In this document: positions 1-64,000 of the stretch, one piece after another
Layout: each line of letters opens with the position of its first letter
How positions within the stretch are numbered: the first letter of the stretch is position 1
Assembly (NCBI GenBank): GCA_964057225.1
Contig: OZ059899.1
Coordinates: 16,306,001-16,370,000 of the forward strand
DNA length: 64,000 nucleotides
Direction: 5' to 3'
Source: Auanema rhodensis
Taxonomy: Eukaryota; Animalia; Nematoda
Made by a program: the position numbers and the translations under genes
Notes under the pieces: model-generated
What the model was told of the DNA's origin: nothing
Seen by the model: only the letters and a program-made list of their open reading frames with translations
Database searches by the model: none

Positions 1-508
1 AAAAATAGATAATCCGAGAATAGGTATTCAGATGTGTAGAATCTGAAATTCCGGGTTAATCTTGGCTAGGAATTCTCCTGTTTCCGGAAAAACGGTTTAT
101 ATCGAGATCATCCACAAGATTTGTTCACAAACAAGTTCAGGCTGTGGGCACTGTGTGCCCGGTGAATGTTCCTTTTTCTCAAAAATTATCAACTAAAATC
201 AAAAATAGATAATCCGAAAATAGGTATTCAGATGTGTAGAATCTGAAATTCCGGGTTAAATTTGGCTGTTTTACTTTTCCGGAAAAACGGTTTATTTCGA
301 GATCATCCACAAGATTTGTTCACAAACAAGTTCAGGCTGTGGGCATTGTGTGTCCGGTGAATGTTCCTTTTTCTCAAAAATCATCAACTAATATCAAATA
401 AAGATGATCCTAGGTTGGGTATTCAGATGTGTAGAATCTGAATTTCCGAGATTTGGCTCGAACCTCTCGTGGGTTTAAAATGGGTTTATGTGGAGCCCAT
501 CTACAAGG
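1..508. repeat. ~195-200 bp tandem repeat (minisatellite or MITE-derived array), truncated by the window start
   Basis: Unit 1 is 1-200 and unit 2 is 201-395; both begin aaaaatagataatccga and share gtattcagatgtgtagaatctgaa and cacaaacaagttcaggctgtgggca. A degenerate partial third unit spans ~396-508. Confidence 0.9.
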
Positions 509-740
509 TCAAAAATATATATAAATGCATATGTTTGCTTAGAAATATAAATAACTTCATAATAGTTATAATTGCACAGCGATATAAGCCATTAGTGAAA
601 TAATTGATCAGTGTCAATTGCGTTTCAAATATTTCATCTAACATATCAAGTAAGAAATGTGATTATTCCAATAATACTTTTAGCTTCGCAAATTCCTACA
701 TTTAGTTTCACTCCTTGCTTGGATGAGATTCATGTGGTAA

Positions 741-2346
741 TTAAAGGCTTCCTCTTAGTAATTTGTCGTATTCTTTTGAAATAGAATCTGAAAGAACATA
801 GTGAGACAGAAAATAATGTGATACCAACTTAAGATGCAAATGGTTCGGATAGCATATGGGCACCAACTCCATAAGATTCTTTTCTATTTCTTCGCTTGTA
901 TCGGGAACTGTGTAAATTGATATTGAATGCACTGATTTGTAATGTCTCCTAAGCTGAAAAAAAACAAATAAAAATGATTATTTATATATATAAACAAATA
1001 CCCCATATACATTATAAAAATGTTTTCCGCACTCTTTACATTTTCGGGATGGTTCTTTGTAATGAGTTCGAAGATGTTCTGCGAGTGAGAATGTACCATT
1101 TCTTCTACAGTATAATATAGTCTTATTACAATCCTATACAACATTGCACACTAATAAAATTAATAAAACACAAACCTTATATTGACACCGAATATGATAT
1201 TTCTCAGAGCAAATGGGCACTGCAGCTTCAGATGTATTACTGCCCTTGTTTTTTTTTGAGTTGACCTTAGATTTTTCACTGCTATCAATAAGTTCGGCTT
1301 CATCTTCATTATCCCTAAATGAAATAATCAAAAACATATTATAATTAACTTGATGAATACTTATGTACAACAGAATTGGCAATTAGAAAGGAGTTTGTAT
1401 TTTGAAGATCCGCCGTTAAGGGGCTGGTATCACTGAGATCATTAACTGGTGAAATAGTGCATAAGCTTTCTAAATTGTTGTAAATTACAAAATTTATTTA
1501 TAAATATATGCTAAAACTAACGATCAGACACACACGACAGGAAAGATAGTTCAGGATCTTCATTCAAATTTAATTCACTAAGTTTACAAATTAATTAAAA
1601 TATTCTTTTCAAAACGTACCCAGTTAATTTCTTACACTCATCAGTAGATGTTGATTGACCGAATATATCGGTTACTTGAAATATATCAGTGAACAGGGAA
1701 CAATTGATAACATTCTTATCCATCAGAGCTTGAATGCTATCTTGAGTACTTTCCTTTTTTGTTAATTGTTTTTCATTTTTTTCAATATCTTGTATAATAC
1801 TATTCAAAACTCCTTCAACAGCTATATCAATAGTATTGGTGCTATGCACTTCTGGCACTTGACTATCTTCCTTTAAGTTTTTATATAAGTTGCTTTCGTC
1901 TAAGTTATAATAATCCCGACCTAAATACAGTAAAATAATTAATTATCAAAACGGTTTAAAGCCGAATGTACCCATCACAGTGCTCATTTGGAACACTGGA
2001 GGCTGGTTATAATCACGTTCATATATGGGAGTTGAGCAATGCCATCCACTATATTCATGTGGTTGAATATTCTGATTCGTGTATTCATGATTCACAGATT
2101 CGACGTGTTTGAATGATTGATCATAAGCACCATTACAAGACTCCATATCTTGTTCATAGGCTGGGATTTTTAAAATTAGAAAATTATAGATACCAACAGA
2201 TTTCTATAAGTAATTAAGAAATTTATTCCAAAATGAAAATGGCAAATTACCATGAGACCGTCCAAAGATATTCTGTTTTCATTTATCCTGTTGACAGAAG
2301 TACCGAATATATTTATTTGAATATGATAATTCAAACTATTCATCAT
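741..2346 (-). CDS. HIM-8/ZIM-like double C2H2 zinc-finger protein, paralogue 4 (spliced)
   Basis: Exon 1 is 2346-2251 (MMNSLNYHIQINIFG...). Exon 2 starts at 2203 and contains WHCSTPIY. The finger region spans an exon ending at 1176, exon 1133-1002 and exon 953-741, reading IRCQYK|DCNKTILYCRRNGTFSLAEHLRTHYKEPSRKCKECGKHFYNVYG|LRRHYKSVH...LVPICYP. GT-AG junctions are in frame. Confidence 0.75.
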
Positions 2347-2427
2347 TTCTCTATTAATATAGAAGGCAGTGAAGTTCTGGGCTGACAGATCAGAGTTGAA
2401 GCAACCAACCAGGCTTTTTAAAAATTG

Positions 2428-2457
2428 TTTTCGTCTCGGGACCTTAAATTCAAATTT
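2428..2457 (-). promoter_or_regulatory. Conserved upstream motif of paralogue 4 (AAATTTGAATTTAAGGTCCCGAGACGAAA)
   Basis: Lies ~80 bp upstream of the ATG. Related motifs precede all four paralogues. Confidence 0.55.
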
Positions 2458-2655
2458 TTGAGCTTTATTGGCTGAACTTTTAAGAATTAAGAGCTGTCAG
2501 TGGAGGCATTGTAAATCTGATTTTTTTATACTAATAAGACATTAATTTGAAAACAATTTTGAATAAAAAATATTTATTACAGTATTGAATTCACAGCTTT
2601 AGGGATTAGAAAATTTGACCAAGTGTTGTACAATCCTATCAATTTAAGTAGATGA

Positions 2656-4499
2656 CTACATCTCGTCATCATTAAATTCGAAGTTGATGCTTCGACGCGT
2701 TCGGCTAAAATTATATCTATAACATAAGAGATGAGAACAAAAATTCTTCTTCAGATGATACTTTAAATGTGTATATTTGGGAAAACATATAGGAACCAAT
2801 TTGGATATTTGTTCTATAACAGATTTATTAGTCGAAGGGACGGTAAATGGTATTTCTTTATGCCGTACAATATGATGTTTCCGCAACTAAAAATTAACTT
2901 TACATTTATATATAGATACAGATAATACCGAATAAATAGAATAATAAGTAGCTGGGCATAGCGTGCACAATCGTGATTTTCTTGGAAGATGTTTACGTAA
3001 GTGCTCGCTTAGGTTGAGTGTACCGTTCTTTACTAAATAACTTAGTATAGAAGTACAATCCTAAGAATATTATACTATCACTTTTATGAAAAATAATTTT
3101 TCTAACCGGATATTGGCATTTAATACGAATTCTTTTCAATTTCTTAGCATTAATTGTTTTCGGTGATTCCTCCACATCGCTTTCCACTGTTAGCGATGAA
3201 GTATCCACAAAGCTCGTCACACTTCTGCTTAAAATTTCAAATTAGTTTCAGTGATCCAATATTCTTTATGCCTGCATATGGTTTCTTCCGCCTCTTCATC
3301 AGCCTTTTTTTCACATCTGGAATATAAATAACATGTATAAAAAGTGGATGGGTATGTACCGTTCCACAGTATGTTCATTGTTTTCAACACTAGCAACAGG
3401 TATATCTGGGATTATGACCTTAGATTTTTCACTGCTATCAATAAGTTCGGCTTCATCTTCATTATCCCTAAATGAAATAATCAAAAACATATTATAATTA
3501 ACTTGATGAATACTTATGTACAACAGAATTGGCAATTAGAAAGGAGTTTGTATTTTGAAGATCCGCCGTTAAGGGGCTGGTATCACTGAGATCATTAACT
3601 GGTGAAATAGTGCATAAGCTTTCTAAATTGTTGTAAATTACAAAATTTATTTATAAATATATGCTAAAACTAACGATCAGACACACACGACAGGAAAGAT
3701 AGTTCAGGATCTTCATTCAAATTTAATTCACTAAGTTTACAAATTAATTAAAATATTCTTTTCAAAACGTACCCAGTTAATTTCTTACACTCATCAGTAG
3801 ATGTTGATTGACCGAATATATCGGTTACTTGAAATATATCAGTGAACAGGGAACAATTGATAACATTCTTATCCATCAGAGCTTGAATGCTATCTTGAGT
3901 ACTTTCCTTTTTTGTTAATTGTTTTTCATTTTTTTCAATATCTTGTATAATACTATTCAAAACTCCTTCAACAGCTATATCAATAGTATTGGTGCTATGC
4001 ACTTCTGGCACTTGACTATCTTCCTTTAAGTTTTTATATAAGTTGCTTTCGTCTAAGTTATAATAATCCCGACCTAAATACAGTAAAATAATTAATTATC
4101 AAAACGGTTTAAAGCCGAATGTACCCATCACAGTGCTCATTTGGAACACTGGAGGCTGGTTATAATCACGTTCATATATGGGAGTTGAGCAATGCCATCC
4201 ACTATATTCATGTGGTTGAATATTCTGATTCGTGTATTCATGATTCACAGATTCGACGTGTTTGAATGATTGATCATAAGCACCATTACAAGACTCCATA
4301 TCTTGTTCATAGGCTGGGATTTTTAAAATTAGAAAATTATAGATACCAACAGATTTCTATAAGTAATTAAGAAATTTATTCCAAAATGAAAATGGCAAAT
4401 TACCATGAGACCGTCCAAAGATATTCTGTTTTCATTTATCCTGTTGACAGAAGTACCGAATATATTTATTTGAATATGATAATTCAAACTATTCATCAT
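2656..4499 (-). CDS. HIM-8/ZIM-like zinc-finger protein, paralogue 3 (chimera of the paralogue 4 N-terminus and paralogue 2 fingers)
   Basis: The ATG at 4499 opens the same first exons as paralogue 4. The C-terminal exons (IKCQYP|DCTSILSYLVKNGTLNLSEHLRKH...CTLC...|LRKHHIVRH...LVPICFP) are identical to paralogue 2. Confidence 0.65.
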
Positions 4500-4580
4500 T
4501 TCTCTATTAATATAGAAGGCAGTGAAGTTCTGGGCTGACAGATCAGAGTTGAAGCAACCAACCAGGCTTTTTAAAAATTG

Positions 4581-4610
4581 TTTTCGTCTCGGGACCTTAA
4601 ATTCAAATTT
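4581..4610 (-). promoter_or_regulatory. Conserved upstream motif of paralogue 3
   Basis: Duplicated copy of 2428-2457. Confidence 0.5.
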
Positions 4611-4808
4611 TTGAGCTTTATTGGCTGAACTTTTAAGAATTAAGAGCTGTCAGTGGAGGCATTGTAAATCTGATTTTTTTATACTAATAAGACATTAATT
4701 TGAAAACAATTTTGAATAAAAAATATTTATTACAGTATTGAATTCACAGCTTTAGGGATTAGAAAATTTGACCAAGTGTTGTACAATCCTATCAATTTAA
4801 GTAGATGA

Positions 4809-6623
4809 CTACATCTCGTCATCATTAAATTCGAAGTTGATGCTTCGACGCGTTCGGCTAAAATTATATCTATAACATAAGAGATGAGAACAAAAATTCT
4901 TCTTCAGATGATACTTTAAATGTGTATATTTGGGAAAACATATAGGAACCAATTTGGATATTTGTTCTATAACAGATTTATTAGTCGAAGGGACGGTAAA
5001 TGGTATTTCTTTATGCCGTACAATATGATGTTTCCGCAACTAAAAATTAACTTTACATTTATATATAGATACAGATAATACCGAATAAATAGAATAATAA
5101 GTAGCTGGGCATAGCGTGCACAATCGTGATTTTCTTGGAAGATGTTTACGTAAGTGCTCGCTTAGGTTGAGTGTACCGTTCTTTACTAAATAACTTAGTA
5201 TAGAAGTACAATCCTAAGAATATTATACTATCACTTTTATGAAAAATAATTTTTCTAACCGGATATTGGCATTTAATACGAATTCTTTTCAATTTCTTAG
5301 CATTAATTGTTTTCGGTGATTCCTCCACATCGCTTTCCACTGTTAGCGATGAAGTATCCACAAAGCTCGTCACACTTCTGCTTAAAATTTCAAATTAGTT
5401 TCAGTGATCCAATATTCTTTATGCCTGCATATGGTTTCTTCCGCCTCTTCATCAGCCTTTTTTTCACATCTGGAATATAAATAACATGTATAAAAAGTGG
5501 ATGGGTATGTACCGTTCCACAGTATGTTCATTGTTTTCAACACTAGCAACAGGTATATCTGGGATTATGACCTTAGATTTTTCACTGCTATCAATAAGTT
5601 CGGCTTCATCTTCATTATCCCTAAATGAAATAATCAAAAACATATTATAATTAACTTGATGAATACTTATGTACAACAGAATTGGCAATTAGAAAGGAGT
5701 TTGTATTTTGAAGATCCGCCGTTAAGGGGCTGGTATCACTGAGATCATTAACTGGTGAAATAGTGCATAAGCTTTCTAAATTGTTGTAAATTACAAAATT
5801 TATTTATAAATATATGCTAAAACTAACGATCAGACACACACGACAGGAAAGATAGTTCAGGATCTTCATTCAAATTTAATTCACTAAGTTTACAAATTAA
5901 TTAAAATATTCTTTTCAAAACGTACCCAGTTAATTTCTTACACTCATCAGTAGATGTTGATTGACCGAATATATCGGTTACTTGAAATATATCAGTGAAC
6001 AGGGAACAATTGATAACATTCTTATCCATCAGAGCTTGAATGCTATCTTGAGTACTTTCCTTTTTTGTTAATTGTTTTTCATTTTTTTCAATATCTTGTA
6101 TAATACTATTCAAAACTCCTTCAACAGCTATATCAATAGTATTGGTGCTATGCACTTCTGGCACTTGACTATCTTCCTTTAAGTTTTTATATAAGTTGCT
6201 TTCGTCTAAGTTATAATAATCCCGACCTAAATACAGTAAAATAATTAATTATCAAAACGGTTTAAAGCCGAATGTACCCATCACAGTGCTCATTTGGAAC
6301 ACTGGAGGCTGGTTATAATCACGTTCATATATGGGAGTTGAGCAATGCCATCCACTATATTCATGTGGTTGAATATTCTGATTCGTGTATTCATGATTCA
6401 CAGATTCGACGTGTTTGAATGATTGATCAGAACAGGGTTCGTTATGCGGAACTTCCATAATAACAAAATCAAAAACTCCAACGGACTTCTAAATGGAAAA
6501 GGATGTTTCAATCAAAGATTACGATGTTACCAGTATATATTCTAAAGATATACCATTCCTCTTGATTTTGTTTATTGATTCGCCGAATATATTTATTTGG
6601 ATATGGTAATTCCCAAAAGTCAT
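4809..6623 (-). CDS. HIM-8/ZIM-like zinc-finger protein, paralogue 2 (spliced)
   Basis: ATG at 6623: MTFGNYHIQINIFGESINKIKRNGISLEYIL|KSVGVFDFVIMEVPH...WHCSTPIY. Fingers are C-x4-C...H-x3-H and C-x2-C-x12-H-x4-H, followed by LVPICFP. Stop at 4809. Confidence 0.75.
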
Positions 6624-6714
6624 TGTAGTGAAGAAAACTCCAGGAAGAACAACAAAAAAATCAAATCCAGGTAGAAGCTTAAATAGCTCAAATCACTTAT
6701 GTTATGTTAATTTG

Positions 6715-6748
6715 TTTCGCTGCGGGACCATATACGCAAATTTGAATT
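6715..6748 (-). promoter_or_regulatory. Conserved upstream motif of paralogue 2 (plus strand tttcgctgcgggacc...aaatttgaatt)
   Basis: Lies ~90 bp upstream of ATG 6623, with the same GGTCCC-x-CGAAA core plus TTTGAA. Confidence 0.5.
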
Positions 6749-7062
6749 GGCTTCAATCTCTTACCAACTACCTGTAACCAATTATCCAAATTTCAATCGG
6801 ATTTATCAAGAATTTCAAAAATTATTTTTAACAAATGAATTCATAAAACCAATTGAGGTAATCTATATGAAAAGAGATTAGAAATATAAATATCTTTATT
6901 ACGGGATTAATAGCACAGGGATAGCTTGTTCATTTAGTAGTAAATGTATAAAAAATATAGTGGTGATTTTTGCTCTTAGGCCGTACTTCCAGAATGAGTT
7001 GCATGTCTTAAACGTTTGAAATGTATTCTATAAATAAGCTGTGATACTAATGAAAGTAAATA

Positions 7063-8858
7063 TTAAAACCTAAGATGAACATGGTCTGGGAAACAAATTG
7101 GTACTAAGCTCTTCAGTTTTATTTCGTCACTAATATTGGTCTCCGGGCATGTATATAGCATATTTTTATGCATCCGATAATGATGTCTTCTTAACTAAAA
7201 AAGAACAGTAGGGTTACAAGAAAAGTTTGTTATCAACCAAATAAACATTATAAAATCGACTTTTACAATGTGTACAGTATCTGCTGGGTCGGTCCAGGTG
7301 CGAACGGATATGCTCGGCAAGCCTGAAGGTACCAGCCTTCAATGAATATGACACGGACTTGTTACAGTTCTGCAAAATAATTGTTGAACATCGAATGTGT
7401 TGAATAACCTACCGGGTATTTACATACAACCTTTGTAATTGAGTTTTTCACATCCACTCTAGAAATTTGTTCGCTGTGAGGTGAATCGTTAAAGCAATAT
7501 GTAGGCATATTACCTATTCTGACTTTCGGATATTTTTTTCATAACGAAAGGATTGCTTTCCGGATTCTTCGGTTTTGAACACTTCTTTTCGCAATAGCTC
7601 AAAATTAAACTTCTTTAAAAACTCTCGCCAAAACTCACCTTTTTTTTTGTCTAGAAGTAATAAATGAGTGTGAGAAAAATATATAAAATAAAATGTTTAC
7701 CTCTTTCGCAAGTTCGGCAAAGAAGATAAACTTGATAAGGACTCAGAAGAATCAGTACATTTGGTTTGTTTTTTGTTTTCAGGTTTTTCTTTAAGTTCCT
7801 CATTAACAGAACTGAAGCTGCTAATATATTTGGGAAAGTTCAAATTTCAGTTAACAAACCAGATAGTTCCAGCTTTAACCGGTTCAGCGCATTTTTTAGT
7901 ATTTAGATTATTACATTCTTCGTCAGGATTTTCATTTAATAGACTTCTAAAATTAAAAAAAATTATATTAGAATCATCATCGACTAAACATACTGATCAT
8001 CTATACAGGAACTACTATGTACATCTGTTTCTAAAATAAATAAATAAAGCTTCTCCTAGACAGAATAAAACATACGTGATGATACGCAAGATTGAAATGA
8101 AACATCTAAATTTTTATCCAAAAACTCAGTTGTTTCTAGATCACTAGAAACTTTTGAATTTTAAAATGAAATTTGATTTCTTATTACCAAATATAATCTC
8201 CAGCCGAGGAATCCATTCCATTTTCAAGTGATTTTCCCAAGTCAAAATTACTAATTTGAATTGTGTCTGTGAATAAAGAACAGTCTATTAGACCTTTTGT
8301 AGATGAGTGGGGAATTTTCATATTCGATCCAGCAATCTGCTTTTCATCTTGTTCTATGCGTGAGACTATGTTCTTCATAATATCCTTAACTGTGTCTTGA
8401 GAATGATTTCTTGACATGTAGTAACTTTCTTTATTTTCAGCGATTCTTAGATCGTTGTCTGATAACAGGAATTAAAAGTTTTCAAAAATTCCCACTAACT
8501 ATTTCGAACGAAGCTAATGTCAAATCGAGGAGCATGGTGCGGACTATACAATGGCGTTGAGCATTGCCAGCTTTTTGTGTTTTGAGGTGACAGTCTATTC
8601 TCGATAGGAGTATTGATCCCACTAAAGCTAGATTGATCGAAATGCTCATGATAGACTTTCGAATAATTATGATTTTGATTGTGTGGAATTTCCAGAATCA
8701 CAAAGTTGTAAATACCATTTGATTTCTAAATAAAATATAATATTTAGTTCAATATATAATTTTACCAAAACTTGATCGAGTGATATATTATTTTCAACTA
8801 TATCATCAATGGCGTCACCAAATATGTTTATTTGAATATGAAAATCGTGACACTTCAT
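7063..8858 (-). CDS. HIM-8/ZIM-like zinc-finger protein, paralogue 1 (spliced)
   Basis: MKCHDFHIQINIFGDAIDDIVENNISLDQVL|...WQCSTPLYSPHHAPRFDIS...KVVCKYP|NCNKSVSYSLKAGTFRLAEHIRSHLDRPSRYCTHCKSRFYNVYL|LRRHHYRMH...LVPICFPDHVHLRF*. Middle exons were not all resolved. Confidence 0.7.
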
Positions 8859-8927
8859 TGAACCTGAAATGCTTAAACTTCGAGAAAATTAAATTAAATA
8901 ACAAGCATGTTTCAGATTAATTCAATT

Positions 8928-8958
8928 TTTTCCGTTGTGGGACCTTAAATTTAAATTT
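8928..8958 (-). promoter_or_regulatory. Conserved upstream motif of paralogue 1 (plus strand ttttccgttgtgggaccttaaatttaaattt)
   Basis: Lies ~70 bp upstream of ATG 8858. The gggaccttaaatt core is identical to the paralogue 3/4 motif. Confidence 0.5.
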
Positions 8959-9257
8959 CCAGCGCTTCAGCTTCAGCTGAGCTACTCAACAAAGAGATCA
9001 TCAACTATCCAGGCCTGATATTAAGCTCAAAGTATTTTAAAAATTAAAAACAGATTTCAATATATATATATATATTAATAAATATTATGAATTATAATAT
9101 AATTTAACTTTATTACTATATTTTGAATTTTAAATTTACACGTAAAGTATTGAAATTACAAAAGCAGTAAACATGTAATTATGAAATTTTCATAATAAAA
9201 TCAATAAATTTGTCAAATTATTTATATGAAATACAAGTAATTTTAATAGATAATATA

Positions 9258-11472
9258 TTAATTATTTTTTTTAGTAAAAATATCATCTTCATCTTCTTCA
9301 ATATCGCTGCCGAAATCACTGTCAAAATCAATGCCATCAAAGGCGGAATCGTCATCAGAATCCTGATCTCTGGACCAGTTATATGCTGATGCTCGTCGTA
9401 ATTCTTAAATATTATGAATAATTTCTAAATTTACCGTTCTAAATTGATTGTTTTACCTGTAGGATCACGCTCCAACACATCCTTTAATTCCTTTGTTGTC
9501 TTATTATCAGGAGGCAAAATTTCGGCGACAACTCGTAACATCTTCGGTGTACTCAAACATGAGATCTTGCAAGTTTCTTCCAACCCCTTGTCTTCAGTCT
9601 TAGATTCCTCAGTTTTCTTATCATTTTTCAACATTTGTCTATATATTTCATTCATAATTGTTTAAATAAATCAAATAAACATACGCTGCTTTTTTCTTGA
9701 GCAAAGCTTGAGCTTGGGGATAATACTTAATAACATCATTCAAATCTTCTTTTCCTAATACGAAAAGAGTTGTATATCCTTTAGCTTTAATAGAAGCAGT
9801 TCGTCTATTATTCCCACCAATAGCCAATAAACTATAAATTTTTCGACTTTAATCGATATATCATGTTGAGCTTACCTAATTTCTCCAAATACTGATCCTT
9901 GAGTTAGTTCAGCAAATACTTTTTCATTGTTATCTCCACCTACTACTTGAAGCACACCTTGATTAACGATATACATTTCTTTTCCTACATCTCCCTTAAA
10001 TAAAGAAAATTTAAAAATTTTTCAAATTTCAAGAATAGCAAACCTTTTTACAAACAAGATCACCTGGTAAAAAGATAACAGGTCTAAGTTTAAGAACAAG
10101 ATCTCGAAGTAATGCTCGATCACAATCCTAAATTGAAATATAAAATATAAATATTTATCATTGAAATTTTAATATATACCTGGAATAATTGAACTTTACT
10201 CAAAGTATTATAATGAACAGATAAAGCTAAATCAGTTTGAAGTTTAAGCGGAAGTTTCTCAATTAATTTCTTTTCATCTAAATATTAGTTATTAGTTATC
10301 AGAATATTATCTAACAACAATGTACCTAACGTCTTCTGTTGTTGCCATGTATAGATGAACCAATCACGAACTCTATCAGTTAATTCTTTTGTCAAATTCA
10401 ATCGTTTGCATTCTCCTAATGCTAAATCCATTTTTCTTTGATATTCCTCTCTATTACGATTTGCATTTGATACGATATCACGAATCTAAATAAGATGGTT
10501 GGACGTCAAACTTCAGAATCTGAGAATTACTTGTCCAAGCAGCAAAGCGAATACAAACACACCCATCATCCAAGAGAATGTCATATAAATATATCTGAAG
10601 ATAGAAAACATGTTTAGTTTTCCGGTATACAACATTTCAAAAAAAATCATCTTAAACTTAAAGCTTACTCAATAACATTAGTTGGAGCTGGATTATTACC
10701 GGTTGATGTAGCAACAGCAGCTGTGAAATAGAAACACCGGATATAAGCATTTCCTGGTTATATGAGATGAGAATTCAGAAATTTCGATGATTACCGTAAT
10801 ACCTTGATTGTTATAAACCCATTTATTCAAGTAATATTTTCCATTTTCCATATAAGCTATTTGACCAAAAGCTTGCCAAGCACTCAACATATAGTATATG
10901 CAACTATTACAATGAATTATATAAACCATATATGATAATGTTCGAGCTATTCTTAATTATATTGTGTTATGAAGCTTAATCTCAATGAAATGTGCTCAAA
11001 CCTAATAGCGTATGGGTTTGAGACAGCATTATCCAACATATCGAATAAAGCCCAGAAAGCATCAATCTGAATAAGTTTAATATTTCAAGTTTCAACTTCT
11101 TTAGCATTTACTTTGAGAATTCGATTTGCCCGGAATATAGCAATAGGACCAAAAAAGATATATGCTAGATCTATTGGTAGAATACTGATGAAATCAATGA
11201 AAAATAGGCGACTTCTACGATAGTTTTGTCTCATTTCTCTGGGATCAGACTACAAATTTTCAAATTTACATTTACAACTGAGAATAAGAATAATGAAAGT
11301 TGAATACAAAATTCTTACAATAGATCTTCCTCCTCTCATAAATCGAAGACGAGGTTTGATAAGTATCATATCAATAAGATATATACCATCAGATATATAA
11401 TCAACTGTCATCCAATAGGCTATATTAGTTTTGGTCTAAAACTTGATTTTGAAAACTTATTCAAATACTATA

Positions 11473-11541
<69 letters not shown>

Positions 11542-12424
11542 TATATCATACCTGATATGGATAACTACTTCGTAAAGGAACACAAAAAGCATTATAAAGA
11601 AAGGCTGAAGTTACAAATGCTAGCCATATCATATAGAATTTTCCTTAAAAACACTTCAAGTTTTATAGGAAATCACGAAAAACTCAGACCATATTGATGA
11701 ATACTTTCAGGTAAAGGATTACATCTTCTACGTGTTTCATCTGAAACATCAGCTGTTTTCTGAAAATAAGAAAATAAATTGAATAATATCATCAAAATTA
11801 ATAAGAAAAACATTAATTGTTTCTTGTTATGTCATCTTGGTTCTGATGTTTCAAGAGTCAAATATTCATACCTGTAAACCAATTAAAGACATTAAACTTG
11901 GTCTTTTCTCATCTTTTGGAACAACTGAACTAATTATTGAAAGATTATCATCTGGTGTTTCTTTTAGCAATGTGTCTCGTACTGTAGATGTACGACGTTG
12001 AACCTTAATAAGCACGAAATAGGAGGTTGACGAAGAAAAAAAAGAAGAAGAACCGTACCTCTTTCGCTAATACATGCAATCTCTCCTTCATTATGAATGA
12101 TATTTGGGAGCTGACATCAAAATCACTGTTAAAGCTACTGCTCATCATGGAAGCACGTCGGTATGATATGTTAGCATCATCTAGTTCATCTGAACCTCAT
12201 AAGCTATTAAAAGAAGTTTTGTATTTACCTATGGGAAGTCCATCTTCATCTTCCACCTGAATAGCAATTTGTGCTGGTGGTTGTTGGATCTTAGGAATAC
12301 TCGGTGCGCGAGCTGAAGCCTGAGCTCTGAAAAAAGTACAATCAGTAACTTTAGCTGGAAAAGAGGTCAATGAAGTACTAGACTTACGAGTCAATTGAAA
12401 ATCTAGGACTGAAGTCATCATCAT
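9258..12424 (-). CDS. tax-2: Cyclic nucleotide-gated channel beta subunit (multi-exon)
   Basis: Spliced peptides include [11 protein letters not shown]|[26 protein letters not shown]|[20 protein letters not shown] and [25 protein letters not shown]. The CNBD reads [10 protein letters not shown]...GSVFGEI|[13 protein letters not shown]. An acidic tail ends at stop 9260-9258. Confidence 0.9.
11477..11538. repeat. (TA)n microsatellite in a tax-2 intron
   Basis: About 30 TA units. Confidence 0.95.
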
Positions 12425-12502
12425 CTAATCGTTGAGGTTGTGATTGTTTCTACAATTATGAACATTAGCAGGGAAATTACAATGAGTCAAACTTGAATTT
12501 TA

Positions 12503-12546
12503 TCTCCCTCTCTCTTCCCATCTCTCTCTCTCTCTCTCTCTCTCTC
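12503..12546. repeat. (CT/GA)n tract just upstream of the tax-2 start
   Basis: Interrupted tctc run. Confidence 0.85.
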
Positions 12547-14501
12547 GTCTTATTGATGTCTGTACCAACTTACGTAAGTTAGGATAGATTTAACAGCACT
12601 CCAATGTTTTTTCGGGGCAAATGCAACTTTTTTAGTTTTACCTCCAATTTTACTCATTAACTTTCTAGAACTTGCAGTTTTTGTGAAAATTTAGGTTAAA
12701 TTAAGGTTAACTGAGAGTTTTTTTTAAATATTACAAAAAATAAAAGAATTTCGATAATGAAAAAAGTTCTAATGAAAGAGAAGTCATTGAAGTGGAAATG
12801 AACGTTGAAGCCAAGATATTTTTTCAATTTTCTTTGATCAAAAATTTAAAGAATTTTCAAAAATTATACAACGAAAAGTACTCATAATGAGCATAACGTT
12901 GTGGTTTTCAATTAGTTATCCATTCATAACAAATGAAATCAAAGCATATTATCAAACATATAGTTTAGTATAAAGATGAATGCCATAGAAATTTAGAAAA
13001 GAATATTTCTTTGTACCTGTAACTCTCAATATCAATTGAAATATTTGCTATTTATATACAATAGGTTAATCTATTCTCTTTATAAATCTAAATGTTGAGA
13101 TTAGACACCAAAATATAGAAATTGAGGAACATATAGAAGATAAACAGCAACTACATTATTTTTGTCTTTCACTTCGTACGAAATAGCCTCATTTATTATC
13201 TGCTCTGCAATTATTTTCTTTGTTTTCATAACTTCTTCAAAAGATAGTGGTGATTTTCAAAACAGTTTAACTATGTCCAATGCTTATGAGTATCAAAACA
13301 AACTTTAATTTTTCATTTCTGGCTTTATCGTCTTTGAGCGTAACTTTCTTACTTATTTTTATTTTGTAGCTACTTCCTCACTATCGAGTGTGGTGCTTAT
13401 TTATTAAAATTATATATTATATTAACTAATATATTATATTTTATAATATTTCCTTTAAATTGTATATAATATTTTATAACCTTATATCATTTACTTTATT
13501 TTTTTTCATTATTTTACCATATTCATCCATAAATTATTAAGTTAATTAGCATATCAAAACGTCATGCATCTGTACGCTTTGGTAATAAGAGCTCATTTTC
13601 ATGTTTTTTTCTCTCACGAGCGGTTGCATTTAACGATCAAAAATATTAAGAAAACTAATCTGTTATTTGTATTGTATAACTCAAGAGAATTTAAAATATT
13701 TTCTCACTTTAATACAATTTGATATTTTAACTTACGTGGCTATTAACTATCATAAAACGTCGATAACGTATACGTTTATCCATTTCGTTTTCAGGATCAC
13801 CCATTATTTTCCTATAACAAACTAATTTTATCAAATAAGTATCAATGCTAATTATTAAGTATATTTCTAACAAATATAAATATTCTGATGATTATTATAC
13901 AATGGCTTGTTTCAGAGAATATAAGTAACTAATGAAGCAACTAATGAAGCAGATACATCATCGAAAAGACATGTTCAATGACTCAACTAATTGACAATGA
14001 AAATAAAAAAAAACCAAATGTCACACTTGGAGCTAAATTGTATAATTAGAATAACGTTAAGTATCACAAAAGGATAATGACAATCATATAGCTATGGTTA
14101 CTAGGTGATGAACATGAACATCATCGCCAGCCTTCACGCTATCCTCTTTAGTCGATCAATATGCGAGAGACGGGTTGAAATCTATGATAACAGATTAGAG
14201 TAGATAAAGGAAATCTATCTATATTCTTCCGCTTATAATATTAAATGAGCTGGATAATGTTCGCGGCATATTCTCATATTATTTGTCAGCTAATTGTGAC
14301 TTGAATTTTTTGTCATATTAGGTTACTCTGTGACAGATACAAAGGAACTATATTCAAAGATAAAATTTATTATTCAAATTATTAACCAACAACATTTCTC
14401 AGAATATTTTTGTGCAATTGGAAAAAAAAAACAAAAATAATTAAATATATTAATAAAACCGGTTATCATTAGAATAATTATAATTTCATAAAGCGTATAA
14501 T

Positions 14502-17500
14502 TTAGTTTTTGAACCTTGTAGCTGAGGAAGGTCTGGCAATTTTAGACTCTAAAAAATAAAAAAAATATTAGAGACTTACAAAGAAATGAAACTGACCTCC
14601 AATACTAACATCACTTGGTGCTCTTTCATGTTTATGTGGGAACATTGGTACACTTTTCTCACTTTTCTCGCGGATTTTCATTATGGGACCGGGAATTCCA
14701 GAAAATTCTCCGGAACGAGCATGTCGATTCTTTGTAAAAGCTCTTATAGTATCTACAGCATGAGATGGAGCTACATCTTTATATAATAAGTTGATGTTTA
14801 ATCGACCTACAATTACAAGATGAAAGATGATTGTAGAGAAAACACTAATACCTTTGGCTCTGCAAGGATCATGCTTGCCTAAAAATTCTTCTAATGATTC
14901 CCATCCTCCACCAACACGGACCATAACAGTTGACCGGAGGATACGAACCATACGTTTAATTTGAGTGTCACCAAACTGAAATCTTGAAATCAGAACAAGA
15001 AGTCTAATTTAATAATCTTACTCGATAGTGGCCATCGCTAATCTTCTCGATAACATATGGTTTACAGCAGCTACAAGCTTTGCTCTGTCTTGAGATTTCT
15101 TCATTAATTTTCTGATTCTCCGTTATAGGTTCACGAACACGCTGAAGAACAGGAGCATTGAGTATTATATTTGGATTTGCAGGAATAGGTTCTTCGGTTA
15201 AGATCAGATTCACAAGGATGAGCAAAATTATGAGAAAGAATATTTCCAAAATATCCTCCATGTTCATTCAAAATTTGAAAATGTTTAAACAAGTGATAAT
15301 GTTTGCTAAGCAAGTATATTTGAAGAAAATAAAAATGAAATAAAGATGGCATATAAACGCATAAACATACGTTTGCTAGATCAAATCGAAGAGCATTGAT
15401 AAACTGTTTAGATTCAATAAGCCCATCTCCTTTATCAAATAAGTTAGCTACTTTTTCCATTTCCAACCTTGATGTTGGGAATCCTGTAAAATTTGCTAAA
15501 CTCAGAAAGATAGACTTATTTGGAAACTTACTACTGGCAATGATGGCATCAATAAAAATATTTCGAGGTACTCTACCCGTATGTGATCTATCTATACGTC
15601 GGAAAAGATCAGTTACACGAGCCTAGAAATTAAATGTTATGATTAAATGGAGATAGATTTGAAAACATACCTTTCCGTGATCGTTGAACTCAACATAACG
15701 CTCCTTCCATTCTTCCCATTTCCATCCTTCTAGACGTTTCAATTCCTTCAGAAGTTCGTGTTGTTTATCTAAGGCAGCTTGATGGCCCATTGATTCAAGC
15801 CATAACTGTTTCCAGTCGGCTGATAGCTGTTCTGCCACAGGGTTTCTGAAAGAAAAAATTATACACAGTTAACTCAAGAAATATTGGTAATACCTGATGT
15901 TCTTTCTGACTGATTTTGTAGCATTTTCAATATCTGGCTGTCTTTCGCGTAAATCAAAGTCCAGATGTTCGTGGTCTTTTTGCATACAATCAAGCTGTAA
16001 ATCTAAGTGGTTATGAATAGGTTAAAAAAACACCAACCGTTTCCAGGTCACTTGGTAGGGGAACCGATGTCATGCTATTCAAATCATCACGTTTAGAGGA
16101 AACAAAATCTCGCAACTCTTTCAGCTTTTCATCAAGATCTTTCTCGTTTTGCTCTTCTTCAAGAAGGTGGAATTCACGGTCTCCAATTTTTTCTTGGATT
16201 TCGTTCCAACGTACACCAACAACTTTCAGCCAGTGTTTTACGTTTTGATCAGCTTTTGGATGACACTTAGAACGAATATCTTGTCCTTGAGCAAGAACAG
16301 ATTCCTTTTTAGGTGTTTGTTTATCCATCTCATCCTTGATGTCATTAATACCAGCAAGAGCAGCGGAAATTTCAACCACAGGCTTCTAAAATAATAATTG
16401 AAAAATACACAATCCTTCTAAAGATAATTAATACTTTCAACTTATTCTCGGCAGCAGCTAACCAATCGAGGATTTCATGAGCATTCTGATCAAATTCAGC
16501 AGCAATCTTTTCAGCATCATCAATAGAAGCGGCGCGTTTGCGAGCAGCTTCATCCAATTCAGCCCATTTCTCTTGAAGACGATTGGCTGATTCTTGAACT
16601 GCTGGAGCTTCTTCTACACCTTTATCCAATAATTCCTTCGACTGTAAATAATAAATGAGATAAGAGCAAATTTATATAAAAATACTTTTTTCAATACAGA
16701 ATCTACTCCTTGGCGTTTGGCTTTTCTCTCGGCAGCACGATTTGCTTCAGCTTCCTTCAGTTGACGAACAGTCTCTAGATCTCCATAAACCTTATCATTA
16801 TCATCAGAGTTAAATCTTGACATTTCATCATCAATCCATTGCTCTAATTTCTGCATGGCTTCATCGAATGCACCTCCTTCTATAACAGCTTGTTCAGCAT
16901 CTCGTTGTTTGTCGAGACAGAGGGATGTTAATGATTTCCATCTCTTGGTTAATCCATTATTTCTATAAAATCTTTTATATGAACAGAGTGAAACGTTAAG
17001 CATACCTTGTATTAATGATCTTAGCTTCAGCCTTTGGAGCATGGTCAGCTAAAGTTTGTCCACGTTTCTTAGTAATATCATACTGAGGTTGACGTTCCGC
17101 TAATTCTTGTTGTATTTCTACAACATTCTCCAATTGGAGCTTCAACCGATCTACACTGCTGGTTGAGGGTGATTCTTCAGCCAATCTGCCTTCAACATCA
17201 TCAATCCAATTTTCAAGAGATTCTACTCCGGAGATCCAAGTTCGTGCTTCTTCAGCAGCAATGGTTAATTGCTGGAACAAACATGATAAATAGAAATATC
17301 TAACGTTTTAAAATATTTATTTACCTTTCCTCTGTCAGTATTTCGTGAAAGAACTTTTTCGAATCGATGTTTCAATGTTACAAGCTTGTTCTTAATAGGA
17401 ATACCATCCTTTGCTTCACAATAATATTGAAGACGAGTTCCAGTTGCTCGAAGATCAGCAACGATCTGTTTTCTGAAACAAATTATTCATTAATCTAACA

Positions 17501-20500
17501 GAACACATACGATTAGTACGTACCTTTCATTAACTTCATCAGTAAATTGATCATGACTTTCCAATTGGCTTTCCAGGACTTCAAGAATTCGACTAACAGG
17601 CGGAAGAGCGGTAAGCTTTTTCTCAGAGTACACCAACCAGGCGTCACATTCAATCATAGCATCATGAAGAGCAACAGCTTCATTCAATGCTACTTGAAGT
17701 TTTTTCTCTCGATCAACACACAATTCCTATAAAATCTCATTGAATATTGAACATATTTAAGATTTACTAACCTTAACTCTGGCCCATTTTGATTTCATCT
17801 GAACATAGTTTCTACCAATCCACGATTCGTGATCATTTCCGTGCTCAGCAAGGTACATCTCAGTTTTTCGTAGATACTCATCAAGTGAGGGACTGTTTTG
17901 TTCAACCTCAGCTTTCAGAACACGGAAATCGTCGAATTGTACTTCAGCAGTTTCTGGAAGTCCTCCAGGTGGTTTTGTTGTTGAGAGTTGAGGCTCAATA
18001 TCTTGAAGCCAACTAAGCCATCTTTCCAATTCGCCACCTACATTCTCAGCTTCTCCTCTTGCCTGAACACAACAACGTGAAAGGAATATACTTTAAGAAA
18101 AAACCTTTTCAAGTTGATTAGTTAACGTATATAAATCATTTTGAAGTTCTTTCCATTTATAATTCATAGAATCCATTTTAGCAGCAATTTCAGAATCAGA
18201 TTCTTCTTTAAGAAGATGCTGTGCAGCAGAATTCAGGGTTGTAACTCTGAAAGAACAAATAAAGTCGTTATGATTATGAATAAATGCCCTTATATAGTTA
18301 TGCAAACAAACATAAAGCATTCAAAATACTTCCAGCTTACCTTTGTTCATGAGAATGTACATCATTCTTAATAACAGCCAGTTTACAAAGTTTGATTTCC
18401 ACTTGTCTTAGGTTAGTAGCTCCACCTTCCTTCAACTCAGATAAAGATTCTCGAGTGTTGTCAATCCAAGAAATTAATTGATCAGCAGCATCAGATAGAC
18501 GTCCCATTTGCAACAAAGCTTTCTCAATCTAAAATTCCCAGTATACCATCGAATGCTGACATCGTAGCTCACCTTGTGTTCGCGATCAGCCAAAGCAGCA
18601 TACAGTCTTGCCCATCTAGCATTAAGATCACTAATTGGTTGACGAACCGCAGCAGCATGAAGAGATGAAGCTCCGTTAGCTAACTGAGCAGCAGTTTGTG
18701 CAAGTTGTTCTTTGACAAGTGCATGCTTATCAACGTCATTTTTGAACTGATGCAATGATTCCATCTCAATTGGTATTTCATCAATCTGAATTCACATATT
18801 TTCATTATTACTTACAAGCATTTAAAGAACCTTTAGATTATCAGCAGGTGGTAAGCTTTGAACATATCGTTCAGCCCGATCCAACCATTCCAACAGACCA
18901 GACAAATCACCATGGAATGACATAGCTTCATCCATAGCAGCAATCAAGTCTCTGTATAGATAGAAAATAGATTCATTGATATCAAAATATGGAATACCTA
19001 TTTTTCTCAGCAAAGAGCATTGTGATTGTGCTCCAATTTTCTTGAACTGCATCTACTTGGGCTTTCACAATGACTTGCTCCTCGGGTGGAATGACATCTG
19101 ATAGCGCGTTTCCAGCCTATAATGAAATTGTAAACATAGGTCAACTAATATCTATAATCGGATTTTTACAGATACACCTTCTTCAGAAGTGTTCAAGATA
19201 AAAATAAAACTTACACCACGTAAAGCCAAGATTCTTGGTCCAGTTGTAGACATAGCACCAGCTACATTACTCATGACAGCTTGCTGTTGTTGAATCTGCT
19301 CGGGTTGACCAGTAGCTGGTTCAACACAATCCAAGCGGACACGTAAGTCATCAACAGCTTTTTGACATATATCTAATTCACTCCAGAAAGTTTTTGCTTT
19401 CTCTAAGACATCTTTCAGGAAACTTCCGCGCAAGGCAGCTTCCTCTTCGATATCGCGCCACAACTTTTCAAGGCGTTCAAGCTTGTTTACAACTTCCTGA
19501 GCAGCAATGTCACCTAAATTCAGTACGTTTATGAGGTAGGTTGTAACATTCTAACCTTGTGGGGCATTAGCAAGCAATTCGGAAGCGCTTTCTTTCAAAG
19601 CAGCGTAAGTTCCTTCCTTGTCTCTCAGGCTTTCAAGAACAGCCATATTTTCGGCTAACTTGGCTTCAAGAACATTAGGATCAGCAGAGATCGAAGTGTT
19701 TTCACGGAGCTTATCAGCAGCGCCTTGGAGGTTTTCGACAAACTTCTCCAAGCGCTCACCAAATCCACTGGTGGCCTCGAAAATACTATCAAGAACTTGA
19801 CCACGCTTCCTTGCTGCGTCAAAAACTTCGTGGTATCTGTGAATGATAATATTAAACGTTTCAAGCGTGAAAACTCACTTCAAAACAATTTCATCAGCAA
19901 GTTCTCCTAACTTTCCGCCTTCGTGCTCAGAACAAAGCTCTTGCATAGCCTTAACATCAGACTGGAAGCGATCAACCAATGGCTTGTAAGCAGAGAGAGC
20001 ACCAATAAGTTCCTAAAACACTGTATACACAAAATATCTGAAACAAATTCACTCACTGAGTTGTGATCATGCATTCGACGTAATTCATTAGATGGAGTTA
20101 TAGTAAGGATTTCAGGAGCACATCTGAGCTCATCATCAATATGATCGATTGCAGAAGACAATTCATCAAATTCGGAAGTGAGCTGAGCTAACAGAGCAAC
20201 TGCTTGTTCAAGGCATTCAGTACGATCCATACAGAAGGAAGATACATCATCAACTAATTTCCGGCCATATTCACATTTCTCATTAATGGCAGCAAAACTT
20301 GGATTTTCCGCACCATCAGGACCAAGCTGTCGAATAACTTTCTTAGCTTCACTGATAAGTTCACGAAGTTTTGTTTTATTAGATGTTACATCTTCGTTCA
20401 TGATCTTTTGGTTCTTGAGCTGGATTTTAACGAATTCAGGATCGATAGATGGAGGTTGAGCTGTGACAATACGTTCACTAGCATCTTGAAGCCATTCAAT

Positions 20501-23500
20501 AATGAACTCCAGTTCATCCAAAACTTCTCTCGATTGTCTTTCAGTTAGATCTAGTCTCTCAGCTCTTCGGGCAACCTAAAATTATAAATGTTTATAGTTA
20601 TAGCGAATTAAACTATACCTTGTTAGCAATTTCGTGTACTCTTTTATTCATTTCAGCTGTATTCAGGTATAATTCTTCCGCTCGTTCAGGACTGCATAAA
20701 GCTTGAAGTTGACTAGAAACAGCCACAAGCTCGTCTACTTCAGGCCTAGAGCGAGCAACATCTTCTTCGATGGTGAAAATTAACTGAAACTTCATCGATA
20801 AACAATATAAAGATACAAAAACATACATGAGCTTGAGTTTCAACATCAGTGTCATCAACATTAAGCAGATCTTCTTCAACAGCTTCCACCCATTGCATTA
20901 CAGAATCAAAACCTTGATGGAACCGTTCTGATAAAGGTATAGCTTTTTCAATAGCAGCTAACTTGTCATCAGCAGAAGACATTAACGCTTGGTATCTAAA
21001 ATTTTGGAATAAAATAATAAGATTATAGAGATAATAGAGTTACAACCTCATTTTCAAGTTGTTCAAACGGTTTTGAACAAGAACAGCATCGTCAGGACTA
21101 GCATTTGAGCATAAGACCTGTCCCACCATTATAACGCCCAGAACCATTTTTTCATAGCCCGTTATGCTTTCAGCTAGATCCTATAAAATTTACAGCGTTA
21201 TAAAATAAACAATAAGGTTATAACCGAAAGTAAGTTGCATTGTTCTAACAGATCGTCAGGCTCAATAGCAAGTTCTTCCATTTCAGCCAGCCTGCCTTCA
21301 GTTTCGTTGATCCATTTGAAAAGTTCATTAGTATCCTTAATAGGATTTGTTTATTTAAACTATAGATATGAGGTTAAGCTTACATGATCGAAATCTTCTA
21401 CTTGTATGGCAACATCATTTAGCATTTCCTTCATATCATCAACTCTGCTTTCCAGCGATTCGAAACGACCTTTGAGTTGATTAGCATCCTTTTCAAGCTG
21501 AGCAGCATCGTCCACATTCACCAAAGCTCGAAGAACAGGCACAATCTTAAAATGTTATTATTGAAATGTGTTGTATTCTATATGAAACTCACAGCCGAAA
21601 TAGTGTTCAAATCAGCTGATCTTGTTTCCACTTCATCAGCAATTTGTTGATGGGTCTCCAATTTTTCGCGCATTCTTTCTGGATCCGTGGGAATCACTGC
21701 TAATGATTGAACAGATTTCTCAGCCTTGACAAAAAAATGAAAGAATCGAGGTTTGATTAAATGAATACCTTTCCGAGCCAGTTTTCTAATGGGGCAACGC
21801 ATTCAGTTAGGCGTTCGGCAAGATCAACTGCTTCCATAAGCGAGCCTTGCTTATCTTGTGCACCTTCCAAAAGATCATTGTATCTGAAGTGCACCACCTT
21901 ATTAAATGAAAACAAAATAATTGCTTACCTTTTGCGAACTGATTCTTCTTTCTGTTTCAAAGCAGACTTTTCATCGGTAGTTGAAGCCATATCCATAATC
22001 TTCCCCATTAGAACAGAGAATCCATTAACACTAGCTTCCTTTTCTTCGATAAACTTCAGTAGAACATCGTAGGCTTGAAGTTGAGCTTTAGCAACTTTGC
22101 CGTCAGGTGAGGGTTTCTTCTGATTTTTCAAAATATCTTCGGTTTCATCAAGCCAATTAAGCAAGCCCTTGTGAGCATCTTCATATCTGTACACAAAATG
22201 ATGCAGTTTAGAGTTTAGTTATAATAATAACGTACCGTCCCATTTGTTGTACAGCCGTATCAACATTTAACTCTCGGTCAGCAACTGAAGCTTGCAAAGC
22301 AGACCAGGATCCAGAAATTTGCTCAAGAGAGGCACTCTGAAATAAAGACGTTCACAATTTGATACTTCTAGGATATAAGAATACCAGTTCAGATGTATCA
22401 GCATCAGGGCCAGCTGACCTGATCAAAACTTTACATTCGGAAGCCAGATTATCAACCTTAAAGAGCAAAAATGAAATATGGATTAGACATTGTATAACCT
22501 TGTCTCCTAAAGGCTTCAACAAATTTCTCAATTCCTTTAACTTTTGAGCATTTTTTTGTGGATCAGAAACATCAACTTGCAAAGTTAAAGCATCAGAATT
22601 TCTCAACTCATTGAGTTCGGACTGTAATTTATCCGCTTCCCTAGAAAACAACAAAGTGGTTGCATATCACAACGAAATTTTATAAACTTACTTTCCAATT
22701 TTATCTACTTCCTCGCATGTTTCGGAGATTTTCTGAGCTCGTTGCGTTAATTTCTTGGAAGAACGGCCGAGAAGCTGCAATACACATTGATTATATCATA
22801 TTTCCAAATATCTTTGTTAATAGAAATTGTTCCTTGATAAAAAGTAAACAGCACCTCATAATATACTAAAGGAAGAACTAGCATAGCCATATTTTTAGAT
22901 TATGAATTGAATAGACATGTTTAGCCAGATACGGTATAGCATGTTTTAATTATAAAATCAAATTTAAATAGATAAAAAATAAAAATAAAAAATAGAGGAT
23001 TGATGGGTAAAGGGATATAAGAAATGGCTCCAGTATCTTGCCAAATTCTCAGTCTCAACAAACTTTGCTGTCGTTATCGGCGCTACTAACTTTATCTCAG
23101 CATGTGAGGTAGTAAATGTGATCCTTTAAGAAGGAGTCAGAAGGGATATGCGCCTACTATGATAAAGAAACAGAAGCACTAAAGTGAGAGGGTTTAAGAG
23201 ATAGAAACGTGGACGAAGATAACTGCGAGAAGATAGAAAGCTAAAAGAAATAGACGATGGAATGCTAACTGTTCTGTGACTCTCAGTCCTATTATCTCTC
23301 TCGCTTATTTACCTACACGGCTCAGAACACAGCTGATCTGATGTAAGGCTTTTTGTTTTCCTCTCTCATTCTTCTATTATCTTACTCTTAATCTAAATTC
23401 AGAGTAAACATTGCAAAATGTCTCTTTATAAAAGTAAAGCTTCTAGGTATAAGTGTAAGAATCTTAGTATAATACTGATTGCTAATCATTCAAAATTTAA

Positions 23501-26500
23501 AAAAAATGAAACTTACTTTCTTTGCATTGTCGATGGCTGTGCGATTAGCCTCAAAAGCTGGCTGGCTGACCACATTTTGATCGTAAGCATCTTTCCAATG
23601 GCATAATAGTTCATCAATCGCTTTTTCCTTATCTTTCACAATTGCTAATAGCTCATCACAATCTGATTTTTGTCTGGCGAGCTCCTTTTTGCTCCGTCCT
23701 ACGGGATCAAGATCACTAACCTCCTGAAAAATTGAAAATATGTTAACCAATTTTTTTCCACAAACCGTATGTACTCCACTAATTTCATTTACAAGTTTGG
23801 ATGTTTTTTCTTGAGCAGCATCGGCAGCCGACTGTTTGTCACTCAATTTCTTTTCAAAGTCACGTAGTAGTTGTAACAACTCTGTGAAATCTCGGTTTAG
23901 GTCAGAAAATCGAGCATCAACAAAGCTTGAATCAAAATCAGATGTCACCTGAAAACAGATAAAAACACAATAACAAAGAGTTTTAATTTTCATTCTTACG
24001 GATTTTGCATCGTCAATGCAAAGATTGATTTCTCGAATTTTACGACTCCAGTATGAATCTACTTCGTTCAATTCTTAAGAATTAAATCAATTAAATTAAT
24101 AATATCAGTAACAATTGTTCTTACTAGAATGAATTCTATCCAAAGACTTGCTTTGATCGTTTTCATCGGAGAAAATTTCTTTTTCTGAAGAGACAAACTG
24201 TTGAGCTTCATCGAAAAGACGATTAAGTTTATTGTTGACATCCAGCTGTAATTTCAGGTTTAGCTACTAATGAGTGAATATATATCTACCCCCTTCTGAG
24301 CATTCAGAGCGGCTAGCTTAGCTTTCTTCGCTAGCATATTGCAATCATCAATCAGATTATCAACCTTTCTTCTCATTTTGTTAGCGTCTGGGCCAGGAGC
24401 AGCAGTATCAATACGGTTAACAATACCAGACAAAGCTTCTCCATCTGCCATACGACGACCAAGAACATTCTCCATCATTGATAACGAATCACTTATTGTG
24501 GATTTATCGTTGGAATTGATAATAGCCAGCATCTGACAAATAAAAAAATATACAGACGTTATGACAAATTAAATATACTTCTTTCTCATCTTCCTTCAAA
24601 CGTTTACTCAAAGAGCCTTCATGTTCAGCAAAGGATCTAACTAACTCGGAAACTTTTCCGAGCAAATTTCGACGGTCCTTAATGTTAGATAAAAGAGGAT
24701 TCCAGATCTTGTGCAGCTCATCTAGCTTGTTTTTCAAAGCTGGGTCATGATTTCTCTTCAATTGATCGGAGACCTTGGCCCTTAATATGAAGGCAATTCA
24801 AATTATAACGGTGAAACTATATACTTGATCAATGAGACATCCCCTTCCATGGACATAACTTTTGAATAGATAGCGTCAATATTTTCTGTTTCTTCACTGA
24901 GCTTTCCCGCATCTGCACTGATAGGTTGTGCTTCTTTTATTTCTGTGTCAGCATTTCTAGCCACATCTAAGAGTTGATCTAAACTATCTTCCAAAGAATT
25001 TCCTTCATCTCTGGCGGAAATGGCAGCCTTTTTAACATTCTCAATTTTATTCTCAATCTAAATTAAATAATTATTTTAAGATCTTTTGGAATATGCTTAC
25101 TTCTTCTGCTCGTTTTTTCACATTATCAACTTCTTCACAAATATCAGCTTTATTTCCAGGGTCAATTTCAAGTTCGTCAGACTGTTCTACAAGCGTTCCC
25201 ATCTTACGTACCAGTTCATCAAGACCAGAGAATTGTTGCTTCAAGCCATCAAGGACCTAAAATAGATTAGTAATAAAGCCATCGTAATGATAATAAATAA
25301 AAAAAAATAGATGTTAAAGTATACCGTAAGCTGTTGGCAGATTTCTGATGGGTGAAGATTCGTTGCCTTCTCAAGTCCACTTTCTAGCTCTTCAATACGG
25401 TGTTTTATTTCTTTCTGAGTTGCTTTGATGTCTTTTCCTAGAGCTTCGGCCTTTTCAACGCCAGCTTGTTTGTCACAAATGTCCTGCTCAAGAGAAATCC
25501 AACGTTGTTCGAGATTAGATACCTAAAATAGAAATATACGTTTTCATTGATACAGTATATAAATACTTTTGAAAGCAAAGGCTCATCCTGAGGGTTTTCG
25601 AAGTTGGCAGCTAACTTGTTCTTAATACCGCTCAGTTTATCAAGGATTGATTTTTCATTTTCAGCTTCAGCTTTCAACAATTCAAGTTGTCCTCTTTGAG
25701 AACGTGCAAGAGCAGCTTCTGTAGATGGTGCTCCTATTACATCTAGCATACGTCCTTTGCTTCCAATGAACTTATCTAATTGAGCAATACCATCAATTAA
25801 TAATTCGGCTTGAGAGTTCTTTTGACGTGAAGCTAAAGCATATACTGATTATTTAATAAAAATTGATGAAAAACTCACTTTGAATAGCTTCACCCAAATC
25901 TGTCCAGTTATTTGCTAACTCATCATCGATGTTTTTAAGATTGTTGCATTCTTCATCCATACTGGAAGTTCTAGCCAATTCTCTTGAGTTTAGACGAGTC
26001 TTTAATATTAATCACTATTTAATACACTTAATAGAACAAAAATACCTCTTCAGCATTTCTTTGTTCTTGTCGGACTAATTTTTCTACTCGGTCCAGCTGA
26101 TCGAAAACACTTTTTAGTTCTTCTTTGTCATTTGGTAAAGCTTGATTCTTCTATAAGCATATGACTTTAGTTCATAATGTACGATATTCAACTCACAATC
26201 AATTTATTCTGAGCGATCATAAAATTTCTCAAGTTGTGTTGCTTGTCTTCAAGCTCAACAGCTTTCTTTTCATTCCCGTTAATCTTGTCCATTCTGTTTC
26301 TTAAAGCATCAGCTTGGCCATTGTATCGGGCTACAAGATCCATTACATGACGAGGTGTGATGCTGTTACGACTTCCAGCTTCGCCCTCGCACAATTTCAT
26401 AGCAAAGCTTTCCAATTCCTCTAATTGCAACAATCCTGAAAAAAAATATCCTTGAAGATTTCTTTCGATTGTTACCTTCACGGTGCTCATCGGTAAGTCC

Positions 26501-29500
26501 GGAACATTGTTCTCGTTGTTCGCGTAATTTTGCCGGAATAATGGAAACAGGCTTTAATTCCATTAATCTCGCATCAATTGATCCTAGCCAATTAGCGGTA
26601 CTGAAAATTTAAACAAATTTAAATTTGAAATATTATCTTCTATAACTTTTCTCTCATTTTGTCAAAAATAGCCTCGAACTCGTTGGTTTCCGCCATTTTA
26701 GCTTGTTTATCTTCCAAGTCGTTTTTAACATTCTCAACCTTTTTGATAGAATTTTCCACCTTAACGTTAAAATATAAAAACTATTTCTAGAAATCTTCAT
26801 ACCATATTTTCAATTGCATCAGTGTCAGTAGCATGGGGCATGTTTGTCAAGATCCTGACAGTATTTTTCATCTTATTCAGCTGGTTGTTAAGAGATTCAA
26901 TTTCATCACCACATGAATTCAATCGAATACGATCCCTTGGATTTGTATTGCGAATAGTGGTAGAGGCATTATCACAGGCTTGAGTCAAAGCTTCATCAGC
27001 CATATATAAAGATTGAACTCCTTCCAATGAATCATTAATATTATCCCGTAGACCCTATACAATCGGATTAATCATTATCTGAAATATAATTTCAGTACCT
27101 GTAGATTGGAAGATGATCTTTGTAAACGGCGTTTAGCATCTTCAATTGAAAGCTTTAGAGCATCCGCTGTGTGGGTGCCAATAGAGTTCAAGCTCTGGTC
27201 AATTTGTTGGTTCAAACCATCCAAAGTTGCTTTCTTACTTTCCAACTCTGAGCGTAATCTTTGTTCTTCTCGTTTCTAAAAAAAAGTAAAATCGTTTAAA
27301 ATGCAGCACAATACAAATCATACCAAAGCGTTAAGTGGCTCGCGCTTCATAGGTAAACTAAATGGCTGAGCAGCAATTTTCTCGAAAGATGCAACCCATT
27401 GAGATAAGCCTTCAACTGCGTCTTTAATTTCTTCGTTGGCGGAAAGTTGAACAGAAGTTTGGTTCTTGTTTTCTTGGATATCGTTCAACAAGGATCCAAG
27501 TCTTTTCTTTCTTTTATTAAGCTCATGGCTTCGCTGATCCTTAATATCTTGGCCCACACCAGACCCTTCGAGGGCTAGTAAGAGACGGAGAACTGCTTGG
27601 TCAGCTTGACGCAAAACGTCATCAGACTCTGAGGCTTTAACACCAATTTCATCAAGTCGTTCAAGTTTTTCTTCAGGTGTCCATTTTTGATTATTGACCT
27701 CTTGAAGATTACTCTCCAATGATTCGATCCAGTCATCGAGTTTTCTAAAACAAATCAGTAAAAGAAATATTAAAAGAAAATCATACTTGTTAGAATCATA
27801 AAGTTCGTCATCAAGTGTTATCAAACGATTTTGGAATTGGATTAAGTCTTGACATTGTTTTACCAACTCAGCATAATCATCCTACAAACTTCAATTTATT
27901 ACGAACAGTGAAAAGAATTACCTGAACGCGATACATAGTTTGTCGAACGTCTCCAGCATGGATGCTCTTTTCACTAATTTCAGGAGCAGATTCATACATC
28001 AATTCAATTTCAGTCTCGAGCTTGCTCAATACGGAAGCAATAGCTTTTAATTTCTCTTCTCGATCATGTACTTCGTTTAATAGAGTTCGAGCTTCGTTTT
28101 TGCTCTGTATATTAGAAAATCATATTATATAAAAATAAAGGCAATCTACTTGTTCTACTGTATTTGAATCAGCACTTCGTATTTTGATTTCTCCAGCTAA
28201 TCTGGTTCTATCTGTCATCCACGACTGCATTTCACTTGCCATGGTTGAAAACGAAACTAAGAAAGCAGTAATTTCATTGAGTCTGAAAATGAAAAGAAAT
28301 AGAAAAGAAATTTTAATAGCAGCAGGCCGCTTCTCTTGTAGTAAGTAGTTGAAAATAAAATATTCAAACAAAGCTCACGTGAATTACGTGTACTTGGCGA
28401 CATACACTACTAATTTAATAAAAATTCAAAACTCAAAGAATAAAATATCTAATATCTATGAAAATTCATTTTAGATTAAGAATAATTCCGAGAATTATTA
28501 AGAAATGAAGAATATAGGACGCGATCATATTATGGAAACTTTCATAGATGTATCCTATTGATAAGCATAAAATCACCCTCTCTCTACACAAAATTATGAA
28601 TGCCTCCATTCAACATATATCTCTTTTGTTCTTAAGCATTAGATAACAAACAGCACGCCATTAACCATTGTATGCCTTTAAGATATTAGTGACTTACCTT
28701 CCATAAACACCTTCAACTGTTCGAACTACATTTTCATAATCTAGAGCCAGTTGGTTTCTAGCTGCTTTGAGTTCAGCAAACTGATCCGGAGTCATATTAT
28801 CAGCATTTTCTCTACAGAGTAAATCTACAGCATCAAGTTTACCCTTGACATGCTCTCTCCAGCTGTCCAGAGATTCTTTTATACTCTGAACACAAATACG
28901 CGATCTACATACACCTCCAAACAATTTTACCTGAACATTCTGAGATGCGTTAGCGGCTGAATCAAGATCGAGATCAAATTTGAGATGTTCCTTATACATA
29001 GTTTCACGGAAATGGCCCAAATCTTTGGCCATATCGACAAGGGTTGTATATTGCACAGTGGCAATTTCAGCAACTTCATCCTAAAATTTACTCAACTTCG
29101 AATTTCAAGATTCAATTATATTCAGTTTTATAGGAATATTTAACAATTTTTTATATTTCAACAATTCTGTACCCACATTTTCATGTTTTACTTGTATTTG
29201 TATGTTGTTTCTTTGCAATGATTTAATGTGAGATGATAATATACTTTATGAAATTAAAAAAAAACTCATTCATATAATGCATACCGATAATTATGAAAAT
29301 CTATTAAAATGATTAAAATAAAGAAAGGCAGATATATTATGAACTCCATCGGGATTTGTTTAAACAAACTATCACATATACATAACTACATTGAGCGGAG
29401 ATTAAGGCACCATAAGAAAGTCAGGTCATAAGAACATAAGAAAGTTTTTTTTCGTTGCAAGCGAACTTATTGGAGTTAGGGTCATATCACAAACGGAAAG

Positions 29501-32500
29501 GAATCAAAAATGAGGATATGGAATTGATTTGTTTTTAACAAGATCTGAGGTTATGTAACAATCTCGGGGATATTTTTTGATAATCTAAACTTCTACAAAG
29601 CTGATACAGATGTTTCTTCCAATATACAAAAATTCGCGCGCTGTATATAGGAGGCATCCGTTTTGTAGAGGAGTATCATATCAAATTGAAATATACAAGG
29701 GGAGTAGATTAATATTAAAACAATTTAGGACATGAACAGATTTTACTCATAAAACTTAACGAGCCCATGATGGAGCATCCTGGGTCTTGTCTGAAGTGCT
29801 AGAATGGTAGGTGGTGTATTCAGCTAATGGATCAGTTTGGCTTTTCCGTAGTTCGGAAGGATTTCCTGCCCAATTGATGGTTTTAGTCCAGGTACGAGTA
29901 GTGGAAGATCCTTCAGGATGGCTTCCTCCAGGAGAAGGAGCGCTCTGTCCAGCAGTAGCATTGTTAAGCTCTTCGATAGACATATTGAGACCTTCCATTA
30001 GGCGTTTGGCAGAGTCTCCAGTAACCATCTTCATGTGAACAGCCTTTGGAATAGAATAACGTCTTCCAGTTTCAGGATGAACGAATTCTCCGGTAAGGAC
30101 ATCGAGGAGGCCTGTTTCAGCAGCTTCACGTACACTGACCCTGCGGTGATCACTGGGACTTTCAATAATCTTTTCGTCAGTATCGAATCTGTTAGCTTCC
30201 AAGCGACTCAAAAAATCGTGGTGTAAATCGGCGAGAGCAGAAGGATCTTCAATGATACTACGAGCACGATCTCCAATACTGGTTTGGCTGTGACGCATAC
30301 GAACAGAGAGAGCAGGTTCTTGTTTCTGGGGGGTAAGACGGGTAACGGTGGTTTCTTCACGGAATTTTGGAACGCTGGTACGGCTGCCACGATTTCCAGC
30401 GTCAAGGTTCTCGATTCTGAACTTATATCCTTCAGCATCACGGCGCTTCACAGCTTCAGTTACAGCTTGAGCAGCTTGCATTGGAGAGTCAATTAATGCA
30501 ATCAATCCAACCTTCACAGCTTCCTTAAGCTTGAGCTTGGAGTGCCCCGCATTAAATTTGCCATCGTTATCAATTTTTCCGCGAGAAAGAGCTTCACGAA
30601 GAGTCATGGTCTGACTACTATCAAGATCATGAAGAAGAGAATCTCCATCAATAACATCACGATCTACAGCATCACGGAAAGTGAGGTAAAGACCAGTCTT
30701 TTTATCACGAATACGTCCCGAGTTCTCATCAAATTCCTCAGAATTGAGAACAACAGTGAGGTTCTTTTCATCAGCTCCTTCAATAGATTCAACATTTCCA
30801 GTATCGATATGTCCTTCTTCAATAGCTTGAGCAATGGTCATTTGGCGTCCAGTATCGGGATCAGAGAAAATGTTGGCACGAACATCAATAATGCCCTTTC
30901 CAAGAGCTTCAGCAAAGTTCATCTTATCAACACGACGAAGCTTCTCTCCAATGTCAGATGGTATACGGCCATCTTGTACAGCCTTCGCGATAGGAACAAT
31001 ACTTTGACGAGAAAGTTGGATGGTACGGTTCTTGGGGTCAATTAATTTCGAATCAACAGCTTCAATAAGATTAAGTTGACGATGGGTACGGTAATCTTCA
31101 ACGAATGGCTTTGTGATCAACTCATAGGTGCTACGGTCAATAAGCCCTCTTTCAACTGCGTCATTGAGATCAACGTCCTCTCCGGTGATGGGGTTATGGT
31201 AGCAGCGTTTTTGGGTGTTGATTAGGCCATCATTCAAAGCAGTGGTGACTGGAACACGGTTACCCTTGCTAGGATCGAAAACTCCGTCACTGGTAATGGC
31301 TTGCCAGACAGGCTTGATGATGTCAAGCCAAGTAAGTGGTTTGCGAGTTAATGGGTCACGCACTTCTCCAGTTCGACTGTCAATGATTCCAAGTTCAATT
31401 GCCTTGCTGATAGTGATTCTTTCGTTGTTGCCAGGATTGCAAACTCCCTTATTTAAAGTTTCAGAGAGAGTGACATCAACAAGACCCATGTTGGCAGCTT
31501 GTGTGAGAGGGATGGCTTCTCCGCTCTTAGGATTACGGTAGGTAAGCTCACGAATATCAATAATTCCGGCTTGAATAGCATCCTGAAGACTGATTTTCTC
31601 CATGTGAGAGTCCATTACTCCTTTATTGACAGCGTTTTGAATGTTTGATCGGAATACAGAGTAGGTCTTGGTCATCTGCTTTCCTTTCTTATCAACGCGG
31701 GCTAAGCCAATACGCTTGGCATCTTCCAAACTCATAATACGATTGTTGCGCTTGTCGCGGATACGATCAATACCAACAAATTCAGCATGAGGCTCAAGTT
31801 CAACAGATTGAACCTGAGAAGTACTCTTGACAGAAGTCTTAGTTTCCGTTACAAAGGGATCTCCGTGCATTTGGATGGTGAATTTCATTCCAGTGCTGGG
31901 GTCAACATATTCTCCCTTTTCAACACCTCCTTCACCTCTGACAACTTTTACCATGACTTGCTTTCCTCCTCCAAGATCAACGTATTCGTGACGTCCGTCT
32001 TTACTTGCTGCAACCTGAGCTGGAACAAATGGAGTAAGCTGAAGTTTTTGCTCAACAATACGATGACTTTGGGTTGGCTTGCTAGTAGACCCAGCGCTAG
32101 CAATGAGTCCACTGGTAAGAGCGGATGGGAAACTTGTGCTCTCATTAGTTTGTTGATTATGAACTAGTCCACGTTCAGGATCCACAATACGACGAGTAAT
32201 AGCCTCTCGATAGCTAAGCTCTTCTCCGTTAGCTGGGTCACGTACAACTACAGAGTGCTGATCAACGATGTTCTTGTTTAAAGCCTCGTGAAGGGGTACT
32301 TGTTTTCCGTTGTTGTCATAATGTCCAGTAGAAAGATCGAGTCTACCAGAAAGGAGTCCAGAATCCAAAGTATCTCCCATAATCTTTCCCTTGAGAATAC
32401 CAGCCTTGAGAGCGGATTGGAGATCATGCTTCTTGTTGTTAGCTGTATCTTGTACGGTACCGGCCGTATCATCAACAATGCCTTCTTGAATAGCTTCTAG

Positions 32501-35500
32501 AAGAGAAATCTCTTTGTTACGACGGGTGTCAATTACACTGGAATCATAGGGATTGAACAGACCCTTAATGATGGCTTCTTTAAGAGTCATTTGCTTGTGA
32601 GTATCAGGGTTGGTGAACATTCCATTACCGGAATCATACCATCCGAGAGTCAAAGCTTTTCCAAGAGTGTTGTCGCTAAGAGGAGCTCCACTGGAGAGAG
32701 CTTCTTTCTTGGAGACCTGAGTGCGGGTCTGAGTCTTAACTGTAGTATGAACAGCATCACCGGCATTATCAGGTACACCTCCGTTTGGATAAAGGAAATG
32801 TTGTTGAGCAGCCTCAGTGAAACTTAAACGCTTTCCTTCAGATTTATTCAAGAAGAATGCACGTTTACTGTCGATAATTCCCCATTTTTCAGCCTCAACA
32901 AAGCTCATTTCACGTCCGGTCAGAGCATCTCTGACACTCAAATCTTCAGGTGTAAGCTTTCCAGCGTTCAAAGCACGCTCGAGTGTAAGTTTCTCTCCAG
33001 AATGATGATCAACTAACAATCCAGTGGTAGCATCAAATGACCACACTTGTTCTTGTTCCTCGATGATTGGTTGACCGACTGGACGGAAGCTGATGACAGG
33101 TCCTGATCCGGTAGGTATTTGAATAATCTTCTTGGCTTGGTTGTTGTAAGGAACAAGTGGCTCAGCTTCAATAACGATAAGCTTCTCTTCAATAGCCTTT
33201 TCAATACTATTATTTCTTACAGATCCGTTCTTGGCCATAATGTTTTTATCGAGAGCTTCTTTAACACTGATCATTGCACCAGAGTTGTCTTTAACAGAAA
33301 TTGTAGCGGCATCGATAACACCAAGTTCAATTCCTTCAGCAAAATTGATATGACGATCAACGTTAGGAGCACTGATTTCACCGGTGGTAAGATCAATAAT
33401 ACCTTTGCGTTCAGCTTCGTAGATATGGTATCCAGAAGCTGGAACTTCGATAGCTCCTTTACCTCCAGTAATAGCACGGTAAGTGGAAACTCCACCAGGA
33501 CCTCCAAGAGCAGTCGTTTCAGTGGTGCGGACACGCTTGATTGTAGTAACGGATTCTTCAATATTTTTGTCTGGGTAGTATTTTGGAGCAAGTTGTTGAC
33601 CAGTTTCAGTGACAGACTCAGTGGTCTTTTCTTCAATAGTTGGTCCAACCCCTGCACTCTTGGATGGTACGATCCATTCGCTGTGTGGGTCAATCAGCCC
33701 TTGGCTCAAAGCATCATCTAAACTCATGTCAATATCTCCCTGACGGAAACGTTGAGTACGAGAATCAATTAAGCCTTGTTTCATAGCTTCTTCCAAGGTA
33801 ACCTTTACTTGATTTTCAGCAAGTTCGAGTCCAGTTTGTCCTGGTCGGCTCACTCTCTTCTTCTTTTCGACCTTCTTAACAGGTGTAATCAAGGAAGGAT
33901 GAACATCAAAGAGACCAGAAATGAGAAGAGCACCACGAAGGTTCACCATTCCAGCGAGATAGGCATCACGTGGAGAAAGTTCCTGTTTAGTATTTTTGTT
34001 GAAGAAAACAGCCTTTTGGTGGTCAATGATTCCACGGGAAACAGCTTGAATTAGGTTCAAAGTATAGTTACCCTTGTCGTCCTTAATTCCAACAGGCTTG
34101 TTGAGAAGTTCATGGAGAGCAGAATCAATGATTTTCTCAGAACTTTCTTGTTGAATTGGATAGCTATCACGGGTCGCAAGATCTACAACACGCTCGGAAC
34201 TGGTAAGGATGGCTTCAACATCAACAGCTTCATTGAAGCTTAAATTCTGGTCAGTCATTGTATTTCTAATACCCTTGACATCGAAAATACTGTGACGGAC
34301 ACGTTTAGTCAGAAGTCCTTCCCGTACGGCTTCGGGAATAGTAAATGTCTTCTGTTGCTTTTCGAGAATGATCAATCCATCGGCGCCAAGAATTCCGCGC
34401 TCCAGCGCCTCGGCAATGGAGATTACGTCCTTCTCGTCAGGATCCACAATATGACGAACTTCGGCATCAACAACACCAGCAGCAATAGCTTCTAAAAGTG
34501 TGTGACGATGCTTGGTTCCCCTGTCGATAAAGTGGTTGGTAGAGTCGATAAGATCTTTGGAACTCATTTCAGTGAGAGTCATTGGTTTACAGATAAGATG
34601 TTCACGATGGGCATCGCGTAGAGATATAGTTCTACGGCTTTGCAAATCAGTGAAGTTACCATTACGGACGCTAACAGCGTTACGAACCACTGCATCTCCA
34701 AGGGTGAGTCGGGAGTTATCGGAGGTATTGATAACTTCTGGAACATGTAGGTTCAACAAATTGTTTTGCTTGGAAACAGCTTCACGGAGGGTGAAAGTTT
34801 CATTAGAATTGCGATCAGAAAACTCTCCGTTGTTAGCGTTGATGAACTCGTTCTCAATAGCATCAGATAAAGTAGTGGCAATCATTGGGTTTTGGGGAGG
34901 TGTTACGATTTGAATGTATCCATGATAAAGAGCATCCTTGATTGGCATAGTTTCATTCGAATATTTTCCAGTGAATTGGCCAGTAGCAGTGTTAAGAATC
35001 TTCTGTTCAATAGCCTGGCTCAGAGGCATGGGTGGAAGTTTTAAGATTCCCATCTTGATCAGCTTATGTTGGGTATCAAAGTTAATGATTCCACGGCTGA
35101 CGCACTCATACATGGAGAGGATTTCTCCAGAGTTAATATCACGAAGTTGACGAATGTCTGGGTCATATAGACCAATTTGGATAGCATCCATTAAAGACAC
35201 ACTTTGCTTGGTTTCAGGATGGTGAATTCCCCAGTGAGTGTTAAGAGCTTCCTGGAAGCTACCATCGATGTAACCAAGTTCGGCAGCCTTCTCCAAACTA
35301 ATTCTGGAGCCAGATACCAGGTCGAAGAATTGTCCACCACCAGCATGAAGATCCAAAAGTCCTTGACGGACAGCTTCAACAAAAGTAAGAATTTCCCCAG
35401 TTTGCTTATGTAAAATTCCTTCCATTTCGTAAAATTGAGTTTTAGTTACTGTTTCCTCTTGGAACATCTGCATCTCATCCTCATGCTCAGTAATTTTGGC

Positions 35501-38500
35501 AACATCAGGAATTTCACTAACTCCTTCCCATTCGTCGGGATTTTCTTGTCCAATAACCTCGAATACTGTATTTCCACGGTTAATGTTGAGATCGGGAACC
35601 TATAAGTAATCATTCGTACAAACGCATTCCGATATTAATGAACTATCAAAATCTCTTGGTCAGAAAATCAAAAAAAACTAAATTCAAACGTGCTTTCAAA
35701 AATGAAGGATAAACATCACGTCAAACCGAAATGCAAATTCCGAATTCCGCTTCAGGGAAGGTAAAAGGTATACGGAAAGTGAAAGAAAAAGCGAAATTTT
35801 GTTATTTCACACGATTGTCTGGCACACTACTAACCTTCTTTTGACGTTCTTCCTCTTCACGACGCCGTCTTTCTTCTTCTTCGCGCCGACGTCTTTCTTC
35901 CTCTTCACGACGACGACGTTCAGCTTCTTCAGCTGCCCGACGAGCACGCTCAGCTTCTTCGGCTGCTCGACGAGCACGGTCAGCATCCTCGGCTGCTCTA
36001 CGAGCGGCTTCGGCAGCTTCACGTTCACGTCGGAGACGATCAGCATCTTCAAGAGCTTTCAGACGAGCAGCTTCGAATGCACGACGTTTTCCTTCCTCTT
36101 CGGCACGACGACGTTCCTCTTCCTCCTGTAATCCGAAGGCTCTGATGCTTTGGACTTTGCCAGTTATGTTAAGAAGAGGCACACATATGAGGACAGAAGC
36201 ACGTCACTCGGAAAATCGCCGTTGTGAAAGCGAGAAGCACACACAGATAGCGTGAATACAGCATAAAAATGTTTAGGGACGACGATATGTATGCAAGGAC
36301 GGCACACGCAGCGGTGCTGAGTCAAATAAGGCAAACGGAAAACAGCTTTGATAAAAGCGGATAAAAAAGTCTGGTAAGATGAATATAGTCCTAGGGAGAT
36401 AGTTAAAAGCTCTATAGCCATAAAGCTGAAGGGGGTCAATATGCTATGTCGTAAGAACGACAAACGTATGAAAAGCCTGAAAAGCGCCGAGATACTCGGG
36501 CTGTTAGTGATAGTGTAGCCTTATGGCTTCACAAAGAAGCATTGCTGAAATGAAGTTAGGCTCCGGCAAATTATTATTTAGCATGTTGGTAATATTATTG
36601 CTATGTTTTGCATAGGTGTTGTTGTGTGGGTACAGAATTAGTTAATATATAGATCAAATGTATGTATAATCATAAATTGACCCCAGTGAACATTGAACAG
36701 AGATTTTCCGATTAAAGACAAAACAAAACGAATAAAACTGACAATTTTGCTTTTTAGCTCACATTGGCAGCGCTCAACCTAAGCCACTTAAACAAAAAAA
36801 AACTGAATAAGCGAGGAAAAAGCGATATAACTGAACTATTTTAGCAATAAGCTGAAGCTGCCAGCATGCGCAGGTATTTTTAAAAATAGCTAATTGGCGT
36901 ACCTGCTTCTGTCTTTTCCAGTTTTGAATAAGGACTTGCATATGATTTCTTCTCTCAAGAATTAAACTAGACAACTGAGCAAAGCGTCTGTTGAGAGCTT
37001 CAAGCTCTTCGGTAACAATTTGTGCACCATTCTTTGGCTGGGGTTGAGTACGACGGAAGAGTTGTCGAACGGATGGTCCGTGAATTCCAACAACAGCATC
37101 TCCGAACTGTCCCATACGACTGTCGAAACCCTAAACATTTACATGAAAAAAACATCTAAAACATGTTTTAAAGTTTACCTTTGCCTCACGAATGAATTTA
37201 CCACCTTCGCGATTTACATTTTCTATAGCTTCAGTTCTTTCTTGAAGTTGGGCATATTCAGCAGCCAAGATGTCCAATTGGTTTTGATATTCTTCAGGTC
37301 TTAACTCATCAGGCTTACGAAGACGATTGATGGTTTCTTCTACACGATCAAGCCAAGCCATCTCGCATTCGTATTCGCTTCTGAAATATTTTTGATTAGA
37401 AATTATGAACTAATATAACGATCTATAAACCTGTAAACCATCTGGATTTGAAGGGCACGTTCAGTAGCTTTCAATCTGTCAGCTACTTGAGCACCAACAT
37501 TTTCCCAACGAACATTAAGTTGTTGAACTTCTTCTTCAATTCTATCTACATCAGGATGGCTTCCTTGGTTGAGTCTGGTGCGAGCAACGTGTTGACGAAG
37601 GAGAGCAACATTTTTGTTAAGAGAATCAATGACTGATTGTTGCTGTTGGAGAACCATATTCATCTCTAATAACTGAGCATGGTGACCACGTAGCTTATCA
37701 AGAGCAGCAGGCATATCATCAAATGAGTTCAATGTAACTTCATGAGCTTTGACAATATCGGCAACCTCGATCATGCCGTTCAAAACAGACTCGAGAACCT
37801 TGATTCTCTCTACGTACATACGGGAAAGATCCCAAAGTTCCTCCCAAATGGTATTGAGTCGATCATGATTGACACGTTGAGTAGGAGTAGGGTTGGGAAG
37901 TTGTCTGAATAACTCCTTCACGTTAGCAACATCAGTGTCAAGAGCCTAAATATATATGTTTATATAATATATTCGCAATATAAAACAGTATTTAATTGTC
38001 TAACCTGAAGATCATCTTCAAACTGCTTGTGGGCATGAATAACTTTTTCCAATTCTTCTGGTGTTCTCGAAACTGGTTTTCCAACATTATCATTCAATTT
38101 GCGCCAGGCTTCTTCGAGCTTACGGAGAAGCTCGTTCATCTTCTCATCGAACTGGCTTGAATAATCAGGCTCTAAAATTGAATTAATAAATAATATGGAA
38201 TTATTGTTTTCCATACCTGGTGGCTTCTGACTAGCATTAAGCAAATTCCAGAAGTGCTCGTTAGTTTTACGCAATTCTTCGCGTAAACGAAGAGCGAGAG
38301 GATCATTGGGATCAAGCTCAGCGAGCAATTTGTTGGCATCATCGTTGAGGGCACGCATGATGGCATCACGTTGGTCAGGATCAATCGAATTGAAAGTATC
38401 AAGATTCCATCCCCTGAAAAAAGAAATTAAAGCTGAATATTTTCCTTTTTTTCATAATTTTATTAGAAGAACAGCTTCTTAACGATTGCCTAATTGCATC

Positions 38501-41500
38501 TCATTATCATTATAATCATATAAGAAAATATGTCAGTCATCTTTTTCGATGCGAGCGGAATAAAGACCGGTTTGCCATTGCCAAAAGGCAATTCAAAGAT
38601 GGCGTGCAGCGCTTTAAGAAAAAAACGGTACCGGCTGCACGACTACTAATAATACATAAAACTTACTGAATTGTTTTCATGGTATTAAGAACCATGTTGA
38701 AGCGGACCATGCGGTGTTTTTTGTCCCATAATTTTCTCAATTTCTCAAACTGTTGAAGCAAGCGATTCAAGTAATTGGTTAACTTGGAATCAGGAGGTGG
38801 AATGCGGAAGACGACAGATGGAACGACTCCCTCGGTTCCAGATAAGTCTCTAATTTGCCATTTAATCAAATCAGAGTTATCGAGAAGAGTAACATCGTCA
38901 CCTAAGGTGCAAACTTTTAGTCCTATCAAATTTTTCAACACTTACCAGCCTTGATTGTAATGTTTTTTTCTGAAAAATCGCATAAAGCAGTAACAGTGAT
39001 AGGTCTAGTTATTCTTTCTCCTCTTTGCCATAGTGGAGATATGGTAGCACAACGTTCAGTCAGAGCCATTAACACATTGTGATACTTATTAAGAATATCC
39101 TTGATCTCGTCAAGTTCTTTGAGGAACCGTTCTCCTTCTTCTAAACTGAAGTCAGTTCGGTTGTAATTGTTCTCAAGTCGTTGGGACTGCTCTTCCATCC
39201 ATGCTTCTGCATCAGCGGCTTCTTCTAGGAACTGGAAAGAAAATAGCTTTCATTTGAAAAATCTTTTTTTTTCTTCATTTTTAGAATGTCTAAAGAAATA
39301 TGTTGTATTTTTGTATTTTATATTCACATGGTTGCCCCCAAAAAGGATAACCATTCCGTGAATGATAAGATGTTATGAATAATACTACGACAAACAGTAG
39401 TGAGTGTGACCTTCAATAAGATTGACTGTCGTAAATGGACAACATCATACGTTCAATTCTTACTATATAGATCAATTAAGACGTAATGTTTATTCTGAAC
39501 ACTACTTACCGATTTAAGATTCAAAGCGTCACGAAGATGTTCCTCAAGACATTTTGATAAAGACAAAAGCCAATCCCATTTGTTTTGCATGGTTCTGAGG
39601 TAAACCTCAATAACATGGATAGCTGGATGTCCCTGATTCAAAAGAGCTGCTCCCTGGTTGTGTACATCATTGTATTGTCGTTCACGCAATTCCATTTCAT
39701 GAAGAAGCTGAAAAAATAATATAGGTTATGTTATAGGTTATACTGATATATCGTTCCCTCAATATACTAACTATATCATTACAGTGTTTACGATGCACTC
39801 CGTGTGAAGAACGTAATGAACACTTTTCGTGTATTCAAAACTCGTTTCTAACAATCCCCTGATTTCCTTTCAATAACTACTAAGAAAATCAAACAATTGA
39901 TTCATAATAATAGTCATCAGCATATAGATATATTAATTTTTTCTCACTTAGCTTAAATAGTCCGTATGATCTACCTATTCTATTACCATAAATTGTGTAT
40001 GTCTTCTGCTAACCCTATTTCCAAACCACAACTAGATTGCGTTCCCATCTGTAATGATTTACGCCCAGGGTAGAAACTGTAAAAGACATTGTCCCCTCGC
40101 CGATCAGCTATCAATTTCGGTCCCGATCCTTTTATTTTCACAATGATCAGTAGTAGTATGTCACATGGCAAAGACCATGACATAGCCTCCCCCCATCATC
40201 TATTCTTTTCTTCACCGCTGTCGTCTATCTCAAGTCGTTGTCAATGGTGCCACACCCACCCAGAAATGTGCTGTAGCTCGCATTCCACAGGCAGAGGCAA
40301 CCGGTTCATATACGTACACCACCTCCATTCTGCTTTAGATGGCTGAGGAGACCCGCAATCACGTCTTATTAGCTGTGTCTTTTCATCTTGCTACACCTCT
40401 CTTCTCCGCTCACACGCGTAGATGTAAACTAGCAGAAACAATAACAAACAGGAAAATAAAGCATGACTAGGTACTCAGAAAAAATCCTTCCATTAAATTT
40501 TGTCTTTACTTTTGCCGTCCCACATGTAATATACCCACCCATGTATGAATATTAGCCACCATTTAAACCGTGACACATACCTGCTTATAGTAGTTCTGCA
40601 GCATAGGTAAGTCCAGTTGTTTAATATCCGACCAGTTACGGGACACTTCTATATCTTCCCTCTCGGTCACCCATACGAGTTCCATTTGGGCGGCACGAAC
40701 AAAGGCAATAAGGGAATCCTAAAATTAAACGCTTAACATTTTTTTTCTCTGTGAAAAAACTAACCAGATCGAGCATTCTACCAGCTGATAGATCTCTAAG
40801 TTGTTGATACTCAGATTCCAATACTCGCAGAAGTTCACAATATTCATGAGTGTCTTCAGCAGAAACTTCAGCCTGAATATTCATCAAATTAAAATAACTA
40901 TTTTAAAAGTACATTTTTTGAAAATATTCAAATGTGTTTTTCTTATCTTTTCCCTTTCCATGTGAACATGATATTATATGAAGGAAACAGAAAGAATGTT
41001 TCGAAAAAGACATAGTGAGAGTATACAATTTCCAGAAGAGGGTAAGGAAACAAATAGAGAAACTAGACAGGTATACGCTAAGCATACACACGAACAGAAC
41101 AAGGACATTTTCAATATAATGCCCGACACTATGACTCGAAAGAACACCTCAGAGTAAAAAATGAAAATTATTCAAAAATTGTTGTTGAGCTAACCTGACG
41201 AGCAATACATTCGTCGACATTCTGACGGAAGTCCTGAATGTCTCTGTTGTCCAATTTATGTTGTTCGAACATTTCTTCGAGAGTTTCCAAGTTCTCGAGG
41301 AATTCCATCTCGGTCAATTTTTCCTGAATAATACCAGATATTTAAATTTAACTGAAAAAAATCGTACCAATCTGATTCGAACCCACTCAATACACTCCTC
41401 AACACGGCTGAAGGTAGATTGACGAATAGATTCCAATCGAGCTTGACTTTCTTTGCGCATGGCTTCAGTCCTCACACCCAAACGTACAAGAAGTTGGTTG

Positions 41501-44500
41501 GTAAGACGGTCCAAATAAACTGTTCTTCTTTGGTGAAGACCATATACTCTGAAAATAAATTTAAAAAACTCTGCCAATGATTATCAAAGTATACTGTCGG
41601 TAAAAGTCATTGGCTTCAGGATGTTGTTGAGCCTTTAATTCTTCTACGTCCTCAAAGAACCCATCAATGGGTGCTTCAAGAGCGTTTAAATCCTCTACGA
41701 TTTCGTTAACAGTTCGCTCGATTTCGCTTGGAGAAGCCTTATCAACGCGACTCTCAACGTCTTCGATACCTAAATATAAACTATCTTTCAGTTTAATTCG
41801 AATTTCACTAACGATGTAAAATTAAGTCCAATTTTTCATTCGTAATTCCAATTCCTCTAGTTAATCTACTAATGATATCGTTTTGATTTCCCTAAAATGA
41901 AACAATCAAATATTTGAACTCAAAATAACATGAAGCAAGGTGATCCCTAACCATGTATTGATGTAGTTTGTTATACCAAAAAAAGTCAAAGGACAAGCGA
42001 CAAGTACAATGTTAGTAAGTTAGACATAAACAAACCTGAGTAACAGATTTTTCGTGAAGAACAGAGAATCTTCTTTCGATTGAGTTTAATAATTCGTTCC
42101 ACGCTCTATGCAGAGATGGCGTAGATAGGCTAGATGGTATGGCAAAATGTTCTGTGCCATGAAGGGCTTTTTCCAAATAATCATAGACTTGAGCCATACG
42201 TCCTTTTGATTCAAATTTCGGAGGTAAGTCTTCGTCGCGGAACCGTTCTAACTCGGATATGAGTTCAATAGCGGAATGAGTGAAAAGACGATCATCGACC
42301 AAACGGGTGGCACGTTCAACCCATTCCAACCATTCCCGTGCTTCTTCTATGTACTGATCTTGGACATTGAGCAACTAAACAACCAAACATGCACACCGTG
42401 TTAATTAGACATATGACATCATATTATTAGAGACAAATATTTGACGACAAAAATTAAAAAGCATTTACACTTACTCTTGAAAGTTCTGGTAAATGTGGAA
42501 GAGCCTCATACAAAGAAGAAACGTAAGTGATGATAGATTTCTCATCTGGATTATCAGTGTCTACATCCTCGGGATCAAGAAGTCGGGAAACTCCGAATTC
42601 CCTTTCAGCCGCGGCGAAAGCATTTTCCAATCGCTCGCGATTTGATACTGATGGATCGCTGATCTAAAATCGTAAAGGTATATCAACTTCTCAGCGTAGT
42701 ATATCATCATTAAGAGGTCTACAATAAGCATTACGGTCCAAGAGATCGAATCAGGCATTTGACTGCTAATCCCATCAATGGTATAAAGGAAAACTAGCCC
42801 TCTTGAATATCATCTATTCTCCTGACTATTACGAAACGTTTGAAGCTATCATGAATGCTTTAAGGTGATAAACCAAATAGCAATGGGATGAAATACTAAG
42901 CTATGAATTCCGTTATTTTTTTGTACATTTTGTGACCAATATAAAAAGACCGAAAATTAACAATATAGGAATCTAAATAGTTCCAAGCAATTTCATATTT
43001 TACATTCATGTCACAAAATCAAGCAAAAATTCATAGTTTCTTTTAACAAAACTATATTGATGAATCATAAATTGGAAAAGGCGTAGGTGACAGCACACAA
43101 TACACCTGAGGAATATGCAAAAAAAGACTCAACGACAGCATTTAGAATAGAAATGGGTCATCTGGCAACGCACATGATTGCCTAAACCATTTCTGGACGA
43201 TGATCCCATACGAACAAAAGGGAAAAGTTGTTCGAGCTAAAATTTACAAGAAAAACAAACGCACCTTATTCCAATCGATCAGATTTGGTCTATATCTGTG
43301 TAGAATAGCATTGAAAGCCAATCCATCCCTCCAAGAGGAAGAGAAGTTCTTAACGTCAACTCTAGGATATCCAGCGGTCACCTTACGTGCCCATTGAAGC
43401 AAAGCATCGCGCGCGGATGATGCATCACTTCCGTGGAGAATTTCAGAGACCTAAAATCATATGTTTACAAAAAATTCACAAATTGACATAGATGGTTTAA
43501 TATACATAAGTATGCCCTTTCTAAGCTATTTGCCGCACTCTGTTTGTTGTAAAATCGTGCCACAATACAAAAGAATATTTGTCTGTTCAGCGTTGGTGGC
43601 GCTCAAACTTTCAATCATTCTTTTCTTCATGAAATTATTCTGTCGCGCAGGAAGCAAAAAGGCTCAGCCAGCCAGCATAAGAATCTGAAGGTAGCTAGCG
43701 TTGCCGCATATTTGCGTTTTGGATCGCATTTTCGAGTAGAAAATGGCCACGATGAAAAGATTATAAAGCGCCTCTCCAATGTAAGGATTACGAAGTAGAA
43801 CATAACGAAATTATTGATCACTAATGGATCAAGCACTTATTCTTATAACACCTCGAGGACATGCAGACATTTACAGTGCTCATTGATCTTTCACAGCCAA
43901 TAATTGTAACTGGAACTAAACAAAGCGAAAATGAAAGGAAGTCATTAGTATTTCATTTTTGTCTTCCATCATATTCACTTTGCCAAGATAGATCGTGGCT
44001 GTTGCTTGCGATCGACTGTAACAGGGTGTGGTCTCGTTTTCAGACACACCACTCGCGCCAAACCCATCAAAGATTCTAAGTTTTCCATCAATTTTCTAAT
44101 AAACACAAACAATCGTAACTAAGTGGTCAGAGTGCCAAAGTTAACTAAAATTCTTATCTACCATCCTGAACAACAATCTTGGGAGTGCCTAATAAAGAGA
44201 TCAACTGATTGCAGAAAGGGCGGGTCAAGGTGTAAATATATGTATAAATATATTCGCCAAGGTTATCGTACAATTACATTAACATTTCAATAAGAAATTG
44301 AGACATCTTCCGATAGTGGTCAAATCTAAACAAAACTACTTTGGAGGGATGACAAAGTTGCAAAGACATCAAGACAACAATCAAGTTTTCGGAACTGAAT
44401 GTAAATCTCTTAGTTTATAAGATAAGAACCGAACTAATGAACAAAAAGAATGCTTACAGAAATTAAGCAATCAATCCGAAACCGCTCATCAATAAATTGA

Positions 44501-47500
44501 TGGAATAATCAGGTTGATGAATACAGATATTTCGTATTCTTCGGATAACATACGATATTAGAGCGAATCTTATACTATTAGTGCAACTACTACGATTAAT
44601 CAAGTGTGGAAAATCAAAGTGATTTGCAAAACAAAAAAAAATCCAACCTCATCGCCCCTTCGAGCACTTCGAGAGCGTTCTCGCTCCCCTCTAGTCTTCT
44701 TTACACGCTGAACTTTACGTTCAAAGTGCTCACGAGTTTCGTACGAACTGCTTTCAGAAAAGCCACCGGATTGTTGGGCATTGCTTAAATGGCGATTATC
44801 TATCGACAGAAGCTGACCGTTTTGATGGTGACCATGGCTCATAAAGCCATTAGATCCACCGCTACGATGATAATCGTCATAAACAGCATGGCCGTTCCGT
44901 GAGCTGGATGCTGCAGCGCCGGTGGATTCATGTTTGCGCTCAGCTTTCTTGGAGTAGGAGCGAATAACTTTGAACATTGTGATTGTGCTAGCGACGAGTA
45001 ATAGTAGTAATGAGAATGTGGCTAGACTTTCTGGTACATTCCACACGTGCGAGTAGCACCAGTCGTAGTTAGGATGGGTTTGACAGCAACCGCGGTTGGG
45101 GGGCGCGGTGACTCCGCCTACTTGTGGTCGTCGCTCGTCCCTGCCCCTGCTGTCGTAGTCGCTGCCGCCATCCAACAACCACCATGGAAAGCGGAGACGA
45201 CCTGTTCCGTGTCCTTCCTCTGTATCGTCGTCGTACGCATCCTCCATTAACCACACCCTCTGAATCAACGTCGAGATCACCAACCAAACACCTAAACTCA
45301 TCACAACGCAAAAAGAGTTAAGGGTTTTTCAGGTATAATCTCCTGATTCAATAGCTGGATGTGTAACGGATATTGATACGCAGTTGTGGCTCAGCGGATG
45401 GAACTGCGCATGTCAACAACTAGCATTTACGGATGTAATAGAATGAACGATTTGATCTCCTAAATAATCGACTGCTAGCCAAAGAGATCAACAAATGATA
45501 ATTTTCAGTGTTCAAAAGTTTCTTAGAAATAATCCAGGAAAAAAATTAATTTTTTTAAAAAAACTCAATATAGGCTTACGCTTTTCACCACAGAAAACAA
45601 CGACGGACCGAGCGAAGAGAGCACAGAGGCCCAAGCTGATAAGGAAAAGCGCCAAACATAAGTACTTCAAACATTATCAGCTCAATCAACTCATTTAATG
45701 AGATTTTGAAAAGCAATACCGAATATGATGTAGATTGCTCATATACCTCAATATTTGGCATCTACGTTCTGCCCAAAATGGCAGCTAGCAATTATCATAT
45801 CAAGGTAGAATCCGGTTGTAGCCACATAGCAAGGCTACGCATTTGTATGAAAATACAAATTAATAATGAAGAAACATAAGGATTTCTGACGGGAAGAACC
45901 GGCACAAATGAACCAAATCCCATCATCTCATCTTATATTATCATCAGCCATCAGCAAATAGCTTGACCAAAAGAAGTAGTCGCTAATGAAAGAATAATCC
46001 CGGGCGTAATAATTACTAGATTTTTAGAGGTAGTAAATGTATTCATACAAAGTTCACTTTAAAGTTCATATTCGTACACATTAATGCATTTAGCTGTTGA
46101 TAAAACTATAGCTCTAATTATTTCTGACAATACATTCCAGCTGCGGTTGCTTTCTTTCAATCAACAAAGAAAAAGCTGAAAACTATCACTATCTTGGAAA
46201 ACGAGAAGAAAATAGAGAACAACTAGGGTTGGTAGGTTACGCTATTTTTTCACGAAACAAACAATTGATATCAAATAAGCATTTCGATTTCTCGTATACT
46301 AGAATAGTCCGGCACAACTACCCCGTGAATGAAGATCCTTATAGTCGTTTCAGAATCAGAAGCTTTTATCAATTAAAAAACACCAAGATGAAAACTGTCC
46401 CACTTTCCGTAACAAACATGTACTTAGGTGATAATACGTCAACGACCGTCGCCACCACCCTTACGGTCGAACATTTAAAGACATTACATTGTGACTGTTG
46501 AACTATGAATAATTCTCCACCTTTCCTTATGCATGTAAGAAATAGACTATGTTTTCGAAATCTAATCAACAAATCCTATTCAAAACTAGTTAACTTAGCA
46601 GAAAAGGCTTGCCTTCAGCATTACAATAACGTTTATCAAAGTTGGTTGTAGCCATATTTTGATGCATTATCGCTTTCAATGTCTATTTTTTCAGAGCATA
46701 TTATTCGGGAAGGGAAACTTAAGGCTGCCAGCCCTTAGTCATGATCATAACTAGGCCCTTTCTAAAAACTAGTACTAAGCGCATTGCCCAACAGTTAGGC
46801 AATTTCATTTTGTATAGAAATAATGAGAAATATGTGGGAGTGGTTACTCCACAAGAAAACGAACAACTCCTATCCCGAAATGGCCAATAATAGCAGACGT
46901 CGGAGATGGACTGGCAACTGTTCCTTTGGTGATGGCAATATATTATATTGGCCCACCTACGGAAATATGTCTGCGAGTAAGATAACGATTTTTTCGTATT
47001 CTATTCATGAAACGCAGTAATAATACCAAAAAATGGACATGTTTCGATAAAGATCAACAGCTATCTATTCAGGTACTTAATTATTGCAGAAGTTAGCAAA
47101 AAAAGGTTAGATTTTGAACAAAATTATTTCAGCTTGGAGTGTAGCATGTAGAATAATTTGTTTCAGTTTAGCGGGTGCTAGGAAAACTGTGGTAATGCAA
47201 TATCGTTAAGCAATTCGATGGCATCAATATACTGACACCTACCTTATTTGTGGTTTTCGTTTTAATAACTTTGATAGCGGACTCGAATTTGGTTTGCAGT
47301 GACTACTAGAATGGCATTGAAAGTAAACGAAATAAAGGAACAGTAGTGACCGGACGCCAAAGACAAGAAAAGCAGCCAAAGGAAATAAATCATATTATGC
47401 TATATACTTTCAACAAAGCATTGTTTCTTGCTATTTAGGTAAGTTAAAGGCAAGATGTGAAACATAATTAGAGTGTCTCTGAGAATGTAAACTGCATAGG

Positions 47501-50369
47501 GATCAGAAAAAATAAGTAAGAATTGTGGCAAAAAATTAAAAGAGTGAGTATAAATAAACATAGAAAAGGAAAAAGGGTAAAAGCAAAAGCAAGTGACCTG
47601 ATTAGTAGTAGTTGTTCGCCCGCTGACTACAACACTCGTGGATTCGTGGGCCCATTGTTCAACTTGTCTTTGCTTAATTACTGAAACCTGGAAGTTCAGA
47701 ATAATTGTCCAAATCAATCCTAGTATAAGTTTTCCATTTCCTTCTACAATATCTTCTGGGCGTATATTAACTAATTTTATCTGTAAAGAAATTAATGAAT
47801 TAACATTAATACGTTAAAGTAACTCACATTCTTTCTCTTCAAAAAGTCTAAGCAATACTGAACATTCTGTATTCTATGAAACCGTGTATACCCATTTTCA
47901 CGATTCTTAAAAAAATACTATTTTGTTATCAGAATCTGTGGAACTTACTAAGCGTTCACCCGTTAAAGCTTCTAAAAGGGCGATAAGCTTATAACCGTCT
48001 TGAAGATCTCGGAATAAATCCTCTACTTTTTGTCCAGCCTTTAACAAATTACATTAAACTCTTAAATGTTGGTCCGGGAAGCCCCTCAAGAAAATGAGTT
48101 TGTTCTTGGTCATTTCAACACTAAGAAACTATGTTTGTTCTTTCACATTCAGAAACATTCTTAGGCAGACCCAGTCTTCATAAATTCTCTTCACTGATTC
48201 CAAACGGAAACGTCTTACGAAAGAATCACCAATGCGAGTGCTTTCACACAATTGCTCAAGAAAACTTCTCGTCGTGGTCGGGCGGTTCTGGCACAATGGT
48301 GTCTCAGATCGCAGTCAGGTAAAGAAGAAGAAATCAAATACAAACATAAAATAGCTGGCGTTAGCTTGTAAAAGTTTCTGGTTAGCCTACTTCATGAAGC
48401 AAGATTCAAACAAAACAACATATGAGAATACTTAAGAGGTGCCATATCTGGTCCTACTTTAGTCTATTTCAACTCCCTGATAGGTTTTATGGAGCTCATG
48501 ATCATCAAGATGGCAAGTGCATTACGATAGGAGCGCCACCTAATCTTCAACACAAACAAAAGCATGTGCACAGTGCTGCACATTGGCTTACTAATAAGAT
48601 GTCACATATTGACTGTCCTCTAAGATGAAGAGAAGCGTAACAAAGACCTTAAAATTCCCAGCCGCCTACTCGCTTTAACTGTTTTTTTTTTTTGATAAAA
48701 AAAATACAGCTGATATCAGAACACAAAACAAAGCATTAGTAAAGGAAACCAAACAAATTTCTTTAAAACAATCATAAATACAACAAAAATAGTAATAGAA
48801 AAAATAATAGATCGCCCCCCACCCCTTATATTTCTCATCATTTCAATTTTATGAAAAAAACATTTCTTATCAGGAAAAGTTTTGAGTAAGATGCCAATAA
48901 TTTGCATCATCTGACAGAAAACTGAAATAGCCTACAGGCTAAATGTGCTGACCCCGGTTTGGCTAAGATATAAAGCAAGATAACAAAAGTATATATGAGT
49001 AAAGAAAAGAAAGTGACCATGGAGCGTCAATGAAACGAGGTAACGAACCAAATAAACATAAAATACCATCAGAAAAACAATACTGAACAGGAGGAAAGGC
49101 TATTTATTTGAATCTGATGATTTTAACCCATCTTCCGAACATAAACCCTTATATCACGATATCGTTTTCCCACAATAGTAAAATAGTAGATGACCGTTAT
49201 ATAAATCAATAGCAATGAGGTAGAAAAACTCACCTTACTGAGATGTTTGTTGACCCACTTCGTAAATGTCTTTTTCTGCATGTTATCTCGTTCATCTGAA
49301 ATGAAAGAAAAATGTTGCGCTTTTGTGTAAAATTTTAAATTTCTCTTTCTATATCCACTGATCAAGCATATATTTTATGAACATATTTCTCTGCACACAT
49401 ATACATATAAACAAAGAAGTAACGTTCCCTATATCATATTTTTCAGTATCCATTGCATATAAGCGTTGATCAATGAATGATTGGCAAATATCACCCTATG
49501 CTGACCCCTACACGCCTAACTAACAAATATGACATTGTGCACCTTTCGCTGCCGCTAGAGCAACAAAGCCTAAACCGTTAATAAACAGTACTGGAAGCCT
49601 ACATTTAATGAACCATCTTCGGATTATTAACGCCTATCACAGTACTATTATCCGTAAATAATTCTTTTTAGGATATGGTGTTCTAGTGAGTGATTGCATA
49701 TCGCATAATATTCGACCCGATAAACATAAAAGATTATATCCCTATCATCGTCGGATAACATGGATAACAACAAGGATTTTGCGAAAATGCAATATATTTA
49801 CGAACTGATAGAATATTGTTCAAAAATAAACCAACTTAAAACTTAAAGAACTATTCGAATCTTAATATAGTATTACATACTTGTCTCACTTTCTTTCATG
49901 ATAATTACATAAAAAATAGCAAAACTAATCGCAGAATAAAGAACAGAATCAATCTTTTTAGCAAACCATTTTTTTTTGAATTTTAATCTAAAATGATTAT
50001 CAAATCCAGATCAACGAATTAAACACTGCCTGTCACTAAGAAGCTCCACTGGCTAAAACCAGCTAGCTTGAAAAATGTAAAAGTAGAAATGAATATTTAA
50101 AAATGCGCGCGAAATGATAAGTTGAGTAATTTTTTCGAAATGGTGAAATAAAGAATAATAATATAACAATGAAAACTCTTAAATAAACTAGAAATAGAAG
50201 AAATAACAATTCAGAAAAAGATTGAATACAAGAATAAATGGCAATAATGTACTTGAAAACACATACCTTTAAATTTTTCTCTATTATGCTCATAATGCTC
50301 GAGTACTTCGACTTCTGCAGAATCTTTATAGGTAGTAGACTGTGGAGAGTAAATGTCCGAGTAAGACAT
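14502..50369 (-). CDS. vab-10: Spectraplakin VAB-10B: CH1-CH2, plakin, spectrin repeats, EF hands, GAS2 domain (B-specific exons 29080-14502)
   Basis: First exon 50369-50267 (MSYSDIY...[14 protein letters not shown]) splices in phase 1 to [19 protein letters not shown] (49295-49234). CH2 contains [13 protein letters not shown]...WRDGLAFNA. Many spectrin-repeat exons follow. GAS2 reads [29 protein letters not shown]. The last exon is [15 protein letters not shown]. Confidence 0.93.
29756..35599 (-). CDS. vab-10: VAB-10A-specific giant terminal exon (plectin repeats)
   Basis: Intron-free ORF of >1900 aa with repeated [LM]S[LF]xEA[IV]xxG[LI][IL]D motifs. Acceptor ttatag|GTT at 35599 is phase 0, and the exon has its own stop at 29756. 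Confidence 0.95.
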   Translation of the reverse strand, partial: VPDLNINRGNTVFEVIGQENPDEWEGVSEIPDVAKITEHEDEMQMFQEETVTKTQFYEMEGILHKQTGEILTFVEAVRQGLLDLHAGGGQFFDLVSGSRISLEKAAELGYIDGSFQEALNTHWGIHHPETKQSVSLMDAIQIGLYDPDIRQLRDINSGEILSMYECVSRGIINFDTQHKLIKMGILKLPPMPLSQAIEQKILNTATGQFTGKYSNETMPIKDALYHGYIQIVTPPQNPMIATTLSDAIENEFINANNGEFSDRNSNETFTLREAVSKQNNLLNLHVPEVINTSDNSRLTLGDAVVRNAVSVRNGNFTDLQSRRTISLRDAHREHLICKPMTLTEMSSKDLIDSTNHFIDRGTKHRHTLLEAIAAGVVDAEVRHIVDPDEKDVISIAEALERGILGADGLIILEKQQKTFTIPEAVREGLLTKRVRHSIFDVKGIRNTMTDQNLSFNEAVDVEAILTSSERVVDLATRDSYPIQQESSEKIIDSALHELLNKPVGIKDDKGNYTLNLIQAVSRGIIDHQKAVFFNKNTKQELSPRDAYLAGMVNLRGALLISGLFDVHPSLITPVKKVEKKKRVSRPGQTGLELAENQVKVTLEEAMKQGLIDSRTQRFRQGDIDMSLDDALSQGLIDPHSEWIVPSKSAGVGPTIEEKTTESVTETGQQLAPKYYPDKNIEESVTTIKRVRTTETTALGGPGGVSTYRAITGGKGAIEVPASGYHIYEAERKGIIDLTTGEISAPNVDRHINFAEGIELGVIDAATISVKDNSGAMISVKEALDKNIMAKNGSVRNNSIEKAIEEKLIVIEAEPLVPYNNQAKKIIQIPTGSGPVISFRPVGQPIIEEQEQVWSFDATTGLLVDHHSGEKLTLERALNAGKLTPEDLSVRDALTGREMSFVEAEKWGIIDSKRAFFLNKSEGKRLSFTEAAQQHFLYPNGGVPDNAGDAVHTTVKTQTRTQVSKKEALSSGAPLSDNTLGKALTLGWYDSGNGMFTNPDTHKQMTLKEAIIKGLFNPYDSSVIDTRRNKEISLLEAIQEGIVDDTAGTVQDTANNKKHDLQSALKAGILKGKIMGDTLDSGLLSGRLDLSTGHYDNNGKQVPLHEALNKNIVDQHSVVVRDPANGEELSYREAITRRIVDPERGLVHNQQTNESTSFPSALTSGLIASAGSTSKPTQSHRIVEQKLQLTPFVPAQVAASKDGRHEYVDLGGGKQVMVKVVRGEGGVEKGEYVDPSTGMKFTIQMHGDPFVTETKTSVKSTSQVQSVELEPHAEFVGIDRIRDKRNNRIMSLEDAKRIGLARVDKKGKQMTKTYSVFRSNIQNAVNKGVMDSHMEKISLQDAIQAGIIDIRELTYRNPKSGEAIPLTQAANMGLVDVTLSETLNKGVCNPGNNERITISKAIELGIIDSRTGEVRDPLTRKPLTWLDIIKPVWQAITSDGVFDPSKGNRVPVTTALNDGLINTQKRCYHNPITGEDVDLNDAVERGLIDRSTYELITKPFVEDYRTHRQLNLIEAVDSKLIDPKNRTIQLSRQSIVPIAKAVQDGRIPSDIGEKLRRVDKMNFAEALGKGIIDVRANIFSDPDTGRQMTIAQAIEEGHIDTGNVESIEGADEKNLTVVLNSEEFDENSGRIRDKKTGLYLTFRDAVDRDVIDGDSLLHDLDSSQTMTLREALSRGKIDNDGKFNAGHSKLKLKEAVKVGLIALIDSPMQAAQAVTEAVKRRDAEGYKFRIENLDAGNRGSRTSVPKFREETTVTRLTPQKQEPALSVRMRHSQTSIGDRARSIIEDPSALADLHHDFLSRLEANRFDTDEKIIESPSDHRRVSVREAAETGLLDVLTGEFVHPETGRRYSIPKAVHMKMVTGDSAKRLMEGLNMSIEELNNATAGQSAPSPGGSHPEGSSTTRTWTKTINWAGNPSELRKSQTDPLAEYTTYHSSTSDKTQDAPSWAR
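35835..36125 (-). CDS. vab-10: vab-10 phase-0/phase-0 exon encoding an ER/K charged single alpha-helix
   Basis: 291 bp between tacag| and |gttagt, encoding EEEERRR...[33 protein letters not shown]. Confidence 0.85.
44648..45301 (-). CDS. vab-10: vab-10 alternative first exon with predicted signal peptide and transmembrane helix, skipping CH1
   Basis: 218 codons from ATG 45301. Donor GAG|gttgga is phase 0 and matches acceptor ttttag|GTC at 43450 (CH2 exon). Confidence 0.7.
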
Positions 50370-51804
50370 TTCAAATTAACACTAGGAGTTCATAGAAATT
50401 CACCAGAATAGTAATTCAGTGACGGAATAGATGTTTCTGGCTTGAAAATTCCGGGATGAGTAGAAGGAGAGTGAGGAAAAAGGATGCCAGAAAAATCGTG
50501 TGTCCAAGAGAACTGCGCTCTGTCTACAGATGAGGCGGGGCCAGACAGTTGGCTAGATAGTATGGTGAGGTAGAGACAACAAAGATAACAGAGTGTTAGA
50601 GAGTCAGAGGATCTACCGGAACGTAGGACACGTACACCGGTCACTCAGACGGGGTATTCGAAGTCTGACCTCCCGACTCTTCCCACTCTCCGCCAGTGTC
50701 GTCGTCTTGGCCGTCAGAATTATGTATTGCAAATCGAAAGTTCGTCGTGTTTCTATTCTATCATTCCATCTGTCTCGCTGCTGCCCTCTCTCATCCTCGA
50801 TCTATCTATCTAATTCTCTTATTCTGTGTCTTCTGAAGCAGCCGACTGACTACCTCACTAACTCATCTCTCTTAACTACTTTCATTCATCACCACTCCCT
50901 GGTAATCCGCTTATAGCCTGGGCTACTATACAGAGAAATTGTACTATGTACGTACCGTGGTGCCCTTGTATGGTATTACTGGTTGTAAATGATGGGAAAC
51001 TTAGTCAGTTGACTGTTATTTAGAAAGTTGGAACCGGCTGAGAGGAAATGAGAGATGAGAGTCATCACGTAAATTTGAGTGGAACAATTCAGCCTGTACG
51101 AGCATGTGTATAGTTCTGATTATTCCGTGCTTAATCCAAGCGTTGGAGGCCAGAACGACAAGCGCAAGCAACGGCTTACTTGCTTGCTCGAGCTTCTGCT
51201 AGAGTTTCCAATCATAAAACAGTGTTGCGAATGTTAATCTAGTTAGTTAGGTTCAATAAGAAAAAAATGGCAAAAAAGTGGGGAAAAATCGGATGGTTCT
51301 GATTCATTCATCAAGATCTTAACGAGGTCTTGGAATAGAAGGACATCACCAAGTCATCGTCATCACAGGCACCAGATATGTTGTTCTTTGCCTCCGATTA
51401 GCACGTAATCGATCACATAAATCATCATTGTCCTTAATGTTCTCTTTTCAAGAACCATTTGGACTGAGTATGCCTCAGGAAGTTTATTTTCTACGAAAAA
51501 AAATTGAAAATGAGTCAGTTATAAAGTTATTCAAACAAAATTATTCATACATGATCGCTCATAAATGTTCGTTTTTTTAGCCTGTTCATACTTATAAAAA
51601 CAAAATTGAAAACAATTTTTAGATATTCACTCTTTATTACTCTCTTTCTAAATTTTAGTTATCTGCTATATTTATAGGACGAAAAAGGAAAACTCTTACA
51701 TCTCACATTTCTTTGCTTCTCTATGGTTAATTACTCTCGTTATTAATCTTATTATTTCTTACATTCTTTCATATCATTTTTTCTTTTATCATATCTATTC
51801 TTAC

Positions 51805-52679
51805 CTTTGATGTGTTGTAGTACTTGTTTATAGTTATGCGATGGGATAGAAGACTTTTTTGTTGGAGTCATTTGAGCGTGGTGACTCGTCCACAAGTTAG
51901 GAGATTCAGAAGGAGGATATGTTGCAGTTGGTGAACCACTGAACAAATATTTTATCTATACTACGAAGATGCTTCCAAAAAAGGGAAAGGCGATTGGTGG
52001 ACGCCAAAATAATCAATTACGTGTACATAACAACATTAAAAGGGTAACATGAAATGATCGGAAATACATAAATTAGGTAATAAGACTGAATAAACATGAA
52101 AAAATTTAGTTTGAACGAACATACAGAGGATAAAAATTCAATATAATTTAAAATTGTTTCTAACCGAATATGAGTAAACTCATGTTCCGACCGTATCCAT
52201 TGTTGTGAGTTTGTGGACAAGCGTCTAGTCTCGTCAACTGGGCTCGAATCGCCAGATGAATGCATCAGCCGATTTAAATGGCTATGTCCTCGAGGAAATG
52301 ACGATACAGGCATGACGGGAAGATCATGATCAGGAGATGTTTCGAGAATAAATGACGACGAAGGGCTTGTCATCATTTGTCTCTCAGCAAAACCTTCATC
52401 TTTGTTATCTTCGTCTGAACGGCAATGGGGAAGCATTGGTAAAAAATTGGAATATGAGCTCAAATTTAAATTTTGTAGTCTATCAAATAGGGGATGATGA
52501 GAAAATAGCTGGTCAGCATGAATTGAATGAGTAGAAGGCAATACTTCTGAAGAAGTTTCAACAGGAATCGCAGCGTTATGACGTGTAGAATGAATCACAG
52601 TGAAGCTACTTCTCCCAGATGACCGAAAAATATTTGGTTCACCTATTGGTGATGAGAAGCTGTCTTCTCGTGAATGCAT
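51805..52679 (-). CDS. vab-10: vab-10 alternative 5' exons (52679-52165, 51938-51805), Ser/His/Pro-rich N-terminus
   Basis: Phases 2 then 1 join as ...[15 protein letters not shown] at 49295. Confidence 0.7.
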
Positions 52680-54316
52680 TATTGCCAAGTAAAACAGACT
52701 GACTGTGCATTGCTTATCAGTTGCAGCGCATAGCCATTGCTCGTGTGTTTTAATGAAAACTGTATTCGATAATCATACTGCTATGATAACTATGCATGAA
52801 TAATAGCCATGGCAAAACGTATTAGAATTTCTAGCGAAAGAAAATAACAATGAGTGCTAATTTCGTCATTTACTAAGAAGATCAGCCTGTTTTCTTATCA
52901 TGCATTACATACAATCATGAAACAGAATATAATACTTAATTGGAAAATAAAGCATAGCATATGAGAGCAACTGTAACTAACTAAATCAACTATTTCTATC
53001 TATCATTCCATATTTATTCTTAATCTTCCTATACCTACCGGAATTTTATTTTTTACAAACCGTATTTAGATATAGGATGTTGTGCATTTAGTCAGTTAAT
53101 ACGAAAGTCGATACGCACAGTTTGCGTTGATACGTTAGCACAAATGACAGAAAGGCTTATGCGACCGGTAAATAGCATCGAAAACGATAAAGTCAAAGCA
53201 TTACTAGAGAAAAAGTTTTCATGTTATAATGAAAGTAAAAAAAAAACAAAATAACTAAGACAAAATAGAAGAATGAACTATTAATATGAAATAATTATTT
53301 TCATATAAATTAAGGTCATAAGCTCAGATTGGAGCTTCAAAAGACATTTTCGAAAATTCTTTTTCTACGGCGAGGAAGGTAAATACCATATGACAATAAT
53401 GTGAAAATATAAAAATAAGGAAACCGTTTCTTATTGAAAGAAAATCAAAAATAGTTTCTTCTTATTATTAGCAGATTTTAACAAAATGTTTTTATCATTT
53501 TTTTCTTTTCTTTTGTGTTAAAAAAATAAAGAAATGCTCAATGAATGATCAGGTAAAATGAATTATAACAAAATAGAATTATTTTTAATATTATTTTGTA
53601 TATTACATATATATATATACATATACATATACATATATATGTATAATAATTGTACAAAATAAATTAAGAAATAAAATGTAAAAGTTTCAACTAAGCTGTT
53701 AGAAGGAATGTTCAAAACGTATTTTTCTTCTCGAAAAAAAAAAGTATAGATGATGTGGTAATGTATTTGTAGCCGAGGACTGTCTTTTCTAATCGTCCAC
53801 TGTCTATTTGTCTTCTTGTATCGGCTTCACACTTGATGTTTTAGAGAAGAAAATCACTTGACAGCCATTAAAAATCAATTAACCTTATTATTATATTTAA
53901 ATTTTATATTAACTATATAGGATATTGAATATTCTGAATAAATAGTTTTAAATAAAACACAATAAGCTTCAAAGTTATTTTAAAATATGGAAATGGTTAT
54001 TTGGGACTAAAACATTATAAAAATCATGTTTCAGTTTCTTTGTGCACATCGACTGTTGAATATTCCAGAAAGACATCAAATACATGCACAAACACGAATT
54101 TCCGTATATTTGTAAACTGATAACGATATTCTCCTCGAAATGTCTCATATTTGAATAAAGCTTTACACCCCACCCAACGTCATTGTGACTAAAACATTTG
54201 GGAAGCTTCACACAAGCACACCTTCTGGCTTTAACATGTGCACACATACAAATCATTAAATCATCTCTCATTCAAATATATTCAACTTATTTTTGTAAAA
54301 AAAATTGAAAACATAC

Positions 54317-55640
54317 CAATAAGTAGAGCTACATGATGATCAGCAAACTCGTACGAATATGCTTGTTGTCGAGCAGAGATAACTGCATCATCATCCAATG
54401 GTTCCGTTGGAAATTTGTGTTCTTTACGGATGATTGTCGTTCGACGTTGTTCTTCAGTTATCCGGTATTGCTCTAATAGAGATCGTTCAGCCGATTCTAC
54501 TTCACGTTGTCGTCTAAATGGTTTACATACGATCAATCAAACGAATGAATCAATTTGCATAATTTAAAAAAACAACTACTTACGCTATGTCATAAACCTT
54601 ATGAACAGAAGGTTGACTATGATATTGATTGTGTCTATCTGATTGAGCCTTGGAATCTCTTCTGCAACATAATTATATTTCAAATACAACCATACTTAAT
54701 CTTTGGCGTTACAAAATGGTATTTAGTTTGCTCACGTATTCACGTGCACACGTGTGAATTTTCACGTAATTGTTTATACACGCAAATGTTTAAAAAAATA
54801 AGTTCATATATGTATATACATACTTAAGTTTAAATATTATAATCAATAATATTAATTAAAATAATGAAATAATTAGTTAAAAATTATAATATTTAATGTA
54901 CTAAGTATTTATGAACTTTTTGTAAACTTACGGTAGAGTTGATGTAGCAGATGTTGCTTGTTGATTAAAATTCTCTAAGTTGTCATATAACTGGATCTTT
55001 TTTGGGCCACTCGTTCGGTCTTCATATACAGATTGTGAAAATGAAGGAATTCCTCTATTTATGCTGACTTCATTGCCTCGAGGAACTTCGGAAACACAAC
55101 GGGAACGAACATATCGTTCATGTCGATGTTCAAGCCTATAAGAGAAATAGTTGAAATATTATACTATTTTTCACATAATATTCTTTTTTTTTCAAATTAT
55201 ACTTCAGGTTAATTGCGTTTTTATATAATTTTTTAAAATGCACGAAACGTCAGCTTTGACAATAAATGTGTCTGGATTGGTCAAACGTGTAGTACTTCTA
55301 ACAGCTGTTACGTTGAGCCAATCACACAAAACAATTTCAGATTAGATTGGACTGAAACCGAAGCTTTTTTTAAGTTTATGTGAAATATTTTGGATTAATT
55401 TTTGATCTGAATGTATCTTTATTCATTCTGTACTGAATAGGTATGTATATGACTCAATTGAATAGCTACAAAACGTTTTAAGAAAAAAAACTCTAATAGA
55501 ATAGAACTGAAAAGGAAAAAGAAAAAATATTGAAGTAGAATGAGGATGGAATGATGAAAATAAATTAAATTTTACCACAATTTGGGAAATTTAGAAATGA
55601 CTCACCTATCTCCTCGAGGGGCACAACATTTAGCACCCAT
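54317..55640 (-). CDS. vab-10: vab-10 alternative 5' exons (55640-55606, 55135-54932, 54661-54584, 54513-54317) starting MGAKCC
   Basis: All junctions are GT-AG and in frame (phases 2,2,2,1), ending VALLI-D-ERD into the CH1 exon. Confidence 0.75.
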
Positions 55641-56567
55641 TCAGAGTTATTTTAGGGATATAATACTAATTTAATATTATTTTTTCTTAAAACAATAAGA
55701 AAAATGACATATAAATAGAAGTATGATATGGTCTGTTGATAGAGACTTCTTAAATCTGAAAACGAAAAAGGACCAGCTGGCTCTGAGAGAAAGAAATGAA
55801 CTATAAGATAGGAAAACTATGAAATGCTGCAGAATGTGGAAAATGAGAGATAAATGAGAGTGATGATAGGATGAAGAAAATAAAGATGAAAAAAAAAGAG
55901 AATGAAAGAAAAAAAAGACAGAAGTCAGTGTTGAGATTAACAAAAATAATTACGTTAAAATTGACTAGGCTAGGTATTTATGTGATAAAAAATCAGAAAT
56001 TAATAATAAGAAAGCAATATTTCAACAAAATTATGTAAAAATGGAAGAATAATATGAGAATAGAAGTTTGTATGTCCAGTTATTGAGAACGGCTATTACC
56101 ACATTTATAGATTGGCGCCAATCAGTATCTCAAAATAGCCGCTGCACATATAACCGCCAATACGATAAAATAAAATTTTTTTTCAATTCTTATCGAAGTT
56201 TATTGGAATAAGATATAATACAGATATTCATCTATGATTTTGCATTGCTTAGAAGACAACGAGGCATCAAGAGTGTATGATGAGATTGGAAATAGTACAT
56301 AGTGATGATTCATATGATTGCCTCGTATTCAATTTGTTCTCCATAAATTATGAACCATAAACAAGCTTAACTGCTCTATCTGAGCAATATCAGAGTATGG
56401 ATAAAGACAAATAGAAAGAAATAATCATTCTATTTCTCATATTATCAGGTCCTATCATCCTAACTTTATTTTAAATTTTATTTTATATTAAAAAGATTTT
56501 ATGTTCGGAATTTGATAAAACAGGAAGCTATATTTTTAATTGAAGATAAAAACGTAAAAGAACACAC

Positions 56568-56968
56568 CTTCGATGTCGTCGATATGAAGTATATATTCCT
56601 TTATCAGTACAGGCCGGAAATACGGTCTGTCTTCTGGGCAGCGTGTAGGATTGTTGTGTTGATATCGCACGGGCGTCTTTTATGGCTCGATCATGCGAAC
56701 TCGCACTACCCTCTAGTCGTCGAGATTCACTTATCACAACTTCTGGCAAACTTCTTGAAGTAGACTGAGCTATTCGCGCTCCTGGTCTTTCGCGGTTGTA
56801 TTCCTTAGAATCTCTCTGATATCTTAATATGGTAGGCTGACCACCCGCCTTTGGCTGTTCATAACAAGTAGATGCTCCTTGATGTTGGTTAGAAAATTTT
56901 TGTTTTTCATTACTCCAATATTCCAGTTGTAAGCTAGAGAATTCAAAACGTTTACGGCTTATAGACAT
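56568..56968 (-). CDS. vab-10: vab-10 distal alternative first coding exon (MSISRKRF...)
   Basis: 401-bp open stretch. Donor AG|gtgtgt is phase 2, matching the acceptor at 55135. Confidence 0.55.
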
Positions 56969-59103
56969 TCTATGTTCTTCCAGGTTTCACCAATCTAATT
57001 CATCTGCAACTTAACTTATAAAAAAAATATATTGATGAAAACGACAATCGAAAAAAGCATCTATATATGTAGTTAAGGTAAAATATTGAGGATGAAATAC
57101 TAAAATAGAGAACATTTGGAGTGAAGCAGCCATATTCTCCTAGAGATTCTGGTTGCATCAAATATAGTTCTCTCTTTTTCCTTCACTAATCCTTGCCGAA
57201 ATCCGTACGCATGAATGACAACAAAAAGCCGTCATTTATGTACATATAAGCGTCACTGTGTAGGAAGATGATATTCATTCAAGACTGTATGATGATTCTT
57301 AGTTGGCTTGGCAATATATGAGCAGATTGAAATCAGACGGAATTAAAAGGCAATATTCAAATATGATTGAACATAAAGACACAATTTGGGAATTTTCACT
57401 AGCTATCTAGAAAAAGAAATATATCAAAACTGTACTGCTAACAATATAGAACTACACCACGACTGGAAAATTGAAAATTGCAAGCCGACACAACGGATTT
57501 CAATAGTGAATAGCGGCAAGAGTTTCATTGTCTACAAGCTATTTCCATGACACATGGAAATTTAAATGGATATTAAACAGTGTAAAAGTAATATATGAAC
57601 TGGTGAAATAAACTATAAATCTTTCAAAGATTAATTAACAAGCTTAATCTCAGAAATCATATCAATATTCTTATTTTAAAACATATTGATTGAAATAGTC
57701 TATTAAATAGAAATAGAAGTAACCAAAATACAACCGCATACTATATAATGTTTCAAAAAAATGGTTCTGTACGTCACATTATTCTACAATGCTTTTAGAG
57801 ACCTTTTGAGTGAGTTAGCTAATATTGGAAAAAGATGAAGATGAAGTTTAAAAAGAAATTTGAATCTATTCTATGAAAGACTAATTTGCATATACATAGT
57901 TGACATATACTGAGAGGGAAGGAGGATAATTAGAGATGGACCGGTTACCAAAAGCGAAATCATACCTATAACGCATCTCTTGTTTACGTAAAGATCTAGT
58001 CTGGAAAAAAGTTAGTCAGTTGTAAAAAAAGGTTGAGAAACAGACAAGAGATGATGTGATTAGAAAGAATATAAAATACCTGAAACATACAATATTCAAA
58101 AGATCTATTCTGATATAAGTATGAGTCATACAAAGTTGTCAAATCATATTTGTGTTGCATACATTATATCAAATGGACAAAGTTCTGGAGTAAAATTTTG
58201 TGCTATTGTTCCCGAAAAAAAAACAATTTCAAAAGAGTAGGTTGAGAGTTCTTTAGTATTCACATTTTACAGAAAAGCTGGGGAGATACTTCATAGTTAC
58301 TCACATTTGTTTAGAAAAAAATTCAAGTACAGTATGACTTTGAAGTTACTCAATACAATGTTTCTGAAAAATACTTAGAAAAGAATAGATTTGTATTAGT
58401 TCGAAAATAGTTGAAGTATGGAGTTAAAAATTATTGGGGCACGTGCACACGAAGCGGTTTGCGATTAGATAGGTTCTAACATTCATCCATCAATATCGAA
58501 AAAGCAAGAAACAGCTAGTAGACAACAGTAAAAGCAGAACTTTGAGAGGATTAGTTGGACCCATATATGGTAGTTACAGACTGAATACTTCACATAGGTT
58601 GTGAAAGGGCTACAATTGACGAGGAAAATGAACAGCAGACCGATAACTGGTCTCCAGTGGCCAGCCTCGGTCAGTTCATGTCGATCTCTTTCCTATCCCT
58701 CTCTCGTACTTTCATAAAATGAACTACTTTGGTTACGAAAATCAAGCGGTAGTGTTTAAAATAAATTCGGAAAAATCCTTCCTTTCGACTTTTGATGTCT
58801 TCATATACATTGCAGCGGGATAACTTTGTTCTCTTGACGCTTTCCCGCTTAATCCGAAAACCATAAGTTTCTTCCGGAAACGAGAAGAAAAGACTCCGAA
58901 GAATTCATTTGAACGAGAGACCGGAATAGATAAGCTACCCGTAACCCCAAATCAGAACCCGTTTTGATATTTCTATTTCTTTGTATATGGTATTTAGATT
59001 GTATTGCACAGTAGGTTTAGGTGTACGATGGTTTATGAACAGTACAACAAATAAGTACCCTTAGGGTACGAGTAAAAAAACAACAATCCGCTCAAAAACA
59101 CGT

Positions 59104-60716
59104 TTACTTCTTCTTGGGGGCAGCCTTGGCAGCGGACTTGGTGACCTTTCCTTGTCCTCCAGCAGTCTTGTCGACAGACTTGATGACTCCGACAGCGACA
59201 GTTTGTCTCATATCACGAACGGCGAAACGTCCAAGAGGAGCGTAGTCAGTGAAGGATTCGACGCACATTGGCTTGGTGGGGTGGAGCTCAACGATACCGG
59301 CATCTCCGGACTTGAGGAACTTTGGGTTGTCTTCAACCTTCTTTCCGGAACGACGGTCGACCTTTAATATATCTCGTTAAGCTTCATATTAAAATTTAAA
59401 TATTAACCTTCTCCTTAAGTTCGGAGAACTTGCAGGCGATGTGGGCGGTGTGGCAATCGAGAACTGGGGTGTATCCAGCGGCGATTTGTCCGGGGTGGTT
59501 CATGATGATGACTTGAGCGTTGAAGCTACGAGCCTCCTGGGCTGGGTCGTTCTTGGAGTCAGAGCAGACAGATCCACGACGGATATCCTTGACGGAAACG
59601 TTCTTTACGTTGAAACCAACATTGTCTCCTGGGACGGCCTCTGGGAGAGACTCGTGGTGCATTTCGACGGACTTGACCTGAAAGAAAAAAATAGAAACTT
59701 TAAAAATTCTAAAAAATCTTACTTCAGTGGTGACGTTTTGTGGGGCGAAAGTGACGACCATTCCTGGCTTGATGACTCCAGTCTCAACACGTCCGACTGG
59801 GACAGTTCCGATACCTCCAATCTTGTATACGTCTTGGAGTGGGAGACGGAGAGCCTTGTCAGTTGGGCGAGATGGAGGGATGATGGCGTCAAGAGCCTCA
59901 AGGAGGGTCTTTCCGGAAGCATTTCCTTCCTTGCGTTCAACGGACCATCCCTTGAACCATGGCATGTTGGTGGAAACCTCGAGCATGTTATCTCCGTTGA
60001 ATCCAGAGATTGGGACGAAGGCAACGGTCTGAATTACAGCATAAGCTAAATATTTCTTTTTAGTAAACTTACAGCTGGGTTGTATCCGATCTTCTTGATG
60101 AAGGAAGAAACCTCATTGGTGATTTCAGTGTAACGGGCCTCAGAGAATGGTGGCTCGGTGGAGTCCATCTTGTTGCAAGCAACGATGAGCTGCTTTACTC
60201 CAAGGGTTTGGGCAAGAAGAGCGTGTTCACGGGTTTGTCCGTTCTTGGAGATACCGGCTTCGAATTCTCCAGTACCGCAAGCAACGACGAGAACAGCGCA
60301 ATCAGCTTGGGAAGTTCCTGAACAAACACAGTAAGGAAGCTAAAATTAAACTTGTCGTACCAGTGATCATGTTCTTGATGAAATCACGATGTCCTGGGGC
60401 ATCAATGATAGTGACGTAGTACTTGGCAGTCTCGAACTTCCAGAGAGCAATATCAATAGTGATACCACGTTCACGCTCAGCCTTCAGCTTGTCGAGTACC
60501 CAAGCATACTTGAAGGAACCCTTACCCATCTACAAAAAAATTTTGTTGCCATGAACTCTTATGAAAGCTTACTTCTTGAGCTTCCTTCTCGAACTTCTCG
60601 ATGGTTCTCTTGTCAATACCTCCACATTTGTAGATGAGATGTCCGGTAGTGGTAGATTTTCCGGAGTCGACATGTCCGATGACGACAATATTGATATGGA
60701 CCTTTTCCTTTCCCAT
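59104..60716 (-). CDS. eef-1A: Translation elongation factor 1-alpha (multi-exon)
   Basis: [65 protein letters not shown]; ends AAPKKK*. Confidence 0.99.
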
Positions 60717-60959
60717 GATAAAGAGCGAGAAGAGTAGTTACCTTCAATGCAGATAATTAAAAAAGAAGAGTTGAAAAGAAAACAAACACAAACAAGAACA
60801 ATTAAAAGATTAGACATGATTTATAAATTAAAGACTAAATCATACAGAGCAAAGACATGTTACGGAATGTAGAATAAAAAACCCAATGAGGTAAGAGCCG
60901 TGTTGGCACACTGTTCAGCAGCCCACCGTGGAGAGAACTACACAACACACAAAAAGGTC

Positions 60960-61110
60960 TGCTAAGCAGCCAGTAATACGTGCGCATCAACTTCGCGCCG
61001 CGAAATTGCGAAATTTTAAAATTCTTTTACGTTCATGTTATTTTCGTTGGGTTTTAAAAAGTTGACGCTCCAATGATAATTTTAGATCAGCACTGTTGTA
61101 TCTTTTTAAT
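60960..61110. promoter_or_regulatory. Divergent promoter region shared by eef-1A and TMEM256
   Basis: The genes are head-to-head with ~400 bp between ATGs. Contains E2F-like ttcgcgccgcgaaa and cgctccaatg elements. Confidence 0.45.
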
Positions 61111-61115
61111 TCTAG

Positions 61116-61669
61116 ATGCATTTGGACATGTTGAATAGCCTTTTAAACTATTTGCCTAATCTTTTAAAATCACAACAGGGCCAATCTGTTCTTGTTCGCC
61201 CTGTTGGCAAAATGGCAACTTCACCATTTATACGCCTTGCGGGCATTTCTGGAGCTGTAGCCGTTGGATTAGGCGCTTATGGATCACATGGTACGTGTAA
61301 CCGGGTTGCCAAATTACATATGAAGAATTTCTTCACAAAAAATTCATAATTGATTTTAGTTGTGTTGAATTCTAATGAAATTCCAAAGCCAAGAAAACGT
61401 TCTTTCAAAACAGCCTCAAAGTATCATTTGGTTCATACATTAGCGTTAATGGCTACACCTTATGCTAAATACAGTAAATTGAGTGCAGCTCTATTAATTG
61501 GTTAGTAATTGGTTCAAGTGATTGTTACAAAAAATACATTTAAGGAGGAGTTCTTCTCTTTTGCGGACCGTGCTATCATTTCAGCATTACCGGAAATGAG
61601 AAATTTAAATTTATTACTCCATATGGTGGAGTTTTGTTAATTGCAGCTTGGTTATCATTTGCTTTATAG
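61116..61669 (+). CDS. TMEM256: TMEM256 / DUF423 family membrane protein (3 exons)
   Basis: RLAGISGAVAVGLGAYGSH...FKTASKYHLVHTLAL...GGVLLFCGPCYH...TPYGGVLLIAAW. Confidence 0.9.
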
Positions 61670-61753
61670 ATTTCATAATCATTCTTTTCGTTCTACTTAA
61701 AATAAATATTATTTTTATTATTATGTACAAAATCTGATTTCTATTATTGCGAA

Positions 61754-62736
61754 TCAATCATGTTCGTCTGAACTCGATGCATATTCATTGGCTTCCTCCA
61801 TATTTTTGGTGTCAACCTTCATCCGGCGTGAAATTAATGAAGCTACATCAGCATCCTAAATAATATCAAAATGTAATTAAGCTCTTTCAAAGTCATATTA
61901 GACACCTTTGCTACATCCAATGGTAACTTCCCATCTTGATTGCGAATCCAAACATTGGCTTCCTTCGACAATAATAGATCAACACATGTTTTATGACCTC
62001 TCCAAGACGCCGCATGGAGAGGAGTATCCCCCATTTTATTCTGCAAATCACAATTTATATATTTGAAAGATATTGATTTTTCTCATAAACACTGCGAAGG
62101 AAATATCGATTAATTATATTATGTTATTTAAAAGATATTTTGAGTTAAGTGTACAGTTACTTTCGCAGTTTCCATCACTAACTTGTGAAGATATTGAAAT
62201 ATGTGAACTCTGCAACAAGAATGAGACTATGGTTTCATGTCCTCCATGACAAGCCCAATATAAAGCTGTTGAACCAGACTTGTCCAAACTGTTTACGGAG
62301 ACCTTGAATTGGCTAATTGATTATTATTGCTTTTCAATTACACAACCTCATTGGCTAAACACTCTTTCAAAAATTCTAGGTTACCCCTTTTTGCCGCGTC
62401 GTGTAAGGGATTAGGTAATTCTTCCACATTTTCACTTACAACTTGAATATTTCATAATTAGATTACAAATATAAAAATAAACTCTCACCATAATTTGCTG
62501 GCACTAAACCTTTTTTCCCTCCACAAGATGCTGGTAACCAATCATCGTTTGGTCCTTTATCACTTACATAAAGTAGGTCTCCCTCCGAAAATGACATTTC
62601 TTGGCTCTTAAATATGCTTTGGTAATTTTGCAGTTCAAAAAAATCTTACAGATCGGGCAGTATAATCATATAAAGCTCTATATACTTTAACTCTACCAGG
62701 TTTGGGAGCTGGTCGGGGCGGTGCTGGTGCAGCCAT
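61754..62736 (-). CDS. OSTF1: Osteoclast-stimulating factor 1 homologue (Pro-rich, SH3, ankyrin repeats)
   Basis: [25 protein letters not shown]...GLVPANY...[12 protein letters not shown]...[11 protein letters not shown]...[13 protein letters not shown], acidic tail, TGA at 61756-61754. Confidence 0.92.
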
Positions 62737-63046
62737 TTAGCCGTTTTATCTACAAAATTCAAGCAAAAGTTTAACAATTATATTTATAATAAAAAGGCTC
62801 GTGTTTATCGAGCGAGAAGAGCAGGTGTAAGATTGGATGGTGTGATGACCGTCAGAACGATCAGCGAGCGCACCTTGTTTGGCTATGACGCCGCGTGAGG
62901 GTGTACATGTAACGGTCCATAAACACAGCTCAAATAATTGCAAAATGAACAAAAAAAACTTTATTCTTTTCTTCTTGTTTTTTTCGTGTTTCATGTACTT
63001 TAGAAAGTTCAACTGCTAATCATAATATTTCCAGAAAATGTAAATA

Positions 63047-63592
63047 ATGGTAATCGATGAAGTGGACGAATTTTTGGATCAATCGCTAAATATACTAGAA
63101 GAATACGAACAAGGACATGACGTAAACAATTTTTTTCATACTTACTAAATTATTCTAAAATTTAGGTTAGACAGAAAATAAAAGATTTGACCTTGCCAAC
63201 ACAATTAGACGAGGATATAATGGAAGTGTATCGGGTTGTCCAAGTATGAGTCACAAATGTTTAATTTTGTTATCAGCCTTATTACATTATAGGCTACTTG
63301 TGCTTGGCCCAGGCCGCGAGCATATAATTCTAATAATAATGCTATGGACAAGCCTAGATCTCGCTCACTACCAATAAGAATACCTCGATTAGATATGGAT
63401 AAACTTGATGATAATTATGATATGAGTATCGAGCAAAACAAGGAATGTCCCATCCATTGTTGTCATATATCAACTAAACCACAGGCATATGTTACTCCTG
63501 CTGATTTTATTTATTTATCCATTTTTATGATTTTTATCTCAGTATTATTTTTCCTTGTTTATCCACCACATCGATACTCTCAGCCATATTAG
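63047..63592 (+). CDS. Small (150 aa) tail-anchored protein with a KASH-like C-terminus
   Basis: Exons 63047-63121, 63166-63243 and 63293-63592, all phase 0. C-terminal TM FIYLSIFMIFISVLFFLV is followed by YPPHRYSQPY*. Confidence 0.7.
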
Positions 63593-64000
63593 TCGACATA
63601 TAAAATATTTAAGGATACCTAGTTCATTCCAAATAAATCAACAAAAACGATTTTATACGCTTTAAAGTTTTAAGGCGAAGAAACTAGAACAGTATAAATA
63701 GTTTACCCACAAAAACATTCATTATATAATATATGAATTAAATCATCAAAACCTGACTGAGGTAAGTAGATTTAACGTGATAAAACAATATAAACAACAA
63801 ACACGTTAAGGCCTAACTTATGTCATTATTCTTCATCTATTATAATCAACTCAGGCGATCCTGTATTCTAAAAGATCAATATTTTTGATAATACTACATA
63901 TTTTTTCTTATTACCTCTCTCTTTTTTTGTGAAAGGGAAGAAGACAAAACGACACCAGAGGAAGTCCTAGATCGCTTGCTTTTGTTAGGATTGTTAATCT

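What the first reader, a model, noticed from the sequence alone, without database searches (positions are those of the whole stretch)
741..8858. Tandem cluster of four HIM-8/ZIM-like meiotic pairing-centre zinc-finger genes
Seen: splicing reveals four same-strand paralogues that the ORF track fragments. Each has a conserved N-terminus (HIQINIFG), a W-x-C-S-T-P-[IL]-Y motif, a helical segment (VEGVLNSIIQDIE / VKDIMKNIVSRIE) and two C-terminal fingers, C-x4-C-x17-H-x3-H (e.g. CNKTILYCRRNGTFSLAEH) and C-x2-C-x12-H-x4-H, followed by LVPIC[FY]P. Established: C. elegans HIM-8 and ZIM-1/2/3 are a tandem cluster of paralogues with two atypical C-terminal C2H2 fingers and PRFSTP motifs, each binding chromosome-specific pairing-centre repeats. 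The first-finger pattern (C-x4-C-N-x2-I-x-W-x-R/K-x2-G-x3-L-x-D-H) is recalled from memory. Inference: this is a divergent pairing-centre protein set with three distinct DNA-reading finger pairs. If the host is an early-branching Caenorhabditis or lies outside the genus, it extends the known range of this system.
Basis: partly seen in the sequence, partly recalled or inferred. Interest (0 to 1): 0.88.

Follow-up and report, generated by a model that had tools for sequence, protein, structure and literature searches.

The report
Auanema HIM-8/ZIM-like zinc-finger gene cluster
Four neighbouring, transcribed nematode genes (with only three different DNA-binding ends) encode proteins built like the C. 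elegans HIM-8/ZIM proteins that anchor chromosomes for meiotic pairing. They are most likely the Auanema members of that known family, and one copy is a very recent chimera.

Summary
Four same-strand (minus) multi-exon genes lie at 730-8858, and spliced RNA contigs from four public runs confirm most introns. All the reported motifs are present: HIQINIFG, W-x-C-S-T-P-[IL]-Y, a confidently predicted helix, C-x4-C-x17-H-x3-H plus C-x2-C-x12-H-x4-H, and LVPIC[FY]P. Positions 1260-4280 are 100% identical to 3413-6433 (period 2153 bp), so gene B is a chimera of A's N-terminus and C's fingers. There are only three distinct finger modules.

The HIM-8/ZIM reading is supported but not proven. With gene D's finger exon, the best match among solved structures is HIM-8 (8YV9, E 0.008), with ZIM-2 third. 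The alignment is ungapped across the atypical 17-residue-spacer first finger. Architecture, a single S-T-P motif and the four-gene cluster also fit. The tail domain gave no sequence match, gene B/C's finger exon gave none, and generic zinc fingers score as high over the canonical part. No structural test was possible, because spliced proteins could not be submitted.

The host is an Auanema (94% identity to Auanema sp. JU1783 in VAB-10), a clade V rhabditid. HIM-8/ZIM homologues are already reported in that clade, so this is a new member of a known kind. Earlier scan notes had flagged the 2153-bp repeat and named the genome Auanema rhodense.

The parts
6976..8858 (-). Gene D, 13 exons, 447 aa: 8858-8766, 8725-8500, 8458-8188, 8143-8076, 8030-7994, 7946-7860, 7811-7701, 7650-7639, 7597-7514, 7458-7413, 7369-7238, 7194-7070, 7027-6976
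   Evidence: Hand-built model. Nearly all joints, including the 12-nt micro-exon, are seen in spliced RNA contigs.
4809..6623 (-). Gene C, 11 exons, 452 aa: 6623-6531, 6488-6278, 6226-5926, 5883-5828, 5775-5667, 5620-5513, 5469-5425 (inferred, GC donor), 5377-5260, 5213-5082, 5039-4915, 4869-4809
   Evidence: Joints are confirmed, except those flanking 5469-5425.
2656..4499 (-). Gene B, 460 aa. Exons 1-2 are identical to A (4499-4404, 4356-4125). All later exons equal gene C shifted by 2153 bp. It is a chimera created by the tandem repeat.
   Evidence: An RNA contig joins the shared middle to the A/B-type exon 2 (table 5c).
730..2346 (-). Gene A, 9 exons, 415 aa: 2346-2251, 2203-1972, 1920-1620, 1577-1522, 1469-1361, 1314-1176, 1133-1002, 953-829, 787-730
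   Evidence: RNA contigs run on for 255 letters into A-specific sequence (loose end at 5568).
1260..6433 (.). Perfect tandem repeat: 2.4 copies of a 2153-bp unit at 100% identity, including introns and intergenic DNA
7168..7424 (-). Gene D ZF1 (C-x4-C-x17-H-x3-H) and ZF2 (C-x2-C-x12-H-x4-H), split by two phase-0 introns. Equivalent finger exons: 5213-5082 and 3060-2929 (C/B), 1133-1002 (A).
   Evidence: PDB best hit is HIM-8 8YV9. hhalign gives 96% probability.
6976..7167 (-). Gene D C-terminal tail (49 aa) carrying [YF]T[VC]P and L-x2-L-VPI-C-[FY]-P. Equivalents: 5012-4809 (C), 2859-2656 (B), 926-730 (A).
   Evidence: The hydrophobic-x2-hydrophobic-x3-C-[FY] spacing fits HIM-8 F319/I322/C326/F327 listed in PMC11605055. 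No HMMER match.
8552..8560 (-). The only S-T-P (Polo-box-type) motif of gene D, inside W-Q-C-S-T-P-L-Y. Equivalents: 6341-6333 (C), 4188-4180 (B), 2035-2027 (A).
6078..6137 (-). Helical segment (DIAVEGVLNSIIQDIEKNEKQL) in exon 3 of gene C, present identically in A and B. The D equivalent lies within 8458-8188.
   Evidence: AlphaFold2 on alignment A3: helix 27-68, with pLDDT 87-90 for residues 31-50.

Best explanation
These genes are the Auanema members of the nematode HIM-8/ZIM pairing-centre protein family.

Each protein has three parts:
- A fast-evolving N-terminal scaffold of about 300 aa. It begins with a conserved first ~45 aa, carries one S-T-P Polo-box docking motif at about residue 85, and includes one confident helix.
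- An atypical first finger (ZF1) with a 17-residue Cys-His spacer, followed by a canonical second finger (ZF2).
- A tail of about 50 aa.

Inferred mechanism, by analogy with C. elegans: ZF1, ZF2 and the tail fold into one unit that reads an 11-12-bp motif clustered on particular chromosomes. The phosphorylated S-T-P recruits a Polo-like kinase, which ties that chromosome site to the nuclear envelope for homologue pairing and synapsis in early meiosis.

The three finger modules differ at the base-reading positions, so they should read different motifs:
- ZF1 position -4 is R, S or N. Position -8 is A, N or N.
- ZF1 basic -9, Gly -7 and acidic -1, and ZF2 Arg -2, are kept.

Gene B arose by unequal crossing-over between the identical middles of A and C. 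It joins A's N-terminus to C's DNA-binding end.

What is shown: the gene structures, transcription, the motifs, the similarity to HIM-8/ZIM-2 ZF1, and the host genus. What is inferred: the fold of the tail, kinase docking, DNA targets and the meiotic role.
For: Similarity of ZF1:
- phmmer of D's 44-aa finger exon against the PDB puts HIM-8 (8YV9) first (E 0.0078), ZIM-2 (8YVA) third (0.0086) and ZIM-1 (8YVB) at 0.12. All align from residue 1 without gaps through the C-x17-H-x3-H-x7-C-x2-C frame (codes confirmed).
- A's exon aligns the same way at E 0.13-0.15.
- Profile-profile hhalign of the three window exons against HIM-8 plus ZIM-2 gives probability 96%, P 3.8e-9, over 38 ungapped columns.
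- With zinc ligands excluded, the ungapped similarity exceeds shuffles at z 5.1-5.2 for D, 3.9-4.2 for A and 2.2-2.7 for B/C.

Residue-level fit to the HIM-8 structure paper:
- [IV]-x-C-x-[FY]-x-[ND]-C matches I241-Q-C243-H-F245-x-N-C248.
- An aromatic residue sits at Cys+6. Basic -9, Gly -7 and acid -1 are kept in ZF1, and Arg -2 in ZF2.
- The tail's hydrophobic-x2-hydrophobic-x3-C-[FY] matches F319, I322, C326 and F327.

Architecture:
- The fingers lie at the extreme C-terminus with a 49-52-aa tail. HIM-8 has 63.
- Each protein has exactly one S-[ST]-P, at residues 81-89. HIM-8 has its only Polo-box motif at T64.
- Four same-strand genes sit 309-352 bp apart. C. elegans him-8 and zim-1/2/3 form a four-gene operon (PMC9071541).

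Context:
- The host is an Auanema, in Rhabditidae/Rhabditina, which on my own knowledge is clade V, where family members are expected.
- All paralogue types are transcribed and spliced.
Against: - E-values are weak, and B/C's finger exon gives no HIM-8/ZIM hit at E<=1.
- The tail exons give no hit to 8YV9/8YVA/8YVB, either as a profile or singly.
- Generic C2H2 proteins reach equal or higher hhalign scores over the canonical part of the exon. Only the spacer and the N-terminal half of ZF1 discriminate.
- ZF2 is H-x4-H here but H-x3-H in HIM-8.
- ZF2 position -5 is Tyr, not Arg. ZF1 -8 is Ala/Asn, not Tyr.
- The residue three before the S-T-P threonine is His/Gln. It is not the Arg that, from my own recollection, the CHK-2 consensus requires.
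- No bridging homologues were found. A scan of 1.84 billion proteins with D's finger exon found only generic poly-finger proteins.
- A fragment model of the finger exon was low-confidence and found nothing.
- The tissue of the RNA runs is unknown.
Confidence: 0.72

Rival explanations
1. They are a lineage-specific two-finger C2H2 transcription-factor family that only resembles HIM-8/ZIM through generic zinc-finger features. They regulate genes and play no role in chromosome pairing.
For: - Pfam recognises only weak generic zf-H2C2_2, zf-C2H2 and zf-BED signals.
- Generic finger proteins score as high as HIM-8 in hhalign.
- For A and B/C, the top PDB hits are ZNF568, Aart and ZBTB7A.
- The tail gives no sequence hit.
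- The Atlas returns only generic C2H2 clusters.
Against: - Generic fingers align only from column 6-12 onward. They cannot cover the 17-residue spacer.
- The only PDB sequences that align over the whole first finger without gaps are HIM-8 and ZIM-2, and ZIM-1 from its second residue.
- The exact ligand spacing C-x4-C-x17-H-x3-H was predicted in advance for this family, and it holds in all three modules.
- The single S-T-P, the C-terminal placement, the C-[FY] tail motif and the four-gene cluster all fit HIM-8/ZIM.
Confidence: 0.15
2. Gene B is not a real fourth gene. The 2153-bp perfect repeat is an assembly loop, or a structural variant present in only some individuals, so the true locus holds three genes (A, C and D).
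For: - The repeat is 100% identical over 3,021 bp, including introns and intergenic DNA.
- B contains no sequence or junction that is not also in A or C, so neither short reads nor RNA contigs can prove it exists.
- Contigs of all four runs break at the repeat boundary, 6429.
Against: - The layout is exactly what unequal crossing-over between two genes sharing an identical 868-bp middle would produce.
- Assemblers more often collapse perfect repeats than expand them (my own knowledge).
- A- and C-type ends are both transcribed.
Confidence: 0.3
3. The genes are decaying duplicates (pseudogenes) of a zinc-finger family and have no current function.
For: There is recent duplication and gene conversion. 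No homologues were found in the large protein libraries.
Against: - All four models have intact reading frames across 9-13 exons.
- They are correctly spliced and transcribed in four runs.
- Zinc ligands and core residues are invariant among paralogues that are only 34-47% identical.
Confidence: 0.03

Closest known systems
C. elegans HIM-8 (PDB 8YV9) and ZIM-1/ZIM-2/ZIM-3 (8YVB, 8YVA), the pairing-centre zinc-finger proteins
   Same: - Two C-terminal fingers, with ZF1 spaced C-x4-C-x17-H-x3-H and an H-x7-C linker.
- ZF1 residues are kept: NCN[KR], an aromatic at Cys+6, basic -9, Gly -7 and acid -1. ZF2 keeps Arg -2.
- A tail with hydrophobic-x2-hydrophobic-x3-C-[FY].
- A single N-terminal S-T-P motif.
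- Four same-strand neighbouring paralogues.
- A nematode clade V host.
   Different: - Only about 23-26% identity outside the zinc ligands in ZF1 (7-8 of 31 positions, genes A and D).
- ZF2 is H-x4-H rather than H-x3-H.
- ZF2 -5 is Tyr rather than Arg. ZF1 -8 is Ala/Asn rather than Tyr, and -4 varies (R/S/N).
- The link from ZF2 to the tail's Cys is 3 residues shorter.
- There is no Arg three residues before the S-T-P threonine.
- The N-terminal 45 aa are strongly conserved among paralogues.
- One paralogue is a recent chimera.
Canonical tandem C2H2 fingers (Zif268, ZNF568, ZBTB7A, TZAP)
   Same: ZF2, the H-x7-C linker and the helix of ZF1 resemble the canonical motif, with hhalign scores of 46-48.
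   Different: Canonical fingers have a 12-residue Cys-His spacer, no extra helical turn and no packed tail domain. They usually occur in longer arrays.
BED-type zinc finger (Pfam PF02892)
   Same: It has a long Cys-His spacer. One exon gave a weak match (E 0.18).
   Different: BED fingers have C-x2-C and an aromatic N-terminal signature. The match is far below the Pfam threshold and was seen for only one paralogue.

Membership tests
HIM-8/ZIM pairing-centre proteins | Two tandem C-terminal C2H2 fingers, the first atypical with a long Cys-His spacer (C-x4-C-x17-H-x3-H) and the second canonical | tested here: met
   All three distinct modules fit C-x4-C-x17-H-x3-H-x7-C-x2-C-x12-H-x4-H. ZF2 has one extra residue between its histidines.
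HIM-8/ZIM pairing-centre proteins | Detectable sequence similarity of the DNA-binding region to HIM-8/ZIM, in preference to other zinc-finger proteins | tested here: inconclusive
   - D: HIM-8 ranks 1st and ZIM-2 3rd in the PDB (E about 0.008).
- A: E 0.13-0.15, behind generic fingers.
- B/C: no hit.
- hhalign gives 96%, but generic controls score as high on the canonical part.
HIM-8/ZIM pairing-centre proteins | A C-terminal domain that folds back on ZF1-ZF2 into one structural unit | tested here: inconclusive
   - A conserved 49-52-aa tail has spacing that fits F319/I322/C326/F327.
- HMMER finds no match to the solved tails.
- The fold could not be predicted because the region is split by introns.
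HIM-8/ZIM pairing-centre proteins | An N-terminal Polo-box binding motif (S-pT-P) that recruits PLK-2 after priming by CHK-2 | tested here: met
   Each protein has exactly one S-T-P, in the conserved W-x-C-S-T-P-[IL]-Y. This is met at motif level only. Phosphorylation and kinase binding are not testable here, and the -3 residue is His/Gln rather than Arg.
HIM-8/ZIM pairing-centre proteins | Paralogues arranged as a same-strand tandem cluster or operon | tested here: met
   Four minus-strand genes lie 309-352 bp apart. The C. elegans operon is described in PMC9071541. Operon transcription was not tested.
HIM-8/ZIM pairing-centre proteins | Meiosis-specific germline expression and chromosome-specific foci at the nuclear envelope | not testable with these tools
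   Spliced transcripts are present in four RNA runs, but tissue and stage are hidden.
HIM-8/ZIM pairing-centre proteins | Binding to clustered 11-12-bp motifs (TTGG...TG) enriched at one region of specific chromosomes | not testable with these tools
   Only a 64-kb window is available. Loss of the ZF2 -5 Arg suggests the TTGG sub-site may not be conserved.
HIM-8/ZIM pairing-centre proteins | Host within the known range of the family (clade V nematodes other than Pristionchus) | tested here: met
   The VAB-10A exon is 94% identical to Auanema sp. JU1783 and 76% to strongylids. Lineage is, and the family's range from PMC8455136.

The most novel reading that the evidence does not exclude
Gene B is a real, expressed chimera made within the last few generations of this lineage by unequal crossing-over. 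If so, pairing-centre proteins here evolve by swapping whole modules, a kinase-scaffold N-terminus against a DNA-reading C-terminus, helped by gene conversion that keeps the middles identical. In Auanema rhodense such swaps could reassign which chromosomes are tethered. The X chromosome skips pairing in hermaphrodite oogenesis in this species. A 2026 preprint speculates that chromosome-specific central repeat blocks act as pairing centres. The swaps could therefore link this cluster both to those repeat blocks and to the sex-specific behaviour of the X.
Probability: 0.2. Interest if true: 0.7.

Novelty: new member of a known kind. Interest (0 to 1): 0.45.

Why it matters
Auanema rhodense has three sexes and unorthodox X-chromosome segregation, and it discards large satellite blocks from somatic cells. 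Authors working on it have suggested that an X-specific factor such as HIM-8 may be regulated differently between female and hermaphrodite oogenesis (bioRxiv 10.1101/205211). They have also suggested that chromosome-specific repeat blocks may serve as pairing centres (bioRxiv 10.64898/2026.08.27.747507). Neither text names the genes.

This cluster supplies concrete, RNA-supported gene models for the candidate pairing-centre proteins, with three distinct DNA-reading modules. That makes both ideas directly testable by tagging, ChIP or CUT&RUN against the repeat blocks, and knock-outs.

For the family itself, it gives a divergent out-group. It shows which positions survive (the ZF1 spacer, Gly -7, basic -9, acid -1, ZF2 Arg -2 and the tail C-[FY]) and which change. 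It also gives a live example of module shuffling by unequal crossing-over.

It does not extend the family's known range.

Tried and rejected
1. Scan of 1.84 billion representative proteins with D's finger exon. It returned seven generic poly-finger hits and no self hit.
2. Profile of the three finger exons against the PDB. It was swamped by multi-finger proteins through summed repeats, so it is not a useful discriminator.
3. Tail-exon profile and single tail exon against the PDB. No HIM-8/ZIM match.
4. Pfam on ten exons. Only sub-threshold generic finger hits.
5. ESM Atlas with the finger exon. Generic archaeal C2H2 clusters only.
6. The search for homologous proteins with exon 3. Nothing.
7. 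The search for homologous proteins with exon 3 aligned to a 286-aa padding exon, to widen the length window. It returned only homologues of the padding exon. Local phmmer of the spliced models against all fetched proteins found no relative.
8. Attempt to reach the orthologous cluster in Auanema sp. JU1783 through its vab-10 locus (L001). The cluster lies more than 10 kb beyond the fetched flank, and the next gene's spliced product could not be looked up.
9. AlphaFold2 on the 44-aa finger exon alone (pLDDT 64) followed by Foldseek against the PDB. Meaningless, because the fragment lacks the first cysteine and half of ZF2.
10. N-terminal exon profiles against the PDB. Nothing credible.
11. Look-up of the exact plakin-exon ORF. 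Not on record.
12. My first model of gene D joined 7701 directly to 7518. RNA contigs refuted it, and I replaced it with micro-exon 7650-7639, exon 7597-7514 and exon 7458-7413.

The spliced ZF1-ZF2-tail proteins were never submitted to search or folding tools.


Full report
**What is in the sequence**

The region 730-8858 carries four multi-exon genes on the minus strand. I built the models by hand from the reverse-strand sequence and splice signals. I then laid the contigs of four public RNA runs (X1-X4, one study, organism coded) on 4290-8900.

The contigs are spliced, with CT..AC ends on the plus strand, so the introns are minus-strand GT..AG. They reproduce almost every predicted joint of genes C/B and D. 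They also corrected my first model of gene D:
- After exon 7811-7701 comes a 12-nt micro-exon (7650-7639). It appears as ten inserted letters between 7701 and 7599.
- Next comes exon 7597-7514, supported by a piece length of 86.
- Then comes exon 7458-7413, supported by a piece length of 46-49.

Each gene also has a small 3' intron just after the LVPIC[FY]P motif. This moves the stops to 730 (A), 2656 (B), 4809 (C) and 6976 (D). One 45-nt exon of B/C (5469-5425, GC-AG intron) is inferred only from typical intron sizes and excess depth.

The proteins are 415, 460, 452 and 447 aa. Introns are 40-55 nt. Stop-to-start distances between genes are 309-352 bp.

**The repeat**

Positions 1260-4280 are 100% identical to 3413-6433. 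This is 2.4 copies of a 2153-bp unit. The consequences for the genes are:
- A, B and C share exons 2 (3' part) to 6 (5' part).
- A and B share exons 1-2.
- B and C share everything downstream, including both fingers and the tail.

This layout is what unequal crossing-over between A and C would give, provided their 868-bp middles were already identical (for example after gene conversion). B has no private sequence or junction, so neither RNA contigs nor short reads can prove it. All contigs break at 6429. An assembly loop or a polymorphic duplication remains possible; I put that at about 0.3.

There are therefore three distinct finger modules (A, B=C, D), three distinct first exons (A=B, C, D) and two distinct middles.

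All are present:
- x-[YF]-HIQINIFG at the start.
- W-x-C-S-T-P-[IL]-Y at residues 81-91. Each protein has exactly one S-[ST]-P.
- A segment that AlphaFold2 predicts as a helix with pLDDT 87-90, in an otherwise low-confidence exon.
- C-x4-C-x17-H-x3-H, then x7, then C-x2-C-x12-H-x4-H.
- A 49-52-aa tail with [YF]T[VC]P and LVPIC[FY]P.

Paralogues D versus A or C are 53-55% identical in the first 50 columns, 26-28% in the middle and 43-47% in the finger-tail region.

**Is it HIM-8/ZIM?**

Crystal structures of the HIM-8, ZIM-2 and ZIM-1 DNA-binding domains exist as 8YV9, 8YVA and 8YVB (PMC11605055), so the family could be tested against deposited sequences.

phmmer with gene D's 44-aa finger exon against 177,635 PDB sequences gave:
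- HIM-8 first (E 0.0078).
- ZBTB7A second.
- ZIM-2 third (0.0086).
- ZIM-1 at 0.12.

The HIM-8/ZIM alignments start at residue 1 (ZIM-1: residue 2) and run ungapped through the whole first finger into the second. Gene A's exon aligns the same way at E 0.13-0.15, but behind generic poly-finger proteins. Gene B/C's exon shows no HIM-8/ZIM hit at E<=1.

A profile-profile comparison of the three window exons with HIM-8 plus ZIM-2 gives 96% probability over 38 ungapped columns. As a control, the best generic finger proteins out of 1.84 billion score as high, but only from column 6 or 12 onward. The score alone therefore does not discriminate. The discriminating features are the 17-residue spacer and the N-terminal half of the finger.

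With the zinc ligands excluded, the ungapped similarity to HIM-8/ZIM-2 exceeds shuffles at z about 5 (D), about 4 (A) and 2.2-2.7 (B/C).

**Residue-level comparison with the structure paper**

Kept:
- [IV]-x-C-x-[FY]-x-[ND]-C, against I241-Q-C243-H-F245-x-N247-C248.
- An aromatic residue at Cys+6 (W254).
- A basic residue at -9 (K257), Gly at -7 (G259), Leu at -3 and an acid at -1 (D265).
- The H-x7-C linker, and ZF2 Arg at -2 (R292).
- A tail pattern hydrophobic-x2-hydrophobic-x3-C-[FY], which fits F319, I322, C326 and F327.

Changed:
- ZF1 -8 is Ala/Asn, where HIM-8 has Tyr258.
- ZF1 -4 is Arg, Ser or Asn, where HIM-8 has Arg262.
- ZF2 -5 is Tyr, where HIM-8 has Arg289.
- ZF2 is H-x4-H rather than H-x3-H.
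- The distance from ZF2 to the tail Cys is 3 residues shorter.

The tail exons give no HMMER match to the solved tails. That is a real gap in the evidence, although the paper itself says the tail is the most divergent part of the domain.

**Architecture and context**

HIM-8 is 361 aa, with the fingers at 243-298 and its only Polo-box motif at T64. Here the proteins are 415-460 aa, with the fingers 49-52 aa from the end and the single S-T-P at 81-89.

In C. elegans, him-8 lies in an operon of four related genes (PMC9071541). Here four same-strand genes lie about 310-350 bp apart.

The literature already states that HIM-8/ZIM homologues occur in many clade V genomes but not in Pristionchus (PMC8455136). 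It also states that their N-terminal scaffolds diverge fast (PMC9908027).

**Host**

The 1905-aa plakin-repeat exon of the neighbouring spectraplakin gene is 94% identical to an Auanema sp. JU1783 protein. It is 76% identical to strongylid proteins and 65% to Caenorhabditis proteins. Auanema belongs to Rhabditidae, Rhabditina.

The window therefore comes from an Auanema other than JU1783. This fits earlier scan notes that name A. rhodense (s1-373167, s1-373135), which I did not test at species level.

The family's known range is not extended. In the held papers I found no text that names these genes in Auanema. The A. rhodensis genome paper is cited by the study that surveyed clade V, so presence may already have been scored in a figure.

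**What could not be done**

Spliced proteins have no contiguous reference. The whole ZF1-ZF2-tail unit could therefore not be folded or searched, and full-length relatives could not be collected. I also could not reach the orthologous cluster of JU1783. Folding the finger exon alone was uninformative. The tissue of the RNA runs is hidden.

**Verdict**

I put family membership at about 0.8. I put family membership together with a pairing-centre role at about 0.7.

This is a new member of a known kind, not a range extension. The interest lies in the host's unusual X-chromosome meiosis and repeat biology, and in the recent chimeric paralogue.

Noticed in passing
window 6448 (RNA run X2, table 7): One RNA contig matches gene C's exon 1 and the start of exon 2 down to 6448. 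It then continues for 113 letters with sequence found nowhere in the window. This suggests a further paralogue or allele elsewhere in the genome that shares C's N-terminus.
   Followed up: partly
window 7639-7650 and 5425-5469: Gene D has a 12-nt micro-exon (ACAAAAAAAAAG), seen in RNA contigs. Genes B/C probably have a 45-nt exon followed by a GC-AG intron, inferred from intron sizes and depth only.
   Followed up: partly
window 1-462: Three tandem copies of a 195-200-bp repeat (73-96% identity) lie just downstream of gene A, at the window edge.
   Followed up: no
window 9431-12400, minus strand: The neighbouring gene has small exons that match the cyclic-nucleotide-binding domain (PF00027, E 2e-5 and 5e-3). 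It is probably a cyclic-nucleotide-gated channel subunit.
   Followed up: partly
window 14568-45328, minus strand: A giant spectraplakin (vab-10-like) gene with spectrin repeats, a GAR-type exon and a single 1905-aa plakin-repeat exon (29756-35473). That exon is 94% identical to Auanema sp. JU1783. The JU1783 annotation splits the gene into three models.
   Followed up: partly
window 44603-45328, minus strand; L001:733-1590: This stop-free exon was flagged earlier as a membrane-spanning spectraplakin isoform. It has clear homologues in many nematodes, including Heterorhabditis, Strongylus, Haemonchus, filariae and C. briggsae CBG15814, with E down to 1e-47. It is therefore a conserved alternative exon, not noise.
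   Followed up: partly
   Followed up: partly

What the first reader, a model, noticed from the sequence alone, without database searches (positions are those of the whole stretch)
44648..45301. Predicted membrane-spanning spectraplakin isoform
Seen: an exon inside the intron between CH1 and CH2 encodes a hydrophobic N-terminus ([18 protein letters not shown]), ~70 polar residues with three Cys ([12 protein letters not shown]), a TM-like stretch ([21 protein letters not shown]) and a basic stop-transfer ([10 protein letters not shown]). It splices in phase into CH2. Established: spectraplakins are cytosolic linkers. Vertebrate dystonin-a2 has an N-terminal membrane anchor, and CH1-less isoforms bind actin poorly. 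Inference: a type I membrane VAB-10 that ties intermediate filaments or microtubules directly to a membrane, with a small extracellular or luminal domain.
Basis: partly seen in the sequence, partly recalled or inferred. Interest (0 to 1): 0.78.

Follow-up and report, generated by a model that had tools for sequence, protein, structure and literature searches.

The report
Membrane-anchor first exon of vab-10
A real, expressed alternative first exon of a nematode spectraplakin (vab-10) gene puts a membrane-spanning helix in place of the first actin-binding half-domain; the same exon is already annotated in C. elegans and predicted across nematodes, but no searchable paper has studied it.

Summary
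Window 44648-45301 (minus strand) is a 218-codon open exon in the 4.1-kb intron between the last CH1 exon and the CH2 exon. Spliced contigs from four public runs (one study) join 44648 to 43450, in phase. Their word depth is 2-4 times that of the CH1-to-CH2 junction contig.

The exon is not new as a gene model. It is the orthologue (53% identity) of the first exon of curated C. elegans vab-10 isoforms: NP_001122565.1, NP_001335521.1 and NP_001335522.1. The last two carry the VAB-10B tail. Trichuris muris and many other nematode models have the same exon.

The hydrophobic helix (aa 92-110) is conserved across the phylum. So are a cysteine pair before it, a +4/+5 basic flank after it, and a near-invariant Ser/acidic-then-basic motif ahead of CH2. 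Charge asymmetry predicts N-terminus outside, giant C-terminus cytosolic.

The start codon is unresolved. RNA contigs stop at 45130-45176, short of both upstream ATGs. M1 with its signal-peptide-like leader, M19 (homologous to the start in the two closest relatives), and the invariant Met109 (no anchor) all remain possible.

No paper in the searchable library describes a membrane-spanning VAB-10. The scan had not followed this exon up before.

The parts
44648..45301 (-). Alternative first coding exon of the vab-10/spectraplakin gene (218 codons counted from the first in-frame ATG)
   Evidence: ORF and splice sites. RNA contigs cover 44646-45176. It is single-copy in its own genome. It is orthologous to the C. 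elegans first exon and the T. muris first exon.
45248..45301 (-). M1-L18, a hydrophobic signal-peptide-like leader. It is uncertain whether this is in the mRNA.
   Evidence: KD10 is 2.22. Strongylid ORFs have a similar 17-21 aa leader before a second Met. It is not covered by RNA contigs and is absent in L002 and L004.
45249..45259 (-). Conserved 11-mer AGGGTGTGGTT just upstream of the M19 ATG. It may be a 3' (trans-)splice acceptor or a promoter-proximal element.
   Evidence: The 11-mer is identical in the window, L002 and L004. It is read in a different frame relative to the ATG in L004, and it is preceded by AG with a pyrimidine-rich run. Its function is inferred.
45245..45247 (-). ATG of Met19, homologous to the first Met of the closest relatives
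   Evidence: Alignment with L002 and L004 (MASDSS...GTGRW) and with the strongylid M-x-x-DYF start.
45029..45244 (-). Predicted extracytosolic segment (aa 20-91): acidic, Gly-rich, with Cys72, Cys73 and Cys82 and the QTHP..WC..VW motif next to the membrane
   Evidence: The Cys pair and Trp before the helix are conserved from Trichuris to Caenorhabditis. The AF2 model is disordered here. All indels against L002 and L004 are in frame, and dN/dS is 0.24-0.54 in the QTHP-to-TM block.
44972..45028 (-). Transmembrane helix (aa 92-110, [19 protein letters not shown])
   Evidence: KD19 is 2.0. Additive Hessa dG is -0.65 kcal/mol, and at most about +1 in 26 of 29 species. The AF2 helix has pLDDT 86-97.
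44975..44977 (-). Invariant Met109 codon at the cytosolic end of the helix; a candidate internal start
   Evidence: It is invariant in all alignments. 22 of 43 predicted homologues start here. In Loa loa and Toxocara the ORF is closed 5-6 codons upstream.
44927..44971 (-). Basic juxtamembrane flank [15 protein letters not shown] (net +4)
   Evidence: It is nearly invariant across Nematoda, and the charge rule places it in the cytosol.
44660..44764 (-). Near-invariant motif [33 protein letters not shown] just before CH2
   Evidence: This is the most conserved block of the exon. The AF2 helix at 167-193 is of low to medium confidence. There is no Pfam match.
44646..44647 (-). GT splice donor of the exon
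   Evidence: Sequence. The joint is seen in 4 of 4 runs.
43265..43450 (-). CH2 exon, the common acceptor for both the anchor exon and the last CH1 exon
   Evidence: Contigs cover 43265-43452. Joints run from 44646/8 and from 47595. The translation shows CH2 residues.
47595..47780 (-). Last CH1 exon, spliced directly to 43450 in the canonical isoform
   Evidence: A joint at 43447/47595 in 3 of 4 runs, with micro-introns 47781-47827 and 47906-47948 further upstream.

Best explanation
This is an alternative first coding exon of the nematode spectraplakin gene vab-10. It lies in the intron between the CH1 and CH2 exons and is spliced in phase to the CH2 exon. I infer that it is driven from its own start site there. 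The resulting isoforms lack CH1.

The exon encodes, in order:
- a short, fast-evolving N-terminal segment with a conserved cysteine pair
- one transmembrane helix
- a strongly basic flank
- a low-complexity linker
- a near-invariant Ser/acidic-then-basic helix next to CH2

The inferred mechanism is as follows. The helix acts as a signal-anchor or stop-transfer sequence. The 70-90 N-terminal residues end up in the lumen or outside the cell. The CH2-plakin-rod-tail body stays in the cytosol. In this way the isoform would tether microtubules (VAB-10B tail, as annotated in C. elegans) or intermediate filaments (VAB-10A tail) directly to a membrane, with weak actin binding.

Shown here: the exon, its splicing, its orthology, and the conservation of the helix and motifs.

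Inferred: translation from an ATG upstream of the helix, membrane insertion, topology, and which membrane.

Among the cases where the helix is translated, my odds are about 45% for a start at M19 (type III anchor, no signal peptide) and about 40% for a start at M1 with a cleavable leader (type I).
For: Structure and phase.

RNA: the joint 44648>43450 is seen in 4 of 4 runs. Its contig word depth is 48/34/40/8.5, against 17/9.5/10/0 for the CH1>CH2 joint. In the three deeper runs the two depths sum to within about a sixth of the shared CH2 contig's depth (76/51/44). No contig lies in the intron.

Orthology:
- C. elegans curated isoforms start with this exon, lack CH1 and carry the VAB-10B tail. 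Identity is 53%.
- T. muris A0A5S6QD24 has the same layout.
- So do 20 or more other nematode gene models.

The sequence upstream of Met109 is coding:
- All indels against L002 and L004 are in frame, and dN/dS is 0.24-0.54.
- The C..C..W motif plus a hydrophobic stretch is kept in clades I, III (Parascaris), IV (Steinernema) and V.

Helix quality and topology: dG is at most about +1 in 26 of 29 species, the C-flank is +4/+5 and the N-flank is mostly at or below 0, +2 at most. AF2 gives a helix with pLDDT 86-97.

Known precedent for membrane-anchored and CH2-only spectraplakin isoforms: PMC3352950 and PMC3352338.
Against: RNA contigs end at 45130-45176. Neither upstream ATG (45301, 45247) is shown to be in the mRNA. 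The ends fall in a 63-68% GC peak, so this may be a coverage dip, but it could also be a real 5' end.

Met109 is invariant. The Loa loa genome closes the frame just upstream of it, and the Toxocara assembly does too, though its helix-coding sequence lies one base out of frame. A start at Met109 would skip the helix.

The runs are only guessed to be RNA, come from one study, and are contigs rather than reads.

No SignalP or DeepTMHMM was available. The hydropathy, dG and charge analyses are my own simple scripts.

No experiment on any orthologue was found.
Confidence: 0.7

Rival explanations
1. The exon is used as a first exon, but translation starts at the invariant Met109. The product would be a soluble, CH1-less isoform beginning [15 protein letters not shown], and the upstream open frame would be a 5' leader. 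A mixed version, with both anchored and soluble forms from two starts, is included here.
For: Met109 is invariant. 22 of 43 predicted homologues start at it. Loa loa and Toxocara have stops 5-6 codons upstream. The one filarial-like ORF that extends upstream has dG +4.85. The RNA contigs reach no upstream ATG.
Against: The frame is open for 117 codons upstream of Met109 in a 36% GC genome. Indels are in frame and dN/dS is below 1 against relatives. The Cys motif and hydrophobic helix are conserved across four nematode clades. Out-of-frame ATGs at 45171 and about 45040 lie in the transcribed leader and would hinder scanning to Met109. C. elegans and T. muris curators start upstream.
Confidence: 0.18
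2. The exon is a separate small nested gene, as C. briggsae CBG15814 is annotated, encoding a free single-pass membrane protein unrelated to vab-10.
For: In C. briggsae the homologous ORF is annotated as its own 339-aa gene inside the vab-10 intron. Many databases hold it as short stand-alone ORFs.
Against: All four runs splice 44648 to the CH2 exon in frame. No contig continues past the donor into 44429-44625. C. elegans curated models join it to CH2. The stand-alone ORFs simply read through into the intron.
Confidence: 0.02
3. The exon is an internal cassette between CH1 and CH2, entered through an internal acceptor. This is how the Trichinella, Rhabditophanes, Strongyloides and C. angaria models are drawn. 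It would give a CH1-linker-CH2 protein rather than a new N-terminus.
For: Several automatic gene models place CH1 upstream of part or all of this exon.
Against: In this genome the last CH1 exon is joined directly to 43450, and no joint enters the exon from upstream. The exon contig is unbranched from 44646 to 45176. A transmembrane helix between two halves of one cytosolic actin-binding domain is topologically awkward.
Confidence: 0.03

Closest known systems
C. elegans vab-10 (ZK1151.1) isoforms NP_001122565.1 / G5EFD1 (1497 aa), NP_001335522.1 (4946 aa) and NP_001335521.1 (5059 aa)
   Same: The first exon lies between the CH1 and CH2 exons and has the same order of parts: Cys pair, hydrophobic helix, M[14 protein letters not shown], linker, [31 protein letters not shown], then a splice into CH2. 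CH1 is absent. Identity is 53% over 155 aa.
   Different: The C. elegans segment before the helix is about 150 aa and Ser/Thr/Pro-rich, against about 73-91 aa here, acidic and Gly-rich. The tail used in this genome is unknown. In C. elegans the two long forms carry the VAB-10B (GAR) tail. I found no paper on these isoforms.
Trichuris muris spectraplakin A0A5S6QD24 (7296 aa), and the Oesophagostomum, Ancylostoma, Haemonchus placei, Ostertagia and Caenorhabditis sp. 36 models
   Same: They have the same N-terminal exon and direct entry into CH2. This shows the layout predates the split of the major nematode clades.
   Different: These are automatic or semi-curated predictions. Start codons differ, and some begin at the Met109 equivalent.
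Vertebrate dystonin-a2 / BPAG1a2 (N-terminal transmembrane isoform)
   Same: It is a spectraplakin isoform, made from an alternative 5' exon, that carries an N-terminal transmembrane domain. That domain tethers a cytosolic giant linker to membranes: perinuclear, ER and Golgi (PMC3352950; PMC3352338).
   Different: Dystonin-a2 keeps the full CH1+CH2 actin-binding domain after its anchor, whereas here the anchor exon replaces CH1. No sequence similarity was detected: phmmer against 1.84 billion proteins listed no vertebrate spectraplakin, every hit I could name was a nematode protein, and the rest were unnamed short ORFs. Its membrane role has itself been disputed (bioRxiv 10.1101/122010).
CH2-only spectraplakin isoforms (MACF1a3, BPAG1a3, Drosophila Shot type C)
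   Same: They use an alternative start inside the gene that drops CH1. CH2-only isoforms bind F-actin weakly (PMC3352950).
   Different: None of these is described with a membrane-spanning helix, and BPAG1a3 has a myristoylation motif instead. The insect CH1-less first exons also start MYK, but the profile comparison gives 2.8% probability, so homology is not supported.

Membership tests
Orthologue of the C. elegans vab-10 anchor-exon isoforms | The exon lies in the intron between the last CH1 exon and the CH2 exon of the single spectraplakin gene | tested here: met
   The exon at 44648-45301 lies inside the intron 43451-47594. The gene is single-copy in its genome. C. briggsae shows the same nesting.
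Orthologue of the C. elegans vab-10 anchor-exon isoforms | Spliced in frame to the CH2 exon, with no CH1 in the product | tested here: met
   The joint 44648>43450 is seen in 4 of 4 runs, in phase 0. The C. elegans isoforms have CH2 at residue 308 and no CH1.
Orthologue of the C. elegans vab-10 anchor-exon isoforms | Significant sequence similarity over the helix, the basic flank and the C-terminal motif | tested here: met
   BLASTP gives 53% identity and E 2e-42. Invariant columns are listed.
Dystonin-a2-type membrane-anchored spectraplakin | N-terminal transmembrane domain encoded by an alternative 5' exon | tested here: met
   Hydropathy, dG and the AF2 helix support it. This is prediction only.
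Dystonin-a2-type membrane-anchored spectraplakin | The anchor is followed by the complete CH1+CH2 actin-binding domain | tested here: not met
   The exon splices straight to CH2, and the CH1 exons are upstream and skipped.
Dystonin-a2-type membrane-anchored spectraplakin | Sequence homology to the vertebrate isoform-2 exon | tested here: not met
   The phmmer search of 1.84 billion representatives listed no vertebrate spectraplakin among its 50 hits. Every hit I could name was a nematode protein; the rest were unnamed short ORFs.
Dystonin-a2-type membrane-anchored spectraplakin | Perinuclear or ER membrane localisation | not testable with these tools
   This needs tagging and microscopy.
Type I membrane protein (cleavable signal peptide plus stop-transfer helix) | N-terminal signal peptide that is translated and cleaved | tested here: inconclusive
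   M1-L18 is hydrophobic, and 15 of 24 homologous models have a hydrophobic N-terminus. Against this, the leader is not covered by RNA, L002 and L004 lack it, and the conserved 11-mer changes frame. Translating T-rich non-coding DNA can mimic such leaders. No SignalP was available.
Type I / type III single-pass protein, N-out C-in | A single hydrophobic helix with a positive cytosolic C-flank | tested here: met
   The C-flank is +4 and the N-flank is -2 here, and the asymmetry recurs across most of the 29 species tabulated.
CH2-only spectraplakin isoforms (Shot-C / MACF1a3 class) | Homology of the isoform-specific first exon | tested here: not met
   hhalign of the nematode profile against the insect profile gives 2.8% probability.

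The most novel reading that the evidence does not exclude
All nematodes make a spectraplakin that is itself an integral membrane protein. In these samples it would be the major CH2-containing transcript class. A small disulfide-capable ectodomain sits outside, and the giant microtubule- or filament-binding body sits inside, so the cytoskeleton is tied to a membrane or to extracellular matrix without a separate receptor. The invariant Met at the cytosolic end of the helix would allow a second, unanchored form from the same exon, giving a switch between tethered and free linker.
Probability: 0.4. Interest if true: 0.65.

Novelty: new member of a known kind. Interest (0 to 1): 0.45.

Why it matters
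VAB-10 is the only spectraplakin in nematodes. It is a model for how epithelia resist force at hemidesmosome-like attachments and for nuclear and cell migration. Published work treats it as two cytosolic isoform classes, A and B, which reach membranes through receptors such as LET-805, MUP-4 and MUA-3 (PMC2199363; PMC7544507).

This analysis points to a third class that would itself be anchored in a membrane. It is conserved from Trichuris to Caenorhabditis and lacks CH1. In the samples laid here it was more abundant than the CH1 class.

That would change how tagged-allele and RNAi results are read, because reagents against common exons hit it too. It might explain VAB-10 at apical membranes where the known receptors are absent. 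It also offers an invertebrate counterpart to the disputed dystonin-a2 anchor.

The idea is directly testable in C. elegans, where the exon is already annotated.

Tried and rejected
- **Pfam scan of the exon:** only a sub-threshold OAD_gamma hit.
- **Protein-language-model atlas:** best score 0.79, to generic single-pass membrane proteins including influenza M2. This is below the level that counts as evidence.
- **Homology to the insect CH1-less Shot/MACF1 first exons:** these also start MYK and have an RKV..R.EE stretch, but hhalign gives 2.8% probability, so it is rejected.
- **Nested independent gene and CH1-exon-CH2 cassette:** both rejected by the joints.
- **C. elegans genomic locus:** fetching it by exact protein look-up failed. 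P0104 and P0157 are not on record and P0158 is too long. The C. elegans comparison is therefore at protein level only.
- **Signal-peptide leader in L002 and L004:** I looked in all three upstream frames and found none.
- **5' end of the mRNA:** The 5' end is estimated only from where the contigs fade, which coincides with a GC peak, so it stays unresolved.
- **Literature:** six searches found no paper on a membrane-spanning or CH1-less VAB-10.
- All searches were by exon reference.
Full report
**What is there.** On the minus strand, an ATG at 45301 opens a 654-nt (218-codon) exon that ends at 44648. A GT donor follows it. An AG acceptor precedes 43450, where the CH2 exon begins ([23 protein letters not shown]...), so the join is in phase 0.

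The window carries a whole spectraplakin gene on this strand, from about 57 kb down to 14.5 kb. It has CH1 exons near 49.2 and 47.6-48.0 kb, a 5.8-kb plectin-repeat exon at 29.8-35.6 kb, and spectrin-repeat exons below that. Pfam recognises nothing in it. The exon is single-copy in its 181-Mb assembly. An earlier agent's note calls the genome Auanema. I did not verify that.

**Transcription and splicing.** Four small public runs from one study hold the exon. Their contigs lack introns, so they behave as RNA, although their records only allow that as a guess. All four contain a contig joining 44646/8 to 43448/50 with GT..AG ends. Three also contain the canonical joint from the last CH1 exon (47595) to the same acceptor. 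Two micro-introns of 47 and 43 nt lie further upstream. No contig lies in the intron between 44625 and 43641.

Word depths compare as follows:

| Contig | X1 | X2 | X3 | X4 |
|---|---|---|---|---|
| Anchor exon > CH2 | 48 | 34 | 40 | 8.5 |
| CH1 > CH2 | 17 | 9.5 | 10 | 0 |
| Shared CH2 exon | 76 | 51 | 44 | - |

In X1-X3 the two junction depths sum to within about a sixth of the shared CH2 exon's depth. With the tool's caveat that contig depth is a poor measure, the anchor-exon class looks at least as abundant as the CH1 class in these samples. These joints rule out two rivals: a separate nested gene, and a cassette exon entered from CH1.

**The gap in the RNA evidence.** The exon contigs stop at 45176, 45161, 45164 and 45130, in order of decreasing depth, with no extra sequence beyond. 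Codons 1-42, including the ATGs at 45301 (M1) and 45247 (M19), are therefore not shown to be transcribed. The ends fall inside a local GC peak of 63-68% in a 36% GC window. A coverage dip is a fair explanation, but a real 5' end near 45180-45230 cannot be excluded.

**Relatives.** The word search found 43 short homologues. They include Heterorhabditis, Strongylus, Haemonchus, C. briggsae CBG15814, Onchocerca, Thelazia, Romanomermis, Panagrolaimus and Aphelenchoides. The exhaustive phmmer search found 50 hits; every hit that could be named is a nematode protein, the rest are unnamed short ORFs, and no vertebrate spectraplakin is listed. Among them is a 7296-aa Trichuris muris spectraplakin that begins with this exon and runs straight into CH2. 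A region search with a long query found 28 full-length models that contain the exon's C-terminal motif. Many have it as the N-terminus and lack CH1: Oesophagostomum, Ancylostoma, Ostertagia, Haemonchus placei, Nippostrongylus, Loa, Onchocerca, Toxocara, Parascaris, Mesorhabditis and Caenorhabditis sp. 36.

Listing the members of the C. elegans VAB-10 clusters showed three curated ZK1151.1 isoforms: NP_001122565.1 (1497 aa), NP_001335522.1 (4946 aa) and NP_001335521.1 (5059 aa). All three start with the orthologous exon, have CH2 at residue 308 and lack CH1. The two long ones share the VAB-10B tail. Identity to the window's exon is 53% over 155 residues. The isoform is therefore already in curated annotation. 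C. briggsae still annotates the exon as a separate gene nested in the vab-10 intron.

**What is conserved.** Four blocks recur:
- two cysteines and a tryptophan just before the helix (C-x4/5-C-[DEH]-..-W)
- about 20 hydrophobic residues
- an invariant Met followed by [YF]KV[13 protein letters not shown]
- at the exon's end, the near-invariant [31 protein letters not shown]

With the additive Hessa scale (values from my memory of the 2005 paper), the best 19-mer has dG -0.65 kcal/mol here and at most about +1 in 26 of 29 species. The 15 residues after the helix carry +4 or +5 in most species (+2 or +3 in three), and the 15 before it carry at most +2, mostly 0 or negative. That is the classical signature of an N-out, C-in single-pass anchor, and it fits a C-terminal body that must be cytosolic. 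AlphaFold2 on a 28-sequence alignment gives one confident helix (residues 73-102 counted from M19, pLDDT 86-97). It also gives a weaker helix over the basic motif, with disorder elsewhere.

**Is the part upstream of Met109 coding?** I compared the window with two relatives fetched as DNA (L002, L004). All six or more indels between M19 and Met109 are in frame. The Nei-Gojobori dN/dS for the QTHP-to-helix block is 0.24-0.54. The frame is open for 117 codons upstream of Met109, where a 36% GC sequence would carry a stop about every 14 codons. The Cys motif and helix are kept in clades I, III (Parascaris), IV (Steinernema) and V. I take the helix to be coding.

The exceptions are instructive. Loa loa has an in-frame stop six codons before the Met. 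The Toxocara canis assembly has the helix-coding sequence one base out of frame. Filarial worms may therefore make only the unanchored form. The invariance of Met109 suggests it can serve as a start elsewhere too.

**Which start codon?** Two lines of evidence pull apart.

For M1: the leader is hydrophobic. Strongylid ORFs show the same pattern of a 17-21-residue hydrophobic leader, then a second Met, then DYF. In 15 of 24 homologous models the first 30 residues contain a strongly hydrophobic 10-mer, against 5% of random windows from the same ectodomains.

Against M1: the two closest relatives have no Met or hydrophobic stretch upstream of their MASDSS start, which aligns with M19, in any frame. 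An 11-mer, AGGGTGTGGTT, is identical in all three species immediately upstream of that ATG. It is read in different frames in the window and in L004, so it is conserved as DNA rather than as protein. It follows an AG and a pyrimidine-rich run, like a 3' (trans-)splice site. In addition, translating T-rich non-coding DNA yields hydrophobic peptides, which weakens the 15-of-24 count.

I leave this open, at roughly 40% M1 (type I) and 45% M19 (type III) among the cases where the helix is translated. Both give the same final topology.

**Comparison with known systems.** The functional analogue is vertebrate dystonin-a2. Its alternative 5' exon adds a transmembrane domain that places the protein on perinuclear, ER and Golgi membranes (PMC3352950; PMC3352338). 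That claim has been disputed (bioRxiv 10.1101/122010). The nematode exon differs in three ways. It replaces CH1 instead of preceding a full actin-binding domain. It shows no detectable sequence similarity to vertebrate proteins. It carries its own conserved cysteine and basic motifs.

It also belongs with the CH2-only isoforms (MACF1a3, BPAG1a3, Shot-C), which bind actin weakly. A profile comparison with the insect CH1-less first exons was negative.

Published work on VAB-10 describes two isoform classes sharing one 5' region (PMC2199363; bioRxiv 10.1101/681072). Six full-text searches found no mention of a membrane-spanning or CH1-less VAB-10. One observation may be relevant, but this is speculation: VAB-10::GFP lines vulval apical membranes before the receptor MUP-4 appears (PMC7544507).

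**Verdict.** However, the signal-peptide and type I detail and the start codon are unresolved, and membrane insertion is inferred. The isoform is an orthologue of annotated models rather than a new prediction. I rate it as a new member of a known kind, of moderate interest. Its value lies in showing phylum-wide conservation, apparent abundance, and a clear experimental path in C. elegans.

The joined exon-plus-CH2 protein was never built or searched.

Noticed in passing
window 44648-45247 compared with L002 and L004: Synonymous differences are much rarer upstream of Met109 (pS 0.26-0.58) than downstream in the same exon (pS 0.79-0.91). This suggests extra nucleotide-level constraint, or a different mutational or GC regime, in the 5' part.
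   Followed up: no
window 45249-45259; L004 about 223-233; L002 about 1371-1381: The 11-mer AGGGTGTGGTT is identical in three species just upstream of the start ATG. It is read in different frames, and it is preceded by AG and a pyrimidine-rich run. It is a candidate trans-splice acceptor or core promoter element.
   Followed up: partly
L006 (Toxocara canis) about 1460-1500; L005 (Loa loa) about 1480-1500: In Toxocara the sequence homologous to the Parascaris helix (..LFLFV..ALAA) lies one base out of frame with the following MYKV. This is either an assembly error or a real loss. In Loa loa a TAA closes the frame six codons before the Met.
   Followed up: partly
L001 (C. briggsae) 6001-7020: CBG15814 is annotated as a separate 339-aa gene inside the vab-10 intron. 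By homology it is the anchor first exon read through into the intron, so it is probably a mis-annotation.
   Followed up: partly
P0054, P0085, P0092-P0095 (Trichinella), P0097 (C. angaria), P0057 and P0070 (Rhabditophanes, Strongyloides): Automatic gene models put CH1 and this exon, or its 3' half, in one protein. Either an internal acceptor is really used in those species, or the models are merged.
   Followed up: no
window 47781-47827 and 47906-47948: Two micro-introns of 47 and 43 nt in the CH1 region are confirmed by spliced contigs.
   Followed up: yes
P0124, P0131, P0136 (insect MACF1/dystonin isoforms): Insect CH1-less spectraplakin isoforms also begin MYK(F/I) and contain IVRKVTTL(S/T)R.EE before CH2. 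This is reminiscent of the nematode MYKV and [15 protein letters not shown], but the profile comparison was not significant.
   Followed up: yes
window 59100-60740, minus strand: An elongation factor 1-alpha gene ([23 protein letters not shown]...) lies directly upstream of the spectraplakin gene.
   Followed up: no
window 54317-55640 and 52020-52772, minus strand: Further candidate alternative 5' exons of the same gene: another first-stage note reports an MGAKCC start at 54317-55640, and a 251-codon open frame lies at 52020-52772. C. elegans likewise has four different N-termini.
   Followed up: no
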